Shown here one piece after another: positions 1-64,000 of a stretch of 64,000 nt of DNA. Location of the stretch: positions 34,658,001-34,722,000 of the forward strand of contig CM114271.1 of NCBI GenBank assembly GCA_050084515.1, given 5' to 3'. Under the pieces are notes generated by a model. The model was given only the letters and a program-made list of their open reading frames with translations, did no database searches and was not told the origin of the DNA. Each line of letters starts with the position of its first letter. The first letter of the stretch is position 1. The stretch is from Blasia pusilla (lineage: Eukaryota). A program made the position numbers and the translations under genes.

Positions 1-981
1 TCCCGTTGAGGCTTTCAGGTATTTGAATTTTGAGAGTCCGTCTCGTTTATATTCCCGATGAATTTTTCATCACCCACTTTTATTCATGCTCTCTTTCCGC
101 TCCTCAGGAATGGGAAGGTGAAAGCTCTTGCTTTCACCTTTCCATGTCCTTTCCCTACTCATTTCTAGGAACTAAGGGAGAAAAAGCCTCAATAAAAAGT
201 GGGTGATGGAAAACCCATCATGAATACAAAAGAGGGGGACTCAAAGAGTTGAGTATGTTAAAGACTCAACAGAAAAAAAAAAGGGGCACCCCCTTACTGG
301 CTTAAACTTACCAACAATATAGAAAATATTAACACCACCTAGAGAGATATGACTACCACTAGTGACTGGAGTTGAGTTTGCCCCATTAGCTTGGGCACAA
401 CAAAAAAGAATTGTAATAATTAAGGACAACCCATTTCTCGAATGAACCCACGTGACACAATGCCTCTAAAAATTGTATGGGCTCCCATCATCAAAGAAGA
501 TTGGAGCCCATTATTAAGGGAGATAACTTGGGAGGAGAAAGAGGTAAGCTCTCTCCAGGTGAAGGTGAAGATTTTAGTGGAAAAAAGCCATCATCCAACT
601 CCCTTGAAAATGCATGTGCATCGGAAGGAAGGTGAAGGTGAAAACTCACGTCCAAATACGATCGCTAAAAGATTATCACGAAGCGTAGGTTCCTTCGTTA
701 AATCTCAAAGTTCCTGGCCATGGCTGAACGTTCATTGCGTGGGGTTGCTACGGCCGTTCCATAGATATACCAACGTGGGCATTTTTCTCACGCAGACGCT
801 CCAAGAGTTTGGCCGGAACTGTCGAAACCTTTCGATGCAGAAGGGTTCTTGCAACGCTCTCCAGTAGTACGTGGATGCACACACCCGCGGGAGGTTTGCG
901 TTTGTGGCTGCTTGGCAGCACGCATGGTGTACCGACTGGACCCAACATTGAGGTAGAAGGCGCGCAGCGAGTCAGTCGGTG

Positions 982-2114
982 ATGGCCCCGCCCGAGGCTC
1001 GCGTAACTGGAGAATGCGAGGACTGTAGAGCGAGAGCGCAGGGCTCGGCGTCGACGCTGAGTTCCGGAATCGACGACAGGAACGGGCAGGTGAATTTCCA
1101 AGAGCTGGCTGACATAAGTGCCAAATATGAAAGGCAGAAGAAAGCCTATGAGGAAACGCAGAGAAGGCTGCGATTTCTCAAACTCCCGGACACCGATACT
1201 CTCGGCGACTGTTTCAGAGGAGATGTCACCTTCGTCGTGCACGCGACCATTCCGAGAGTCGTACATGCACACCGCTTCATCTTGGTACGTACGTGCTTGA
1301 AATCCCGAGCTAGGAAATCGACATCCTCGACGCTGTAAAGCGAACGAGGAATACGTACACCTGTGGCGCTTGGTTTCATCGACAATGGGGGTTTAGGTTG
1401 CTGTCACTAAATGAGAAACCATCAGGAGATCAATTTCGCCGAGAACTTTCCTTCGTAATCTTCAAACAGCTTTGAAAGATCATCGCCGAAAAGAATCTGA
1501 TTCTACTCAGACGTAAATTGATGACCGTCAACTCAACGCGTCGAAGTCTAAGCTCAAAGTGCAGGCAGGCGTCCAGCTAGGGAGGGTATGGAGAGAGAGA
1601 TGAGTCCTTCATTCGGCCGGATCGTCCATAGAAAAACCTAATGAACAGATTCGCGTCCTTCGCGCACAAAACTCGGAAACATTGCGTACTGAACAGGCAA
1701 TCATGTGGACTGCTCGGGATCAATTTGCAGGCATGTCGATCATCGGTGTTCCGGAGGATGTTCGAGGTCGGTATGTCAGAGGAGGAAACCGGAAGGATTC
1801 AGATCAACGACGCGTCCTATGCGACAATGCGCGCGGTTGTGAACTACTGCTACACGGCTGAAATTTCATTCAGCGACGAAGTACGTCCTGAAGAAGTTCT
1901 TAAAGTCGCACATAAATACGATATACCGATGCTCAAAGGTCTATGCGACGAGGAGCTTTGTGGGAGAATAACCCCATTGAATCTGCCAGAGATGTTGAGG
2001 CTCTCCCGAACGTACGAGGCGCGCAAACTCCATAAAGATGCCATGAACTACTTCAAGCACAATTTCGACACCGTCCAAGAAACCGTCATGGACACTCTGT
2101 TCCCTGTCAAATAA
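982..2114 (+). CDS. BTB/POZ-domain protein (At4g08455-like), 2 exons: 982-1284, 1731-2114; ~228 aa
   Basis: Exon 1 ends ...GDVTFVVH...VHAHRFIL at a GTACGT donor (1285). The acceptor TTTGCAG ends at 1730 and exon 2 continues in phase 0: ACRSSVFRRMF...IQINDASYATMRAVVNYCYT...AHKYDIPMLKGLC. This is a classic BTB fold. There is an N-terminal CxxC and a coiled coil. Confidence 0.88.
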
Positions 2115-4954
2115 AGAAATTTCATGAACGGATTCGGTAGCTGATAATTCACCGATCAAGCTGTTGATCACTCGATTTCCGGATCTCGTTCTATCCTCGC
2201 TCTCATCTGTGCGGATACTTCCTGTCAGCATGCAGAATCTAGAACACACTCATATCGCGATGAACTCGTCCAAACAGGAATCAGCAATGGACAGAAACAT
2301 CTTCCACAAAAGGTGCAGATACCCTTCTCGACTTCTCGACCTCTGCGGTTCAACTTCCTGATATCACCAAAGTCAATAGAGCCTGCAGACATTTTCTTTT
2401 CACGCGGAGAAGCGTCGGATTTATTTTCGACGACTAGAACTACAGCAACTGGACATCTACATAACGAAGCTTTGATAAAAAATTACACAACATTTCGTGC
2501 TCGGGTGACCCCTCTAGCCATTTGACGCATACATATGTCTGATTAAGTTCGAGATCTGGGAGTCATAAGTTTATCAAACAGATATTAGATGTAGATTGGG
2601 CCGTGCGCGTGACCATGATCGGCGTACTATGACCGGCAGTACCATCACATGGTTCTAATCGAACGAAGATTGAATAATTAGTGTCGGGTGGACATCACCG
2701 GATAGTACTGATCGTGAACAACGTCCGTGTCAGCGCTGCAGAGCTCAACTAGACTCATGATCTGTCTGTCGAACTATCTTGATTATCAATTATCGATGTA
2801 GCAGTTACGAACATTCGTCAGTTAATTCGACTGTTGGATGAAGCGGTTTCCGACGGTTTGAGGACGGCCTAATTCATGTACACGAATATGTCGTTCGCAC
2901 GATCCATCATGAAGATCTGTCTGGTAGTCAAACTGGGAGGATAGGCTATCGTATGGGGGGGGAGGAGTTGAAGAATGTTGTGGATTCCTTCCAGAGCGAG
3001 AGCCCAGTGTCTTATGTCACAATGCTCCATGATCATCCGAGCTTGAGCCACCTCTCGTCTTAAATTTAGCAGTTCGAACATGTGAAGCGGCCATATCTAG
3101 CGAGACCGAATCCATGGCACCGTACGTATACCCAGCTTATATGTTCCTGTTTGAACAGCAGTATGTATCTCCTCCAGTCCCTGAGACGGAAGGCCCTGAA
3201 TGATCGTACTCAAGAGCATGCCCCACTGGGAATCCTCGCATAGAATCGTTGCCTGTGGTGATCATCGCACTGCCCAATCTCCTCAATTTCATATGACGGC
3301 AACAATTCGGCCCCGAAGACCCATCGAGTGCTAAATGAGTATAGGGGTCTTCCTTAATCCTCGTCCCTTCTGATCGAGAGGGTTGTTCGCCATGAACATG
3401 GCGCAATCACGAGCCAGATCGTGCCTTCGCCACTACCACACCAAAATATGAGTCAGTCACGAGGTATCGATGTCATTGTGCGGAAGAAATTCCAAGTCTA
3501 CTACGGTAATTTGCTTTGGATCCTATCCACTTAACTGAATTGCAAAGATAGGCTAGAAATCGGAGAGTTCAAAGTTGAAACGCAGCAAGATCTGAAAAAT
3601 CCCAAGATCCGCCGATCTATACTGCCTAATCTGAGGAGATCGCTCGGAGCTGGTGGCGGGAACAAAGATCGATCTTGTTTCAAGACGATTACTAGGTGAA
3701 GTTTTTCGGACGGGTCTTTGTGACTCCGATTCGCGTGGAGAGTAGACCATCGAAACACATCGTGGCCCGCAAATCCAATCATTGCTGGTTCACTGTCACG
3801 AGCTCAAGGGTGCTCCGCCGGCGGAATGCAAGAGTGCAGCTGTGCTCAATCACATAGATAAGACGGTATTATGACCTACAAGTACGTGATCATTAGTGAG
3901 TGCCATTTTCGTTCCTGCCCTAGCGAATGCGCATGCGCGCGGAGTGGGTCTTGCTAAGCGTTTGAACATGATCTAGACGCTGAAGGCACGATCAGGCTCG
4001 TGATCGCATCTTCTTGACGTAGTCCAGGAACAGGCATTGCCAACCTCCACATGTGTGCAATGGGGTTGCAACAGCAAGGGCTAGGGTCCCCGACTGGTGC
4101 TGTAAATCCGGCGAAATCTTAGTTCCCTTGCCCTTGCGCGCGAACCGGATCGCGATCCACTTCGTGCGCAAGTCCGAAGCAAATCTGGAATCCATGCGAC
4201 CTTCGAATTTTGAAATCTTTAGATCCCTAGACATCTGCATTTAGTAGGAATGTGTTGTGCATGCATGACAGTGAGTATTGGAAAGCATATTTGAGATGCC
4301 TTGCAGCTCTCCTTGATGAGAATTAATCGAAGCACTGGATCCATGGACCCCAGGTTTGCTTTCCTTGTGTCTGTCGAAATGTAATCCATGAGATTCCAGT
4401 TTTTCGAAGAAAGTTCCACAGTACATTTGCTAATCGCCAAAGAAAGAAAACCGTTGTCTACTGAATCAGCTTGTCGACGTCAGATTCAAATGTGCACACT
4501 GCGGCGGAATCCACTCCCGACAAACCTTGACTCATGCAACCAGTCGAAGTTCAGAGATGAAGATCAGCTACTGTAAGGAATATTTTCAATGGGCAATGAA
4601 TTTCTCGTATCGATGAGAAGCCATCGTTCATTGTCTAGAGACAGTTCAGAGAGCATCCGAATCAAGCTACAGGACGCGGTGAATTTCTTGTGATGTAACT
4701 AGTTGTTCCAAGCACAAGTTCGAATAGTCATACATATAGTACGCCGTTTGAAGCTCGTCCACAGTTCCAAATTAAAGTCACGATTGAACTGAATGCAAAC
4801 TCGATTTCTTATACTTGCTTACGCGATTTGCCAGACCGCACACAATATTCACAAGTAAAGACCAGAACAATTTAGACGCGTAGTGGGACTGAATACCTAG
4901 CAGAGCTCTGCAGGCATGTGCTGCGCGTGATTAGTTCACTCCCGTGAGCGATGG

Positions 4955-6091
4955 TTAAGCGTAGGCTCCGCTGCTCAACAAGTAGGCTTCTAAACCGTGG
5001 AAGAGTTGGTCAAATCCACCCTTCGCTTGCTCAAGAATGGTTTCGGCGGCATCACCTCCCCCAGAATAATCCAGAGTGCTTAGCACTCTCACCTTGTCGG
5101 CACCCTCGGCGAAGAAGCTCACCGTGGATTGCCACTTGGTGAAGCCCGCGGCGAGATGCCCTCCTTCGATCTCCTCGGTGACCAAGGTCTTGGTTTCCTG
5201 GTTGATGCTCACGAGCCTCTCCTTCACGTAAGCGCCCTCAGGAAGAGCTGCGAAAACAACCACAACCGTCACAAAAATTGCACCACGAGCCCACCTATCG
5301 ATCGGGGCTTCAACTTCTTACGTCAAGAGAACTTTCCTGTTCAATTTCCCCAACCCCTACGGCTGTCAGCGATGGCGAGTTGGTTGAATCTGGCAGCCGC
5401 CGAGCATCGCGATGAGCTAGAGCTGCACTCAATTGATTTCTTAGGTGGCCCTCTTTGCGATTCACAGAAGTCCACGTTAATTTGCGTCGCTTGCCATTGA
5501 GAGATCTCGCAATGGTATTTGAACACCACTATAATTTAATTTCAAAAGTTTCCAGCACACGAATGTTCTTCTCTACCCAGGTTTTCATTCATACACTTCA
5601 ATGACATTTTTATTCTGACCAAGCTCAACTCTAGCATTAAATTAAATGGCGTTCTATAGCGCGACGACTTCACAATCGGTCTATGTACTTCACCATAAGA
5701 TCAGGTTTAGCTAAATGACGCTGATTACCTCCATCCAGAGTAATGACCGGTGCAACTCTGCGGATGAAAGACGCTGCGGACTCTAGCCTTCCAGATCTAG
5801 AGCTCCGTTCTTTCCCTCGGGTCCCAATTTCAGAAACTAGACCTCGGTAAAGAAGAGACAGGTGCATGACCTAACCGGTAGATGATGTGGAAGACGGGAG
5901 CGGACAGATCTTTTACCTGACCCGAACTTGATGAGACTCACGGAGCCAACCTGTCCATGCGTGCCCTGAATTATATCGATGCTTGCCATGAAGTGAGGGG
6001 CAATTTTGGGGAGGATATCTTTGGCATCCTTCAAAGCCGCCCAAATGCGGGACGCTGACACTCCCAGCACCAACTCATGTCGCAACGACAT
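4955..6091 (-). CDS. PR-10 / Bet v 1 / MLP-like (SRPBCC/START fold) protein, 2 exons: 6091-5917, 5247-4955; ~155 aa
   Basis: MSLRHELVLGVSASRIWAALKD...LPKIAPHFMASIDIIQGTHGQVGSV (Gly-rich loop). Phase-1 GT-AG intron 5916-5248. Exon 2 reads YVKERLVSIN...IEGGHL...LEAYLLSS. Length and single phase-1 intron are typical of the PR-10 family. Confidence 0.88.
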
Positions 6092-9000
6092 TCTGTCACC
6101 GACGTACCGACGAACCACGATCTCTGGAAGAAGTGCCTTCGAGACGCTGAGGCCGAGTCCAATCGAGAGCTCCCGCTGTGAGATCGATCCTATGAGTCTC
6201 ACGATGAAGAGATGAATATCAAGATCTTCGCTCCCCATCTCATATCTCTCTCTCTCTCTCTGAGACTCCAATAGTACCTTCCCAGAAGCGCGGATCGATC
6301 GTGCGTGCACTGCAGCTGTGGCTGCAGATCATGCGGAATCTCATGTAGCGGGGTGGTGCTAATTCACAAACCGTATGTGAGTGGATAACACTCATGATGC
6401 AAGTGCTTCAAACCTCGAGTATTTAAATTCTAAACTATGGTGTTTCCTCCCGTGCCGTGCGGTTTGGCACGACTACTCGAGAAGAATGAGTTGTCGTGAG
6501 TCAATGTGCTCAAATTACAGATGAAAGAAAGAGTCGTGCGACCGAAATATGCCAATTTGTCCGGAACACATGTACGTGAATTGCCCGGAGTGTGAAGGTT
6601 CAACGATTAAAGAAGTGAGAGAGTTAAAGTTTTTTTCTTCTTTAAAAGGGAAAATTCCGGAATTTTCTTTGGATGCTCGACGCTCCTCGCGCCACTTCCA
6701 TTTGGTGCCCATCTTCGCATATACGCCTTACTCGTCTCCCAAAGAGTCCCAACGTAATACATATTAATATAAATTCAATATGATTATTATTAGGGTAATC
6801 TGGTGGATCTTTAAAGGTTATTGAAAACTATTTTGAACGGTCCTATAGGTTGTCCTACTTTGAACAATCCCACTGAAAATTGGTTTTCATAGTTGACTCC
6901 AAATCTACCCCCCACAAACCCCATATATACCCACCTCTAATTTGATTGACTTCATAATTATTTTCTCTAAATTTTCAAGAACATAGGTCTAGACGTGATT
7001 GGTTAAAATTACCACATGTCAACAAGAGAGGAGTTTGAAATTTGGAGGGGCACTCTACAACAATAATATAAGATTTAATTAAATTTCATCACTTATTTGT
7101 AATAAGATCACATACCATAAGTCATAAGAGGAGATTGGAATTCCTATTGAATATATGTCAATTAGTGGAAGGATTTGATATTGAATCTTATTAATAGTTA
7201 CAACAAATAGACGTTGAAAGGAAAATTGGTATCTTCGTAAATTACAAAAGAAATCGAGAATAAGATTCAATTACTTAAATAAAAGGAATGAACATTCAAT
7301 CCACAATAATATTCTTCCATAATAATTTAAGCATCTATGACATGTTGCATAAAATCATGAATCATCACTTGAATTTTACCACTTGTTGAATCTTTAGATC
7401 CATTCATATCTATTTGTTTATTCGTCATTTCCCTTCTAATTCCTTAATGCTACTTTATGAGTATCACACTCGCAAACTTGCTAGTATGTACCACAAACTT
7501 TGCAGCCTCTAATACTTGCAAAATACCAATACAATGTGAAAATGGGAGGGTTTAGCACATAGAACTTAAAGGATACTCCCAAACACATTTTATAATTACC
7601 ATTCAGAAAATTATTTGAAAATACATAAAATAAAATTCGATCAAAGAAATTTGAAAAACAAATTACATGGAGATCACAATCAATATCTAAAAAATACCTC
7701 TACTCTAGATGTAGTCACATAGATGTAGTGCATATTGTGACCGGAGAAGTAGTTGCCGTACCTAATCAACTATTTGAATGTTATTTTCAAGTGCATATGG
7801 GATCGGTGCAAGAACATAATCCCCTATCCCTAACGTCCCTACAACTATGCTTAAGGGCCTCTAATCATGCATGATCGACACGGATCTCTCTATTCACCTC
7901 AAAGTTTATATGAGCCTCCTCCTCTTAAGTGTGCTATATGGAATTGTTATCCAACTCTAATCGATGAGTCATCCTCTTGGTAGACTTCTGACCACCCCGT
8001 GAAGCCCTTTGACTCTATCATTTTTAGATTAGAACAGTGTATAATTTTTTTACGCTAACACAAGATAACATAGTACATTGCATCTGAGATCAAGAATCAC
8101 AAGCATCTGCTTACCCTTCAAAGCACCACCTAGATCGAAAAGAAAGAGTGTTGAAATGACTTAGGCAAAGCAGAGGCCACGCACCTTTAAAGCACCAAAA
8201 GAATGTTGCAAGTCTAAGTCCAAGTTATAGATGTGTGAGTACAAGTATTTGTTTCTTTGCAAGTTTTGGTCGTGACTTATTAGAAAAATATTTTTAATAA
8301 GTTTAATTTTGAGTCCTTCACTCATAAAAGACATGCAAAAAATATACTCGCAAATCCAAATCCACCAAAAACTTACTTTCAAATTACTCGAATAATTGAG
8401 ATTTGTAAGAAAATACTCGTAATATACTTGTAAAGTAGTAGTCCGGACCAAAACGGGACTTACAAAACAACATTTGGAACCATCCCTCCACATCCCAACC
8501 CCTAAAAGTGATATGTACCTTACCAATTTCCTTAAGTCATGAAAGTCTTACAATTCATATGACAAATACACACGATTGTAACTTGCCAATATACAAGTGA
8601 AGTCTACGCAAGACGTCCCAAAAATTTCTTTTGCTGAGCAGATGTTGGTGGAGAATTGAAAATTTTGACATAGGTAGAGTTGGATCATATCGATTGCTTG
8701 TGGCTTGGTGTTAGTGTGTTTAGTTTACAATGAGTCGATCTTGGTTGTGCACTTGATTAATTAAGTGTTTTTGATTGTAAAAAGCTTGACGATTATATGG
8801 TGTATGTGACGTGAGGGTCGAGATGAGCGCAGCCTTGCATGAAGTGTATGTGGCCAGATTATGACTCTCTTTCAAGATAGTGTTTACCTTTGGCACTTGA
8901 CAGCTAGGAGACAAATAGGGAGAGTGTAATAAATTTTTGTTGGTTGCTAGGTAAGTCATAGGAGATATATGTTGTCAAGACTCGAATATATATATATAAT

Positions 9001-12000
9001 CTTCCAGTAGGATAGTGCAAGTAGAACATGACGAGGTGTATAGGTCCACAAAAGGCCAATGCTAGTTCTTTGAGGTGATTTTTGAACCCCCTAGTAACTT
9101 CATGCATGAGTTTGGTGCATGATGTGTGTGATCCACGATTCATAGCCGGTTAGCATTTACTCCTCTCATGGTGTAGACTTGGTTTTTTTGAGCACCTAGA
9201 GAGTGCTACAATAGCCGACTAAGCGGATTTCTTGGAGAAATACGTGTAAGAAAAAAACTTTGCCACCATAGACTATATGTCTCAAGAGATATCGGAGGAT
9301 TCCTAAGACTCTCCCCAATTTGGGGAGATTCTCTAGGAGGCTTATATATGCATGAGTCGCTTAATTGGAGAAACTCGAGAAGTGATCGAGCTGCAACCTA
9401 TACTATATTGGTATGGGGCACTTAACTATAAACTAGGACAATGAATTAGAGATTGTGTTTTGATTAGAATAACAAACAAGCTAACTTTGAAGAAGGTGTT
9501 TTGGGTGTCTAAGGACATTGAGCTCAAAAACATCTTAGAGCATATGGTGATGTCTAGCTTTGCGAGAGCTTGCCAAAAGCCAAAACATTGTCATGTGCAC
9601 TTTGTGTGTGGATAGGTGCGTCGCAAGACGAGGATGGCCTATGTGCGCCTATACGAGACATTGTGAGGTTTGTTCCATCCTTTGCAAGATACTCCCCTAC
9701 TTGAGTTGTTGGACCTTAATTTAGTGGTGCTCAATGAAAACTACATTATCCTAAATAACATGAGCATTTAGCACTAATGCGATTAGAAAATGGGGGGAGG
9801 GGGCCCATTCTTATAGTGTAATCACTATCAACTGTCCAGTCATATCCACAAATTATTTTTCCATCTCAACCCAGAGATGAGATTTGAAGGAGAACTAGTA
9901 TCTAGTGGTACACTGAGTGGTGGTAGGAGTCGTGGTGTGAAACCCCCAAGGCCATTATGATGACCGTGATAGATATGGGTTTTGTCCATGTGGGAGTCAT
10001 GTCCTAGTATTTGTCAAAGCTGATAGAGATGATCTATTGGATGGTAATCTTTGAGCCATAATCATCACTATAGAGGAGTAGGTGGTTTTCCTTACTCGCT
10101 TTGCATTGTCTTGCACTGCTATATTCACATCCACTTTGTGAGTCACAGAATCCATCATATAGTCCCAGTATAATTGCACTAGACTCATAACTTTGCAAGT
10201 CTTGCACTCATGATTGGACTTGTAAATTTCAATTGCACACGGCTATGAAGTTTTATTTCTTCTACACATAGTTTAGTCAAGAAAGGCTCGCAAGGTTCTT
10301 GTAAGCGCCTCACAACTTTTTTGCAGCTTTGGAGTTATTTTATAGTCTTTGCAAGTCTAAGTAGTCGGAAAAATTTATCTTAAAAGTCACTTTCAAAAAT
10401 CACGCAAAAAAGTTGTGATTTTCTGCAATAGCAAAATATTTGTTTTTTCTCCTCTTTTGCTCGATTTGGACTCATTTTTTTATCTATAACATTTTCAAGT
10501 ATGTGTTTGAGTCTCGTGAAGTTGCAAGTTGCAATGTTAGGTACAAGCACTTTGCAAGTCAATTACAATGCACACTCACAAATCTCAATGCAAGGTTTTT
10601 GCAATTCTTCTACTTCTAACAGGACTAGCAAATATGCCTAACTTGTAACTTAATCGCAATTGAATTAAAAAGTATGTGTCACATCTTAATAACCGATAGG
10701 TAGAGATCTATCGTCGCGATGGCATAGAGAGCTTGCAGACTATCTTGAGTGTAACTTCGTCTTGAGGTGTTGGATGAGGTTGAGGATAGGTCCGTTGTGT
10801 CAGGAACGTCATTTTTTTTTACTTTCCTATTTGGGTCTTTCACGGCCGGATGACTTGTTGAGCACGTTCACCCGCCCTTGGTAACTTGTGCACGTAGGTT
10901 ACCAAGCGGATCACTATTTTTAGGGGAAGAGCCTTTTGGCTTTTCCCACACCTATATAAGGGAGAGAGATGGCTTTCCCAAGCCATCTTTCTCGTGTAAA
11001 AATAAGAGTAAAAATGGCACACCCAACATAAAACTCCATCCCTCAGTCTACATCGGCATATCAAGCCTCGTCCACCCTCTCCTACCAGGGAATTCGGACG
11101 CTAGCACCTTGGTCATATCTCACACACAAACAAGAGAGATGCTCCAACGGCTCAACATGAGAAAGATGTTGGGCCTTATATAGGTGTGGCATGTTATCAT
11201 ATCAAAATCAAAAAACTTATTGAGAGTATATTGGCATTGAACTATTCATATATCACCTTCATTCTTGATAAACTCTCCAAAGAGAAAGTACTTAAGCTCT
11301 CCCAAGCCCTTTAACGAAACTCAACTTAGAGCCATCATACTATTAAGGGCGTTAGCTCACTTTGAAGACCAATGAATGAATGACACCTATAAGATTTATC
11401 CATGAAGTTTTTTTAAAATTTTATCCTATACTAAGCACAAAACAAGAATGGGTAAGGCTTTAATAATGAAGTTTAATTATTTATGTATTTATAAAAAAAT
11501 TAATTATAATTAACTCAAATTTAGACGTCTTTCCGGATTAAATCTTCTAGACTCTCTTTCATTTTTATTATCCTTTCTCATTTTAAAATTATTTTTTCAA
11601 GGTTCACACCAATGAAATTATGACAAAAATTAATTTAAAGTTTAGTTTTGAGGGAAAATTAATTTCCCTTTGGGAAAAAATGAAAAGGATATTAATAGGA
11701 CACTAATATGAAAATAATTATTCTTCAAAATAATGGAAGAAATAATATTTCTGTATTATTTTTAATTTTCAAGTTAGATTTGGAGAAAATTATGATCCCG
11801 AATTTGGGAAAAAAACTCATCAAAATAAGAGATTTTCTTTTACTTCTTAAAATATAGGGATTAGAAAAAGGATAAATGATTTTTTCAACAATAAAATAAT
11901 AAAAATATATGAAAATTTTTCTTGAGCCAAGTTAGATTTTTCTTGAGCCAAGTTAGAAAATTCTATGTTTCTTTTTTTTTCATCTTTTTTAAGATTTAAC

Positions 12001-12402
12001 TTTATTCATTATTCACTATTCAACTTTATCCACTATTCACTATTCAACACTTGCTCGTTGTTACCAATCAAAATCAAATCGTCAATTAAATGTCCCTCAA
12101 TTCTATGTGAATATTGTGAAGGATTAGAACTATAAGCTAGTCTTAAATCTAAGAAATAGAGAAATATACTTTTGTCAAGGAATGTGACCTTAAATTTTTT
12201 TCAATCAAGATTTTCGTAAATAGATTAGATTTCTTGATAAAGCAAGTATATATAGAACATCTATGAATCTAAAATTACTAATTCACATGCTAGATAATGG
12301 AAGAGTAATAAGAATTTCACCTATTTGAATGATTCAATGATGTGTATCATTTCTTATCACTAGAATTTTTGGTACTAGTGAAAGCTCCTACGATGCACAA
12401 GG

Positions 12403-12901
12403 TGTCAGGTCTTTTAGGATAGATCGGTGAGATCTAGTGGAGGACAGGCTCAGTAGGTCGAAGATGACCTGCTGAAGTCCCGAGAAACCAGAGAGAGCAG
12501 GTTTCCCCTTTGTTTCAGCTCATTTGGAGCCACATTGAGGAACTTACTATTTTAGGTAAGTACCATTATAAGTATGTGATCAACTTTCTATTTTTGGTTA
12601 GTGGCCCTTGACCTCCTACATCACGTCAAGAGCCAAGGAGGTGACTTGGGAGCATAGGTCACCATGAAGAGAGCTTGGGAGAGGGGAGGGGTATATCTCA
12701 AGGAGAGAGAGTTTGAGAGCTCATTCTCTTTTTGTTGAACCTCTTGGCATGAGGTGGTGGAGCTATGGTCTTGCTTGCCTTGTGTGTGCAACCCAAGCCT
12801 CTCATTAGGAGAATGGGTTTGGTTTGACATGGAGAGAGATATGTGAGAGTGCACACATATGAGAACTATGGTGTTGTGAGAGAAATTGGATCTTTATTTT
12901 A
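12403..12901 (+). repeat. Terminal repeat A1 of element copy 1
   Basis: Aligns by eye along its whole length to 20511-21029 and to 38890-39404. It has a ~20-bp deletion near its 5' end relative to those copies. Confidence 0.92.
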
Positions 12902-15890
12902 CAAAGAGAGAATGAGTGAGTGAGAGAGCTTCATGAGGGAGCTCGTTGGTTGCTCGATGTTTAGGGCAAGTTGGGGGACCGTGTTCCTGCTTCATGGCTC
13001 ATGGGAGTGCTCACCGGAGCAAGATCCGTGCGAGTTTGCTATTTTTCTTTGCTGATTTTTTGTACGGGATAGTGGCACGCGGAAGCGCAACCTAATTTTT
13101 TAAAGGAATTGAGTATGGGGGCGGATTACTCCATGCCGGTGCTCTCGGGAGCACCATGTAATTTTCTGATTTTTGTTGGGAAAAATCAGCGTAGAAGCGC
13201 TCCCAAATTTTGTGTAGGAGAACGAGACATTGGGCTTTACGACTGTCCCCGTCAATTTTTAATAGAATGTTCGATTCAAAATATTTTCACACCGTCGTAG
13301 ATCGTGAAGCTGTGCAATAAACGGTGCGCAATTTGGAGTTGCGAGCAAAAAGTTATGATCAATCTTGCCATTACTAGGCGATTTTTTGGGTTAAAAACCC
13401 TAAGCCAGCCGCCGCGCCGATGGCGGCCATCGCCGTCATACTCACCTTCAACAGTCTGCCATCAATGGTCAACCATCACCGTCAAAGGTCAACCGTCATT
13501 ATCAATGGTCCACCGTCCACCGCCCACCGTCGGCCACCGCCTAGCGCTGCATAGAGCCGCGTTCGGCCGTTGTCCACCCTTGGTTGCCATTGCCGCCATT
13601 ACGGAATGGAGGGTCTTCCACGACCACCATTGATTCTTTGACTTGCGCCACCACCATGTACTTTGGTTTGGCTGCCACCGTCATCGCAGTTTCGTCATCA
13701 ACTAGTGATGGCAGGCGACCTCGGGTTATAGTGTTTGAGTTTTTATTTCATGTTGCTATGTTGTGATTGGTAGCCGCTCGACGACGATCGAGTACTGTGT
13801 CGTGATGCCCGTAGCCGCAATGCGCCGCCGATTGCCGCGATGTGTCGCTTGTGGCCGCACTGCACCGTCTCGATCGCGGAGCCGCTCCTTCACTAAGGAG
13901 CAGAGCGTGTGAATTTCTGATTGAGGAGGGTATGTCGCTGAGTGCCGCACCCCATTCCCGAGTTCCGTGTCGTTTGTAGCCATTCCGTGTGGCCAGTGCC
14001 GCACCGGACCGCCGAACGTGCACCCCACATCGAGGAGGTTTGAGCAGCGTCAGTACGAGAGGAGTACGACTTGCTGATTGGAGGAGTTGTCTTCATGACC
14101 GAGTTGGGGTCGAGATTTGCAGTTTCCGAGAAACAACATTGACATTATTTTCAGGTTACCCATTCTGGTCTCTTACCCTGCACGTGTGAGGGATTTTCGG
14201 GTATTGGGAAGTTATTTGGGATATTGGGTTTCGTGTTGATGCTAGGAGCATCGATGATGTATGGTTTTAGGGGACATAGAACTGTGTGGGATGTCCAGAG
14301 TTGAGGATGGTTTGTCGATGAGACAATAGACCAGTTGATTTGCCGCACCACGATGCTTGTTGCCGCACAACACACGTCTTAGTGAGAGAGTGTAGATTGA
14401 GTGCCGCATGTTTAGTCTGAGTGATTGAGGGATTACTCGCAAGATTGAGAGTGATCATGTGAGAGGCACGAGGGCCATCATAGCGTCCTTTCAGGATTTT
14501 GAGAGGCGAGGTAGTGGACCTGAGAGTAGCTCTGGAGGGTTTACCAGGAATGGTATGAGGTTTCTAGGGTCTCCATGAGAGAGACCACCTCGATCTCCTT
14601 CTGTGTCATCTTCAAACGAGGGGGAGCATGTAGAGGAGTGTGTTAGTGATCCACCCTACACATTGAGTGGTCCTACCAGTTGGGCGTACGAGATGGACGA
14701 CATGGATAGAGGACCGCGTAGGTTTTCGGGTGCTGTAGGCACCATAGAGCTACAGCGAGTGCGACGATTCCTATTGTTGATGCTTATGAGGGGCATGTAT
14801 CGAGCATGTTGTTGGGGGCGGCCACCATTGTGTACCATGCTCCTTTATTTTCTGCTTCCGATGTTATGACATTGAGAGGTACGCCCACCGAGGTTTTTTG
14901 ACTGGCCGCTACGCTATGTGAGCGTGGAGTTGGAATTCCTGCATCACGTTCAGAGGTGATTGCAGAGGAGGTGATGGACTTGCCCTTGGAGCAGAAGCTC
15001 GGGCCGTCCACGTTAGATTTATGGCAAGTTGTGGCTACTAAGATGGCGGAGATGCCCGCTAGACCCGCGATAAAGCGTGCCATGGCTTCCCCTGGTGTTT
15101 TGTTGCTGGATAACCGGGGAGAGGTCTTTCAGTTGGTGAGTCCCAGAGGTAGAGCTTTTAGTCCACAACGTGTCTTGTTGGATTCAGGAGCGCAACCCCT
15201 AATGTTGGGGAAAGCGTCATTTAGAGGATTGGGCTTGGCGAGAGCCAATGTGGAGCATTGTCCATTTCGGATACAGACATCCTTGGGTGGATCGAGTACC
15301 ACAGAGTATATCACCCGATAGGAGATCGTGGTGAGGATTCGCCCGGGACATCCTACAGATGAGTCCATGGTGCGAGCCAAGGGGATAGTGACTGATGCAG
15401 AGTCCTACAACGTCTTGGTTGGTGGAGCAGTGTTATACCTGATGGGGTTTTCCCTGGATTACTGGGAGGATTCAACGTCCTAGAGACCAGGATGGCAGTC
15501 AGGTGATAGGCGCCTTAGCTCATTACCTGTTCGATTCACAGGTGCAGTGATCGAGCGACGGCCAGGAGAGATGGCGACCTTAGCAGCTTTAGAAGTGCCA
15601 TCACTTGGCCTAGTGATTTGATTGAGGGACATGTCCATGTAGAGGATACTCTTGTTCCTGACATTTCTATGGAGAGGAGTGTCATGGTAGCCGCATTAGT
15701 CCGTGGAGGAGAGGTGCCGCTTTGGGGCTCGACTGAGGAGCTTCGACGCTTAGCCACTGAGCATGTGCAGACCGCGTGGAGCGAGACGTTTGCATCAGAG
15801 TGTAACGGGTCAGAGGAACCTTAGGTAGGCAAGAGTGATGCTATGAGCCCTTTGGACACAACCGCGATTGTGTGGTGCATTCCAGAGGAG

Positions 15891-16830
15891 GGTATTCGGA
15901 TGTTGGATCTCTTTGGAGGGATCAACATTGGGTTAGCTGTTGTTTTGCACATTGGAATGTGCGTGCAACAATACCTGTATGTGGAGATTGATGATGTTGC
16001 GAGGCACACTTCACTTCACCATCTGGCGCTGTTCCGCCTCCATTTTCCCAACTTATTGTCTGCGTCCGCCATTCATGGTTACCAGAGTTCCCTATCGAGG
16101 GACATTTCATTGTTGGGGGAGCAAGACTTGGAGCGGATAGGGACCATAGACTTGCTCATTGCTGGTTGGCCATGTTAGGGCCAATCGAGTGTTGGACGAG
16201 GAAGCGGGTTAGCTGACACTCGGTCCAGGTTCTTTTGGGAGATGATGCAGATCTTGCAACATTTACAAGAGCATCAGCCTCGTTCTCCATCATACATTTT
16301 GGAGAATGTGCCAATTTTGGGTGATCCGAGGTCCCGCGTGGTGACGAGTGCACATCAGGTGCGGATTGGCCCGGCAGTGTTGTTAGATGCGGCAAGTGTA
16401 GGTTCTAGAGCACATCGCCCGCATCTTTGGTGGACCAACTTGATACGACATGAGGTGTTGCGGAGGGCTTATGCGAGAGTAGAGCGTCCCTCCGATTTGT
16501 TGGTGGATTCTATATTGGATCCGGGCCGTCGATCACAGGCAGTGAGACATGATGATCGACCGCCGTTGACTGTGATCAACACGATTGGCATGCCATGAGC
16601 AACCTTTCCCACATTGGTGACTTTTCCCGCTTCCTATGCATTCAAGGAGGCCGGACCTGGCTTGGTTTGGGATGACCACATACATAGGTTGGTGGAGCCC
16701 AATGCCGATGAGCGAGAGCGAGCAATGGGATTCCCCACAAGAGTGACGGCAGTATCGTCACTATCAGAGGCATCATGACGTTATATCTTGGATCAGGCGA
16801 TGGACCTTAACTGCTTGATATGGATTTTCA
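15891..16830 (+). pseudogene. DNMT3-like C5 cytosine DNA methyltransferase domain within the retroelement polyprotein (copy 1)
   Basis: All in one frame with stops. Motif I IRMLDLFGGINIG; II YVEID; IV IDLLIAGWPC(*=Q)GQS; FFWEMMQIL; VI YILENV; VIII LDAASVGSRAHRPHLWWTNL; IX ERERAMGFP; X RYILDQAM. Confidence 0.9.
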
Positions 16831-17239
16831 GCTTAGGAGTAGTTGAGCAACGTCATTTGAGGATGCAACAGATCACAAAATTTGTGTTGGTGAGCCCCAT
16901 TCCTACCGAGACGGTTGAGGCAATGGCTGGGGGCGAGACCCGAGGACATCGACACACCAGGGGTGATCGGGAAGAGACACCCTGGGACTTCTTGGGATTT
17001 TTTGCAGGTACGCAAGGAGATGATAGCCACAACATTGAGCGTGGTTCTGGGTACTACACGTGGAGATGAGAGTTCTATTTTCCGAGACGGGGTAGCACCA
17101 TAGCAACCACAGACATCTGCGCCGAAGAGTCCTACCGTAGTCACAATATGGAAGACTTGGGAGCCAGATATGGGCCCTAAGTTGACAGGAGGAGAGTGGC
17201 GTCAGATACACCAATTCCTTAGGAGTTATAGGAGTTGTT

Positions 17240-20200
17240 TTGCATTTAGTATGCATGATTTGGGTACGCTGAAGGGTCCAGGGATCCGCATTGAGTTGTC
17301 AAGTGACACGCCAATCTTCTGACAATCCTTCAGGTACAATGACATGGAGAGGGCTCTGATTTAGAGTAGGAGCCAAGACTTGGTTGGAGCAAGACTTGTG
17401 GAGATGTCACATGGAGAGTATGCATTTGCCACTATCATGCCCGGCAAGAAGGATGTGCATTGCAACTAGACGGATGGGCGGATGTGTGGAGATTACCAAC
17501 CTATCAATCGGCATACGAAGTTCGATAGGTATGCCATGCCCACCCTTTGATGCAATTGGGCAGCAAAGGACTTCAGTTCATTGGATTTGCGAGCCGGATA
17601 CCATCAGATGTCTATCTGATTGGTGGACAGGCAGAAGGCGGAATTTTGGGGCATCGATCCTCACGGGAAGGATTGTTTGTACCAGTGGCGGTTCTTACCA
17701 TTCAGGTTAAAGAACGCCCCGGCTGAGTTTCAGAGGGTCATGGATAGGATGTTGGCAGGTTTGGATTTTGCTTGGTATTTTATTGATGACATCGTAGTAT
17801 TTAGCGCCACAATTGAGGAGCATGAGCAACATCTAGAGGAGGTGTTTCGACGATTGCAGTTACATGGGTTGAAGCTACATCTAGGAAAGTGCAAGTTCTT
17901 CTACGGCTAGATTGCATATGATATACCTTGGGGGCCTTGGTATGCAATTAACGAAGGTAGAGGCTATTTCACGCATTCCACGTCCTACAGATGTGAGTCG
18001 AGTTCGTGCATTCATGGGATTGCCAAACTTCTATCGACGGTATGTCAAGGGTTTCAGTTCAATTGCGAAGCGGCTAACCTTGATGACCAAGGTGGATCAG
18101 GAGTGGCACTGGTAGAATCAGCAAGTAAGAGCATTTCAGATGCTCAAGGACATATTGATGTCCGCGTCTATATTGAGGAGACCGATCAGGGGGCGTCTTT
18201 TCCAGTTGCATACCGATTGGAGCATGTTGGGGCTTGGAGCCGTGCTCACCCAGCATGAAGATGATGGCAGAGAGTTTGTGGTGGCTTACGCTAGTCGCTC
18301 GAACAACGCTGCAGAGGTGAAGTATAGGTCATATGAGGGTGAGTGCTTGGCTGCAGTGTGGGCTGTCGCACATTTTAGATGTTATCTATTCGGCAATCCC
18401 TTTACCATCATTACTAATCATCAGCCACTTAAGTGGTTGATGGAGTCCGACAAGCTTACAGGGAAGTGTGCGAGGTGGGCTCTTTTGTTGCAGGAGTATG
18501 ACTTCCAAGTGGTGCATAGACCTCGGACGCTCAACCAGGATGGAGATGGTTTGAGTTGTAGCCCATGCCAGAGTCAGCGAGATGCGACTGGAGCTCGTTG
18601 GCATGATGAGAGTGATGAGGAGTTGGTGCGAGGATGGCATGCCTTAGCCTATTTGGGCTTGTTGGCTATGGAGAGCCAAATTGCTAAGACTTCGATGGCG
18701 AGGTCTGATGGAGAGTCCTTAGATCTAGAGGCCGGTGAGGAGACGACAGGTGGCCAAGACATTCACGACGATGGAGTGGTCTTGGAGTACTTGCGTATTG
18801 GCAGCGTCGCGAGCACATTGGGTGCTAGAGAGCGGGATTGGATCCTACAGCGAGCCAGATGGTTCCGGTGGGAGGGCACATATGTGTTGCGAGTATGGGA
18901 GGATAGTAGAGTGTGTGTAGTGCCTCATCCTTTGCAGAGAGCACGTTTGGTGCGTCATGCCTACAAGGAGTTGGATCATTTTGGAGTGAAGCGGACGTAC
19001 AACTTGCTCCTAATTCAGTACTAGTGGCAAGGCATGCAGACTGACATTCAACAGTATGTTGCCAGATGCATGGTGTGTGATCGAGTTCGAGCATCATTCA
19101 ATGCTCCGACTCTAGAATTGCATCCACTTCCGATCATGGGCTTAGGTTATAGATGGAGTTTGGATTTTGCAAGTTCTTTGCCTTTGACGGAGCGCCATAG
19201 TCGTTATGTGTTGGTGATGGTCGAACACTTCTTAAAGTGGATAGAGTTATTTGCATTGCCTGACAAAGCGAGTGAGGGAGTAGCGTATGCCTTCCTAGAT
19301 GGAGTGTTGAGTCATTACGGTGCACCAGCTGAGGTGTTGACACACCAGGGTACAGAGTTCCGTGGGGAGTTTCAAGCCTTGTGTGATTAGGCACTAATCG
19401 ACCACTGCACTACTTTGAGAGATCATCCTGAGGCAGATGGACTAGCGGAGCGGGTTGTGCACACAGTGAAGAGAGGACTGCGTAAGTATGGCTTGCAGAG
19501 AGGTCATCTAGGAGATTGGGACCTTCAGTTGCCGTGGTTGGCGATGGGATACAGATTCAGCAGTCATGCGTCCTTAGCGTCTTTCTCACCGTATTTTTTG
19601 CTTTATGGCCGAGAGCCACATTTACCTACGGCCATTCGTTGAGATGTTGGTGAGGTGTTGAAACTTTATGACCTTGATGTATGGATGCGAGCATGTTCTC
19701 AGAGGGCTATGTTGTTTTGGAGAGTGATGCCCATGGCGTTTGAGAACTTGGCGATTGCGCAACATCGGGATACGTTGAGGTATGCGACTATTCGGGGAGA
19801 TGGTTATCGACCTACTATCCGGAGGTTTCATTAGGAAGACTATGTCTACTTGCATTAGACGGCACCCACGACTTTAGATGTGACTGTAGGACGCACAATC
19901 TTGAGAGTGCGTGAGGTTTTTCCATCCGGTGTTCTCTTATTGGAGGGACGCAATGGTATGGTTTGGAAGGACCATGTGCGTAAGTATGCGCCATATCATC
20001 TTCCGAACATTGACAGTATAGTTGATTTGAGCTTAGCAATAGTTTCTGCAGGCTTGCGGTGTATATTGTGTGGTTCTGCCCGTTGTGCAGCCACTATGCT
20101 GGTCTGTGATGGATATTGGAGAGGATGGCATATGGCATGTTTGACGCCACCTCTCACTAAGGTTCCTCAGGGATGATGGATGTGTCCCAGATGTACATAG
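17240..20200 (+). pseudogene. RT-RNase H-integrase-PHD portion of pol (copy 1), disrupted
   Basis: ORF fragments 17620-17910 (RT), 18140-19024 (RNase H, INT zinc-binding), 19034-19642 (INT core) and 19880-20176 (PHD). Domain order RT-RH-INT is the Gypsy order. Confidence 0.92.
20060..20194 (+). other. PHD finger at the integrase C-terminus
   Basis: CILCGSARCAATMLVCDG(Y<C)WRGWHMACLTPPLTKVPQG(*)WMCPRC matches the Cys4-His-Cys3 PHD consensus. Confidence 0.88.
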
Positions 20201-20380
20201 AGTAGGTAGTTCTACATTCCGACTTGTATCTGTGATATGGATGACAAGAAGGCAACTAACAATGGGGCCACATGAGCACCTGGCCTTCTTGCTCTTAGCG
20301 TCCGAGAGATGTATGTCATGGTAGGTAGGGATAGATGGCTATCTGGAGTTAGAGGGACCTAACCACTAGCTAAGGGGGCG

Positions 20381-20508
20381 ATTGGAGATATTTTGGTACT
20401 TCTCGTCTCGTTTTTTGGATGCCATGAGTTAGCATGGGATCGTGCGTGTTTGTGTGTGTGTTTGGTGACAGCGATGTATATTGTGTAGCGATGTGTATGC
20501 ACACGATA
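20381..20508 (+). repeat. Repeat B1 (128 bp), preceded by a polypurine-tract-like AAGGGGG (20372-20378)
   Basis: ATTGGAGATATTTTGGTACTTC...GTGTATGCACACGATA aligns to 21029-21156. Confidence 0.9.
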
Positions 20509-20510
20509 AC

Positions 20511-21029
20511 TGTCACGTCTTTTAGGATAGATCGGTGAGATCTAGTAGAGCGCCTTAATGAGTAGTTGAGGACAGGCTTAGTAGGTTGAGGATGACCTAC
20601 TGAGGCCCCGGGAAACTTGAGAGAACAGGTTTCCCCTTCGTTTTGGCTCATTTGGAGCCATATTGAGGAACTTACTATTTTAGGTAAGAACCACTTTGAG
20701 TATATGATCGACTTTATATTTTTGGTAAGTGTCCCTTGACCTCCTACATCACGTCAAGAGCCAAGGAGGTGACTTGTGAGCATAGGTTACCATGGAAAGA
20801 GCTTGGGAGAGGGGAGGGACATACCTCAAGGAGAGAGAGCTTGAGAGCTCATTCTCTTTTTTTTGAACCTCTTGGCATGAGACGGCGGAGCTATGGTCTT
20901 GATTGCCTTGTGCGTGTAACCCAAGCCTCTCATTAGGAGAGTGGGTTTGGTTTGACATTGAGAGAGACACGTGAGAGTGCACACATGTGAGAACTATGGT
21001 GTTGTGAGAGAGATTGGATCTTTATTTTA
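20511..21029 (+). repeat. Repeat A2
   Basis: TGTCACGTCTTTTAGGATAGATCGG...GGATCTTTATTTTA is a direct repeat of 12403-12901. Confidence 0.92.
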
Positions 21030-21156
21030 TTGGAAATATTTTGGCACTTCTTGTCTCGTTGTTTGGATGCCATGAGTTAGTATGGGATCGTGCGTGTTTG
21101 TATGTGTGTTCGGTGACAGCGATGTATGTTGTGTAGCGATGTGTATGCGCACGACA
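21029..21156 (+). repeat. Terminal repeat B2 (128 bp)
   Basis: ATTGGAAATATTTTGGCACTTC...GTGTATGCGCACGACA is a direct repeat of B1 and is followed by the AAGG TSD. Confidence 0.9.
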
Positions 21157-21599
21157 AAGGAAATTCATATTAATGACAACCTTTGACATGTAATTACCCT
21201 GTGACTTATGGCTTAACGAATCCCCAAAACTCTTAATTGACCTTAAAAATTCCGATCAATTTTGAAGAATCTTATTGGCTGAAAGATTAAGCAATGTTAT
21301 TAGCTAAGAGGGCCAATTGTCAAAAGCCAAAAGGAGAGATGCTCGGAAATCAAATGGGCACTCTCCAATAATAATACAAATTATCAATGGTTTCATATTC
21401 ACAAAACTTTCTTCATAAGAAATCATGTGATTTACACTTGTAAATTGATATACTTATATCACTAATGGTACTTGGGCTCTCAACTCTATGATATTTCCCA
21501 TGATATAACTCATAGCCAACCCATTCTCATCACTATAGTAATAATCCACATAATTTCATTGTGAAAGAACTTCACGTCTTATGCCTTGAAGTAATCCTT

Positions 21600-22765
21600 G
21601 TCATAATAATACAATGGTGACGGTGGTGGTGGTGTTGGTGTTGTTGCAACAACAAAAACCCTCCATTGCTATGGATAATTGTGGTGTGTTTAGGGTGGGC
21701 ATATGATTCCATAAATGGGACGAGAGAAGAGTGATGAATCCTTCATCTTAAAGTTTACCTCACAAATGGAGTAGAGTTTCTACATCGATCCTCCATCCCT
21801 TCACAAGTAGAAGTATATCATGACACACATTCTTAGGAGTAGACATGCTTTGCAGAAAGTGGGCAAGGTGCGTCAGAATATAGGGATTTATAGAGTGAAA
21901 GACATAACCCATTTCTTGAATAATACAGATTTTTATTGTAATCCAATGGATAATTCACGCGTACAATTCATTAAATCCCTAACCTACCTCGCATTCATAC
22001 CCCGAAATTTTTTATCGCTGATGAGTTTACATAATTGCCTCCATTTGCAAGCTTCATTGCACAGTGAGCCTATTGTCAACTCTCTAGAGCATGTTGCATG
22101 TGGCTTAACACAATACTCCTTGAAGTTTGAGGCACCTTTCGTACCAAGCATGTACTTCCTTTTTTCCAACTTTTTTGTATGCTCCTAGGTTTGTGGCCTT
22201 TAATTCTACCGTACACTCGCTATCAAATGTAGCTTAATATTCATAATCTAAGGTGTCCTCGATGTATTAGGAGCCATATCATAGTGAGACACAATCGTAC
22301 CCCCTCTTACCTCTTTGAGGTTCTTCCCTCCCTTATCACTAACTAGGATCATAAGCATGAAATAAGGATTCCACCCTCTTGAAGTTTCTTTTATAAGGAA
22401 TACGAGATGAGTTCCATTTATGACTCCAAGGATTTGATCACAAGTCTCTTGCGACTCGAATTTGAGACCTGAAATTCGCCAAGTATGAGTCTCACTAGAA
22501 GATGTCTATAATCAATTCGCGAGTGTAACTCACAATCATATTTGCGAGTCCATTGCAAGCATAGTACGAGTCCCTATAGTTGCAACTGCAAAACGACTGT
22601 CCTGACTTGCAAAAAAGCGTTCCCTCACAAAGATGCCCCAAGCCACAATGTAGTCACACATACTAGATTTGCAAACTGGCAATCAAAATGAAGTCACAAA
22701 GTCATCTTTCTTGGAAAAAATGGACTTGCAATGGAGTGACATCGATATCTCTATCCTTAGTAGTG
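21600..22765. mobile_element. CACTA (En/Spm) element remnant with terminus
   Basis: Ends ...TAGTAGTG (CACTACTA on the - strand) at 22765. TTGCAA/TCGCGAGT-type subterminal motifs at 22430-22730. Segments at 22150-22400 resemble 35740-36080, next to the transposase remnant. Left boundary approximate. Confidence 0.55.
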
Positions 22766-23865
22766 TATGGAATTAGAAGGATATAACCACCAATTAGGAC
22801 TTATGAGGGAGATTGAAGATATTTTGATATATGATCATATGTATGTGAGTATGTCTAGTTTCCATGGCTAAGTGTGGTTTCCATGTTCATGAATTATTTG
22901 TATTGATAACCACAATATGTTTCACTTTGCTTTGTATTTCCATACAACAATTGCTACATGAGTTATACTAGAGTAGAAAGTATCTACACAATATAATTTA
23001 TGAGTGTAGGTACTGACTTTTTTGGATCAAGGATGACTTGATACGAACGTAGAAAACCTCACTGCATAGGTTAACTCAAGTTTTAAAACATTTTGGGGTT
23101 ATTTAGAGGCACTATCCATTTTGGGTAAATCCCATATTTTTGGCGTGATTGACTTCCTATTTTATAAGATGCTCCTTAACCTACTAATTCTCTACGTATA
23201 TATCTTGCGCAATGCATTTTTCACATGTGCACCACAATATAATCATGGTTTGTTATGCCATTCACTACTTTCTTCCAACTTTGACAAAATATTGATAATG
23301 TAAAAAGAAAAACCATAAACTCTTCTTCATTATGAAACATAATAATAGTAACTTTGCCTCAATAACTCGTTTGAAATTTCCCTTCAGCGTAACGGAAAAA
23401 AATCATCCACATAGGAAAAACACTACGAAAAGGAAAAAAAGAGAAAATCTTGAACACGAAAATTTCCAACCAAAATTTTGGAAATCAATTCACATGATGT
23501 AGTGAATGAATGAATTTAAACCACAAGAATATTAAAAAAAGGAGAAAATGACAAAAAATGGTCACACAATGATTAATATCCCTCAAAAACTTATGCTTTA
23601 CATAGCCCATAAAGTGAAGTAGTATTGTTATAAACTAATCATTTCTCAAAATAAAGATAAAACTATGTGTAATCGGAAAAACATTTAAAGGATTGTTAGA
23701 TGCTTCAAAAGGTAATTTTCTAAGCATGTGTAGAGACTTGTCTTATCCCTATTTAGTGTTTTGGGATTTATGAACCATACGATTGGACGAACCATCTATC
23801 TGACTATGAGAGAATGCGTTTATAAGAGGTGTCACTTCTCCTGGTGACACATGTCTTTTTGGACC

Positions 23866-24011
23866 AATAAGATTCTTCCTTTTAATTCATTATTCCACAA
23901 GTTACATGTGCTCTCTTCCCAAGTTTGGAATCATTTTTAATAAGATTCTTCCTTTTAATTCATTATTCCACAAGTTACAGGTGCTCTCTTCCCAAGTTTG
24001 GAATCATTTTT
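23866..24011. repeat. Tandem duplication of a ~73-bp unit (2 copies)
   Basis: AATAAGATTCTTCCTTTTAATTCATTATTCCACAAGTTAC...GGAATCATTTTT occurs twice, near-identical. Confidence 0.85.
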
Positions 24012-26390
24012 CAGTCGTGTGGAGCACGACCACCATCTAATATCTAAAAATTAAGCAACCATCAACAAAATACAACTTTCGATTCTCTAGCCCATTCCTT
24101 AATTTGGGAACAATTGCATTTTGGACTAACCCAATCAATTTTGACATAATTCTAGTTAGTTTTGCCCAATGTAATGCTTAGCACCCACAATACTCTTACC
24201 TCCCTGTGGGATTTGTTCGCTTCGCAACATTTCATGCAAACATAGGATTTTGGGGTTGCGTTTGTTTGAGGAGAGCAAAACTCCCCCCACCAAAATGGAC
24301 ACGGAAACCCAGATCGTCGTAGTTAGAACTATGGGAGTAGATATTCGGAAAAATTTAGGCAAAGTCGTGCCACATGATCGTGCACACAGTATTAATCGAG
24401 GAAGGTAAGATTATTACGGGCAAGAACACCTTACATTAGGATTTGTCTGTTTTCACAAGAAAATCCTGAATTTACTTCACGTGGGATGGATCTAGAAGGC
24501 AACACCATCTAGAATGTTAAATCCATGTCCAGTAACATGGATTCAACATTTAATATTTCCTTTCTTTTAAAAATTTAGAAATATATTTACGATGAATATG
24601 ATTTTAAGAAAATCTCAATGGCAGATAATCAGGTGCCTCGTTAGGATGTTGGAATGTCAACTCTAGTCTCTGAAATTCGGTGAGCTTGGTAAGCTTGGTC
24701 TTTCGTGGGATTCGGTCGGCTTACAGCCTTAGGGTCAAGGGTGAAGACATCATCACAAATCTCAATTCGCCTCAATTCAAACTAAGGCCAAAAACTAGAC
24801 TATAAATAGCGGCAGTTTCAAAAAAATTAAGAATCAAGAGACATGTCACCTCCAGCGAGCAGTCGGATTTACGCCCGTCCACTCAACGCTTACTAACATC
24901 AACCTACAACCCATGGCATCTTCGCCAGCCACATCTAATAGCCCACTCAGAAACCCATAGAACTAACTTTGCTTCTTCTCTGGTCCACTCTCTCTACTTC
25001 GACACTAAAGACATTGGAAGTAGCTCATGAAACCAACATACGGAACTTATCCTGTAATATAGGAGAACTGGACGAAGTGTATGAGATTAGAGTTCACAGC
25101 AGTGTTGCTTGTTGAGGTCAAGGAAACCAACCCCATGCACAGTAACACCCATGATAATGCTAAATGAGTCAGCTATGAAGTCGTTTAGGTCACACTTCAG
25201 GAAGAAACAAGAAGACACAAACTCTGAGGCAATAAGCCGCTAATACAGCACGGTCTGGTGTGTCTCACAGGGACAGTAAAATTCTAGATGCATGATGATT
25301 AAAAAGGCTTGTTATGGTCAAACAACTAATTTGACCTCTTAATTGGTACAGATTTTAGAATTAAGGATTCATAAAGATTAGAGCTCTACGAAAGAAGGCA
25401 GAAGGGAGGAAAAGTAGACGTTTAAAAAACTTAACTGAGAATCTTCAGACAGAATATGCTTGTTTTCTGAACTTTCGTTTGTGTGACAAATAACAAACCC
25501 TAACAAATGCATCATTTTTAATTCACGTTTACCTGACCCAAAACCCCACCCAGAGTAGCTTCATGCATCTGGCAATATCATCATAAGAAGGAACCAACGG
25601 ATGTGAGAAGAGTAGACAATATCCAAGTCACTAGCTATGGCCACACAAGAACCACCTTCTTGGAAAGGAAGAAGCAATCACCACTCACACCAACCGCCAC
25701 ACAACCATATTACATGGAAAATTAGGGAGGGATTCAAATCTCCATTGTACATACACACAGAGGGACAATCCAGCAGCCTGCCAGAAACTATCCACTGCAT
25801 TAGAAATAAACTAATACTACTTTTACCCGCTCATGTTGTCTGAATGCTTCCACAATGACACTGTCTTGCACTTAGCTCTTTTCAAGATTTGACGAATGAC
25901 ATTACCTATAAAAGAGACTTTTGTACCCTAGAAAAATGCTAAAAAGAATGATGGGCATTTTTCTCTCTGTTCAATTGCCAGTGCTCCATGTCAAAGGCCA
26001 CACTCACATGCACGTATATACCAGGTTTGCATGAATGAATACAAACAAAAGTTCTTCACACCAGCTTTTCTACTGATCTCCAATGAGCAACTCTGATCAC
26101 CAAACTAATTAAAAAGCTCAAGGCCCAAGAAGCCTGTACTGAATACTACTCCTCATCTTTACTGGAAAAGCTTCGCGCAGGTGATAGAACTAAAGTTTTA
26201 GATCCAAGCCTATTCTTGGAAAATTCTCAACATTTCTGGACTCTTCATTGCAGCGCTAATGAAATCTGTGCCAATACCCCAGGCCAACTTGCTAAGATGG
26301 TCCCTTCAAGTTAATCAAGCGGGCAATGAGGGGCTTACGACAAGCTGCACAACATTCATTTGAAATGCACGTGACCAAAGGTAGCTGTGA

Positions 26391-27766
26391 CTAGAAAAGA
26401 TTTCTTCTGAAAGATCGGGTTGTTGCTTGGTAAGTGCGAACAAGTAAACCAACACCAATGCCAACCCCTAAACACATACCCAAACCAATGCCAACACCAA
26501 CCCTAACACCTGCGTTGAACCAAGACAGTTCCCCATCATCGCTTTCAACATAACCATTGACATCTGTGCCATAGAAGCTGCCAATTCTGGCTAAGGCTTT
26601 GTCAGTCAGGTCCGAATAGCTTCGCTGCTCTGATGGCACCTGCGATAAGAGGAAAATATTCAAGAAAGGTACGCCCCCGATACATTTGATTTGACAGGCA
26701 ATTTGGAACAAGCGAAGAGCACGATACACACCATCCAAAATGATATGCAAGAATTATGCATGACGTACATAGACTTCCTCGTACTCTATTCCTTAGATAT
26801 ACCAAGTTCAACGCATTATCTGAATTTCCCGTTTGGACCACATTTTGCCTAAGGCCACTAGCTCCAGAATACACTGGGATGCCCCTAAGTGGAACATGCA
26901 TAGGACACGCACGTTTATCCATGTCACTACGACAGTAAACCCTACGTGCACAAGAAAACTGGCTGACCCAATTTTCTATGGATCCACCATAGTTAACAAG
27001 GACCAGTGCTTACCTGCTCGGTTTGCCCCGCAAGCAAAAGATCATTCGGCACTCTTTCTCCTTCGTCTCCTTCAACTATAGCATCAAGGGTATTCCGTCT
27101 AATGAGTTTTCTCCGTACAGTTAACTGCACGGTCTCGGTCAAAATCACAGGAGATCCGGAGTAGCGACCGACCACGCAGACCTCCATCGTGGGAAGACTT
27201 AGAACACTAGTCGAAAATTCCGTCCTTCCTTTAAAAAAAGAGCACCCTGGGGATGTAATCGCACATGTCATATCCATCTTCCAGCCTAATTTTATGCTTT
27301 TGGAGAGAGTGCTCACTGACTTGTCGTTATCAATGTCTTGTGCATCCGTCGAGGGATCCGATCGTTCAAGATTGCCACAAAGGAGCAGTAGCTCTTTATC
27401 ATAAACCTCGAAGTAAATACTGCCACTGGCTCTGAGGTTGTCAGTGCTCACGTACGTTGCTTCGGCAGACTCTGTGTCCATCCGATCTCTTCGTAACGTC
27501 AATTTCAACTCCTCGGAAGGCGAAATTCTTCCACCATTAGCCTCCAGAGCAGTAGAGATGTCTCTGGAAGGAAAACGCATAGACAAAACCTCAGGAGCAT
27601 CGTCGAGAGAACAAGATGCGACTCTCACGTACATGACTCTCACATCGAACCAAGAAGGAACTGGCGAGGGTGCACCGAAGCGGTAGTAATCTGCGGGGAA
27701 TCCATTCCTCATATGACCGGCTGCTTTGTCTCCTCCGGCCCGAGGACTGCTTAATCCCTCATTCAT
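26391..27766 (-). CDS. At1g01500/At1g19400-like uncharacterised plant protein, 2 coding exons: 27766-27014, 26639-26391; ~333 aa
   Basis: Family motifs SWFDVRVMYVRV, TLRRDRMD-ESAEATYVSTDNLR, EVCVVGRYSGSPVILTETVQL and C-terminal GELSWFNAGVRVGVGIGLGMCLGVGIGVGLLVRTYQATTR. Phase-0 GT-AG intron 27013-26640. Confidence 0.9.
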
Positions 27767-29852
27767 TCTTCGTTCACCGGCACGACAGCAATATGAAGGT
27801 CTACAAACCCACTTCCCACGTTCCCGGGTGCCAAGCCAACCTTCAAGAGGTATTTCCGAGGTGGTTGTCTTCCTGTGATCCCCTGTCTGTTGGAGGATTA
27901 TTCTTGATAATTCCTGCATACAATGGCTCCTCGCCGTTCCAGCCCAAGCCAATTGGTTCCTCAATAGATCTCCTCGCGACGAAGGCTACAACTGACCTCT
28001 CAGGCTCCCCACCTTCCCTCATCCTTTTCTCCAAAAAACTCCTCGGAACCCGAACAACACCTGCATGTTTTATTAATTAGAAAGCCTTCAAGAGACCATC
28101 ACTTCGCGTCCTGACCCTAGGCCTTCCATCTCCATGAACCACTCACTCCCGCCGCAACACCCGTCCTATTCCCATGAACAGCCTTCAACCAATTCTTTCA
28201 CAGAATCTACCACTCTACAAGAAAAATTGCCACGCACTTCACCAAAGAGTTAAACAAACCTGGCGTTCTCCACAAATCAGCGCAAACAATCAAAGACAGT
28301 CGCCTCCTCACCAGACATGCACAGACCAGCAGGTACCACAGGAGCAGCGAAATCTCACCCCGACGCGGGTGCATTAAAGGCGCTGGAATCCATAAACATC
28401 CATATCTGTCACACAGACCCGGATCTTGAAGCAAACAAACGTCTCCTAAATGGCTGGCGCAGACAGACAAACATACAGGCGGTAGAGCGATACTCTTCCC
28501 GCAGAGTCTACAAGTCACCAACGAAAGCCGAACCCAGGCAAGGATAAACTTAGGCAGCAGGGGTATGTGCCGACGGGAAAACCCTACAGTTCCGAGCATG
28601 ACTTCCCGGCAACAGGGGCCGTCGGCGCGTGGACGGCACGTTTCTTTCTTTCCACGACGGAGACGGAGACGCAGGCAAGCAGAGATCGGGATAAGATGGT
28701 CGACGGATACGGCCAGTTGTTCGCGGCATCATCCGCTACCTGCCGTCTGATACGTGAATCGACGCGCCACACGCCTTCTGGATAACGGTAGTAATCAAAG
28801 GACTTGCCATATAGGCAGCCTCCACCGCCCCGCAGCGTGGGCGAGAAAATGACTTAAAAATGAGTTTAAAAAAAACAAAAACGAGTTCAGCTTCACGGAC
28901 TAATTTAAGTCACACCTTCAATCTTGCGCTGCTTGGTCTCCAGGGTGGGGTCGCGCTCTTTTATAAGGGTGGGTTGTTGTCACGTAGCTCTCGTACCGCC
29001 TCCACCCCAATTTGTTTAGTAGTAAGAGCTTGGCTAAGTAAATTTTACCATTTTAAAAAGAGAGTTGAAAGAAGAACATTTCTATTACTTGGATTGGAGT
29101 GAAGAGACTAATATGACGCACACAAATTCAAAGTTTATCTCTTGCTTATCGTATTATGAAAAATATTTCTTTCCACATGTCAAATTTAGAAGTGTTTGCA
29201 AATAAGAAGGCATTCTCTAATAATAATATTATATTATATTAATATACTGCCCGTGCTATGTACGATTGAAAGGGCACATCACCCGTTAAGCCACCTGTTA
29301 TGCCTAAATTTGTTAAGTCACATGTTAAACATTACACAAGTCAGCACTAGAGGAGGCCAAAATGAACACGAGTCACCACCGATGGAAGGGATCCTAAAAC
29401 CCCATCCTCTTTTAATTATATAGATATATTCGTGGAGAGTATCTTTTTATTTTGAAAATTTTCTTCTCTTGGCACCTAATAATTTCAACCTACAGGATTG
29501 CTCGCCTTTTGAATCAAAAGGATTCCTCAAAATTGAGTTAAAATGGCATGTGAGAATTAATAACGAGAGGTAATTCAAACTCATGCATGGCACGGACTTA
29601 CGCTAGTAGTTATCAAACCACTATGCATCCTTTTGAGAGGGATACCGGTGGAGAGAAAGTAATTATCAAACATGTGTAGGATAGGCTAGATAGAGAAAAG
29701 AAAAACAAAGAGAACTTGTAAGGGCCTTCAAAAATATTTCACTCTATAAAATTTCAATGAGAAAGCAAAACATTTAATCTTTTTTGAGTTAAAATTTATG
29801 TTTTGATATGTATGACCATACGAATGTAAGATTTCAAAATTAATTTTAAAAA

Positions 29853-30064
29853 TCTATATTATTATGGGAGCGTGCCTTTTTGATTTGCAAACACCTCTTT
29901 GCTTGACACGTGGCAACTGGGCAACAAGAAAATGTTTCACATGTTACGCGCAATAAAAAAAATTGAATTCACGTGCAACATCATAAATCTCTTCCCGTCA
30001 CAGACTATACACTTGCTCTTCAAACAGTTTTTATTTCCCGTGCATCATACGGGCACTTTACTAG
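29853..30064 (+). mobile_element. Short non-autonomous Helitron
   Basis: A|TCTATATT start. Subterminal hairpin CCCGTG-CATCA-TACGGG (30037-30053), then CTAG|T. Related 3' ends (..GCACGGACTT..CTAGT) lie at ~29604 and ~30247. Confidence 0.7.
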
Positions 30065-30960
30065 TATATCATTATGGGAGAGTGCCTTCTTGATTTTACA
30101 AACTCTTCCCCTCTTGACATTTGGCAATTACAGCCAATACAATCGCTTGCCTTTTGAACCAATAGGATTTTTCAAAATTGATTTGAAATGACACTCGAGA
30201 ATTATGGGAGGTAATTCAAACCCATGCGCTGCACGGACTTCCACTAGTAGTTATTAAACCAATGTGTTACTTTTTGAGAGGGGTGGAGACAAAGTAATTG
30301 TCAAACATATGTAGAATAGGCTAGATGGAGAGAAAGAAAAACAATGAGAATTTGTAAGGATCGTAAAAAACATTTCATTATAGAAAATTTCAATCAAATG
30401 AGAAAGGAAAGCATTTCATATTTTTTAAACTTAAAATTTAGATTTTGATATGTATGACCATCCAAATGTAAGATTTAAAACATAATTTTAAAAATAGTAG
30501 TGATGTATCCATGCCATTGTAGAAATATTATTAAATATTTTTGCTATTTTAGAAAAGTGAAAACAAGAAAATATTTTTAAACAAGAAAGAAGAGATATCT
30601 TTGATCTCCCATAAACATACATATTATCTCAATCTATCTATCTATATTATTAGTAATAGTTTTCTTTCCATATGATGAGCTAGACAAGAGGGATCTTCTA
30701 TAGCCCTTCTATGAGGGTTAGTCCATCTTTATCCTTCTAGTCCTTGTATACATCTCCCCTCCTCCCCTACCCTAGCCTTCTCTTTTTGGGGGAATGGATG
30801 GAGGAAGGTTAATATCTTCCTCTTCCCCTATCTCATCTCCTTTTTTCCTATGAAATTTTATTCCATGTTGCTCCTCCCATCTCTCATTGAAAATTGATAT
30901 TTTTTTGAATTGGTTATGAAACTCCTATTGCAAACTTATCCCTTTCTCTTTTCACACCTC

Positions 30961-31465
30961 ATTGAGAGCTCATTCTCTCTTTGTTGAATCCTCTCACCAT
31001 GAGAGTGATTTTGGTTTAGAGAGAAAGACCATGGCGACAACGTCAACTGCCCATTACGCTGACTTGATAGACAATCGTCATTGACCACGTCTGTTCTCAT
31101 CGACCTTGGCTGGCCATATCTACTCGGCTATCGCGCACACTGTATACTGAAGGCTTGCCACAAACAATTCAACCCCACATATATACTTGCCCATCCACAC
31201 CTTGCAGCCATCTTTGTAGCTTGCTACAATGCCACCCAACCCGCCAGGCGCCACTTCCCACTCACTGACAAGCAAGTTCTACACATACATCTGCCCTACT
31301 TCCATCCATTGTCTACTCAGCCTTAGCCTATTTTGTTCAATTGGAGATATTCTGGTAACAACTCCCCTCTATGTTTGTGATTGGTAGATGATTGAGTCAG
31401 TCTAGTGTTTGTGTGTTTGATTAGTGACATCAATGTACATTAGGTAGCAATGTGTATGCACACGA
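30961..31465 (+). mobile_element. Diverged remnant related to the A/B repeats of the methyltransferase retroelement
   Basis: 30961-31000 (TTGAGAGCTCATTCTCTCTTTGTTGAA) resembles part of A. 31340-31465 (ATTGGAGATATTCTGG...GTAGCAATGTGTATGCACACGA) resembles B. Confidence 0.6.
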
Positions 31466-33791
31466 AATTTCCCTTCTTTTAATAAAAAATGAAATCTTAT
31501 TGCATGAATGATTATGAAGCCCAAGACACATATCGTTATGTAAACCCTTAAGAGTGTGTCAAGTATATCATATGCTAATAGAAATCATATAATAAACTTG
31601 ATGAAGGGATATAACAATTTTCTATGTAACAAAAGTTCCTTCTAGAAGAGGTGAATTCTTTTCCCAATGAGAAACTTTAATGCAAATCTTTTTTATTTCC
31701 TATAGAAAGGAAATAACCAAGAACTAAATGTAACTAAGTACAATGGAACACTCAATATTTCATTATATTAGAATTGAAATGAGATTGATGAATGAATTTA
31801 TTAATATGAGAAAATTCCTGAGTGAAGACTCATAACAAGATGAATAGGATTTTCTTTTCTTTTCATGAGTCAAAATATTTTGAAGATAGATTTTAAAGAA
31901 AATCAAATGTTTTTCTAAAAATAACAAGGTATCTATATGTTAAAATCTTATACTAATGGGACACATATGGATCACACATGCTTTCTTTGTTACTACCATT
32001 GATTGAGGAATGGGGGGATTTCTACTTTGTGAGGATAAATTGATGAGGTACCTTCTACTACCTTTTTTTGGAGAAAGAAGAAGTGGAAGGGATGTGGGCG
32101 AGGATGTGGGTAGGGATTTTTTAAATCTAATTAAGACAATATTTACACTTTAGTGCCTAAGAAGGGGATGAAAGGAGGGAGGAGAATTTTTTTTCTAAAA
32201 TAAGGAAGGTGAAGGGGATTCTTACATAAGGAGATTTATTTATTTATTTAAAACAATGCGGTGGAAGTGAAGGGTTTTCCAATAGAAAAGTGGAGGCATA
32301 AAGAAGATGGCAAAAAGTAGAGTTTAAAATAAAGAGGATAATTGCGTGAATGATGTGAAAGGGAATTGAGGTTTTTTCAATGATGATATATATTATTATG
32401 GGCAAATGAATATATAATCTTAAAGATTTAGAATGATTTTACAAATTGATACTTAAGAAGGGATTAAAGTGGGAGGATTGAAATTTTTATTCTACTTTTC
32501 CAAATTGAAAAGATAGGGATGTGGGACCCTCTAAATGAATAGGCAGAAACAGGGCATTAATTAAAGAAGAAGGTAGTTTAAAAAGGAAGAGGAAGTATAT
32601 GATTGTAAGAAAAAAAAAAAAAGGTTGGGATTCTCTTTTAGTCAACTACTTATTTATTTTATAAACGAAATAAGACAAGTCACTAAGTTATATGTGGCTA
32701 AGTTATATGTGGTTGTACATGAATGAAACATATAATACTTTCATTTATATTTTAATCAAAGTAAGGTGAAGCCTCATAATAATAAAGAATGATAAAAGAT
32801 CTCTTGTCTTTTATAGATTTGTGAATGTTTTTAGAATATATTTGTTATAAAATCATATCCTTTAAAAATGGATCTAAGAAAATATCAATAACTGAAAAAA
32901 AAAATACTTTAAATTTTTATTTTTTAAAGTTTCCATAGGACATTAGTTCATCATAAAAGAATTTTTATTAGGATAATAGATGATGTTATCGTATATTCCA
33001 TTTTTACTCCTCTTTGTTTTAGAATCCCCTTCCTTGCCTATGTTTCTTCATTTACAAAAATTCCCATCATGCCTCTTTATTTTGAGGAAAAACAAATCCT
33101 AACTCCCACCTTCCCTACTTTGGAGAAACTTTCATCCTCCACGCTTGCATATACGCGCTCTACTTCCTTCCTTTCCTATCTATCTATCTATTCTATCAAC
33201 AAAAGATGTCTCCTTGCTTACATGAGTTGATTGGATGACACGCGTTTAAATCTTGAAAATAAATCTTCTGCTTTAGAACACCTTGAATTTATTTTATCTT
33301 ATACTAAGATAAAAAAAACTAGTTTGGGTTTTAAGAATTAGCTTCTTATTTTTTATTTTTAAATAAAATAAAATTCCTTTTCTTCATTAAAATTTCTAAG
33401 TCTCCCTCATGTTTCCAATATTTTAATTTGAAATTTTTTAAATAATTTCCAAATTTGAAATTTTAGAAGGAAGAATAAGTAGGTATCTTAAATTTTAATT
33501 TGCAAAAGGTTTGACCTCTTACAAAAATTTCCAATATTTATGAAATATTCCTAAGTCTCAGTAATACTTTGGAAAAAAAATGAAATAGGATAATAAGAGC
33601 TTGGTGGGACTATAATTCTTCTTCAAAAGGATGAAAATGATTTCCTTCTTCCATTATTTTAAATTTTCAAGTCTAGTCGGGAGGAAATTTCAACTTTCTT
33701 TTTGAAGAAAAAGAAATTTTTTTCTTAACGAAGAGATGGAATTGGGGAAAAAAATGATTACTTAATTTTCCCCAATTATTAAGTGATCCTA

Positions 33792-34007
33792 TCTATCTAT
33801 ACTATTAATCCAAAGTGCATATACCATGCACTAAAGGAGAAAACTCTCAACATACTAACAAATTCACTTTCTTTCACTCTTGCATTTGAAACGAAAGTTA
33901 AGGTGAGGGAGGTAGTAGTAGTAGGTAATTAAAAAGTGTTATCCACTACTCTAGAATTTAACTACCACTCGAGGAATTAATCCGTGCATAATATCGGCAT
34001 ATCCTAG
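33792..34007 (+). mobile_element. Probable short non-autonomous Helitron
   Basis: TCTATCTATACTATT start and CCGTGCATAATATCGG...CCTAG|T end. Confidence 0.45.
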
Positions 34008-34499
34008 TCTTTACTATTTTTATGTCATCTTTTTGGATGTCAAACTGTAAAAATTCAACAAGTATCCAATAACTTCATATTATGATTCTCCATGTTGGAT
34101 TCTAAGAGTTCCATCCATATTACTATCCCAAGTAGGGACTTGCAACGTACCCATAGGATTGTGAATAGGACTCGCACTTTGCAGCTTAACATATCTCTAA
34201 AGTTTTGTTTTATTACACTTGCACTATATTCGTAATGACTAAGAGTTGACTCACAATGGAGCCGCAATGAGCTCGCATTCATGATACTGATTCGTAAGTA
34301 TGACTTGCCATTCAACCGTAATACGAGTGTAAATTATTATTTTCCTAAATACGAGAACTTCCAAAATTTTCTATTTCTTTTTTAATTCTACAAAATTTTA
34401 GTTTTCATATTTTTTACCCAAATTTTTTTTTGAATGGAATTTTAGTGTACACCGACAACACTGGGGGATCAAACCACAAGAATGAGTATGATGACGAGC

Positions 34500-35490
34500 A
34501 TGCTAGGAGGTAACTGATGAGTTCCCCAATGATGACATGGAGGATTTCCTCCACAACTATTTCTCCAACCCCAAGGCCAATGCGCCAAACAAACATTTGG
34601 TTGAGGATGAGTGAATTCTATTATAATACGACTCGCAAACTTCTCATATGGCTAGTATCTTGCTTCTTCTGAACTTACAAGAGAAATATGTGTTTTGATT
34701 GTGTACATGGACGTGTTGCTCCACCTACTTCATGATAGCTTGCTATGAGAGGGGAGCACTTCCCCTAATTCTAAATTAGCTATCCAACAACTATTGAGCC
34801 TATATGGGACTAGACAACAAGATTATACGTGGATGATCTTGCGACTAGTTCGTGGGCATAGATCATCCTTAAGGTTTTTCCCACATTATCGAGCCAAACA
34901 TTACTGTAAAGACAAGCAATTGCGATTTCTCTATCCATAATGTACATGCTTTATATTATTCGATGACATTATGTCAGAGAGGACATGGAAAATTACTCTC
35001 CATTGGAACTTGAAATTATGGAGAGAGTTATTGATCCTCTTACCAACTCTCAATCATTCACTCAACCATGAGGGAATGGTCAACATTTTTAGATCAAGAC
35101 ACTGGACGAGTGATGCACACAGAATCAAGAGGTTGGAATATGTTGCACTTTTGAGCAAGAGTTGCAAGCATCCAGACATGACACAAATATTCTCAAAGAG
35201 GATCCCAAATTTTTTAGTGCCAGATGAGGTATTAGAGTTGGACTTTTGCACCTTCCAAGTGATTGCCTTGTTGTGCTCATGGTATTGCACACTCCTTTGG
35301 AGTCCAACACCCTCCATCATTATGAATAATAATGGTGTATTTAGGGGTGATATGCAATTCCACATATAGGATGACAGATAGAGTGATGAACCATTCAACT
35401 TTCCCTTACAAGTGGAGCAATGTTTCTACATCGATCACTTGTCCTTTCACGAATGGAAGTATATTGTGAGACACATTCTTAAGAGTAGAT
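34500..35490 (+). pseudogene. CACTA/En-Spm transposase (TnpD, DUF4216-like region) remnant
   Basis: VLELDFCTFQVIALLCSWY and DEPFNFPLQVEQCFYIDHLSFHEWKYIV resemble the conserved TnpD C-terminal region. Disrupted; start approximate. Confidence 0.7.
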
Positions 35491-36869
35491 AAAATTTCCA
35501 AAAAGCGCATTTTGAATGTCATGATAAACATGATGCACATCTACAATTCATGAAATTCCTAATGTATCACACAATTGTACAATCCTGATCTATTTTACCA
35601 TAGATGAGACGGTCTAATTTCCTCCAGCGGTGCTAATGTGCTTCCTCAAAGATTGAGTCAATCATGAACTCTTACGGTCATTCAACACATTGCTCAACAC
35701 AATACTCCTCAAAGGGTTTAGGCTCTTCAGTATCATGCACGTACTTAATCCTTTTGAACTTTTTCTTGTGCTCATGGGTTTCAATGTTCCAACCTAGGCT
35801 TGCTATCAAAGGCAACCCCATATCCATATGTTGAGTGGTCCTTTGATGTTTTAGGAGATACTTTGACCAAACCCCTATCTTCATTTTCACAATGCACAAG
35901 CAGACACTAACCTCTATTACCTCTCGCCACATGAACCCACAAAAACATAAACTCTTGCAGCTCGTTAATCTCCTAGCTGGCTACATCCCTCTTCAAGGCC
36001 CTCCCCATCTCCCTAGTCAGTAAGTAGTATCACAAGCATGAAATGAGGACCTCATGCCTATCGTACTACCTTTATAAGAAAAAAAATATGACTTTGCAAA
36101 TTGGCGACTCCTAGAAGCCCTTTGCAAGTCCATTGTGAATCCACTAGAAGCCCTCATAGTCACAACGTGCGAGTCTGAGCGGCCGTTGATTGTAAGCCCA
36201 TTATTTCTAACTTATTTCTAGCTAAAAATAAAAATCAAAGATGTATAAGTTAGAAATTATTGGGCTATAAGAGATGATACAATAATTTCTAACTTATAAA
36301 TCTTTGATTTTTATTTTTCCCCACCCTAACCAAATCTTAGATCCAAGATTTTTTCTCATTTTTTAATACAAATAATAATATTTTTATGCATCTTGATTTT
36401 AATTAATTTGGTTATATTTATATTTATATATGAAAAAGAGAGAGAGAGAAATAGGGTTATAGATTTAGGGAAAAATCTTAAAAAGAATTTGTGGGAGGGA
36501 CCAAAGATTAGGAATCTTTGAAAGAGATAAAAGTGAATACACCCAATCAAAGTCCCTTTCCTCTAAGATTCAAATTTCTTTTATGTGTGAGAGGGACATG
36601 TGTCAAAAGAAAGAATGGTTTGAAAATGTCAAACCCCATCCTCTAATAATAATAATGGAGATAAAACTGAAAATTCTGTGGCAACTGGAATGTGTGACAA
36701 ATATAGAAAGTGTTAAAGATTTTATGTGGATTATCCATTTTTAGACTTCCCATTCATGTAGAGTGTTGTGAGGCTAGTGTTTGAGATTACCACCTCCTCA
36801 CACACTTTTCTTTTTCTTCTATTGTGCGGTTGAGAAGCTATTCAAAATTATTTTATCTTACAGATTGAA

Positions 36870-37186
36870 CATGGTTGCATAAATACGGACAAGTCCTTCC
36901 TTAGGACGGACATGAACGGACAAGTCTAGACATGTCCACGGACATGGGTTCCACACTTTTAGTCCATGATGGAAGGCAAGGCAAGGATGAGAGGAGCAAT
37001 AAGGGAGGAGGGAGTGGAGGTGGAGGGAGGAAGAAATGGGGGAGTATGGAACACAAAGGCAAGTAAGGCGAATGAGAAAGAAGGGAAAGGTGAGACCCAT
37101 TTGGACAAGTCCATTCCATAGGACGGACATAAGTCCACGGACATAGACATGTCCATGGATACGAACTTTATCCACATGCAACATTG
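36870..37186 (-). mobile_element. hAT-type MITE (second copy)
   Basis: TIRs CATGGTTGCAT / ATGCAACATTG. It is the reverse complement of 52615-52944. Degenerate 8-bp TSD AGATTGAA / AGTTTGAG. Confidence 0.8.
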
Positions 37187-37640
37187 AGTTTGAGGCTATA
37201 TTCAAGTGCTAAAGAAAGACTTTTACTCTATTCCCCTTATAAATGGAAGTGTGTTTAATAATGTGTGGTATTCTCTTACACCACATAAGGTAAGTAGACA
37301 TCACTTTCAATGTATGCTATTATGAGAGATTTTATTTTAGGAAAATATGTGTACCCACCTCTTTGACATATGTCCTCTCGAGACTTCTTTCTTTTAGAGA
37401 TTTTTTTTTCTATTTATAATAGAATAAGAGGCTTTCATTTTGGTTTTTCAACACCTTATGAGCATGACACTCCAATATACAATGTGTTTAAGATTATTCA
37501 ACCTAAATAATGTCTATTGGATATGAATTATGAATTTAATTAGCATGCATTGTAAAAGGGTCTTATTGGTATTATTTGTTCCATGGAAGTCTTCTGAATA
37601 AAAAAATTTAGAAGGCCCTTACATAGTTATTCAATCCTTC

Positions 37641-37642
<2 letters not shown>

Positions 37643-37727
<85 letters not shown>
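37643..37727. repeat. (GA)n microsatellite, ~42 units
   Basis: Uninterrupted GA run. Confidence 0.98.
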
Positions 37728-37731
<4 letters not shown>

Positions 37732-38889
37732 GATCCATCTTGTTTCTATTTTTTGTTGTCTATATCGTGCACAAAGTTATCACTACATAATCTACATCAC
37801 TAGTTATACCCACACTATACATAGTGTCAATCGTCCTACCATATGGAAAGAATCTTACACACATATGTACATCAAGACAAAAAATATAATGGTATCTCAA
37901 CATTTGAGCAATGTCTTTCTAAATGTTTTTAATACTTATCGATTATTGAATATCCCAACTCTAAATCATTGATCGACCAATAATATAATGGTATTTTCAA
38001 CAGTGGAAGATTGCCTTTCAAACTTTTATTCCAACACTCGTCCATGACAAAATATCCTAACACTAAATAAAAAATCAACCAATAATGTTATTTCCAACAC
38101 TACTATAGTGTCAATTCAACATATTTTTGCCATTGGACTATTTTTTAAAGGGATCTTGTGAGATCCAATAAAATAATCACACTCAAACCATTTTTTATTT
38201 TTAAGGTGTTTAATTTGAAACCCTAATACTAATACAAGTTAAATGCAATTAATATGCATATTATTCTAAATTTGTTGTGAGTTAAATTACCAAACAAGGA
38301 AAGATAAGGTATGCGATAGATCTCACCAATGTATTTTGCTTTGGTGGACAAATAAACTTAGTCTAGCATCATCATATATCCTACATCATCAAAATTCACA
38401 AGACCTATAATAAATGAAAAAACAATGATATGTAAAAGTATATCGATAGAAAATTATATTTCTTTCAAGGACGAAAAATATTAGATACTCACAATAATTT
38501 TAAAAAATACTTATATCAATGATATGAGTACAATTTTTTTAAGATTACCTAAAAGCTCAAAAAATCTTGAAATTTTGGGAAATCCTAATTTTGATTATAC
38601 CCTAGTTTATAATTTGGACGTGTTTAAGAAAAATTGGTCATTCTCTTGAAAATTTTGGATTGTATAAATTTACGTAGGGATGTTACTTGTCTTAGTCACT
38701 ATATATATATGGAGCAAGGAGTAATAAATTTCAATGTCACGAGTTATGATATTCCTTCTAATATCTTCATGTTTGCAAATGAATAGTTTACAATCTACAA
38801 GTTTAGTTAGTTTATTGGAAGGTCTATTTTCATAGGGTTTTGGCAAGGCAAGCTCCCGCCTTGATTTATTTCCCATAGAAGAAGTAATC

Positions 38890-41800
38890 TGTCACGTCTT
38901 TTAGGATAGATCGATGAGATTTCGTAGAGCGTCTTTGCGAGTAGTGGAGGACACGCTTAGGAGGTTGAGGATGACTTGCTGAGGCCCCAGGAAATGTAAG
39001 AGAGCATGTTTCCCATTCGTTTCGGCTCATTTGGAGCCATATTGAGGAACTTAATATTTTAGGTAAGTATCATTTTGAGTATATGGTTAAATTTGTATTT
39101 TTGGTAAGTTTACCTTGACCTCCTACATCAGGTCAAGAGCCAAGGAGGTGACTTGGGAGCATAGGTTACCATGGAGAGAGCTTGGGAGAGGGGAGGGGTA
39201 TACCTCAAGGAGAGAGAGCTTGAGACCTCATTCTCTCTTTGTTGAACCTCTTGGCACGAGGCGACGAAACCATGGTCCCTTGTCTTGTGAGTGTAACCCA
39301 AGCCTCTCATTTGGAGAGTGGGTTTGGTTTGACATGGAGAGAGATATGTGAGAGTGCACACATTTGAGAGCTATGGTGTTTGAGAGAGATTGGATCTAGA
39401 TTTACAAAGAGAGAATGAGATGAGTGAGAGAGCTTCATGGGGGAGCTTGCTAGTCATTCGCTGGTTTTGTAGGTTGGGGATTGTATTTCCCATTTAACGG
39501 TTCATGGGAGTGCTCACCGAAGCCGGAGCCGGAGCCGGAGCCGCTCATTTTTTATGTTTCCTTTGCCGATTTTTCGTGTGGAAGAATGGCGCGTAGAAGC
39601 GCTGCCAAATTTTTGATAGGGATTGAGTATGGGTGCGAATTTCTCCATGTTGGTGCTCTCAAGAGCACCATGTAGCTTATTGATTTGTGTTTTCACAGGT
39701 TTTACAATTTTGTTGGGCGAAATCAGCGCGGAAGCGCTGCCAAATTTTGTGTAGGAGAAAGAGACATTGGGCTTTACGACAATCCCCTTCAGTTTTTACT
39801 GGAATGTCCGATTCAAAATATGTTTTGATATTGTTGTAGATTGTGAAGTTGTGCAGGCTGTGCAATAGACGGTGTGCAATTTGGAGTTGCAAGGAAAAAG
39901 TTGTGGTCATTCTTGCAAAACTGCCATTGCTAGGCGATTTTTAGGGTTAAATTGTTCAAACCCTAAACCAGCCGCCGCGCCGGCGTCGACTGTCGCCGTC
40001 ATAATCACTGTCAATGATCCACCATCAATGGTCAACCATTGCCATTGACGGTCAACCATCACCATCAACGGTCAACCGTCACCGTCAACGGTTCACCGTC
40101 CACCATCGGTCGCCGCCGCCGCCTACTACTTCTCAGATCCGCATTCGGCCGTTGTCCACCCTTGGTTGCCATTGCCACCATTGCGGAGTGGAGGGTCTTC
40201 CAAGATGACCGTTGATTTTCTGACTTGCGCCGCCACCACGTACTTTGTTTTGGCCGCCATCGTCATCATAGTTTCGTCATCAACCAGTGATGGCAGGTGA
40301 CCTCGGGTTATGGTGTTTGAGTTTTCATTTCACGCTGCTATGTTGTGATTGGTAGCCGCTCGATGATGATCAAGTACCATGCCGTGACACCCGTACCCGC
40401 AACGCGCCGCCGATTGCCGTGCCGTGTCGCTCGTGGCCGCACCGCACTGTCTCGATCGCGGGGCCGCTCCTTCACTAAGGAGCACAGCGTGGGAATTTCT
40501 GATTGAGTACGGTATGCCGCCGAGTGCCGCACCCCATTTTATCGAGTGCCATGCCGTTCTGTAGCCGTTTTGTGCCGCCAGTGCCGCACCGTACCGCTGG
40601 ATCCGCACCGCACATTGAGGAGGTTTGAGCAACGTCAGTATAAGAGGAGTACAACTTGCTGATTGGAGGAGTTGTCTTCACGACCAAGTTGGGGTCGAGA
40701 TTTTCAGTTACCGAGGAGCGACATTGACATTATTGTCAGGTCATCCATTCTGGTCTCTTACCCTGCACGTCTGAGGGATTTTCGGGTATTGGGAAGTTAT
40801 TTGGGTTATTGGGTTTCGTGTTGATGTTGAGAGCATCGATGATGTATGAGTTTAGGGGACATAGACCTATGTGGGATGTCCAGAATTGAGGATGGTTTGT
40901 CGATGAGATTATATATCAGTTGATTTTCTGCACCACGCCGCTTGTTGCCGCACAGCACTCGTCTCAGTGAGAGGGTGTAGCTTGAGTGCCGCATGCTAGA
41001 TTGAGTGATTGCGTGATTACTCGCGAGGTTGAGAATGATCGTGTGAGGGGGGCACGCGGGTCATCATGGCATCCTTTCAGGACTTTGAGAGGCGAGGTGG
41101 TTGACCAAAGAGTAGCTCTAGAGGGTTTACGCAGAGTGGCCTGAGGTTTGGAGGGTCTCCACGTGCGGGACCTCCTCGACCTCCTTCTGTGTCATCTTCA
41201 GACGAGGAGGAGGGCGTAGAGGAGTTGAGTAGTGCTTTGCCACTCACATTGAGTAATCCTACTCCTTGGGCATACAAGATGGACAATTGGGGTAGAGGAC
41301 CACGTAGGTTCTCACGTGCAGTAGGCATGATAGAGTTACACGACTTCATTGCGGAGTTTAGGAGTTGGTGCGACTCACAGCGGGCTAGGAACTCTAGAGA
41401 GTTCAACCTGTTTACAACATGGAACAATATGTTCCAATATTTAGAGGGGGCACCCATGGACGATTACCATGAGTTCTCCCACAGATATGCCCAAGAGATT
41501 GAGGCATGGCGACTCTACTATGACCCATATTATGTGTCATGGACGGAGCCGTTCCCAAATGAGGAGGAGGATTCAGGAGAGGCTACTTCCTCTTCCATTA
41601 GTGATGTTTTAGGAAGGGTAACTCGCATTGGAGCAATTGCTCCATCCAGTTGGGTTCGTCCTAAGTTTAACCTCGTGGTTGAGTTCTTTGTTGGGTTGAG
41701 GGCGAGCTAGCAGGAGGTACGGACGGAGAAGTTGCGGAGTATCCATGACTTCTAGAGGCGCTCGGGTGAGAGTTTGCACGAGGCTTACACTCGCTTGCGC

Positions 41801-44800
41801 GGGTTGATCAACGTCACTCAGGGGATGATAGAGACTCAGGCTATCCAGTCATGGTACGCGATGCTGGACCGGACTGTGCGGATACGGGTGCGGGAGGGGG
41901 TACTTCTTATGAACACCTCACCTACGTTGAGAAATTTTTCTAGGACTGCCGAGAACATTGAGCGCAACATGGCGGATGAGAGCGTAGCCACCATGGGTTC
42001 TAGGCGAGAGCAGTCATGATTGCCTACACCACCAGTGCAGCAACGTGGACTCTAAGATAGGTCGACTGTGGCATCACGAGCTCAGGGAGGATACCGGGAG
42101 GCCATGCCATAGAGATCTGCTTCTTCATATGCGGCTCAGCAGCAGCCGTCTACGATTACTTGTCGGTCATCAAGTGGAGCCCATCATCAGCGCGATTGCA
42201 CTCTTCAGAATCATGGACGTGTGCCTCAACATGGAGGAAGAGATGGTGGTGCACTAGGAGGTTATTAGTATGACTATTGTCAGAGGTATGGTCACACACG
42301 CGCCAAGTGTTTCAGTTTACATCCTGAGTTACATCCGGACTGAGGGCCAGAGAGGGTACGAGAGCAAGTAGCCGATCCGGGTGGGCCTAGCTAGAGGTTG
42401 TGTACCACGTGGTCCCGTTGGGGAACGAGGAGCTGGAGTTGCCCGACAAGGTGGTGGAGTTGCCCGTGGAGGAGGTAGAGTCCCACCACCTAGACGCGTC
42501 GAGGGAGACGCCACGTGTGAGGCTAGGATGGCTGCTCAGATACAATAGCTACAGGAGCAGATTACCTCTATGGCATTGAAGTTACCCGATGCCGGATCCT
42601 TGGCATCAACAACATATGGAGCAGCCAAAGATATGAAGGATCCTAGTTGGATGTGCAGGGTTGCCCAGATGGAGGCCGCCGTAGTTGTGACGTATGGAGC
42701 AACTTTAGAGTTGGATCCACAGCGAGGGGAAGCTAGGAAACAAACTAGGCTTCCTCAATCTTTCACGTTGTCTGAGGCGTTGAGGACCTCATCGATGGGT
42801 TCTGATCAGAGTTCCCGGAGAGTTGGTGATGTTATTGGTATGCAGGCACAAAGGGCAATGGGAGAAACGAGTGCGACGAGTCCTATTGCTGATGCTCAGG
42901 AGGACCATGTCTCAAGTACGATGTTGGGGACGGCCACTATGGTGTAACGTGTTGTGCTATTTTCTGCTTCCGATGTTATGACATTGGGAGGTACGCCCAC
43001 CGAGGTGTTTTGGCTGGCCGCTACGCCATGTGAGTGTGGAGTTGGAGTTCCTACATCACGTTCAGAGGTGATTGCAGAGGAGGTGATGGACCTGCCCTTC
43101 GAGCTGATTCTTGGGCCGTCCACGTCACATTCATGGCAGGCTATGGCTGCTAGGATGGCGGAGATGCCCACTAGACCCGCGATAGAGCATGCCATGGCTT
43201 CTCCTGGTGTTGTGTTGCTGGATAACTGGGTAGAGGTCTTCCAGTTGGTGAGTCCACAAGATAGAGCTTTTAGTCCGCAACGCGTCTTGTTAGATTCAGG
43301 AGCGCAAATGATGTTGGGGAAAGCGTCATTCAGAGGATTGGGCTTGAGGAGAGCCAATGTGGAGCGTTGTCCATTTCGGATATAGACATCCTTGGGTGGA
43401 GTGAGTACCACCCAGTATATCACCCGATACGAGGTCGTGGTGAGGATTCGCCGGGGACATCCTACAGATGAGTCTATGGTGCGAGCCAAGGCGATAGTGA
43501 CTGATGCAGAGTCCTACGACGTCTTTGTTGGTGGAGTAGTGTTATACCCGATGGGGTTTTCCTTGGATTATTGGGAGGAGTCAACGTCCTACACACCTGG
43601 ATGGCAATCAAGTGATGGGCGGCTTAGCTCATTACCCATTCGATTCAAAGATGCAGTGATCGAGCAACGGCCATGAGAGATGGCGACCTTAGCACCATTT
43701 AGCACTGCCATCACTTGGCCTAGTGATTTGATTGAGGGACATGTCCATTCAGAGGATACTCCCATTTGTGACATTTTTATGGAGAGGAGTGTCATGGTTG
43801 TTGCATTAGTCTGTGGAGGAGAGGTGCCGCTTTGGGGCTCGACTGAGGAGCTTCAATGCTTAGCCACTGAGCATGTGCAGACCGCGTGGAGCGAGACGTT
43901 TGCATCAGAATGTGACGGGTCAGAGGAACCCTAGGTAGCCATGAGTGCTGCTATGACCCCTTTAGATACCATCTCGATTGTGTGGTGCATCCCAGAGGAG
44001 GGTATTCGGGTGTTGGATCTCTTTGGAGGGATCAATACTGGGTTAGCTGTTGTTTTGCAGGCTAGAGTGGGCGTGCAACAGTTCCTGTATGTGGAGATTG
44101 ATGATGTTGCGAGGCGCACTTCACTTCACCATGTGGCGTAGTTACGCCTTTTTTTTTCCCGACTTGTTGTTTGCGTCCGCCATTGGGGATTACCGGAGTT
44201 CCCTACCAAGGGACATTTCATTGTTGGGGGCGTAGGATTTGGAGCGGGTAGGAACCATATATTTGGTCATTTTTGTTGGCTGTGTTAGGGGCAATCGAGT
44301 ATTGGACGAGGTAGCGGGTTGGTTGTCACTCAATCTAGGTTGTTTTGGGAGATGATGCGGATCTTGCAACACTTGCAAGAGCATAAGTCCTGTTCTCCAG
44401 CATACATTCTGGAGAATGTGCCGATTTTGGGCAATTCGAGGTCCCGCGTGGTGACGAGTGCACATTAGGTATGCGCATGGATCGGCCTGGCAGTGTTGTT
44501 AGATGCGGCGATTGTAGGGTCTAGAGCACACCGCCCGCGTCTTTGGTGGACCAATTTGGTACCACACGAGGTGTTGCGGAGGGTATATGCAAGAGTGGAG
44601 CGCCCCTCCGATTTGTTGGTGGATTCTATATTGGATCCGGTCCATCAATCATAGGCAGTGAGGCACGATGATCGATTGCCATTGACTATGGTCAACAGGA
44701 TTGGCATGCCATGGGCAGCCTTTCCCACATTGCTGAGCTTTCTCGCTTCCTATCCATTCAAGGCGGCCGGACCTGACTTGGTTTGGGATGACCAAGTACA

Positions 44801-46025
44801 GAGGTTGGTGGAGCCCAACGCCGATGAGCGAGAGCGAGCGATGGGATTCCCCACAGGAGTGACGACAATACAGTCACTATCAAAGGCATCTTGACGTCAT
44901 GTCTTCGGTCAGGCGATGGACCAGAATTGCTTGATGTGGATTTTCAGCTTAGGAGTAGCTGAGCAATGTTGTTTGAGGATGCAACAGATCACAGCATTTG
45001 CGTTGGTGAGCCCCATGCCTACCGATTGAGACAGTTGAGGCAATGGTTGGGGGCGAGACCTAAGGAGATTGACACACCAAGGATGATTGGGAGAGACACC
45101 CTTGGACTTCTTGGGATGTTTTGCAGGTACGTTAGAAGATGGTAGCCACAACATCGAGCGTGGTTCCGGGTACTCCAAATGGAGATCCGATTTTGTAGTT
45201 GGCTGTAGGGGAGCAATCGAGTTTTGTTGTTCGAGACGGGGTTGCACCATAGCAACCACCGACACCCGCGCTGTTATAGGAGCTATTTTGCATTTAGTAT
45301 GCATGATCTGGGTACGCTAAAGGGTCCAGGGATCCGCATTGAATTGTCGAGTGACACGCCGATCTTCCGACGATCCTATAGGTACAGTGACATGGAGAGG
45401 GCTTTGATTCAGAGTAGGAGCCAACACTTGGTTGGAGTAGGACTAGTGGAGATGTCGCATGGAGAGTATGCCACTGTCATGCCCGCCAAGAAGGATGTGC
45501 ATGGCAACTAGACGGATAAGTGGATGTGTGGAGATTATTGACCTATCAATTGGTAGACGAAGTCCGATAGGTATGCCATGCCCACCCCTGAGGATATCTT
45601 TAATGCTATTGGGCATGCAAAGGTTTTCAGTTTGTTGGATCTTCGAGCCGTATACCATCAACTGCCCATCAGATTGGAGGACGGGCAGAAGACGGCATTT
45701 TGGGGCATCGATCCTCACGGGAAAGATTGTTTGTACGAATGGTGGTTCTTACCATTTTTGGGTTAAAGAATGCCCCGGATGAGTTTCAGCATAAGATCTT
45801 GGCAAAGGGTCATGGATAGGATCTTGGCAGGTCTAGATTTTGCTAGGTGTTATATTGATGACATCGTAGTCTTTAGCGCCATGGTTGAGGAGCATGAGCA
45901 GTATCTAGAGGAGGTGTTTCGATGATTGCAGTTTCATGGACTAAAGCTACATCCAAGCAAGTGCAAGTTTTTCTACGACCAGATTGAGTACTTAGGTCAT
46001 ACGATATACCCAGAGGGCCTTGGGT
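38890..46025 (+). mobile_element. Ty3/Gypsy-type methyltransferase retroelement, copy 2 (3'-truncated within RT)
   Basis: Starts TGTCACG, with repeat A at 38890-39404 and the same leader as copy 1. Gag at 41189-42560 includes a degenerate zinc knuckle, (C>Y)DYCQRYGHTRAKC, at ~42270-42310. PR VLLDSGA, MTase 44000-44950, RT YIDD at 45851-45862. Homology stops at ~46025. Confidence 0.9.
44000..44950 (+). pseudogene. DNMT3-like C5 methyltransferase domain (copy 2)
   Basis: IRVLDLFGGINTGLAVVLQARVGVQQFLYVEID; YILENV; LDAAIVGSRAHRPRLWWTNL; ERERAMGFPTG; RHVFGQAM. The PC motif region is degraded by indels. Confidence 0.88.
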
Positions 46026-48675
46026 ATATCATTTTCCCTTCTTGTCAAATATGAATTAAGGCACGAATCCTAATTTTTTGGTTATTTTCTAGAATTCTCC
46101 CATCTTATTATCACTTACGATCACGTATTATAATCAAAATTAATTAAATTAGTATTTATTAATTTATTAATTAAATTCCACCCAAATTTTTTCTTTCTAC
46201 CCATCTAATATGACTCAAATAAAAAAAATCAATTTTGACTTACTATTCCACTATTTTGTCATATTTTACTTGTAGGGTCGCCCATTACAATATATATTTC
46301 GCCGAAAGATACAAAGAAGCATCCCATGAATCGTTATAGTAAATCAAATCCGCCAATGTAGGCATTAACATTTACTCACATATTGAAGTGTTGTTGTGAG
46401 GACTCAAACTAGGCCAAATATCTATCTATAACAATTGTAGACCACTCTTCAAGAACAACAACTACAAACAAAAGATCGATAGGGTGACTCAAATCTACCT
46501 TTGCATGTTAAAACAATTTCGCCCGGAGACCCCATAATGCATCCCATGAATTGTTCTATTAATTCAATTCCACCAATGATATTATACTCAAATATGAGTA
46601 TTGACACTATACTCAAATATTGGAAGTGTCATTGTGAGGACTCATTTGAGGCCAGATACCTATCTATAACTATTGTAGATCACTTTTCCGTCAAATATCG
46701 ACTCAACTCCTCACTTCCCAACACAAGCAGGTCCTTCAAGACTTGGGATAGACTTCCTTGATAGTCTAGGAATCTAAAATGGTGCTAGTACGCATAGTGG
46801 TCCCAACTACCCAATAGACCTCGAAGAAGTCTCTAATCGAGACTCAATATTTGAGTGACCGATCAAGGTCCAATGTTAGTGACATAACTAGCCCACATGG
46901 ACTTGGCTTGGTGTGCATCCCTGAAGCTAATCTCTCTATTCATCTCTTGCTTTTGGTTCATCCCCCACATGGTTCTCCAAGGTGGGATTGAGGTTCCAAA
47001 CATCTTGGAAGATCCTCCCCCTTTTTATATAGTTCTAGACATCCCCACCTCCTCCCTGCCTTTAGGAAAATCCTCTTGGGCCACTCCTTGTGGCCTCAAC
47101 CCAACTATCATTCAGATAGTTTTGGATGGTGTCTAGATCTCTACTCATGCATTTTTCTAGATCTTTCATGTTTTGGAATCGTTCTCTCACAAACTTTCCA
47201 ACTCACCCTAGACTTGGAACTTGATTTTGCATTTGAGGATTCTTGATATTAAAGTCATAATGGCTAGATCCAAGATGCATTTGGGATGCCCCGTGATCGG
47301 TCTCCTCAATATGGGCGTAGACGTCAATCTGTCCTTGAACAACTAAAATGCTCTCTCATGCTCATCCTCCTAGTGCCACTCCTGACCCACCTTGGTCAAC
47401 AAGAGTAGCGGCTTAGCAACGAGTAGATGTTGTTTAAATTTTATGGAAGGGTAAAATTATTTAGGGGATTGGGATATCATTTAAATTTCAATTGAAGAGT
47501 CGAATGTTATTACACTTCTAAGGTTAAAGAACATAGAAATTTTATTTAAATCTTGAAATTAATAATATGATTATTTTTAAACTAATCATGATACTTCATG
47601 TATGATATTTAGTGAAAGGAAAATAAATTTGAATGGAAAATAAAAATAATTTCATAAATCAAAATGAACTAAAAATTTAATTAATGAATTTTATTTTGGT
47701 GAGGAAAATGGAAGATATTTTTCTAACTTTTACGGTGGAAGGAAATTATGTAGAGGAGTTGGGTATTAATTAAAAATTTTAAAAATTTTTAAATTTTTTT
47801 TGAAAATTATTAAAAAAATTTAAAATTTAAAAATTCACGGCCACTACATGTCAGAGTGGTTTGATGTCCCTCTTCCTTGTGGGTCTACCTCATTTTTTCT
47901 TATGAGCTCACTGCGGGTATTCAGGTGTCCATAGATGTGGCGTGTACGTTGGTTAGCCGTTCAATGTTAGATCTCTCACCTGACCTATTTCGTGTTTGAC
48001 ACATTTGGAGGCTATCCATCTTGACCGCCTGACGCGACATAATGTAAATTGAAGCTCCAAGTCTTTCCTTGGTTCTTGTTAGTCTACATTCGTGTCGACC
48101 TGGGTTATGGAGCATGCCACAATTGTCGAGGTCTGCTATGGAGTGTGCTACAATTGCTACCCATATCACACTCACCTCTCTTTTTCCATCTCGCATTCAA
48201 AATTCCAGTGTAACGGTGATCTACCTATAGTGCTACTACTTCCGACCTACTTCGGCTGGTTCTTCTTATTTTGGTACGCTCTAGTTCAAGGATTTTCTGT
48301 AATTTTTAGTCTTTTTCTTCTCCTTTTTCCTTATGCACTAACGTAGCCTACATGTGCATTCGTCTTTGGCAGTTTCAAGCGCACTACACATTCATTCTCG
48401 TCCTTGTTCTCTCACAGGTACCAATAGATCCTCAAATTTTATCCATGAAGCTTCACTTCTTTTTAGTTTGTGCTATAAGTCCACAAGTTTGGAACCCTCA
48501 AATAGGGACTTAGAACCTAGCAACAAGGATTTTTTGAATGACGCATAAGTTGTTGAGAGTTCTATGTATGCACTACGTGGTCTGGAGGTAAGTGTTGTTG
48601 CAATTTTGGATGACTAGAGAGGAAGAGGAATTGGGACATAACGACACATAATTTTAGAATCGGTCCCTCATTTAC

Positions 48676-49003
48676 CTGGTAGGGACGGATGTGCTTTCTG
48701 AAGGATCCGATGGGTGTAACGAATTGTGTGTGACTCAGGACCTACCAAGAATTGTTAGGAAACTCCCACCTTCGACCCTGCTCCACAATGCAAACCTTCA
48801 ATCCAGCTTGCGACACCTACATGCAGCTACTTTTCCTTCGTACCAGAACCCACTATGATTGCATCGTACCCACGGCCGCCACGGAATGTGCCAACTCTGC
48901 CACCATTACGATTCCTGCCCGCGCCAGTACCAAACTGATCGCTCATGTCTTTGGGTAGGCAATCCGCATTATCATTGACGACGGCCTCCCATAGAGATGC
49001 CAT
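48676..49003 (-). pseudogene. Fragment (first exon) of a GMC/cholesterol-oxidase-like flavoprotein gene
   Basis: Correcting two 1-bp deletions gives YDAIIVGSGYEGKVAACRLSQAGLKVCIVEQGRRWE-FPNNSW, an FAD-binding Rossmann motif. It ends in CAG|GTAAAT. No downstream exons of this gene are visible. Confidence 0.7.
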
Positions 49004-49549
49004 AGAACCCACTGCGGCCTGCCTGCTCGAATCGAGTTTTGAAGGTCTTCAACTACTTGACCAAGTCTCAACCTGAGAGCCCGATTGATAGGACTGCAGG
49101 GAAGATCGCATTGGGAAGAATTGGACGGCCTTTCATATCAATTTTAGCTTAACAGATTTGGCAAGATCATGTGTGCACAATCTTAGGATTTGCCACCCTC
49201 TCCACAAAGAGCGTTGGTCTCTTCATGGGAAGAAGTTTTCTACTTTTGTACTTTTCCTCATCAATCGACTCCAATTTTAAAACCAATAGACTTCTAGTCC
49301 TCAATCGCAAGACTAAGCTCCACTACGTTCATTGGTGTTTTGTGCAATATCCTTTTGGATCAGCTGAACTTGCTCCACAAAGCTCATCTCCCTCATTGCA
49401 TCTCTCCGCAGACGTAAGAATTTTCTTAACACAATACGATTGCACAACCAAAGGATCAAAGCTAAACATAAACCATTATAAACTCAAAGCTTTTATGCAA
49501 GCCTATGTGCTACCACTAGGGATCTGCAGATCAGCTATTCCTAAAATGG

Positions 49550-52500
49550 GTGAAAATATGTAGCTCATTTATAGTCCATATGCAATGTTGTGGATATTGT
49601 GGCTTTATTATGTATTCAAAACCCTGCAACAGAATGTGTACAGTCACGTCACCTGCCTACCCTCCCTATGTGCTCTGCAATGGTTTCTTAGTTCCATATA
49701 TAATACCAAAGCCTGGAGACTTATATGCCTGTGACCTTTGCACATCAGATCATCCAAGAACCACTTTAAACGTTTATATGACACTTGCATATATTCGTAC
49801 CTTATTGGCACCTAATCCCCTCCATTTACAACTACTAGAAATTTTTTATTGCAAAATTGGAATAGTAGTCAAGTTGAATGGATTCCATAAGGGATTCTTT
49901 AACCCTACTTCACTTTTAGACTCACCATTGCTTGCCTGGAATATGACCATCCCAAATCCAAAACAAGTTCACAGTATCATAGAAAGTGTCAACCAAGTGT
50001 TGCTCACAAACTTGATGGTTAACGAGTTGTACACAGATTATAAATGTCTACTTGAGTTTCCAAACCCATCTGCAGGTTTGGTTGTTCTTCTAGGTAGTGC
50101 TGTAAGTAAAATTCTAGCTTAAGCTCAGTCAAAAGGCCAGGTTACACATAATATGTCATACAACCCATATCAATCAGAACTAAACATCCTTGAAGACGTT
50201 ACCTATCATCTACTTGTAAGAAAACGTCAATCATGTGACATATTTGATAATGGTTCTCTATTCTTTAGAAAAGAAGCTAATACCAGAGAACACTTCCTCA
50301 CGAGTTCAACAAGAGTATCTCTAGATAAGAGACTCACAATAGAAACTGGTATTTTTCCCTTTCTCTTCCCTTATCTTCGTGGATTTTTCACCGGTAAGGA
50401 GTCTTTTGCTGATTACATGCGTACTAGATCCAAACAATTATTCAGTCTCTTCTCCTTGTATAAGCCCTACTCTCTAGTTATGTATCAGCTCCGTTAGTCC
50501 ATTTCAATTTGCTCTTCATTTCGTTCATTCATTCTCAATAGAGACCTAGACAAACTAAGAAAAGCTAAGCCTTTCCTTACGGAAGAAGACCTCTATCACC
50601 AACTATCAAAGCGCTCCCTAGATATAGACATAGAATCTACACGTTGTCTTGGTCTGGAAGGCTTGTATGAAGTTAGGTTGAAGTTAGTCTCTGGGTTGTT
50701 TTGAAACGTTCTATCTCTACAACAGAACCTTCACTACCATCTATGAAAATACCAATCATTTCTAGATCATAATCTATCAAATTCATTGATTCCAGCGCAC
50801 CATCACCTCGTACATCATTCTATAAAAACACCTCAGTACCATATATACATCCAATTGTACTTTACTGCAATAGACCACCTTGCCTTGAATCTCTAACATT
50901 CATGCAGTACCGGTCACAACACCAAATTTTCAAGTCTTGTCCAAAGAAATTCCAGCCATTAGTTGTTGGTATCGATTCTTTAGGAAACTCCGTATGCTCC
51001 TCATGCAGGGTAGGCAGGTTTATGGAGTCTCATCCGCTTCATCAGTGGAATGAATTTTTCTACAATATTCTACTCCAAAATGTTTCATTCAGATCTGAAG
51101 ATACACTAGAGTCATCTTCCTCAACTCAATGGACCTATCTAAATGAATGCCTGTTCCGGAATATTATTTCAGACATACCTTCAGTAGAGAAAAATATTGA
51201 AAATCATGCAACACAACATTTGTGGAGTAAGACCCATACAGCTAAGATGCTATCCAAGTTATATTATAGACATTTTAGGCCCCCTTCTACAAACTAATCT
51301 TCATGCTCTCCTAGCTAATCCAATGCCTCCACAAGATACTCCTACCACAAATCTTACAATTAATAATGATGGTCCTGATATACAATTGCTCAATGATGAG
51401 CAACTACAACTATTCTATAAAATAAAAGATAAAAAAACTGGTCTTGTACTTCTTCAGGGTTCTCTTGGTTCACGTAAAACATTTTTCATTAACTTCATGT
51501 GTACTTATTGGAAGTCTAGGTCCTACTCCTTGCGTTTGGCAGCAACTATTGGAGTTGCAACAAGACGTCTACATTTAGATGCCACCACTGTCCACTCTGC
51601 CTTCTGTATTCCAATCAAAGGTGAGGTACCCAACATGCATGCAACATCATTTGTCAGCACCCGACTGAGAGATGCCAATATAATCATAATTGATGAGTGT
51701 TCCATGCTAACACCCAACATTCTCCAAATAATATGTATGCGCCTAAATCAATCCTCTTCATCATACTATCATGATCTATTTAGTCAAAGGCTGCTAGTCC
51801 TTGTAGGTGATATGGCCCAACTTCCACCAGTGTGCAAACATAAGACACATGGTCTCTGTGCACTCTGTCACCTATTCTCATCTCCTATACTTAGTCATGC
51901 TGAAAATTTTCAACTTTCTACTCCTGTAAGACATTCAAGTGATCTTGATTACCTACATTTTATTTCCAGTATAAGACATGCATTTCCTACTTCTACATCC
52001 ATACAAGAATGTTTAAAAGACGGCTTTGTGACAAAAAATGAAGCTGTAGACTTTCTCACGGAAAGTACCACGATTATTTGCTCACATCGTTTTGATGTTC
52101 ACCTATTTGATACTATCAGCCTATAATGTTTCTTTGGTTCTGCTTCTATAGTCCCACTATATGTACACACGGATGCACACTCCATACCAGAGCTAACTAC
52201 CTCGAGTGAAGACAAAGACTTCCACCAGCTTCCGTTTGTTGCCCTAGGCTGTTCTGTTATGCTCACAAGTAATGTGAACCTAAAGCTTCATGCTGCAAAT
52301 GGATCTCACGGTGTAGTTATTGCTTTGAATTACAAACACCAATCGCTCATGTCCATTTCAGTCAAGATAAATACCTCAGGTTGGTCATTGAAAAGTGCAA
52401 GGACAAACTTCTCAACTGTCAAGTATGGTTCTACAACTAAGTTATACAAGAAATCCTTTCCTCTCACATTAGATTATGCCATAATAGGCCATAAGAGCCA

Positions 52501-53000
52501 AGACCTAACTGTACCTGGTAAGTTCTTGCTAGTTATTAAATCAGCATTTGCTTCACGATTAGTTTATGTGATGTTGTCAGGTGCTTGTAATCGTCAAAAT
52601 CTAAGGATTCTTGGCAAGGTTGCATGTGGACAAAGTCCGTGTCCGTGAACATGTCCATGTCCGTGGACTTATGTTCGTCCTATGTAAGGACTTGTGCGAT
52701 GGGCCCCACCTTTCTCTTCTTTCTCATTCCCCTTACTTGCCTTGGTGTTCCATACTCCCCCACTTCTTCTTCCCTCCACCTCCACTCCCTCCTCCCTCAT
52801 TGTTCCTCTTATCCTTGCCTTGCCTTCCATCATGGACTAAAAATGTGGGTTCCACCTCTTGGAACCCATGTCCGTGGACATTTGTAGACTTGTCCGTCCA
52901 TGTCCGTCCTAAGGAAGGACTTGTCCGTTTTTTATGCAACCATGATTCTTGGAGAAATTAGCCCCCACGATTTCTGTACATTTTGGACAAGCTAAGTAGA
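49550..53000 (+). mobile_element. Decayed Helitron RepHel coding region (PIF1-family helicase; Rep/HUH core apparently deleted)
   Basis: N-terminal CxxC motifs; IFPFLFPYLRG; EFFYNILLQNVSFRSE; helicase motifs LLQGSLGSRKTF, IIIDECSML, GDMAQLPPV, FPLTLDYAIIGHKSQ and VYVMLSG. Stops and frameshifts present. Element termini not securely located. Confidence 0.85.
52615..52944 (+). mobile_element. hAT-type MITE inserted in the Helitron helicase C-terminus
   Basis: TIRs CAAGGTTGCAT / ATGCAACCATG. Perfect 8-bp TSD ATTCTTGG at 52607-52614 and 52945-52952. Confidence 0.9.
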
Positions 53001-54110
53001 TCACAACCCATGAAGGTTCTACTTGAAACTATCTATTGCAGGATGGCTTCCGATGATACTTCCAACAGATCAAAGGGCAAACACAACACAATTTAGGACG
53101 ATCAGACTATGGAGCATCCCTAGGGTGTTCAGACCCCACATACAACCCACCTTCATTATGCTCCACAACTACACCAAGCCTCGCCTTCATAGCATTCAAC
53201 TGCTTAGGTTAATTTCTAACCTATCATTGTCTTTTCATTCCCTAACTTTTCTTTTCTTGCTTAGATCTAACTCACTACCAAATTCCAGCCAGCTATATGG
53301 ATTTTGCCAATATGATACTCAACGATATCAAGAGTATCCCAGAGGCATAGGCCTGCAACCCAAGTTTGTACAGTCAACTAGCCTAGTGCAAGTGCAAGCT
53401 CTCCAGAGAAGAGAAAGTGCCCGTAGTTTATCACTTTGGTAAGTCACTTTCTTGTATCTTGGAATTTCTGCAAAGTGTCGAGGTCAATAATGATATCAGG
53501 TGATGTGACCTCAACTTTAACATCCTGAAAGTCTAGGAGAATGGGAACTATGTGTAGCTCATCAGTTTGTTGTGCATTGAACTCAAGGAGCTCTCCATTT
53601 GCATCCTTCATCCTGGAGATGAGATAGCTTGCTTTAGTGCTAGTCAAGTCAATGAGCATAGAAATGGGCAGGTGGAATTCATGGCGAAGCATGCGTAACT
53701 AATCAAGCCTAATGCCACGTGAGGCTATACTAAACAGTCTATTCCCTTGAGAGCGTGTTAGGGATGTTTCCTTCAAGTCAACTTTTTTGTACAACAAAGC
53801 CTCTTTCTGGATACCTGAGAAATAGAATAAGAAAAATATGTTAGAGAGTTTGTGGAAGTAGAAGTATTTGGAAGGAATAGAGAAAATAAAGTAACTAAAA
53901 AATGAAGAGAAATTCAACAAGGACTAAGAATTGTACTAGGTGACCTGTTGCCATGGAGTCCTTATTGCGAAAACAAAAATTTCTGGTCCCAGTCCTTTCC
54001 TTGAGTTATAATGGCATGGATCTGCCAACTTGTTATTCCCTCTTCCCAAAAGCCAAGCATAAGACCCAAGTTATCGCAGAATCTCATATGGTTGCATTTT
54101 ATTCACTTCG

Positions 54111-54186
54111 TGTTTCCAAGCTTTGTCATCCACTTCCTGTTTCCAAGCTTTGTCATTCACTTCCTGTTTCCAAGCTTTGTCATTCA
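54111..54186. repeat. 27-bp tandem repeat x~3
   Basis: TGTTTCCAAGCTTTGTCAT(C/T)CACTTCC repeated. Confidence 0.85.
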
Positions 54187-57100
54187 TTGCTCCAACTAAC
54201 TACAAGCCCTGCTTTCTTTCTCAGGTGGTACAACCAATAAGCAATTTTCTAGCATTACTCTGATTTTGAATTTGGGCCCATAAGAGTACTTGCAACAAGT
54301 GTTCTTCACTCTCTATCAGTCGTTTCAACATTTCCAGAATTTTCTTAACCAACTTATATAGTTGAACATAAAAATTGCTTGTTCTTTGGAAATACTACCT
54401 CAATTGGACACTTCTACTCAAGCCTACAATGCCTACTTATATTTATGATTTTTCCTCTGTTTCATTACTCAATGAAATTTTCTACTTTCAAGTCTGCAGC
54501 TGGTGTATCATTTCTTGTGAACCGTTTCTTATATTTACCTATCCAAGCATATGTATGGTTCCATTTTCTTCCATGCAATGAGATTTTCAAGACATTTTAC
54601 TTCCCACACAATGTACTCTATTTACAAATTATTGTTCCTAGTATCAATGTAATTATTTGTGTACATTCTTCCATTCCATTATTCCTGCTTTACCTCACTT
54701 CAATTTCAGATCTGATTCACTTCAATTTCTTTCTACTCTCTGGTTCGGACAAGGCTCTCAGCACATCATCCACCATACAACCAGAAAACATCTTCAGCAG
54801 TTCAAGCTCTACATCCACCTACTGCTGCACCATCTACTTCAGAGCACAATTTCCAATATCACACTGCCAACGGTTGTTGAGCAGAATCGACTATTTGCAA
54901 GATCAAAATGCACATCTAAGATTAGATGTGGATGTACTCGAGAGCATAATTTCAATACTTTCAGGTGAAGCCAACGAGTCTGCACTTCAGAGCTCACAAT
55001 ATAAGCAAAACATTGTAGAGGCAAATCTGTACTTCAATGATTTCTTGGAAGATGTAGGAGATTAAGTGCGGAATAAATCCGGCTTACAGAGGAAGGCAGC
55101 AAAGATACACAAACTTCAAAGTAGACATTTCCATACAGTACACCATAGGGGAGTTGCATTGTTATGTAAGCAATGCTATTGCTTTGTGATTGACAATACT
55201 TCTATCCCACTATAACTTCATAAGAACTTTTATTTTTGTGTTGGCATACAACTAATCTACTTTATTGGAATACTTTCTATATATGAGTAGACCTCTACAA
55301 CTGCTCTATGGACCTTATAAGCATGTGCATCTCTTGTTTAATCTTTATCTAATATTATGCCTACTTTTGACTCACTTCAGTTCTATGTAAAGCAGCTTAC
55401 TATTTCAGGATTTACTATTCCTTCCTTTATGTATTCCAGGATAATATCAGCTCTATTTTTAGAATCCACCCAGAAATCTGTTTATTCTTCACAGCAAGCT
55501 ATGACAACCACATACAACACAAATAGTCTTCAAAGCATTCATGTACTCACCGTTACAACTCCACTAAAAGTTTTACACTTACTCCTGCCCCAAGCATATG
55601 TCACATTCAAACTCACTTCGGTATCATTGTCCATGACTACAAAGAATATATCCATCTAAGGTAATATTCATAGATTACACAACACTCCAAAAAATTAGGC
55701 CATCGATATTTTTCTAAGTACACATCATGTTTTTTCCCTTTTCAAACTCACTTACTACTTCTGTACACCAATTTAATTATTACTTTTCTACTTCTAACAT
55801 TTATAATACCTACATCTCAAGGTATGTTTTTTCCACCTATCTCTTTTACACCTTCTTCAAAACTTTTGGCCGCACACTTGTTTAAATTATTAAAAATACA
55901 TTTCCGTACGAAGAGACGAGGATGCTATGCTAACTAGCTGTTTTAAAGTCCAAGAGTGGTCGCCCTTGCAATCATTTGTCTGTAGTAGTGATGCGCTCGC
56001 TAGAAATCCCGCAAGTTCCGTACATGTGTAGTGAAGAGAGAAATCCCGCAAGTTAAGTACGTATGTTGTGAAGAGATCCCGCAAGTTATGTACGTATGCA
56101 GTGAGGAGAGTACGGTTAATTCGAAACTTGAGTGTGTAACATGGATTGTAGTAAGCCTGGGTGGGTGGACTGCGAAATCTGATTGAGGGCGTTTGTAGCA
56201 GGAATCTTTTTGTACCAGATCGGACTCGTCAACACAAAGATCCTCAATTCGAGTGTGTGGAATTCGAATTTCAAATTCTGTAACTGAGGAGGTGAGTGTG
56301 ACTGAATTTAGGATGCGTTGAGTCTTGAATTTGATTGAAGGGGTGCTTTTCCCTTGGAATTCGAACGGATAGAGGCTAGAATTACGATCTCCTTTTTAGA
56401 GTGCATCGTTCGTAGCCGGAGAGTGCTGATAAAGCTCAGCCTGTAGCGTGTGAACTGGATGTCGAATATTCGGGGGTTCGATCTAGAAGAGTCGGAGGAT
56501 TTGTGATCATCGCTCAGAAGAACCTTTTGCAAAAATGGCCGTTAGACAAACCGTTATGTAACCTGTTTGTATCCCGGGCAATGTTTAAACGTTTACGGCT
56601 TTGGTAGAAATGCGCCGGTTATGCTTTGAGGTCCACTGCAAAGAGTTACGTTTATCCATGCGTAATTTCTGGTGCATATGTCTTGCTAGTCTCTTGATCT
56701 CATCGAGTTTTGGAGAAGCGTGTGCTTCTTTCAAAACTGTGTCAATCAATCAGGCAAAGTTTTAGTTGGATCAGCGTGAACGATTTGCGTATGGATGACT
56801 TGTAACAGCTAAATCTTACGTTCCGAGTGCGCTGTGGACCGAAAGCTGTGCAGTAAGTCAAGACGCATCGGGAGATCTGATCTCTCGTTTCTATTCGCCT
56901 CTCATCTCTGGTAGTCGATACCATCCCTCGGGAATAGCAGTTTGTCGACCAATGGTTGGGCAACCATAGACAAACTATCAGAGATCAGTCGTTGCGGATT
57001 TGTGTGTTTGTGAATGAATTGTCTAATCATATAATTATCAGCTGTCCTTTTTCTGTAACATCGATTCCACATTACTTGTTTTGTTTCTTGGACTTTTCTA

Positions 57101-59359
57101 TACGATCTGGACCCTCTCCCTAAATTTCTTCGTGTCGGGATTGTGACTGACAGTAGTTGTGTCATTCCTGGACAGTTTGCAGATGTTTTATGAAGGAATC
57201 GAAATCAGTGTACCCAGGGTGATGAGCTACAAAAAATGGACTGTCATACTCAATCAGTCTACTAGTATCCGAGTCTTGCTCATAAATTTGCGCCAACTGG
57301 ACCTCCCACTCGCAGGAAGCAAATCACTATTATCGCTGCCCAGAGCGACAATGCAAGAGCCAAGTGCGGATTCATTTCAAGGCTAGGGACAAAGTTGGTA
57401 AGACTTACAAGACCCGCGCGTCGTGAAAGTTCATCGTATGCTAGAGGCTGTGAATAGAAGCAATGTAGGAGCGTAGTAGAACCCTGTGACCTCTGAAGCA
57501 GTTATGGTCGCCTTGGAAGGAGCTGACTGTCACGAAGACGTAATGTTCGCAGTCTTGGACGTCTTTGAATGAATTTGACGGCTAGGAATGAATTTGAATG
57601 AGGTTAGCCAATAGCGGAGTTGTCGCTTTGGGCCCGAATATCTGGCACTGCAGACAAGTGTGCAAAATGTGGTCCCATGGCTGCCCTACTAGGTCCCACC
57701 CTCCGAGAATCAAAATTTCGTACTCAATTGGACACACTTCTTTGTTAATCGTATGCTCCTCCCTCTTCAATTCGCTGTCCTTATAAGTCTCAGGCTGTCC
57801 GCCCACAGCAATGAAAAAACCTGTTACGAAATATAGGATGCTATGTTATGTTCCAACTCTCTGTTTGAAGGTTCCATCAATTGATGGTTGGAATCCTTAG
57901 GATTAGTCAAAGCATTGGACAGTGAAAGCCGGACATTGGAAAGAGTTCCCAAGTTTTTCCAGTTTCCATGCCATTTCAACTTATTTTCTAATTGTATTGG
58001 GGGATAGTTGATGTTTGCCGCTCAGAGATCGGCACGCTGGCCTTTTGAGGGTTGGGATCAGTTTCTTTTAGGGATTCAGATATCCATGGTCATTCTAGAA
58101 CAGATTCAAATTTCAATTTGTGAAACTGCGACTTGATCTGAATCCGGCAGGTCGTCTTGTCATTACAACCTTTGAACGGGCATCCTTCACAATCCTATTT
58201 TTCTTCATTTAAGTTCTACACCGAGCTCGAGACCATCTTTAGGATGCTTAAAGGTGTGTAGGAGACTGGCAATTCTGATTGCCTAGTGTTCCTCCACGCC
58301 AGTGAGTTTACTTTTTGGCCCATTTAAGACATTCATCAGTAAGTAGGTTCTCGGTGCAATCAAACATCCCGTCCATATTTGAAGTAATCTTCCCTAACTG
58401 GCAAACATGGATAGCCAGTTAAGGATAATCGACTACTTTCGAAGTTGATTGATTCTCGTAATGAGTCTAGGTATGGGATATTTTTGGCCTATTATTGGCA
58501 CATTTGTAGGAGTACTACCTAGAGTTACCTACTACAATTCCAGTGAATCTTTCAAGACCTGGTTTGATGATAACCTCACTGCCTCCTCTTCTGATCAATG
58601 ATAATCTTCATGGACTCATGATGTTCGAGAGTGAAGAAAAGCATGAAAGCTGATAAAAAATCTAGGTCAGACAGGAAGCTTTAAGTAGTTTCAAACTTAG
58701 AGGGTATAAACACGAAATACAAACTGAATGAAGAACTGGCAACACCTTGGTCAGATTCCTGAACTTAGTAGTCCTCACTCATTGTGCCATACTGTTTGAT
58801 CGATCATCCATTGAGCTCATCGACAGATTAAGGTCATTTTGGCACGAGTTTACAAGTTAACATACCTTTACCCTATGAAAATCTGATGTACGTTCAAAAA
58901 ATTGTCCTAGCAGACTGTAAAGAAGCTCAACTAATCATGATGACGAGAACTTCGTAATATATCCAGTTGTACCTTGACTGCTAGTGCTAGAGTGATTACT
59001 ACCTTGATCTATATTTCATGTGAACTTATGATATTCGCTGCTTTTGCTAGCTGATTCACTGGGTCACTGAGATGAGCACTCGATCAACCATGCTGACACC
59101 ACCAGATTCGATAGTTGTCAGATTCGAATCCAAATTCTGGACGAAGTCGATAACTTTGATCATAACTGGATGTTTCTTTTGAACCTTGCTTGAATGTTCT
59201 AGATATCATCTTTTCATGCCTTCATGTTGTTTGAAACCTGTGGAGCTGACTTGTCCGGAGGGACTTGTTCACATCAATATAACTACTACAAGTTTTCTCT
59301 TTTGTTGTCCATATATTTACAATTGTGAATGTGCAACTGTACCGCGCTTCTGTTTACTT

Positions 59360-61664
59360 TCTTCTTGAAAGGGAGCAGACGAACGCAGGTACTGGAGAAA
59401 ATAGTTCTTGGTACCCTGAAGATAGAGAAAAATTCGCTTAACTGCTGTCCAATGAATGGGACTTGGGCTTGTCATAAACTGAGCAACGGTGCTCACAACA
59501 AAGGCGATATCGGGGCGAGTGCAGACCAACGCCCACATAAGGCTGCCTGCAGCGCTTTTATAAGGAATCGAAGACATAGCAGCAATGTCAGCATCGTCAA
59601 CGGGAGAGTGGTCTTTACTGAGGTGGAGGCCAAAATCGAATCGGGTAGAAATAGGCCTGCAGTCCTGCATCTGAAATTGCGTCAACTTATTCTTCAGGTA
59701 TGTCGTTTGATTTAATCTTATCCAACCTTGTTCACGATCACGTTGAATATGCATTCCTAGGACGTGATACGCCTCACCCAGGTCGGTCATCTCAAATTGT
59801 TGGCGAAGCATAGTTTTGACAAAAGTAAGAAGTTCAGGGCTAGAGCTAGCCAGGATGGTGTCATCCACATAGAGTGCAGGAATAAGAAATTGAGAATCCT
59901 TGCGCAGAATGTAGATGTTAGAATCTGCCGTTGTGCTGACAAAGCCAAGGTTAAATAGGGCAAAATGAAATCGCTCATACCACATTCGAGCAGATTGCTT
60001 CAGCCCATAAATGGACTGTCCAAGAAGACAAACCATGTGGCGATCAGGAACTGAAAGCCCTTGGGGAAGGTCCATGAAAATCTGCTGCTTCAAGAAACCA
60101 TACAGAAAAGCAGCAATGACGTCCAACTGATGGAGGTCAAGATTAAAATAAGCTGCAATAGCAATCAAAAGACGAAGAGATTGTAACTTCACCGTAGGAG
60201 AAAACGTCTCTTCATAGTCTATATCCTGGATTTGAGTGAAGCCCTTGGCAGCAAGCCAGGCTTTATATTTGTGGATTCGGCCGTCATATGTGGGCTTAAT
60301 CTTGAAAACCCACCGACAACCCACAGTACTCCGATCAGGAGGAAGCGGCACAAGAGTCCAAGCCTGCATTCGGGCCATGTTGGCTAATTCGGCAGAAACA
60401 ACAGACTTCCAATGAACTGCATCTGGCCCGGTTATAGCTTCTTCATACAATTGAGGTTCATAAAAAGAATCAGTTGAAGAGACAAGAGCCCAACGCTTCT
60501 AAGAAGCTCGTTGTTTATCTTTCTCAGCTTCAGCAAGGGTATCGAAACGCTCAATCTGCTTGGTAATTCGAGGACTCCTCCGTTTAGCAAGCGGAGGGGA
60601 GCTTGGCCGAGGTCTCTGTCCATCACCAGAAGTCGATTTAGAAGTAGGAGAAGAAGAGCCTCCCACGGTAGAGGAAACAGATGGAGATGCGGGAACTCCC
60701 ACTGAAGAGGAAATGCTTGGTGAAACTGGGACTCCCACTGAAGATGGAACGGGCAATGGAGAAGGAAGTGGCAACAAGCTTGAAGAATTCGGAGAAGCCC
60801 GAAAGAAAAGTGGATCAGAACGAATAGCTAGATCATCATCTGCATCATAAGAAGCAGAATGGATAGGATGTGGAATAGCCGTACGGACCTTGTCTTCCAG
60901 TACAACAGCATGACGAAAAATGATGATCTTTCTGTCCAGAGTCCGCTGCAGACGTAAGGCTTTGCTTTGGTCACTACAGCCCAGAAAAAACATTCCTCGG
61001 TCTGAAAATCTAACTTGGAATGAGGATCATTGATCTTAACAAAAGCGGGACTGCCATAAATTCTAAGGTGGGAAAGCAGAGGTTTACGATTAAACCAGAG
61101 TTCATATGGGGTTTTAGAAATAGGCATGGCTTTGTTGGGAAGGCGATTCTGAAGATAATTGGGAGTGACTAGAGCTTCACCCCGATAGGATTTAGCTAGA
61201 GCGGTGAAGCTCTAGTCACTCCCAATTATCTTCAGAATCGCCTTCCCAACAAACAGATCGAACAGAATTGACAAGAGTGCGATTCTTTTGTTCAGAAACG
61301 CCGTTCTGCTGAGGTGTATGAGGAAAAAAACTGCCTAGAAATGCCTCTCGGAATACAAAAATCATTAAAAATAGAGGATCGATACTCGCCACCATTGTCA
61401 GAACGAAGCATCTTGACGCAACGTGGTTGATGCAGATTCTCAACTAATGCCACAAACCGCTCAAATCGGGAAAGTACCTCAGATTTGTGGAGCATCAGAT
61501 AAAAGTGTAGTGTAGCGAGACAAATCATCAATAAACAGCAGGAAATAGTGGAAGCCAGAATGAGTAGGAGGAGAAATTGGTCCGCACATATATGTGTGAA
61601 TTAAATCGAGAATGTCACAAGCTCTATGTGCGGGTATGTGGGGAAAAGATTTGTGGGTTTGCTT
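59360..61664 (-). mobile_element. Ty1/Copia retrotransposon internal fragment (INT-RT), RNase H missing
   Basis: INT LRSDNGGEY, PHTPQQNGVSE, TPYELWF. RT ORF 59317-60450 has CRWVFKIK, AKGFTQ, SIYGLKQSARMW, LYVDD and TRPDIAF. Cut off after YLQGTKNYFLQY. Confidence 0.92.
61131..61253. repeat. Perfect 51-bp inverted repeat with 21-nt loop
   Basis: 61131-61181 is the exact reverse complement of 61203-61253. Confidence 0.95.
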
Positions 61665-64000
61665 TGTTAGATTCTAGTAGATCGGCGCAACAAATCGGTC
61701 CATTAGTGTGTACTAGTTAGTTGATCCTTGTGTTTCTCACAAGGATCAACCAAGATGAATGGATTAGATTACCCTTGATTTTAGGGACAATTTCTGTCCA
61801 CTAGTTTCCTTCTGATGTCGTTTCATATTTGTAGAGTTAGAACGACGCATATATTGTTTAGCCTTCTTTCTCTATTAGTGGCGGAAAGTTTGTATCGGCA
61901 TTCATTCCTTTTACGATCATTAAATCTAGTCTGAGCATTTGAGCATTTACTCTCTCTTGATCATTTCTAATATCTTTACATGGTATCTGAGCCAGGTTGC
62001 TAGTCACTACGCTTACGATTTCAAGAGAGGATTGGAATTTGAGGGATGCTTCAACATTCCTAGAGTAGAGGGGACACCTTCTACTCAAACACCTTTCTCA
62101 TTTTTGTCTTCTTGGTGGCTGCGGACTTCAGATTCTTACGAATTCAAAGTCTTTGACCCTTTTTTGTCATTTTCATCAATTCGCAATGGTGAATACTAGT
62201 ATGCTGCTCAAGATCAAGGACATCCCGAAATTCGACGGGACCTATTTCTATATCTGGCATTTTTGCATGATGTTGTTTCTAGATGCCAAAGGTTTAACAT
62301 GCATTGTTGACGGCACGATTGTTAAGCCGACAACTGCCACTGCTTCTGCAACAGGAATAGGGAGTGTTCAAGAATGGGATACACTCAATAAGGTAGCCTT
62401 ATCTATTATCGCGAATCGACTAGACAACTTGCAAGTCCATCATATTAGTGTTTCGAAGACGGCCGTTGAAGCTTGGTCCAAATTGGACACCTTATACCAA
62501 GCGCGCGATGCCGTGACGAAAATGTACTTGCAAGATGAGCTTCAAACCCTCAAGATGAAGGAGGGAGACAGTGTTACTAAGCACGTTCACCAATTTTGCA
62601 CCTTGATTGATCAACTTTCTGCCGCCCGCTCAGTAATTACAGATGAGAATCAGTATTTGGCATTGATGCGATCAATGCCCAATAGTTATCGCAATTTGCT
62701 AACCTCTTTAAGAAGTCAAAAGAATCTGACTCTTCAGACGGTGATAACTTATCTTCTCTAGGAGGAGAAGATGATGAAGACGCAAACATCAGAGCCATCT
62801 TTTGCACTTTTCGTTGGACGAGGCGTAGGTCCTTCCAATTATAAGCCGAAGTTTGGTGGCCACAAGCAAGGTGGCTATCCATCAAGAGGATACGATAGAG
62901 GCAAGGTGCCTCAGAAAGGCGTTGGTTCTTTCATATCATGATTTGTTCATGCATTTTCAGCGAATTCATCCAAAGGAGAATCGCCAGGTAATACTGGTGA
63001 TTGGCAATCACTGTCCTCTAGTCAACAGAATAACTATCAAAGGATGAAGTGTTTTTAGTACAATCTGCTGGGAAATCATATCAAATTGCCGCAAGCGTCT
63101 TGCTGACCAGCAATTGCAATCCAAATCTCAGGTTCCCCAAGCCCATATGACTTCCCATCTGTTTGTTACAGTAGCATATTCCACTACGGGATTGGAAATC
63201 CAAGATAACATCTGGTATCTTGATACTAGAGCTACACATCACATGGCATTTTCCAGTGATTATTTTTCTAATTCTACTCCATACAAGCGGCCTGTGTATG
63301 TTTACCTTGGAGACATTTCGACTCAAGCAATTCATGGGACCGGCACGGTTGAGATTCTCCTCTCTGAAGGAACTCCACATTCTCTTTGAAATGTGCTGCA
63401 TATACCAAGCCTCAAGAAGAATTGATTTTCCGTTTAACATCTTGACGCAGTCGGAGGTTCAGCTTTGATCAGCAATGGCACATGTGTCCTATAAAATCCC
63501 AAAGGAGAATTGATAACTATTTGCTATCTTCTCAATGATTTGTATAAGTTGGGAGAAGTTGTTTACCTTCCCCATGTTCATCTTTTGTAGTCGCTAATGT
63601 AGTCCTTCCTCACTCGGATGCTTTTTGGCATTGCCATTTGGGACACATTAGTTCAACTCGTATTTCTCAACTTCAATCCCAATAGATGATGGATGGCATT
63701 CGTGATCACAATCCTTCTCACACTTCCTCTTGCACTGCTTGTCTGTATGGCAAGCAAACCCCCAAATCTTTTCCCTCTAGCATACTCGCACATAGAGCTT
63801 CTGGCATTCTTGATTTCATTCACACAAATATCTGCGGACCAATTTCTCCTCCTACTCATTCTGGGTCTGCTATTTCTTGCTATTTATTGATGATTTCTCT
63901 CGCTACATTTCACTTTATCTAATGCTGCACAAATTTGAGGGACTTCCCCGATTTGAGCGGTTTGTGGCATTAGTTGAGAATCTGCATCAACCACGTTGTG
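61665..64000 (+). mobile_element. Ty1/Copia retrotransposon 5' part (LTR 61665-61980, PBS, gag-PR-INT), running off the window
   Basis: LTR TGTTAG...TTTACA. PBS TGGTATCTGAGCC at 61981 is tRNA-iMet-like. Gag from ATG 62186 (IPKFDGTYFYIW...LKMKEGDSV); PR WYLDTRATHHM; WHCHLGHIS; CTACLYGKQ. Disrupted. Confidence 0.92.

Follow-up and report, generated by a model that had tools for sequence, protein, structure and literature searches.

How does a retrotransposon with a DDE integrase come to be bounded by split direct repeats of the order A..B-A-B? The question is raised by an element located in the window, the stretch of 64,000 nucleotides of Blasia pusilla DNA analysed here, whose features are collected in Table 1. 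Whole paired LTRs are not present at the two ends; the 5′ end consists of A only and the 3′ end of B-NN-A-B, which is the split direct repeat arrangement of the DIRS order. A1 and A2 are 87% identical over 519 aligned columns, and B1 and B2 are 93% identical. The termini are TGTCAGG..CACGACA (TG..CA), and the AAGG/AAGG target site duplication (TSD) encloses the whole A..BAB unit. Re-reading of the sequence and repeat comparison placed both A repeats, both B repeats, the AC spacer, the TG..CA ends and the TSD at exactly the coordinates given in a preliminary description of this DNA. As B1 and B2 differ by 7% and A1 and A2 by 13%, the repeats are not collapsed duplicates, and their length and identity, together with recurrence of the layout at other loci, exclude a chance origin. 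The ends of the A2B2 segment itself are TG..CA and form a short inverted repeat (TGTC..GACA). By our reading, A1 would comprise the 3′ part of U3, then R, then U5, and B1 would be the 5′ part of U3.

Table 1. Coordinates of the element (copy 1) and related features in the window
Feature	Position	Strand	Remarks
Left TSD copy, AAGG	12399..12402	+	Read off sequence; same letters as 21157-21160
A1 (5′ terminal repeat)	12403..12901	+	Starts TGTCAGG; 87% identity to A2
TATA-like box	12692..12697	+	28 nt upstream of primer-like segment; sequence reading
Predicted transcript start / self-primer segment	12720..12735	+	Complementary to PBS-like site; 10 nt exact here
PBS-like site ACAAAGAGAGAATGAG	12901..12916	+	Directly after A1; Tf1-type self-priming predicted
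Protease-like region	14902..15480	+	DSGA motif by eye in translation; no Pfam match
DNMT3-like C5 cytosine methyltransferase domain	15825..16775	+	PF00145, E 2.8e-10; interrupted by stops
Reverse transcriptase	17104..17907	+	PF00078, E 2.2e-17, at 17620-17907
RNase H	18116..18500	+	PF17917, E 3.8e-34
Integrase, H2C2 zinc finger and DDE core	19025..19639	+	PF00665, PF17921; degenerate
PHD	20060..20164	+	PF00628, E 1.4e-4; in most relatives listed
Polypurine/G tract AAGGGGGCG	20372..20380	+	Adjoins B1; putative plus-strand primer site; read off sequence
B1	20381..20508	+	Ends ...CACGATA; 93% identity to B2
2-nt spacer AC, B-end (..CA) to A-start (TG..)	20509..20510	+	Putative internal integrase site; read off sequence
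A2	20511..21029	+	Starts TGTCACG at 20511; repeat comparison
B2	21029..21156	+	Ends ...CACGACA at 21156; repeat comparison; base 21029 assignable to A2 or B2
Right TSD copy, AAGG	21157..21160	+	Read off sequence
Diverged A′..B′ unit, A-then-B order, solo-like	30962..31465	+	5′ boundary uncertain, possibly 30299
Copy 2 (W2), 5′ part only	38890..46023	+	A, PBS-like site, internal region through DNMT

Only one complete copy is found in the window. Copy 2 begins with TGTCACG at 38890 in a flank that differs from that of copy 1; it has A without B and continues into the internal sequence found in copy 1, in agreement with the earlier claim that the 5′ end is A alone in both window copies. It carries an insert of about 1.5 kb at 41340-42868 and has no 3′ end; homology ceases near 46023. 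The TSD and the 5′ boundary of the diverged A′B′ unit at 30962-31465 were sought and could not be fixed.

The element is an old, degenerate copy of a very abundant plant-type Ty3/gypsy retrotransposon and belongs with the ‘Gypsy-DNMT3’ elements of streptophytes. The domains follow the order protease (PR), DNMT3-like, reverse transcriptase (RT), RNase H (RH), DDE integrase (IN) and PHD. The pol order PR-RT-RNase H-integrase fits Ty3/gypsy, with the DNMT an extra domain ahead of RT; DNMT-RT-RH-IN is also the order in the complete metagenome element L075, and the same domain order is seen in the protein relatives listed. The intact relatives carry the aspartic protease families PF13650/PF13975. 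The DNMT domain, in which one stop falls at the PCQ motif (16176-16178), has DNMT3A/3B as its nearest solved relatives (E 4e-10) and shares 43% identity with the DNMT of P0003, an intact relative; the domain is also found in copy 2, in L075 and in many listed relatives. In the decayed window copy, PF00665 scores E 5.9e-7 with 30.1 bits, below the 32.6 cut-off, and PF17921 scores E 2e-4; both families occur in nearly all relatives listed. Among the matches listed, the best protein identity to database relatives is 47%, and of the protein relatives listed, only those from Closterium have a named source. Tyrosine recombinase (PF00589) is absent from the window ORFs on both strands, from the L075 ORFs and from all of the 120 relatives listed (0/120). 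The preliminary description was therefore right in assigning a DDE-type integrase without a tyrosine recombinase, given the PF00665 match and the absence of PF00589 in all three sets; it had overlooked the DNMT3-like and PHD domains.

The copy census was made indirectly, from host raw reads and metagenome contigs. The layout occurs in two further families on metagenome contigs with distinct flanks. The complete elements L065 and L075 read A..B-NN-A-B with the ends TGTCATG..CACGACA, and L071, which is related to the window family, is a third example. Each of the three complete elements has its own 4-bp TSD: AAGG/AAGG in the window (exact), GCAT/ACAT in L065 and ATTA/ACTA in L075 (the latter two 3/4). 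In all B|A junctions seen, the spacer is 2 nt (AC, GC or AT). Independent 5′ ends have A only in four cases of four. Independent readable 3′ ends, with the window copy counted, are B-NN-A-B in 7 of 11; three halt at B1 (L050/58, L053 and L059), and the 3′ end of L076/77 runs int-B-A and then continues with neither B nor PBS. Full-length copies with normal paired LTRs or with ends at B1 had been named at the outset as the finding that would speak against the proposal, and the three ends at B1 are of that kind, whereas the seven B-NN-A-B ends and the four A-only 5′ ends are as proposed. The predicted recurrence is thus seen in three complete elements with separate TSDs (one exact) and in most readable 3′ ends, and these data support the A..BAB layout as a property of the family and not a rearrangement. 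At other metagenome loci (L001, L003, L004, L007, L019, L020, L028, L029 and others), interpretable terminal repeats were absent or only tandem repeats were found, so that the layout is documented in three families only. L020 resembles LTR-int-LTR-int. The 80 metagenome loci include no DNA of the closest intact relatives P0002-P0020, and a scan of viral contigs gave one distant, uninformative locus (L081).

Host DNA reads show heterogeneous loose ends exactly at A-start (1262 reads, agreement 0.33) and exactly at B-end (2346 reads, agreement 0.39), these being among the best six places, so that ends at B-start or A-end may occur below about 976 reads. Thousands of copies in the host reads end at A-start and B-end. 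The passage from A-end to the internal region is spanned by 151 host reads and that from A-end to B-start by 79+73+24; the A|B junction is mostly uniform (61/71 among the reads listed). The single complete copy in the window and the missing 3′ end of copy 2 are what would be expected if A2B2 were a solo LTR added in tandem, or a duplication of local sequence, at the 3′ end of a canonical element, or if the contig were misassembled. We regard such a one-off event as very improbable, as the layout recurs in two metagenome families with distinct flanks and in Klebsormidium, the host reads contain the A|B junctions and the A-start and B-end termini in thousands, and the TSD lies outside the entire A..BAB unit.

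The predicted priming signals are located at positions that differ from the insertion ends. A G-run adjoins B1 in all three families (window, L065 with L075, and L071). A2 is preceded by the end of B1, which is not purine rich, and the earlier observation of a PPT-like tract before B1 and none before A2 was confirmed in this way. No tRNA-type PBS was seen by eye after A1. The PBS-like site would instead pair with a segment inside A1 itself, downstream of a TATA-like box; L065 and L075 share this geometry, their TATAAAA lying some 32 nt ahead of the primer-like segment. The exact complement is 10 nt in copy 1 (W1), 16 in copy 2 (39227-39242 with 39404-39419), 15 in L065 and 11 in L075, lengths that were matched in 25, 0, 0 and 1 of 2000 shuffles, respectively. 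The pairing covaries between two unrelated LTR sequences, and in the MFE fold as well as the centroid fold the predicted 5′ end is base-paired to the PBS. A self-priming PBS at A1 together with a G-run PPT at B1 would define a reverse-transcribed LTR of B+A. The claim to this effect in the preliminary description is supported by the PPT adjoining B1 in three families and the covarying PBS adjoining A1, and such an LTR would be shifted relative to the ends of the insertion. In the window and in L075 alike, A2|B2 is exactly the predicted U5 end joined to the predicted U3 start, as the earlier proposal of an end-to-end cDNA junction demands. The putative G-run PPT at B1 and the probable Tf1-like self-priming site at A1 are new here. 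Were the canonical LTR instead A+B, with B deleted from the 5′ LTR and B1 an unrelated extra, the TG..CA ends and inverted repeat of A2B2 and the lone diverged A′B′ unit would be accounted for. A solo AB is, however, also expected from A1 × A2 recombination in an A..BAB element; none of the four independent 5′ ends has B, the PBS-like site adjoins A and not B, no purine tract precedes A2, and an asymmetric deletion is not heritable through reverse transcription. We consider an A+B LTR extremely improbable.

The layout suggests that integrase may cut the element DNA at a site within the LTR. Transcription would begin inside A1, the RNA 5′ end would prime minus-strand synthesis in a Tf1-like manner and plus-strand synthesis would begin at B1. 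Self-priming after A1 and a plus-strand start at B1 would give an LTR of B+NN+A and a primary cDNA of BA-int-BA. Joining of the cDNA ends, in a 2-LTR circle or in a comparable form with tandem LTRs, would create the A2|B2 junction. Integrase would nick after CA on each strand at the internal B-end|NN|A-start junction, producing a pair of normally processed ends, each with a 5′ overhang of 2 nt, which would insert with a 4-bp stagger; if the junction upstream of the internal region is opened, the product would be A-int-B-A-B. B2 could, speculatively, give downstream 3′-end signals to the 3′ copy alone, since only A2 would then be followed by B. A Gypsy-DNMT3 element with a B+NN+A cDNA LTR, joined ends and an integrase opening the internal B|NN|A has, in our judgement, an even chance of being the correct account. 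Cleavage of an LTR-LTR junction intermediate by integrase at its internal B|NN|A would be compatible with the data and is unproven; neither a circular nor a BA-int-BA form was observed. The B|A junction occurs twice, in identical form, in a 2-LTR circle, and opening of the other one would yield A-B-A-int-B. This 5′ end was found in 0 of 4 cases, a weak test because the 3′ end is known for all four except W2. The B1-only and int-B-A 3′ ends can be absorbed by the joined-end model as products of 1-LTR circles, of the other junction or of rearrangement, and B1 × B2 recombination accounts for the B-only ends equally well. An element present in thousands of copies would not normally be expected to rely on end-joining by the host, and this counts against the model.

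The mostly uniform A|B junction fits precise joining, and templated copying fits just as well. In a DIRS/PAT-like templated route with a DDE integrase, a full-length RNA would run from the A1 start into B2 and the missing cDNA ends would be completed on the internal B1-A2 junction, a step that has been proposed for tyrosine-recombinase elements with split direct repeats; the product would end at A-start and B-end directly, with no need for an end-joined LTR-LTR junction. The repeat layout matches that described for DIRS-type elements (PMC5890265), and the near-uniform junction in host DNA reads looks as if copied from a parent. RNA raw-read runs under the same species label were used for transcript evidence, and 5 RNA reads over three runs cross from A-end to B-start. 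However, the first mate of these lies on the + strand in 4/5, the minority orientation, whereas the reads crossing A|int are in sense orientation in 7/7. For transcript start or poly(A), the RNA reads gave one listed place, 17488, outside the repeats. The putative PPT at B1 and self-priming PBS at A1 are ordinary LTR strong-stop signals that predict BA LTRs and are without a role in the DIRS model, and we could not derive the right end (B2) from such an RNA by known reverse-transcriptase steps. We therefore think the templated route improbable. Another undescribed pathway of reverse transcription or integration, for example one in which a B2 read-through RNA tail acts as plus-strand primer and a further step adds B at the right end, is also unlikely, if slightly less so. 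The B2 tail on minus-strand B1 would start DNA at ‘AC’ plus A-start, which would agree with the left end and with the 2-nt spacer; no known step, however, provides B2 at the right end, and the coincidence of the 5′ edge of B with the PPT would be left unexplained.

The usual view of LTR retrotransposons and retroviruses is that a linear cDNA with the LTR ends as its termini is integrated and that circular forms lead nowhere. In the elements described here, the predicted priming signals fall one B segment away from the ends of the insertion, a mismatch seen in several families and in thousands of copies. It would call either for a productive joined-end intermediate or for a novel step of reverse transcription. 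For the wider proposal, that a DDE-integrase lineage has an obligatory LTR-LTR junction intermediate (2-LTR circle or tandem-LTR form) with the recognition site inside the LTR, where the CA-NN-TG cut frees both ends, our confidence falls somewhat short of even. As one staggered CA-NN-TG cut would free both integration ends, the provirus would be a circular permutation of the cDNA. If true, the long-abandoned model of the circle junction as att site would have a natural example, and the DIRS repeat layout would have been reached by convergence. The available passages of a large plant survey mention neither methyltransferase nor PHD domains (Neumann et al. 2019, PMC6317226). LTR finders that need two whole LTRs would overlook or mis-delimit the lineage, which is relevant to annotation of genomes in which this family makes up a large share. 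The interplay of a DNMT3-carrying element with host methylation is a further point of relevance.

The order A1-coding-B1 A2 B2 is that of DIRS-order elements (PAT-like, Ngaro, SymbioDIRS-Dnmt3). Those elements integrate by a tyrosine recombinase and make no TSD, whereas the window element has a DDE integrase, TG..CA ends and a 4-bp TSD, and PF00589 was not found. Some split-repeat DIRS elements are described as also bearing methyltransferases (PMC5890265). The closest match by description is KnitGypsy-Dnmt3 of Klebsormidium nitens, which is given a DIRS repeat structure with Gypsy domains (de Mendoza et al. 2018, PMC5890265, Fig. 4c legend); it shares the Gypsy polyprotein with a DNMT3-like domain and the A-coding-B-A-B repeats, and the same kind is named ‘streptophytes (Gypsy-DNMT3)’ in bioRxiv 10.64898/2026.05.21.726589. 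The hosts are different, though both of streptophyte type; here the genome is AT-rich and TE-rich with thousands of copies. DIRS-like repeats with Gypsy domains are thus not a new observation, having been printed without a mechanism, and the main-text passages of PMC5890265 give no TSD, PBS/PPT analysis or mechanism for KnitGypsy-Dnmt3. In the openly searchable literature, de Mendoza 2018 was the only relevant source on the split layout in integrase-bearing elements, and the mechanism is not discussed. Tf1/sushi and plant Tcn1-clade Ty3/gypsy elements are reported to have a PBS complementary to the first bases of their own transcript and not to a tRNA (Neumann et al. 2019, PMC6317226), and the PBS-like site of the window element appears to have the same geometry; these elements have two whole LTRs and a chromodomain, whereas in the window element the repeats are split and both a DNMT and a PHD finger are present. 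Cleavage of palindromic LTR-LTR junctions by integrase is reported for foamy virus (PMC1180852) and for HIV-1 integrase in vitro (PMC1905944), and as in these 2-LTR circles, a CA..TG junction would serve as an internal integrase substrate that yields integration-competent ends. In retroviruses, the junction arises only by joining of linear cDNA ends and is a side path, whereas in the window element every reverse-transcribed LTR would contain CA-NN-TG, which would act as the obligatory site.

The terminal repeats of the Gypsy-DNMT3 element are split into two parts, A and B, which are arranged as A1, internal region (int), B1, a 2-nt spacer (NN), A2 and B2. The repeat finder, the self-BLAST of the window and direct reading bear out the A...B-A-B layout, the TG..CA ends and the AAGG target-site duplication (TSD) of the preliminary description. 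A2 passes into B2 without any intervening bases. B1 is preceded by a purine tract; none was found upstream of A2 in the window copy. The second copy has an unrelated flank and starts with A only, followed by internal sequence as in the first copy; it is truncated, so its 3′ end is unreadable. Just 5′ of the element, 21 bp are duplicated perfectly in tandem.

Features of the split-repeat element and its surroundings (window positions)
Feature	Position	Description	Basis
A1	12403-12901	starts TGTCAGG; 87% identity to A2	repeat finder, window self-BLAST
A2	20511-21029	starts TGTCACG; 87% identity to A1	repeat finder, window self-BLAST
B1	20381-20508	ends CACGATA; 93% identity to B2	
B2	21029-21156	ends CACGACA; 93% identity to B1	
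Spacer AC	20509-20510	between B1 and A2	read from sequence
TSD AAGG	12399-12402 (left), 21157-21160 (right)		read from sequence
Purine/G tract AAGGGGGCG	20372-20380	adjoins B1	read from sequence
DNMT3-like cytosine methyltransferase	15825-16775	between protease and RT	
TAG stop	16176-16178	inside catalytic PCQ motif	
PHD finger	20060-20164	common to most relatives	
Second copy	from 38890	truncated near 46023	
Diverged A'..B' unit	30962-31465	A-then-B order; boundaries unsure	
21-bp tandem duplication	11915-11956		
BTB/POZ domain ORF	1632-2114	elsewhere in window	
PIF1-like helicase, Helitron-like	51188-52126	elsewhere in window	
Copia RT	59317-60498 (-)	elsewhere in window	
Copia gag	62069-62761	elsewhere in window	

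The internal region is riddled with stops. It encodes reverse transcriptase (RT), RNase H and an integrase (H2C2 and rve), and a protease-like stretch was spotted by eye only. The C5 DNA methyltransferase domain (PF00145, E 2.8e-10) has DNMT3A/3B as its closest solved relatives, with the motifs FGG, PC(stop)G, ENV and RERAMGFP visible. This domain has no mention in the preliminary description. The DDE integrase named there is borne out by the H2C2 and rve match; no tyrosine recombinase was found in the window ORFs (both strands), in L075 (a complete element on a metagenome contig) or in the precomputed domains of the 120 listed relatives. Many of these relatives share the set of protease, DNMT, RT, RNase H, rve and PHD; the best identity among those listed is 47% and the sole named source is Closterium. 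Their alignment (P0002-P0121) reveals two domain orders. Where DNMT precedes RT, as in the window, the hits span 98-99% of the RH-IN query. Where RNase H and integrase are instead separated by additional sequence that contains DNMT, the hits span about 62% (alignment consensus). The window element belongs with the Gypsy-DNMT3 retrotransposons reported in Klebsormidium nitens.

Scanning metagenome contigs with the alignment of relatives gave 80 loci. L065 and L075, of one other family, are complete elements with the order A1 .. B1-NN-A2-B2 and the ends TGTCATG .. CACGACA. Their terminal words are nearly identical to those of the window element, and the remainder of A and B is unrelated. L075 has the domain order DNMT-RT-RNase H-integrase, as in the window. 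L071, close to the window family, reads polypurine tract (PPT), B1 .. ACGACA AC TGTCATG .. B2 .. ATGACA, then flank. Grouping the loci by their flanks left 11 independent 3′ ends with readable continuation, the window copy included; L046 and L062 end within B and were excluded. Seven of the 11 are B-NN-A-B (window, L071, L052/75, L054/61, L060, L064/65/70, L069/72). Three (L050/58, L053, L059) halt exactly at B1 (..GACA) and continue into unique flank, with their 5′ ends beyond the contigs. The last (L076/77) has B-A and then other sequence: in L077 (3210-5156, the same as L076) int-B-A is followed by neither B nor a site resembling a minus-strand primer site, and ~750 nt further on an N-terminal segment of pol recurs, with 90% identity to 717-1135. 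This locus may be a tandem or rearranged element pair. The 5′ end is A only in all four available cases (both window copies, L065 and L075). B-end and A-start are separated by 2 nt at every junction seen (AC, GC or AT), and the three complete elements have 4-bp flanks of AAGG/AAGG, GCAT/ACAT and ATTA/ACTA. L065, L075, L071, the other B-NN-A-B 3′ ends and the host reads place the layout beyond a one-off. Rearrangement is a very improbable source of it.

The host genome was sampled with raw reads from one DNA run (~1% read) and three RNA runs, at a likeness of at least 80%. DNA-read depth on the internal region is ~1000-1900 per orientation, which implies thousands of copies. Most reads are less than 90% alike to the window copy (12300-21300) and so come from other copies. 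In the DNA run, for which the six best-supported loose-end places were listed and minor end classes may exist beyond these, the heterogeneous ends with the most support fall precisely on A-start (20511), with 1262 reads at a consensus agreement of 0.33, and on B-end (21156), with 2346 reads at 0.39. A-end is joined to the internal region in 151 reads and to B-start in 79+73+24 reads. RNA reads are mainly sense across the three runs. Past B-end they run into GC+TGTCATG.. (agreement 0.76-0.81), the B|NN|A junction as it occurs in a subfamily that is expressed. Twenty-two RNA reads from three runs, and no DNA reads, carry a joint from 20326 to 20821 that leaves out 494 nt; it connects a point a little ahead of the PPT with the TATA region of A2 and may reflect splicing or template switching in the transcript. 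DNA reads differ from the window copy at 3714 places (12300-21300), 2111 of them C>T or G>A, the bias that deamination of methylated cytosines would be expected to produce in other copies. The family is a major, transcribed component of the host genome.

Self-priming is known from Tf1/sushi, and for the plant elements Tcn1 and TAR it has been predicted (PMC6317226). At all four 5′ ends, A contains a segment complementary to the bases that follow A directly. The exact complement is 10 nt in the first window copy (longer with G:U pairs), 16 nt in the second, 15 nt in L065 and 11 nt in L075; shuffles of the post-A bases reach these lengths in 25, 0, 0 and 1 of 2000 cases, respectively. In 100 internal 30-nt windows, the maximum complement is 8 or 9 nt by element. 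The paired sequences are wholly unlike between the two families; the pairing therefore covaries. In both families a TATA box stands 28-32 nt upstream of the internal segment, the predicted transcript start (12720 in the first window copy); the predicted transcript end is within A2 or at its end. In RNA folds of the predicted leader the first bases pair with the post-A site in the MFE and centroid structures. Judged from sequence, the post-A site has the geometry of Tf1-type self-priming. A G-run is present at B1 in all three families (window, L065/L075, L071). Together, these two signals indicate that U3 starts at B and U5 ends at the A end, so that the reverse-transcribed LTR is B+NN+A, in line with the B+A proposed earlier. 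The A2/B2 junction (..TTTATTTT / ATTGG.. in the window, ..TTCAAT / ATACATG.. in L075) is then the U5 end joined base for base to the U3 start. The insertion ends, A-start and B-end, carry conserved TGTC..GACA inverted words and are located inside this LTR. A reading as an AB LTR with the 5′ B deleted is highly improbable.

Relative to the expected BA-int-BA cDNA, the integrated copy is circularly permuted. It combines a DDE integrase, a 4-bp TSD and a conserved CA-NN-TG junction whose spacer is always 2 nt. As the preliminary description proposed, the two cDNA ends would be united in a 2-LTR circle or a comparable tandem form, integrase would nick after CA on both strands of the internal junction, and the processed ends would then be inserted. 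With the 2-nt spacer, such nicks would yield two ordinary 3′-processed ends with 2-nt 5′ overhangs. Retroviral precedents for integrase cleavage at LTR-LTR junctions are reported in PMC1180852 and PMC1905944. The expected by-products would be A-int-B (from a one-LTR circle or two cuts), solo AB and A-B-A-int-B. The B-only 3′ ends and A'B' unit could be such by-products, and ordinary recombination between repeats explains them equally; the insertions ending at B1 could be A-int-B, A-B-A-int-B isomers or B1xB2 recombination products. Neither a circle nor a BA-ended form was seen and none of the four 5′ ends is A-B-A-int, a weak test; both count against this scheme. We give it, taken whole, an even chance. 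Host reads show the A/B junction in nearly uniform form (61 of the 71 shown), which fits precise joining and templated copying equally. A DIRS-like templated route is unlikely, and a pathway of another, unknown kind slightly less so.

The split-repeat Gypsy-DNMT3 element is already described as an object, and the window element is a further example. The legend of Fig. 4c in de Mendoza et al. 2018 (PMC5890265) gives the Klebsormidium nitens Gypsy-DNMT3 a DIRS repeat arrangement with Gypsy domains; the available portion of its main text offers no mechanism for the split repeats. A 2026 preprint (bioRxiv 10.64898/2026.05.21.726589) mentions 'streptophytes (Gypsy-DNMT3)' without discussing repeats, and the words methyltransferase and PHD are absent from the large survey of LTR elements in plants by Neumann et al. 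2019 (PMC6317226). In the literature searched (main texts outside subscription journals), the shift in register that separates the insertion ends from the priming signals, the self-priming site of Gypsy-DNMT3 elements, the fixed 2-nt B/A junction and any mechanism for this layout appear to be unpublished. The anatomy of the element is solid; the mechanism we infer. This anatomy makes an old question directly testable, namely whether a joined-LTR junction is a productive integrase substrate. The element is like Gypsy in its enzymes and TSD but departs from the two whole LTRs of that group. Its repeats are like those of DIRS/PAT elements, whereas DIRS is defined by a tyrosine recombinase and the lack of a TSD, and the window element differs in both.

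What the first reader, a model, noticed from the sequence alone, without database searches (positions are those of the whole stretch)
15891..16830. Gypsy retroelement encoding its own DNMT3-like cytosine methyltransferase between protease and RT
Seen: C5-MTase motifs in canonical order in one frame (I LDLFGGI, II VEID, IV GWPC[Q]G, VI ENV, VIII DAA-VGSRAHR--LWWTNL, IX ERAMGFP, X). Known: these closely parallel DNMT3A (IRVLSLFDGIATG; DLVIGGSPC; FENV; IDAKEVSAAHRARYFWGNL; ERVFGFP). Retrotransposon-borne DNMTs have been reported in dinoflagellates and charophyte algae (de Mendoza et al. 2018, from memory), but they are not a standard domain of land-plant LTR elements. Inference: this is a TE that could methylate its own cDNA or insertion sites, either surviving from algal ancestors or independently captured. 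Both local copies are pseudogenised.
Basis: partly seen in the sequence, partly recalled or inferred. Interest (0 to 1): 0.92.

Follow-up and report, generated by a model that had tools for sequence, protein, structure and literature searches.

The report
Dead Gypsy retrotransposon carrying a DNMT3-like methyltransferase
Two decayed copies of a plant Ty3/Gypsy retrotransposon that carries its own DNMT3-like cytosine methyltransferase belong to a large family, found intact in liverworts and mosses, of a kind so far described only in a streptophyte alga.

Summary
The frame at 15825-17069 passes Pfam PF00145 (41.2 bits, cut-off 22). Its best solved relative is the DNMT3A catalytic domain (E 1.3e-10).

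The domain sits between a DSG protease and RT-RNaseH-integrase-PHD, inside a repeat-bounded element at 12403-21156. A second, truncated copy lies at 38890 to about 46024. Both copies are dead, and they share two of the in-frame stops in the methyltransferase.

It is not a captured host fragment. Relatives at 55-63% identity occur in Marchantia, Calypogeia, Riccia and Sphagnum and in moss-associated metagenomes. One natural copy, L055, has open frames: gag-PR-DNMT (1369 aa), a single in-frame TAG, then RT-RH-IN-PHD (1047 aa). The stop context is UAG-CARYYA, the tobamovirus-type leaky-stop motif. Both window copies keep it.

The family has split direct repeats (A1...B1-A2-B2), 4-bp target duplications, and dN/dS of 0.13 on the DNMT between two open copies.

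The closest known thing is KnitGypsy-Dnmt3 of Klebsormidium (de Mendoza 2018). I found no paper naming land-plant copies.

I file it as a new member of a known kind. The land-plant range and the ORF layout are not in the papers I could search. Methyltransferase activity is untested.

The parts
12399..12402 (+). 5' target-site duplication AAGG (matches 21157-21160)
   Evidence: sequence read directly
12403..12903 (+). Repeat A1 (the 5' 'LTR'), TGTCA...TTTTACA
   Evidence: 90.4% identical to A2 over 467 bp; for the termini
12904..14810 (+). Decayed leader and gag remnant. About 1.5 kb (the CCHC part) is deleted near 14757 relative to copy 2
   Evidence: 12435-14758 matches 38942-41343, and 14756-17067 matches 42868-45186
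14812..15591 (+). Aspartic protease region; DSG motif LLDSGAQ at 15175-15195
   Evidence: 44% identical to the L039 PR region, E 5e-61. There is no Pfam hit on the window copy itself. L055 gives Asp_protease_2 at E 2e-4, below the cut-off
15885..16860 (+). DNMT3-like C5 cytosine methyltransferase domain, motifs I-X in canonical order, with in-frame stops at 16176, 16596 and 16776
17101..17109 (+). ORF1/ORF2 boundary stop in the type-I leaky context TAG CAA CCA. An indel upstream has put the DNMT frame out of register with it
   Evidence: motif definition from PMC5382211
17557..17904 (+). Reverse transcriptase (RVT_1)
   Evidence: E 3e-19
18110..18499 (+). RNase H (RT_RNaseH, RT_RNaseH_2)
   Evidence: E 1e-32
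18935..19414 (+). Integrase: H2C2 zinc domain plus rve core
   Evidence: E 9e-12 and 5e-7 (rve at 30.3 bits is below its cut-off of 32.6)
20060..20194 (+). C-terminal PHD finger, in the place where chromoviruses carry a chromodomain
   Evidence: E 1.4e-5, 25.5 bits (cut-off 24); same domain in L055, L059, P0096 and P0101
20381..20508 (+). Repeat B1, ending ...CACGATA; followed by the 2-nt spacer AC
   Evidence: 92.9% identical to B2 over 126 bp
20511..21030 (+). Repeat A2 (the 3' 'LTR')
   Evidence: (152 DNA reads begin to match at 20511, with flanks that disagree)
21031..21156 (+). Repeat B2, ending ...CGACA; this is the 3' end of the element
   Evidence: (635 + 317 DNA reads stop matching at 21156/21157)
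21157..21160 (+). 3' target-site duplication AAGG
38890..46024 (+). Copy 2: A1, gag (kept), PR, DNMT (43935-45056), boundary stop TAG CAA CCA at 45250-45258, and RT; truncated after RT. 82-88% identical to copy 1

Best explanation
Window 12403-21156 is an old, dead copy of a Ty3/Gypsy-type retrotransposon. A second copy at 38890 to about 46024 is truncated. Intact relatives of the family encode gag(CCHC)-protease-DNMT3-like methyltransferase as ORF1 and RT-RNaseH-integrase-PHD as ORF2. The two ORFs are in the same frame and are separated by one UAG in a CARYYA context.

What is shown:
- The domain is a non-permuted C5-MTase closest to DNMT3 in sequence and in predicted fold.
- It is an integral, collinear coding part of the element across many copies and hosts (liverworts, mosses, moss-associated metagenomes).
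- In at least one lineage it is under purifying selection.
- The element is bounded by split direct repeats A1...B1-NN-A2-B2, with TGTCA...CGACA termini and a 4-bp target duplication.

What is inferred:
- ORF2 is made by readthrough of the leaky UAG, so the methyltransferase would be made in Gag-like amounts and RT-IN in small amounts.
- After protease cleavage the DNMT would methylate cytosines of the element's own cDNA or its fresh insertion, de novo. My odds for this are about 0.35.
- The integrase-fused PHD finger would read histone tails to choose insertion sites.

The window copies do none of this. They carry at least 17 and at least 22 in-frame stops respectively. The two stops they share in the DNMT (motif IV PC-stop, and one before motif X) suggest that their common progenitor already lacked a working DNMT and was still copied.
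For: Identity of the domain
- PF00145: 41.2 bits against a cut-off of 22.
- A profile of 16 family members against PDB sequences: DNMT3A 4.7e-22, DNMT3B 3.7e-20, DNMT3C 2e-19, DRM 5e-11 to 2e-8, HaeIII/HhaI 3-5e-7, DNMT2 1e-5.
- AlphaFold2 model of P0004 (pLDDT 65.8). Every row printed by Foldseek down to rank 50 (some ranks are collapsed in the listing) is DNMT3A, 3B or 3C; best E 5e-15, TM up to 0.76 on the target.

Family
- 76 hits of near length and 32 longer hits.
- Named hosts: Marchantia polymorpha, Calypogeia fissa, Riccia sorocarpa and three Sphagnum species.
- 278 tblastn-confirmed stretches in JGI metagenome contigs, of which 80 were fetched.
- Profile search of 1.84 billion representatives: 544 at E <= 1e-30.

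Integral coding domain
- L055 has ORF1 976-5082 (1369 aa, no stop) with Asp_protease_2 and DNA_methylase. One TAG follows, then ORF2 5086-8226 with RVT_1, RNase H, Integrase_H2C2, rve and PHD.
- Marchantia Mp_4g09160 (P0080) aligns with L039 ORF1 in one HSP over residues 1-1242.

Ty3/Gypsy class
- The best PDB match of L055 ORF2 is Ty3 Gag-Pol, E 4.4e-98.

Leaky stop
- Of 65 anchored ORF2 starts: 6 have TAG-CARYYA (window copy 1 among them), 29 TAG-CARYYC, 9 TAA-CARYYN and 21 other.
- Copy 2 has TAG CAA CCA at 45250.
- The motif definition comes from PMC5382211 (passages read).

Selection
- L055 against L054 DNMT: dN/dS 0.13, dS 0.26.

Repeats
- A1/A2 and B1/B2 in the window.
- The same layout in L035, L050, L059, L060, L065 and L075.
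- TSDs: AAGG (window), TCTC (L035), GGTC (L059), AAGG (L050), that is 4 of the 7 elements examined.
- Genomic reads stop matching at 21156/21157 with disagreeing flanks.

Decay
-.
Against: - No canonical DNMT3, DRM, CMT or DNMT1 sequences were available for a tree. 'DNMT3-like' rests on ranked profile and fold matches only.
- No Klebsormidium sequence could be compared.
- The host of the window is coded and not identified. 'Land plant' rests on bryophyte relatives and on the plant-type TEs in the window.
- Enzymatic activity is unshown. KnitGypsy-Dnmt3 gave no methylation in yeast, which the authors called inconclusive.
- 50 of 56 DNMT copies examined carry in-frame stops. The median pairwise dN/dS is 0.48 for DNMT and 0.36 for RT-RH. 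One pair of open copies (L005-L010) gives 0.93 at dS 0.06.
- The commonest boundary context ends in C, not A (CAA CCC), so it fits CARYYA in 5 of 6 places. Readthrough was not measured.
- No canonical tRNA primer-binding site follows A1.
- The window copies share two DNMT stops. So the DNMT was not needed in cis for the step that made them, unless the stops arose in parallel.
Confidence: 0.8

Rival explanations
1. The methyltransferase is a piece of a host DNMT3 gene captured by, or nested in, these particular copies. It would not be a standing domain of the element.
For: Both local copies are broken. The domain lacks any regulatory domain of the host type, as a gene fragment would.
Against: The same domain sits at the same place in 56 copies from 80 loci plus the window, and in annotated proteins of four bryophyte genera. 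L055 reads gag-PR-DNMT as one open 1369-aa frame. No separate repeats or TSD flank the domain. dN/dS is 0.13 between L055 and L054.
Confidence: 0.01
2. The domain is kept by the element but does not act as a DNA methyltransferase. It could methylate RNA, serve as a nucleic-acid-binding or assembly module of the Gag-PR-DNMT precursor, or interfere with host DNMT3 complexes.
For: KnitGypsy-Dnmt3 gave no DNA methylation in yeast. The DNMT lies in the Gag-level ORF, an odd place for an enzyme needed in catalytic amounts. A sister lineage (L059) and the algal clade replace motif IV PCQ by ECQ or SCE. The window copies were made from a progenitor that seems to have had a stop in motif IV.
Against: In the clade that holds the window copies, motifs I, IV (PCQ), VI (ENV), VIII (RxR) and IX are invariant or nearly so. 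The fold model matches DNMT3 catalytic domains. The yeast negative was called inconclusive by its authors because human DNMT3B failed as well.
Confidence: 0.2
3. Bryophyte elements acquired their DNMT independently of the algal Gypsy-DNMT elements (convergent capture) and did not inherit it from a common DNMT-bearing ancestor.
For: The DNMT sits at different places: PR-DNMT-RT in the bryophyte clades, RT-RH-DNMT-IN in the algal clade. The two groups are split at 100/98 support. Recurrent capture is the theme of PMC5890265.
Against: Both groups carry the same unusual C-terminal PHD finger after the integrase. The bryophyte lineages share split direct repeats, a trait the Fig. 4c legend of PMC5890265 ascribes to KnitGypsy-Dnmt3. 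The algal DNMTs are found by the bryophyte profile at E < 1e-90, far closer than DNMT3A at 5e-22.
Confidence: 0.25

Closest known systems
KnitGypsy-Dnmt3 of Klebsormidium nitens (de Mendoza et al. 2018, PMC5890265)
   Same: LTR Gypsy domain set with an intronless, non-rearranged Dnmt3-type DNMT in the coding region. Evidence of purifying selection on the DNMT. Repeats 'the same as that of a DIRS retrotransposon' (legend of Fig. 4c), which fits the A1...B1-A2-B2 layout seen here.
   Different: The hosts here are land plants (liverworts, mosses). [quoted passage not shown] No K. nitens sequence was at hand, so the sequence relationship, the PHD finger and the position of the DNMT in KnitGypsy could not be compared. 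The figure and supplements were not seen.
Host DNMT3 (animal DNMT3A/B/C; plant DNMT3)
   Same: Motif order I-X is not permuted. These are the best sequence and fold matches. PC, ENV and RxR are conserved in intact relatives.
   Different: No PWWP or ADD domain and no plant DNMT3 N-terminal domain. About 21% identity to DNMT3A in the fold alignment. An insert of about 40 residues is modelled with low confidence (residues 312-350 of P0004). The domain is embedded in a retrotransposon polyprotein.
Chromoviruses (Ty3/Gypsy elements with a chromodomain on the integrase)
   Same: A Ty3/Gypsy backbone with a chromatin-reader module fused to the C-terminus of the integrase.
Split-direct-repeat retroelements (PAT-like DIRS, Ngaro; recalled, not read here)
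   Same: Repeat layout A1 - internal - B1 A2 B2.
   Different: Those elements use a tyrosine recombinase. This family has a DDE integrase with an H2C2 zinc domain, TG...CA-type termini and 4-bp target duplications.
Type-I leaky stop of tobamoviruses (UAG-CARYYA; PMC5382211)
   Same: UAG followed by CAA CCA, CAG TTA or CAA CTA at the ORF1/ORF2 boundary, with the polymerase made downstream.
   Different: It is used here by a retrotransposon between DNMT and RT. The commonest variant is CAA CCC. Readthrough was not measured.

Membership tests
C5 cytosine methyltransferase (PF00145), DNMT3 type | Pfam DNA_methylase above the gathering score | tested here: met
   Copy 1 scores 41.2 bits against 22. 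Copy 2 scores 18.9 bits, below the cut-off. L055 scores 51.1 bits.
C5 cytosine methyltransferase (PF00145), DNMT3 type | Motifs I, II, IV (PC), VI (ENV), VIII (RxR), IX, X in unpermuted order (DRM is permuted) | tested here: met
   Coordinates; alignment with DNMT3A; family alignment. In the window the codon after PC is a stop.
C5 cytosine methyltransferase (PF00145), DNMT3 type | Closer to DNMT3 than to other DNMT classes | tested here: inconclusive
   Ranked matches favour DNMT3 by 11 or more orders of magnitude over DRM, and every printed Foldseek row down to rank 50 is DNMT3A, 3B or 3C. No phylogeny with reference classes could be built, because no reference sequences were obtainable.
C5 cytosine methyltransferase (PF00145), DNMT3 type | Regulatory domains of host DNMT3 (PWWP/ADD, or the plant N-terminal domain) | tested here: not met
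   Pfam finds none in P0080, L055 ORF1 or the window. It is therefore not a host DNMT3 orthologue.
C5 cytosine methyltransferase (PF00145), DNMT3 type | DNA methyltransferase activity | not testable with these tools
   The published assay of the Klebsormidium relative was negative and called inconclusive.
Ty3/Gypsy LTR retrotransposon | Order PR - RT - RNase H - integrase | tested here: met
Ty3/Gypsy LTR retrotransposon | RT-RH closest to Ty3/Metaviridae | tested here: met
   L055 ORF2 against Ty3 Gag-Pol scores 4.4e-98, the best of 88 hits. Not tested against plant Gypsy lineages (REXdb is not available).
Ty3/Gypsy LTR retrotransposon | Two LTRs with TG...CA ends and a short TSD | tested here: met
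   A1/A2 are 90.4% identical and the TSD is AAGG. The 3' terminus, however, is B2 and not A2, because the element has split direct repeats.
Ty3/Gypsy LTR retrotransposon | tRNA primer-binding site next to the 5' LTR | tested here: inconclusive
   No TGG-type site follows A1 in the window or in six loci. Only inspected by eye.
KnitGypsy-Dnmt3 kind | Gypsy domain set plus intronless Dnmt3-type DNMT in the element's ORF | tested here: met
   compared with the text of PMC5890265 section 9.
KnitGypsy-Dnmt3 kind | DIRS-like repeat structure | tested here: met
   A1...B1-A2-B2 in the window and in 6 loci. The figure itself was not seen, only its legend.
KnitGypsy-Dnmt3 kind | Sequence relationship to the K. 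nitens copies | not testable with these tools
   No Klebsormidium protein appeared among named hits.
Chromovirus | Chromodomain at the integrase C-terminus | tested here: not met
   A PHD finger is there instead.

The most novel reading that the evidence does not exclude
An ancient Ty3/Gypsy lineage runs through green plants from chlorophyte algae (Scenedesmus 'pol') to liverworts and mosses. It is marked by a PHD finger on the integrase and a DNMT3-type methyltransferase, and in the bryophyte branches, where repeats were examined, by split direct repeats.

In the land-plant branch the methyltransferase has moved to the end of the Gag-PR frame, ahead of a tobamovirus-type leaky UAG, so it would be made in structural amounts. 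Apparently whole ORF1 copies stand in the genetic model Marchantia polymorpha. There, a TE-encoded de novo methyltransferase could be acting on bryophyte methylomes.
Probability: 0.45. Interest if true: 0.78.

Novelty: new member of a known kind. Interest (0 to 1): 0.6.

Why it matters
Retrotransposons that carry the enzyme normally used to silence them are a standing puzzle. The role of the DNMT is stated as unclear in the one paper that describes them (PMC5890265, discussion). That paper's streptophyte example is an alga without routine genetics, and its enzyme gave no signal in yeast.

If the family is present with whole ORF1 copies in Marchantia polymorpha (P0080, a cluster of 18 sequences), the question can be put to a transformable land plant whose methylome is already studied.

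Three features give concrete handles that the 2018 description does not mention in the text I could read: placement of the DNMT in the Gag-level frame, the UAG-CARYYA boundary, and the PHD-integrase.

For annotation: Marchantia and Sphagnum gene models named 'DNA (cytosine-5)-methyltransferase' or 'CCHC-type domain' are retrotransposon ORFs. They should not be counted as host DNMTs.

Tried and rejected
- Whole genome of the window: none is held.
- Host identity: runs and organism are coded. Host ORFs (BTB exon, two unnamed ORFs) gave no taxon. In the DNMT tree the window copies sit outside the Calypogeia+Sphagnum+Marchantia group, which does not name the host.
- Phylogeny against DNMT3, DRM, CMT, DNMT5 and bacterial MTases, and an RT tree against REXdb: not possible, because no reference sequences could be obtained from a tool.
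- Klebsormidium copies: not found among named hits.
- Protein Atlas: it only returned PF00145 clusters (Streptophyta; phage), which adds nothing.
- RNA, index search: no RNA holder was listed.
- RNA, laid reads: three RNA runs of the same species label gave 127, 241 and 160 reads of about 10-12 million records read each. Nearly all were 95-99% alike and mostly partial, strongest at 20126-20426, with the first mate mostly on the minus strand. I read this as low-level transcripts of related copies, not of this locus, and put no weight on it.
- Literature for land-plant Gypsy-DNMT: searches, and passages read, found none. Later papers speak only of 'streptophytes (Gypsy-DNMT3)', citing the 2018 paper. 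The library holds open-access papers only, and supplements are closed. The supplementary DNMT survey of PMC12344493 may list bryophyte copies.
- Replication model for the split repeats with a DDE integrase: I considered several and none fits, so this is left unexplained.
- Segmental duplication as the origin of the two window copies: rejected, because the flanks are unalike.
Full report
**1. The observation**

The coordinates are LDLFGGI 15903-15923, VEID 15981-15992, GWPC-stop-G 16164-16181, ENV 16302-16310, GSRAHRPHLWWTNL 16401-16442, ERERAMGFP 16710-16736 and QAMDLN 16794-16811.

It passes Pfam PF00145 at 41.2 bits, against a cut-off of 22. Among solved structures the best sequence matches are DNMT3A catalytic domains (E 1.3e-10). 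DRM2, M.HhaI and DNMT2 lie near E 0.1.

**2. The element around it**

Pfam on the three forward frames of 12400-21200 gives:
- RVT_1 at about 17557-17904
- RNase H at 18110-18499
- Integrase_H2C2 and rve at 18935-19414
- a PHD finger at 20060-20194

A DSG protease motif lies at 15175-15195.

Direct repeats bound the element. A1 (12403-12903) and A2 (20511-21030) are 90.4% identical over 467 bp. A 126-bp segment just upstream of A2 (B1, 20381-20508) recurs just downstream of it (B2, 21031-21156) at 92.9% identity. The layout is therefore A1 - internal - B1 - AC - A2 - B2.

A begins TGTCA and B ends CGACA. AAGG flanks both ends, at 12399-12402 and 21157-21160.

Genomic reads of the same species label agree on these ends. 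In one search, 635 + 317 reads stop matching at 21156/21157 with disagreeing continuations, and 152 reads begin to match at 20511. The A and B repeats are 10-30 times deeper than the interior, so many related copies exist in that genome.

A second copy runs from 38890 to about 46024. It is 82-88% identical to the first, keeps the gag region that copy 1 has lost in a deletion of about 1.5 kb, and stops after RT.

**3. State of the two copies**

Against the natural polyproteins of L039 and L055, copy 1 shows at least 17 in-frame stops and at least three frame changes. Copy 2 shows at least 22 stops.

In the DNMT of copy 1 the stops are at 16176 (TAG), 16596 (TGA), 16776 (TGA) and 17067 (TGA). 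Those at 16176 (right after the catalytic PC) and 16776 are shared with copy 2. L039 and L055 have CAA at the first site, and AGA and CGT at the second. The flanks of the two copies are unalike, so they are separate insertions.

The simplest reading is that their common progenitor already had a broken DNMT and was still copied, presumably with proteins supplied by other elements.

Changes private to one copy are mostly G>A and C>T: 18 of 32 in copy 1 and 21 of 37 in copy 2. This is the pattern expected from deamination of methylated cytosine, but I did not test sequence context.

**4. Not a captured fragment: the family**

The degenerate window protein finds 76 proteins of similar length and 32 longer ones. 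The named ones come from Marchantia polymorpha (at least 14 gene models over), Calypogeia fissa, Riccia sorocarpa, Sphagnum fallax, S. troendelagicum and S. jensenii, at 55-63% identity.

A scan of JGI metagenome contigs confirmed 278 relatives, and 80 loci were fetched. A profile of 16 members against 1.84 billion representative proteins finds 11,077 at E <= 1e-3, 2,768 at <= 1e-10 and 544 at <= 1e-30. The best 150 all score below 1e-74, and many are polyproteins of 1,000-3,400 residues. Of ten looked up, one cluster (two member proteins) carried an organism name, 'pol' of Scenedesmus sp. PABB004.

Locus L055 is the key. One open frame of 1369 codons (976-5082) holds two CCHC knuckles, a DSG protease (Asp_protease_2, E 2e-4, below the cut-off) and DNA_methylase (51.1 bits). 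A single TAG follows. The same frame then continues for 1047 codons with RVT_1, RNase H, Integrase_H2C2, rve and PHD. These contigs come from unspliced DNA, so the DNMT is an uninterrupted part of the element's coding sequence.

Marchantia Mp_4g09160 (P0080, 1278 aa) aligns with ORF1 of L039 in a single segment over residues 1-1242. Like P0081, P0003 and P0079, it ends shortly before the position of that stop.

L055 ORF2 is closest to Ty3 Gag-Pol among solved structures (E 4.4e-98), which places the backbone in Ty3/Gypsy.

**5. DNMT3-like?**

The family profile against PDB sequences ranks as follows:

| Target | E-value |
|---|---|
| DNMT3A | 4.7e-22 |
| DNMT3B | 3.7e-20 |
| DNMT3C | 2e-19 |
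| plant DRM | 5e-11 to 2e-8 |
| HaeIII / HhaI | 3-5e-7 |
| DNMT2 | about 1e-5 |

DNMT1 and CMT are absent at E <= 0.01.

An AlphaFold2 model of the natural member P0004 is moderate (pLDDT 65.8, pTM 0.69). The Rossmann core is modelled well, while an insert at residues 312-350 and both ends are modelled poorly. Every row Foldseek printed down to rank 50 is DNMT3A, 3B or 3C (best E 5e-15, TM up to 0.76 on the target, about 21% identity).

The motif order is not permuted, unlike DRM. No PWWP, ADD or other DNMT3 companion domain is present.

I could not build the proper tree, because no reference DNMT sequences could be drawn from any tool. 'DNMT3-like' therefore stands on ranked similarity.

**6. 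The ORF1/ORF2 boundary**

I anchored the start of ORF2 by tblastn in all loci and the window, then walked upstream to the first stop. Of 65 anchors:
- 6 have TAG followed by CARYYA (L039, L054, L055, L068, L069, window copy 1)
- 29 have TAG CAA CCC
- 9 have TAA CAA CCC
- 21 have something else

Most of the 'something else' group belong to a second sub-lineage (section 8). One is window copy 2, where the walk met an earlier stop. A direct pattern search shows TAG CAA CCA at 45250 in copy 2 and at 17101 in copy 1.

UAG-CARYYA is the type-I readthrough signal of tobamoviruses and others (PMC5382211, passages read).

My inference, not shown, is that RT-RH-IN-PHD is made by readthrough of this stop. 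The DNMT, which lies upstream of it, would then be made in the same amounts as Gag and protease.

**7. Selection**

Of 56 DNMT copies covered at 90% or more, 6 have no in-frame stop (L055, L054, L039, L005, L010, L059).
- L055 against L054: dN/dS 0.13 (dN 0.033, dS 0.26).
- L005 against L010, the other open pair within the dS limits: 0.93 at dS 0.06.
- Median over 585 pairs: 0.48 for the DNMT.
- Median over 130 pairs: 0.36 for RT-RH.
- The two window copies: 0.64.

So there is purifying selection in at least one lineage, diluted elsewhere by neutral decay of dead copies.

**8. Family structure**

I built a maximum-likelihood tree of 40 DNMT domains. Four fragments under 250 aa were dropped: P0025, P0094, P0047 and P0046.
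- The two window copies are sisters (100/100).
- They sit beside a group of Calypogeia, Sphagnum (which includes the main metagenome group) and Marchantia sequences (95/90 for the joint clade).
- L039 is the next branch out.
- Further bryophyte-type clades hold L055 and L059.
- A separate clade (100/98) holds the Scenedesmus protein and GC-rich metagenome polyproteins.

The clades differ in layout:
- In the algal clade the order is RT-RH-DNMT-IN-PHD, and motif IV reads ECQ or SCE.
- In the L059 lineage the in-frame stop lies before the DNMT, giving gag-PR | TAG | DNMT-RT-RH-IN-PHD, and motif IV is ECQ.
- All layouts end in the same PHD finger.

The split repeats A1...B1-A2-B2 recur in L035, L050, L059, L060, L065 and L075. 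B1/B2 pairs alone are seen in L009, L036, L048, L070 and L078. Four of the seven elements examined, counting the window, have matching 4-bp duplications outside A1 and B2.

**9. What is known**

De Mendoza et al. 2018 (PMC5890265; abstract and sections 9, 10 and 11 read) describe KnitGypsy-Dnmt3 of Klebsormidium nitens. [quoted passage not shown] It showed no detectable methylation in yeast, which the authors call inconclusive.

Later papers mention 'streptophytes (Gypsy-DNMT3)' only by citing that work. My searches found no paper naming such elements in liverworts, mosses or any land plant. None cites the Marchantia gene identifiers. This holds only for the open-access library, and supplements could not be seen.

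**10. Verdict**

The finding is a correct reading of a real feature. The window copies are dead members of a family of the KnitGypsy-Dnmt3 kind.

Four things appear new relative to what I could read:
- the land-plant range, including the model Marchantia
- placement of the DNMT at the end of the Gag-PR frame
- the leaky-stop context
- the constant PHD-integrase

What the enzyme does remains inference.

Noticed in passing
window 20381-21156; loci L035, L050, L059, L060, L065, L075: The internal B1-A2 junction reads ...ACA NN TGT..., that is, the element's 3' end joined to its 5' end with two bases between, like a circle junction. How a DDE-integrase element copies a split direct repeat is unexplained, and no tRNA-type primer site follows A1.
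   Followed up: partly
L059:5672-14987 (also L060, L062, L064, L065, L073-L080): A second moss-metagenome sub-lineage (36-40% identical DNMT) has the in-frame stop before the DNMT, so DNMT-RT-RH-IN-PHD form one frame. Its motif IV reads ECQ, not PCQ.
   Followed up: partly
proteins P0096, P0101, P0168 (Scenedesmus sp. PABB004 'pol') and others: An algal clade of the same DNMT has the order RT-RH-DNMT-IN-PHD. So the methyltransferase occupies two different places in related elements.
   Followed up: partly
protein P0018 against L055: A protein deposited as 'DNA cytosine methyltransferase [Candidatus Obscuribacterales bacterium]' from a MAG is almost identical to the retrotransposon DNMT of L055 (branch lengths 0.03-0.05). 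This is probably plant DNA binned into a bacterial genome.
   Followed up: no
window 16176 and 16776, against 44286 region and copy 2: Two of the DNMT stops are shared by the two separately inserted copies. This suggests a DNMT-defective progenitor was mobilised in trans.
   Followed up: partly
window 47285-47419: A 135-bp piece of the RNase H region (matching 18063-18197, 82%) lies inverted about 1.3 kb beyond the truncation point of copy 2.
   Followed up: no
window 51188-52645 (+): ORFs with a PIF1-like helicase domain (E 7e-19), probably a Helitron remnant.
   Followed up: partly
window 59320-60498 (-) and 62069-62758 (+): Copia-type RT (RVT_2, E 3e-57) and Copia gag (Retrotran_gag_2, E 2e-34) lie on opposite strands, so they come from two separate Copia remnants.
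   Followed up: partly
window 1632-2111 (+): An exon-like ORF with a BTB/POZ domain (E 2e-15), probably a host gene.
   Followed up: no
window 15972-16005 (loose ends): In two of the three RNA runs laid (X15 and X17), 7-9 reads match only these 34 bases of the DNMT and agree perfectly with each other in the flanks. This suggests a diverged DNMT-bearing relative is transcribed elsewhere in the same species.
   Followed up: no

Follow-up and report, generated by a model that had tools for sequence, protein, structure and literature searches.

A decayed Gypsy-DNMT3 type retrotransposon of Blasia pusilla with a PHD finger as the conserved end of its integrase: a candidate tether to H3K4-unmethylated chromatin

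The window, i.e., the whole stretch of 64,000 nucleotides of Blasia pusilla DNA analysed here, contains at 12403-21157 a Ty3/gypsy-type retrotransposon in one decayed copy, which belongs to the streptophyte Gypsy-DNMT3 kind (Table 1). Its domain order is (gag)-protease-DNMT3-like domain-RT-RNase H-integrase-PHD, and its flanks are formed by split direct repeats in the arrangement A...B-A-B. The protease piece was named for its D-S-G motif, which we take to be typical of retropepsins; a Pfam search of this piece gave no match, and in full relatives (P0284, P0264) an Asp_protease_2 domain is situated directly ahead of the DNMT. Residues 3-373 of the relative P0130 align by tblastn to 15900-17009, i.e., to the DNMT domain, which is interrupted by a stop immediately after the catalytic Pro-Cys, and the frame that runs from 17900 through RNase H, integrase, and PHD contains seven premature stops in total. 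The pol of close relatives likewise stops 1-15 residues past the finger.

Table 1. Features of the retrotransposon copy and of a second, truncated copy of the same family in the window
Feature	Position	Strand	Evidence and remarks
Direct repeat A, left copy (LTR-like)	12403..12901	+	starts TGTCA; identity 87% to 20511-21029, 88% to 38889-39403
Probable retropepsin (protease) piece	14902..15321	+	frame 1; LLDSGA in translation
DNMT3-like C5 cytosine methyltransferase domain	15825..17009	+	frame 3; PF00145 42.2 bits
Reverse transcriptase	17125..17919	+	frame 1; RVT_1 74.1 bits; tblastn of P0130
RNase H	18110..18499	+	frame 2; RT_RNaseH 115.3 bits, residues 100-200; RT_RNaseH_2 residues 71-170 (read-through from 17900)
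Integrase zinc-binding H2C2 domain and DDE core	18935..19414	+	frame 2; Integrase_H2C2 45.8 bits, rve 34.6 bits
Integrase C-terminal SH3-like barrel and 18-residue linker	19800..20059	+	frame 2; alignment with relatives
PHD finger	20060..20194	+	PF00628 32.2 bits; alignment with 166 relatives
TAG, end of pol frame	20198..20200	+	one codon past the PHD finger
Direct repeat B, first copy	20381..20509	+	92% identity to 21029-21157
Direct repeat A, right copy	20511..21029	+	
Direct repeat B, second copy; end of the element	21029..21157	+	
Second family copy, truncated	38889..46023	+	blastn identity 81-88%; tblastn of P0130

The copy at 12403-21157 is an inactive relic and therefore targets nothing now. 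RNA reads with the same species label (two raw-read runs) span the element from end to end in sense orientation, the bin of the PHD included; only 1 of 5452 and 4 of 6126 of them, respectively, are at least 99% like the copy of the window. Beyond 21399, the read depth of the DNA runs drops from tens of thousands to at most 10, depth values at the element not being equivalent to copy numbers. The sequence adjoining the element (...CACAAGG ahead of A; ...CACGACAAAGG/AAATTC past B) is ambiguous as a target-site duplication. The second copy of the family comprises repeat A, the 5' part, DNMT (44010-44951), and RT (45287-46021); RNase H, integrase, and PHD are all absent from it.

The codons for the zinc ligands of the PHD finger lie at 20060-62 (C1), 20069-71 (C2), 20105-07 (C3), 20114-16 (fourth position), 20129-31 (His), 20138-40 (C5), 20183-85 (C6), and 20192-94 (C7). 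The fourth position is occupied by Tyr (TAT), which leaves seven of the eight ligands, and an in-frame TGA is found at 20174-76 in the last loop; the motif of the window is therefore C3-Y-H-C3 plus a stop rather than C4HC3. The initial annotation had described a C4HC3 motif ending the pol frame, and while its place at the end of pol holds, this copy does not possess it intact. The PF00628 check proposed at that time succeeds on the broken copy itself, with 32.2 bits (E 1.1e-7; Pfam cutoff 24) on a piece of 113 aa, which is well beyond chance even given about a thousand such pieces (64 kb in six frames, by our own estimate). PF00628 still scores 27.6 bits inside a single read-through of 767 aa with RT_RNaseH, Integrase_H2C2, and rve in the same frame, such that the PHD is in frame with the integrase. 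It is the last domain of the latter, joined by a short and poorly conserved linker to the SH3-like C-terminal domain, and occupies the place at which chromoviruses carry their chromodomain, just as had been proposed; a Chromo family is found neither among the Pfam matches of the window's pol (E up to 0.1) nor in 27 relatives scanned with Pfam.

The finger is a trait of the family. Among the 240 relatives listed, 196 possess a PHD according to phmmer; of the 44 others, 37 stop less than 45 residues past the last aligned C-terminal residue, one lacks the C-terminal part, and six run on. With the 37 and the one set aside as too short to be judged, 202 relatives remain, of which 196 have the PHD; neither a PHD out of frame with the integrase nor its absence from most copies, which the initial annotation had named as refuting, is observed. 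PF00628 is likewise carried by 118 of the 120 longer matches listed, with scores of 33-47 bits in relatives. The 198 PHD domain matches divide into 177 with all eight ligands, 14 that are cut short, and seven in which a ligand is replaced (177/184 complete fingers thus have all eight), and the ligands are invariant in 39/39 aligned sequences. With a mean pairwise identity of 0.49, the PHD is conserved as much as the catalytic core of the integrase (0.54), the values for the SH3-like part and the linker being 0.44 and 0.29. That the motif might match by chance or belong to a fragment of an adjoining host gene has nothing in its favour except the broken finger of this copy; this reading, whose probability is practically negligible, is refuted by the common frame with the integrase, the position within the element's repeats, the score above the Pfam cutoff, and the presence in nearly all judgeable relatives.

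Concerning the distribution of the family, it comprises proteins of liverworts, mosses, Klebsormidium, and volvocine algae together with many metagenome contigs, and two domain orders. The best named relatives of the copy in the window are liverwort proteins (Calypogeia, Marchantia, Riccia; 74-81% identity), and Klebsormidium proteins share 46-50% identity with it. In a FastTree analysis of 167 integrase-PHD rows, the window is placed in a clade of 55 rows (SH-like support 100) together with the K. nitens proteins P0010 and P0036, both of which have rve and PHD and are placed by the integrase-PHD part alone.

The PHD fold is present as judged on the AF2 model of the relative P0028, not on the broken copy of the window. 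In this model, pLDDT is 82-90 across the finger and 82-87 across the SH3-like part, a five-strand barrel that Foldseek matches to the integrases of PFV and Ty3; confidence in the entire model is low (mean pLDDT 69.1, pTM 0.38). The modelled finger differs from solved PHD fingers by an rmsd of 0.4-1.6 Å and superposes on ATXR5-H3 (1.6 Å, 51 columns) and BHC80 (1.0 Å, 47 columns), as well as on BAZ2A with an unmodified H3K4 peptide and on the UHRF1 PHD with unmodified H3.

A methylation writer in the same pol as the PHD had also been claimed, and this is confirmed by the PF00145 match (42.2 bits) and by the solved structures most similar to the domain in the window, i.e., DNMT3A/B/C (E 2e-9; best bacterial enzyme 4e-3, DRM2 0.08). 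With the integrase-PHD part as a seed, a DNMT-like domain is found in 70 of the 240 relatives listed, and only three are demonstrably without it; P0174, P0221, and P0226 have a PHD without any DNMT. Conversely, a HMMER search seeded with the DNMT finds the PHD in 38 of 40 judgeable polyproteins; it supersedes a DNMT-seeded word search with the PHD in 5/5 matches, which is weak evidence. All 58 full DNMT segments retain their catalytic Cys and the EN of motif VI; a pseudo-enzyme with motifs IV and VI lost had been considered and was rejected, since the alignment shows the catalytic Cys in all 58. In the clade of the window, the DNMT precedes RT, and in the other clade it follows RNase H and precedes the integrase. 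The pairing of reader and writer put forward in the initial annotation therefore stands insofar as both belong to one polyprotein and are a family trait. In the element of the window, RT, RNase H, and integrase lie between them, and that the two act as one unit after cleavage by the protease is at most a possibility. We know of no allosteric link between the element's PHD and its DNMT.

Which state of the histone tail the finger might read is suggested by its nearest solved relatives and by single residues. The best PDB sequence matches of the finger are CHD4 PHD1/2, PHF21A/BHC80, KDM5A/B PHD1, ATXR5, KMT2C/D, and PHF12, and further ones are DPF3, BAZ2A/B, KAT6A, AIRE, and UHRF1, the last being a reader of H3R2; BPTF, ING, and TAF3 are not found among the best 60. 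BHC80, AIRE, CHD4, and DPF3 are described as binders of unmodified H3K4, with CHD4 PHD2 favouring H3K9me3/ac and DPF3 reading K14ac, and H3K4me0 fingers are characterized there by the lack of an aromatic cage, by acidic residues ahead of the first Cys, and by a hydrophobic residue ahead of the third Cys (PMC3241642). A hydrophobic residue precedes the third Cys in 176/178 intact fingers of the family (Leu 119, Phe 26, Val 12, Ile 12, Met 5, Tyr 2), and Val does so in the window. Two positions before the His, at what we take to be the position of the cage Trp in BPTF and ING2, 167 of the 178 have Gly and two an aromatic residue; on this placing of the cage position, the aromatic cage is, as far as can be judged from the alignment, missing from the family. 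At least one Asp or Glu is found in the six residues ahead of the first Cys in 122/178 fingers and none in the remaining 56. In the closest subgroup of the window, the residues there are AGL and then R or K, without an acidic cluster, such that one defining feature of H3K4me0 readers is lacking in this subgroup. Taken together, these traits of the sequence indicate an H3 tail unmodified at K4 (K4me0) as the ligand rather than K4me3.

The reading we prefer, to which we assign a probability of roughly 0.6, is that the locus holds one decayed copy of the Gypsy-DNMT3 kind with the PHD as the conserved end of its integrase, and that in live members of the family the finger tethers the integrase to H3K4-unmethylated chromatin. 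By analogy with chromoviruses, tethering is the most likely function, the finger taking over the role that the chromodomain has there. In live members, the finger would bind the N-terminal tail of H3 with Lys4 unmethylated, and, once bound, would keep integrase and cDNA at such nucleosomes, so that new copies would land away from active promoters marked by H3K4me3, e.g., in chromatin poor in genes or rich in repeats. Methylation of the cDNA or of the new copy would be the task of the polyprotein's DNMT3-like domain, a role already proposed for the Klebsormidium elements. The window contains only two insertions of the family, both in a transposon-rich stretch, a setting that is explained equally well by selection after insertion. 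Further points against the preferred reading are the lack of the acidic cluster in the subgroup of the window, the additional features read by some of the best PDB matches, the inactivity of the copy, the scarcity of RNA reads closely matching it, and the low overall confidence of the AF2 model.

A different task for the same H3K4me0 reading would be to serve the methyltransferase. DNMT3A and DNMT3L are listed among the readers of unmodified H3K4 (PMC3241642), and in like manner the finger might license or recruit the element's own DNMT3-like domain, such that methylation would occur only on unmarked chromatin and the choice of insertion sites would not be its main job. This would agree with the joint occurrence of PHD and DNMT in nearly all judgeable relatives, whichever domain is the seed, and in both domain orders, in the second of which (DNMT between RNase H and integrase) DNMT, integrase, and PHD adjoin. 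We nevertheless regard it as rather unlikely: the finger is an ordinary single PHD and not an ADD, it is always found on the end of the integrase and never fused to the DNMT, it is separated from the latter by RT, RNase H, and integrase in the clade of the window, and it is kept without a DNMT in P0174, P0221, and P0226. Processing by the protease, as we assume from other Ty3/gypsy elements, probably parts the two domains and likewise counts against this role.

The residues of the finger bear on two further readings. A zinc module for a partner other than H3 (a host protein, nucleic acid, or a part of the intasome), resembling the readers by shared fold only, would agree with the missing acidic patch in the subgroup of the window; a few PHD fingers do bind non-histone proteins (PMC3241642), and the published remarks on PHD fingers in algal transposons are, in the passages concerned, guesses only (PMC9940879, PMC8557442). 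It is quite improbable in view of the retained residues of the H3-binding face, i.e., the hydrophobic residue ahead of the third Cys, the Asp after it, and the P-x-G-x-W turn ahead of the seventh ligand, and of an identity of 36-47% to H3-bound fingers, which is high for so small a domain. Reading of H3K4me3 or another methyl-lysine, by which insertion would be steered to active promoters, is very improbable. Such reading is common among PHD fingers (PMC3241642), and a conserved aromatic residue adjoins the His (Trp in 123, Tyr in 47 of 178); an aromatic residue at this site is, however, also present in BHC80, CHD4, and KDM5 PHD1, the position two before the His is held by Gly almost throughout (167/178), and no known K4me3 reader is among the best 60 PDB sequence matches.

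Gypsy elements with a DNMT have been published before, as have PHD fingers in transposons of the green lineage. Among the papers searched, none mentions a PHD finger for the Gypsy-DNMT3 kind; the main text of the 2018 paper on the Klebsormidium elements (PMC5890265) has 0 mentions of PHD, and one may be drawn in its Fig. 4c. It puts the capture of the DNMT "in the K. nitens lineage", and the spread found here exceeds that stated there. A more far-reaching proposal, which we consider possible but doubtful, is that PHD and DNMT3-like domain form an old, obligate pair of reader and writer of a green-lineage Ty3/gypsy clade, from chlorophytes to liverworts, kept through at least one reshuffling of the domain order: with the finger, the pre-integration complex would be docked at nucleosomes unmethylated at H3K4, after which the new copy would be methylated by the DNMT3 that the element itself encodes. 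Such a pair would parallel, on a transposon, the animal ADD-DNMT3 logic and would be much older and wider than the single capture in the Klebsormidium lineage described in 2018. If the finger does tether the integrase to H3K4-unmethylated nucleosomes, these elements would represent, besides those with chromodomains, a second natural way in which histone state guides a retrotransposon, and three activities, i.e., reading chromatin, integrating, and methylating DNA, would be united in one polyprotein. The interplay of DNMT-bearing transposons with the host epigenome would then become directly testable, as would the age of the association of H3K4me0 reading with DNMT3-type methylation.

The organization of the element is similar to that reported for KnitGypsy-Dnmt3 of Klebsormidium nitens (de Mendoza et al. 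2018, PMC5890265), the name "streptophyte Gypsy-DNMT3" being that of a preprint (10.64898/2026.05.21.726589): both possess the Ty3/gypsy set of domains, a DNMT3-type domain inside pol, and direct repeats of the pattern A-coding-B-A-B, "as in DIRS" according to the legend of Fig. 4c, and in the tree the integrase-PHD part of the window groups with two K. nitens proteins containing rve and PHD (clade of 55 rows, support 100). It differs in that the nearest named relatives of the copy in the window are liverwort proteins. PHD fingers in green-algal transposons are described in PMC9940879 and PMC8557442 (cf. Perez-Alegre 2005, as cited there), among them Gypsy-7a_cRei of Chlamydomonas, a green-lineage Gypsy element that also carries a PHD inside the Gag-Pol polyprotein. 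Compared by description only, Gypsy-7a_cRei is unlike the element of the window in that its description there makes no mention of a DNMT; its legend puts the PHD before INT, and the place of the PHD may therefore differ. The "Chlamyvir" clade was dropped as a carrier of a PHD, as a chromodomain is given for it in the relevant part of PMC3350952.

As a domain, the finger resembles BHC80/PHF21A, CHD4, KDM5A/B PHD1, ATXR5, BAZ2A/B, and AIRE (36-47% identity over 45-51 columns, rmsd 1.0-1.6 Å), and it shares with H3K4me0 readers the lack of a cage Trp, the hydrophobic residue ahead of the third Cys, and the Asp after it, whereas the subgroup of the window has little or no acidic cluster ahead of the first Cys and the carrier is an integrase, not a chromatin enzyme. 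With the ADD of DNMT3A and DNMT3L (PMC3241642), the element has in common that a reader, here a predicted one, of unmodified H3K4 and a DNMT3-type catalytic domain belong to one gene product; the reader of the window is, however, a plain PHD on the integrase, far from the DNMT. Chromoviruses carry a chromodomain at the C-terminus of the integrase, by which their insertion is guided into heterochromatin (Gao et al. 2008, cited in PMC6673714 and 10.1101/2021.11.30.470311). The element of the window equals them in possessing a small histone-reader domain after the C-terminal domain of the integrase, with a presumed role in tethering; the domain is a PHD finger instead of a chromodomain, and its likely ligand is the unmodified N-terminus of H3 rather than H3K9me.

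The PHD finger translates as C-x2-C-x11-C-x2-Y-x4-H-x2-C-x11-stop-x2-C-x2-C and is followed by a Thr and by the TAG at 20198-20200 that closes the pol frame. In Pfam, PF00628 (PHD) scores 32.2 bits on a 113-residue piece (cutoff 24, E 1.1e-7) and 27.6 bits within a 767-residue read-through starting at 17900, which shares its frame with the finger and contains RT_RNaseH (115.3 bits), Integrase_H2C2 (45.8 bits) and rve (34.6 bits). The finger is therefore real, in frame with the integrase, and the last part of pol, which confirms the initial annotation in its observation of a PHD finger at this end of the frame. Two lesions break the finger in this copy, the Tyr at the fourth ligand position and a TGA within its last loop. 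Premature stops number seven in the common frame of RNase H, integrase, and PHD, and the element is a dead, liverwort-type copy of an already known kind. Directly upstream of the linker (around 19985-20015), 88 of 178 relatives exhibit H-x3-C-A-P-C-H and 111 of 178 C-x2-C-H, with Tyr at both Cys positions in the window's copy; this motif may form a further, third zinc site in front of the finger, comparable to the pre-PHD of UHRF1.

Features of the element and of its surroundings (positions in the window)
Feature	Positions	Strand	Remarks
Direct repeat A	12403-12901 and 20511-21029	+	87% identity
Protease-like piece	14902-15321	+	LLDSGA in translation; frame differs from that of the finger
C5 DNA methyltransferase domain	15825-17009	+	PF00145, 42.2 bits; frame differs from that of the finger
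RT	17125-17919	+	frame differs from that of the finger
PHD finger	20060-20194	+	
Direct repeat B	20381-20509 and 21029-21157	+	92% identity
Second family copy, truncated	38889-46023	+	repeat A, DNMT, RT; 81-88% identity
PIF1-like helicase frame	51188-52126	+	68.7 bits
Ty1/copia RT (RVT_2)	59317-60498	-	194.4 bits
Copia-type gag	62069-62761	+	119.2 bits

The positions of the repeats give the layout A-coding-B-A-B; the left A is not followed by a copy of B, neither in the element nor in the second family copy. The methyltransferase domain has a stop directly past the catalytic Pro-Cys, and its closest solved relatives are DNMT3A/B/C (E 2e-9 to 2.6e-7, versus 4e-3 for the best bacterial enzyme and 0.08 for plant DRM2), such that sequence comparison places it in the DNMT3 type. 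The second copy ends at around 46023, past RT, and lacks RNase H, integrase, and PHD; moreover, 135 bases of its RNase H region lie in inverted orientation at 47285-47419, and both features suggest that this copy was rearranged or interrupted. The stretch as a whole is a transposon nest. Downstream of the element, the AT-rich flank contains, at 23866-24000, a pair of direct repeats of 62 bases each that share 98% of their letters and are separated by 73 bases.

Concerning relatives, the integrase-PHD part with stops as X matched 258 proteins of near length and 204 longer ones (E up to 1e-3), 120 of each being listed. Among the matches listed, identity to the window's copy is 74-81% in the liverworts Calypogeia fissa, Marchantia polymorpha, and Riccia sorocarpa, 58% in the moss Sphagnum fallax, 46-50% in Klebsormidium nitens, and 42-47% in the volvocine and chlamydomonad algae Pleodorina, Tetrabaena, and Chlamydomonas eustigma. 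PF00628 is precomputed in 118 of the 120 longer matches listed, and phmmer finds the finger in 196 of the 240 listed relatives. The 44 without it comprise 37 that end less than 45 residues past the last aligned C-terminal residue, one without the C-terminal part, and six that continue, several of these with a frameshifted finger. The finger is thus neither out of the integrase frame nor missing from most copies, being present in 196 of the 202 relatives that extend far enough to be judged. A finger HMM yields 198 domains (all eight ligands in 177, shortened in 14, a ligand replaced in 7), and in an alignment of 39 sequences the eight ligands and the Gly two before the His are all invariant. 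Across 4000 random pairs, the finger reaches a mean pairwise identity of 0.49, compared with 0.54 in the catalytic core, 0.44 in the SH3-like domain, and 0.29 in the linker. The replaced ligand is Tyr in six of the seven relatives (P0004, P0012, P0021, P0027, P0033, P0072), the same type of lesion as at 20114-20116 in the window; the changes to Tyr correspond to G:C to A:T transitions, the kind that the decay of methylated cytosines in silenced copies would be expected to produce.

Two DNA and two RNA runs under one species label were matched to the window at a likeness of at least 85%. One DNA contig differs at 1 of 254 bases of the unique 3' flank, which shows the organism to be the right one. 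Contig pieces inside the element number 221,108 and 30,793 in the two DNA runs, with almost none in the flanks; the family is therefore abundant, these depths not being copy numbers. RNA reads (5452 and 6126) cover the whole element, the first mate lying overwhelmingly on the minus strand, the orientation that sense-strand RNA gives in most stranded libraries; the PHD bin (20075-20405) exhibits the same bias (137 and 230 reads versus 9 and 5). The family is transcribed, and since only 1 of the 5452 and 4 of the 6126 reads are at least 99% like the window's copy, the transcripts come from other copies. Past 20004, 69 and 72 reads depart from the window's sequence, and their continuations, translated in frame by eye, give linker residues of the relatives.

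Concerning the pairing of the finger with METHYLTRANSFERASE, the DNMT-like domain of the relative P0130 matches 70 of the 240 listed proteins. Among the relatives (P0121-P0390), two domain orders are found: DNMT-RT-RNase H-integrase-PHD, the window's own, preceded in full relatives such as P0284 by a gag zinc knuckle and a protease, and RT-RNase H-DNMT-integrase-PHD, followed by a tail of 120-350 residues. Most members of the second order have Glu for Pro in the catalytic Pro-Cys (GWECQDLS). A FastTree built from 167 integrase-PHD rows places the window's copy in a 55-row clade (SH-like support 100) that contains Calypogeia and both K. nitens proteins; all its judgeable DNMT-bearing members possess the first order, most of its proteins beginning too near RT to show whether a DNMT precedes it, and the second order is found in the remainder of the tree. 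In the reverse direction, the window's DNMT piece, run in a full HMMER search, gave 2077 representatives (E up to 1e-3); among the best 150, the finger is present in 38 of the 40 polyproteins reaching far enough past the integrase, the exceptions being P0298 and P0310, and a word-based search found it in 5 of 5. All 58 full DNMT segments retain the catalytic Cys of motif IV together with the Glu-Asn of motif VI. No chromodomain was found in the 27 relatives scanned. P0310 continues for 397 residues past the C-terminal part of the integrase without a PHD, and its match to a Tudor-like domain is weak and falls below the cutoff (PF21743, 21.8 bits, cutoff 27.2); here one reader domain may have replaced another.

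Compared with PDB sequences, the finger of an intact relative best matches CHD4 PHD1/2 (E 3.5e-17) and PHF21A/BHC80 (4e-13), further top matches being KDM5A/B PHD1, ATXR5, KMT2C/D, PHF12, DPF3, BAZ2A/B, KAT6A, UHRF1, and AIRE. For the relative P0028, the AF2 model has a mean pLDDT of 69.1 and is weak as a whole, but it is confident in the SH3-like barrel (82-87) and in the finger (82-90). With barrel and finger together, Foldseek finds the PFV and Ty3 integrases and the Tudor-PHD pairs of PHF1 and UHRF1; with the finger alone, ATXR5-H3 (rmsd 1.6 A, 41% identity), BHC80 (1.0 A, 47%), BAZ2A with unmodified H3K4 peptide, DPF2/3, and UHRF1 with unmodified H3. The review by Musselman and Kutateladze (PMC3241642) counts BHC80, AIRE, CHD4, and DPF3 among the readers of unmodified H3K4; as their hallmarks it names a missing aromatic cage, acidic residues ahead of the first Cys, and, preceding the third Cys, a hydrophobic residue wedged between Arg2 and Lys4. 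Among 178 intact family fingers, the hydrophobic residue is found in 176, and 122 have at least one acidic residue among the six preceding the first Cys; since the window's closest subgroup has AGL and then R or K in place of these acidic residues, this hallmark appears only partly developed in the family. The initial annotation had proposed a histone reader and a DNA methylation writer in one polyprotein; this interpretation is partly supported and is here refined to a predicted, likely reader of the H3K4me0 type.

The main rival is that the finger acts on behalf of the DNMT, much as an ADD domain does. In favour of this alternative, the two tightly co-occur; against it, the finger is constantly attached to the integrase, lies far from the DNMT in the window's clade, and is kept by the only three of the 240 listed proteins demonstrably without any DNMT (P0174, P0221, P0226). 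This alternative is rather unlikely. Binding of a non-histone partner is less probable again. That the finger reads methyl-lysine is very improbable: the position two before the His, which we take to be that of the cage Trp in BPTF and ING2, holds Gly in 167 of the 178 intact fingers and an aromatic residue in 2.

Gypsy elements with a DNMT are already published (PMC5890265), and a preprint names them streptophyte Gypsy-DNMT3 (10.64898/2026.05.21.726589). PMC9940879, its preprint, and PMC8557442 call PHD "a common accessory domain" of Chlamydomonas transposons and describe, for Gypsy-7a_cRei, a PHD within Gag-Pol and a hint of intergenic preference; a survey of 172 eukaryote genomes gives PHD and Chromo as the chromatin domains most frequently fused to transposon domains (10.1101/2021.11.30.470311). 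PHD fingers are also mentioned for retrotransposons in PMC6673714 and for Ginger1 transposases in PMC2836005. The literature search found no paper naming the PHD of Gypsy-DNMT3 elements or the PHD-DNMT pairing, and "PHD" has 0 occurrences in the main text and one supplement of the 2018 paper (PMC5890265). What goes further than the publications found is that PHD and DNMT3 are paired almost universally in both domain orders and that this pairing extends from chlorophytes as far as liverworts.

Taking up the anatomy, the conservation, and the class of the finger as established by sequence and fold, the proposed H3K4me0 reader would tether the integrase to nucleosomes with an H3 tail unmethylated at K4 and would steer insertions away from active promoters, like the chromodomain in chromoviruses, and the DNMT3-like domain would methylate the cDNA or the new copy, as proposed in 2018 for the Klebsormidium elements. 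The repeat arrangement is the same as in KnitGypsy-Dnmt3 (de Mendoza et al., PMC5890265), and split direct repeats A...B-A-B are likewise found in DIRS/PAT-like elements; here they surround an element that encodes a DDE integrase.
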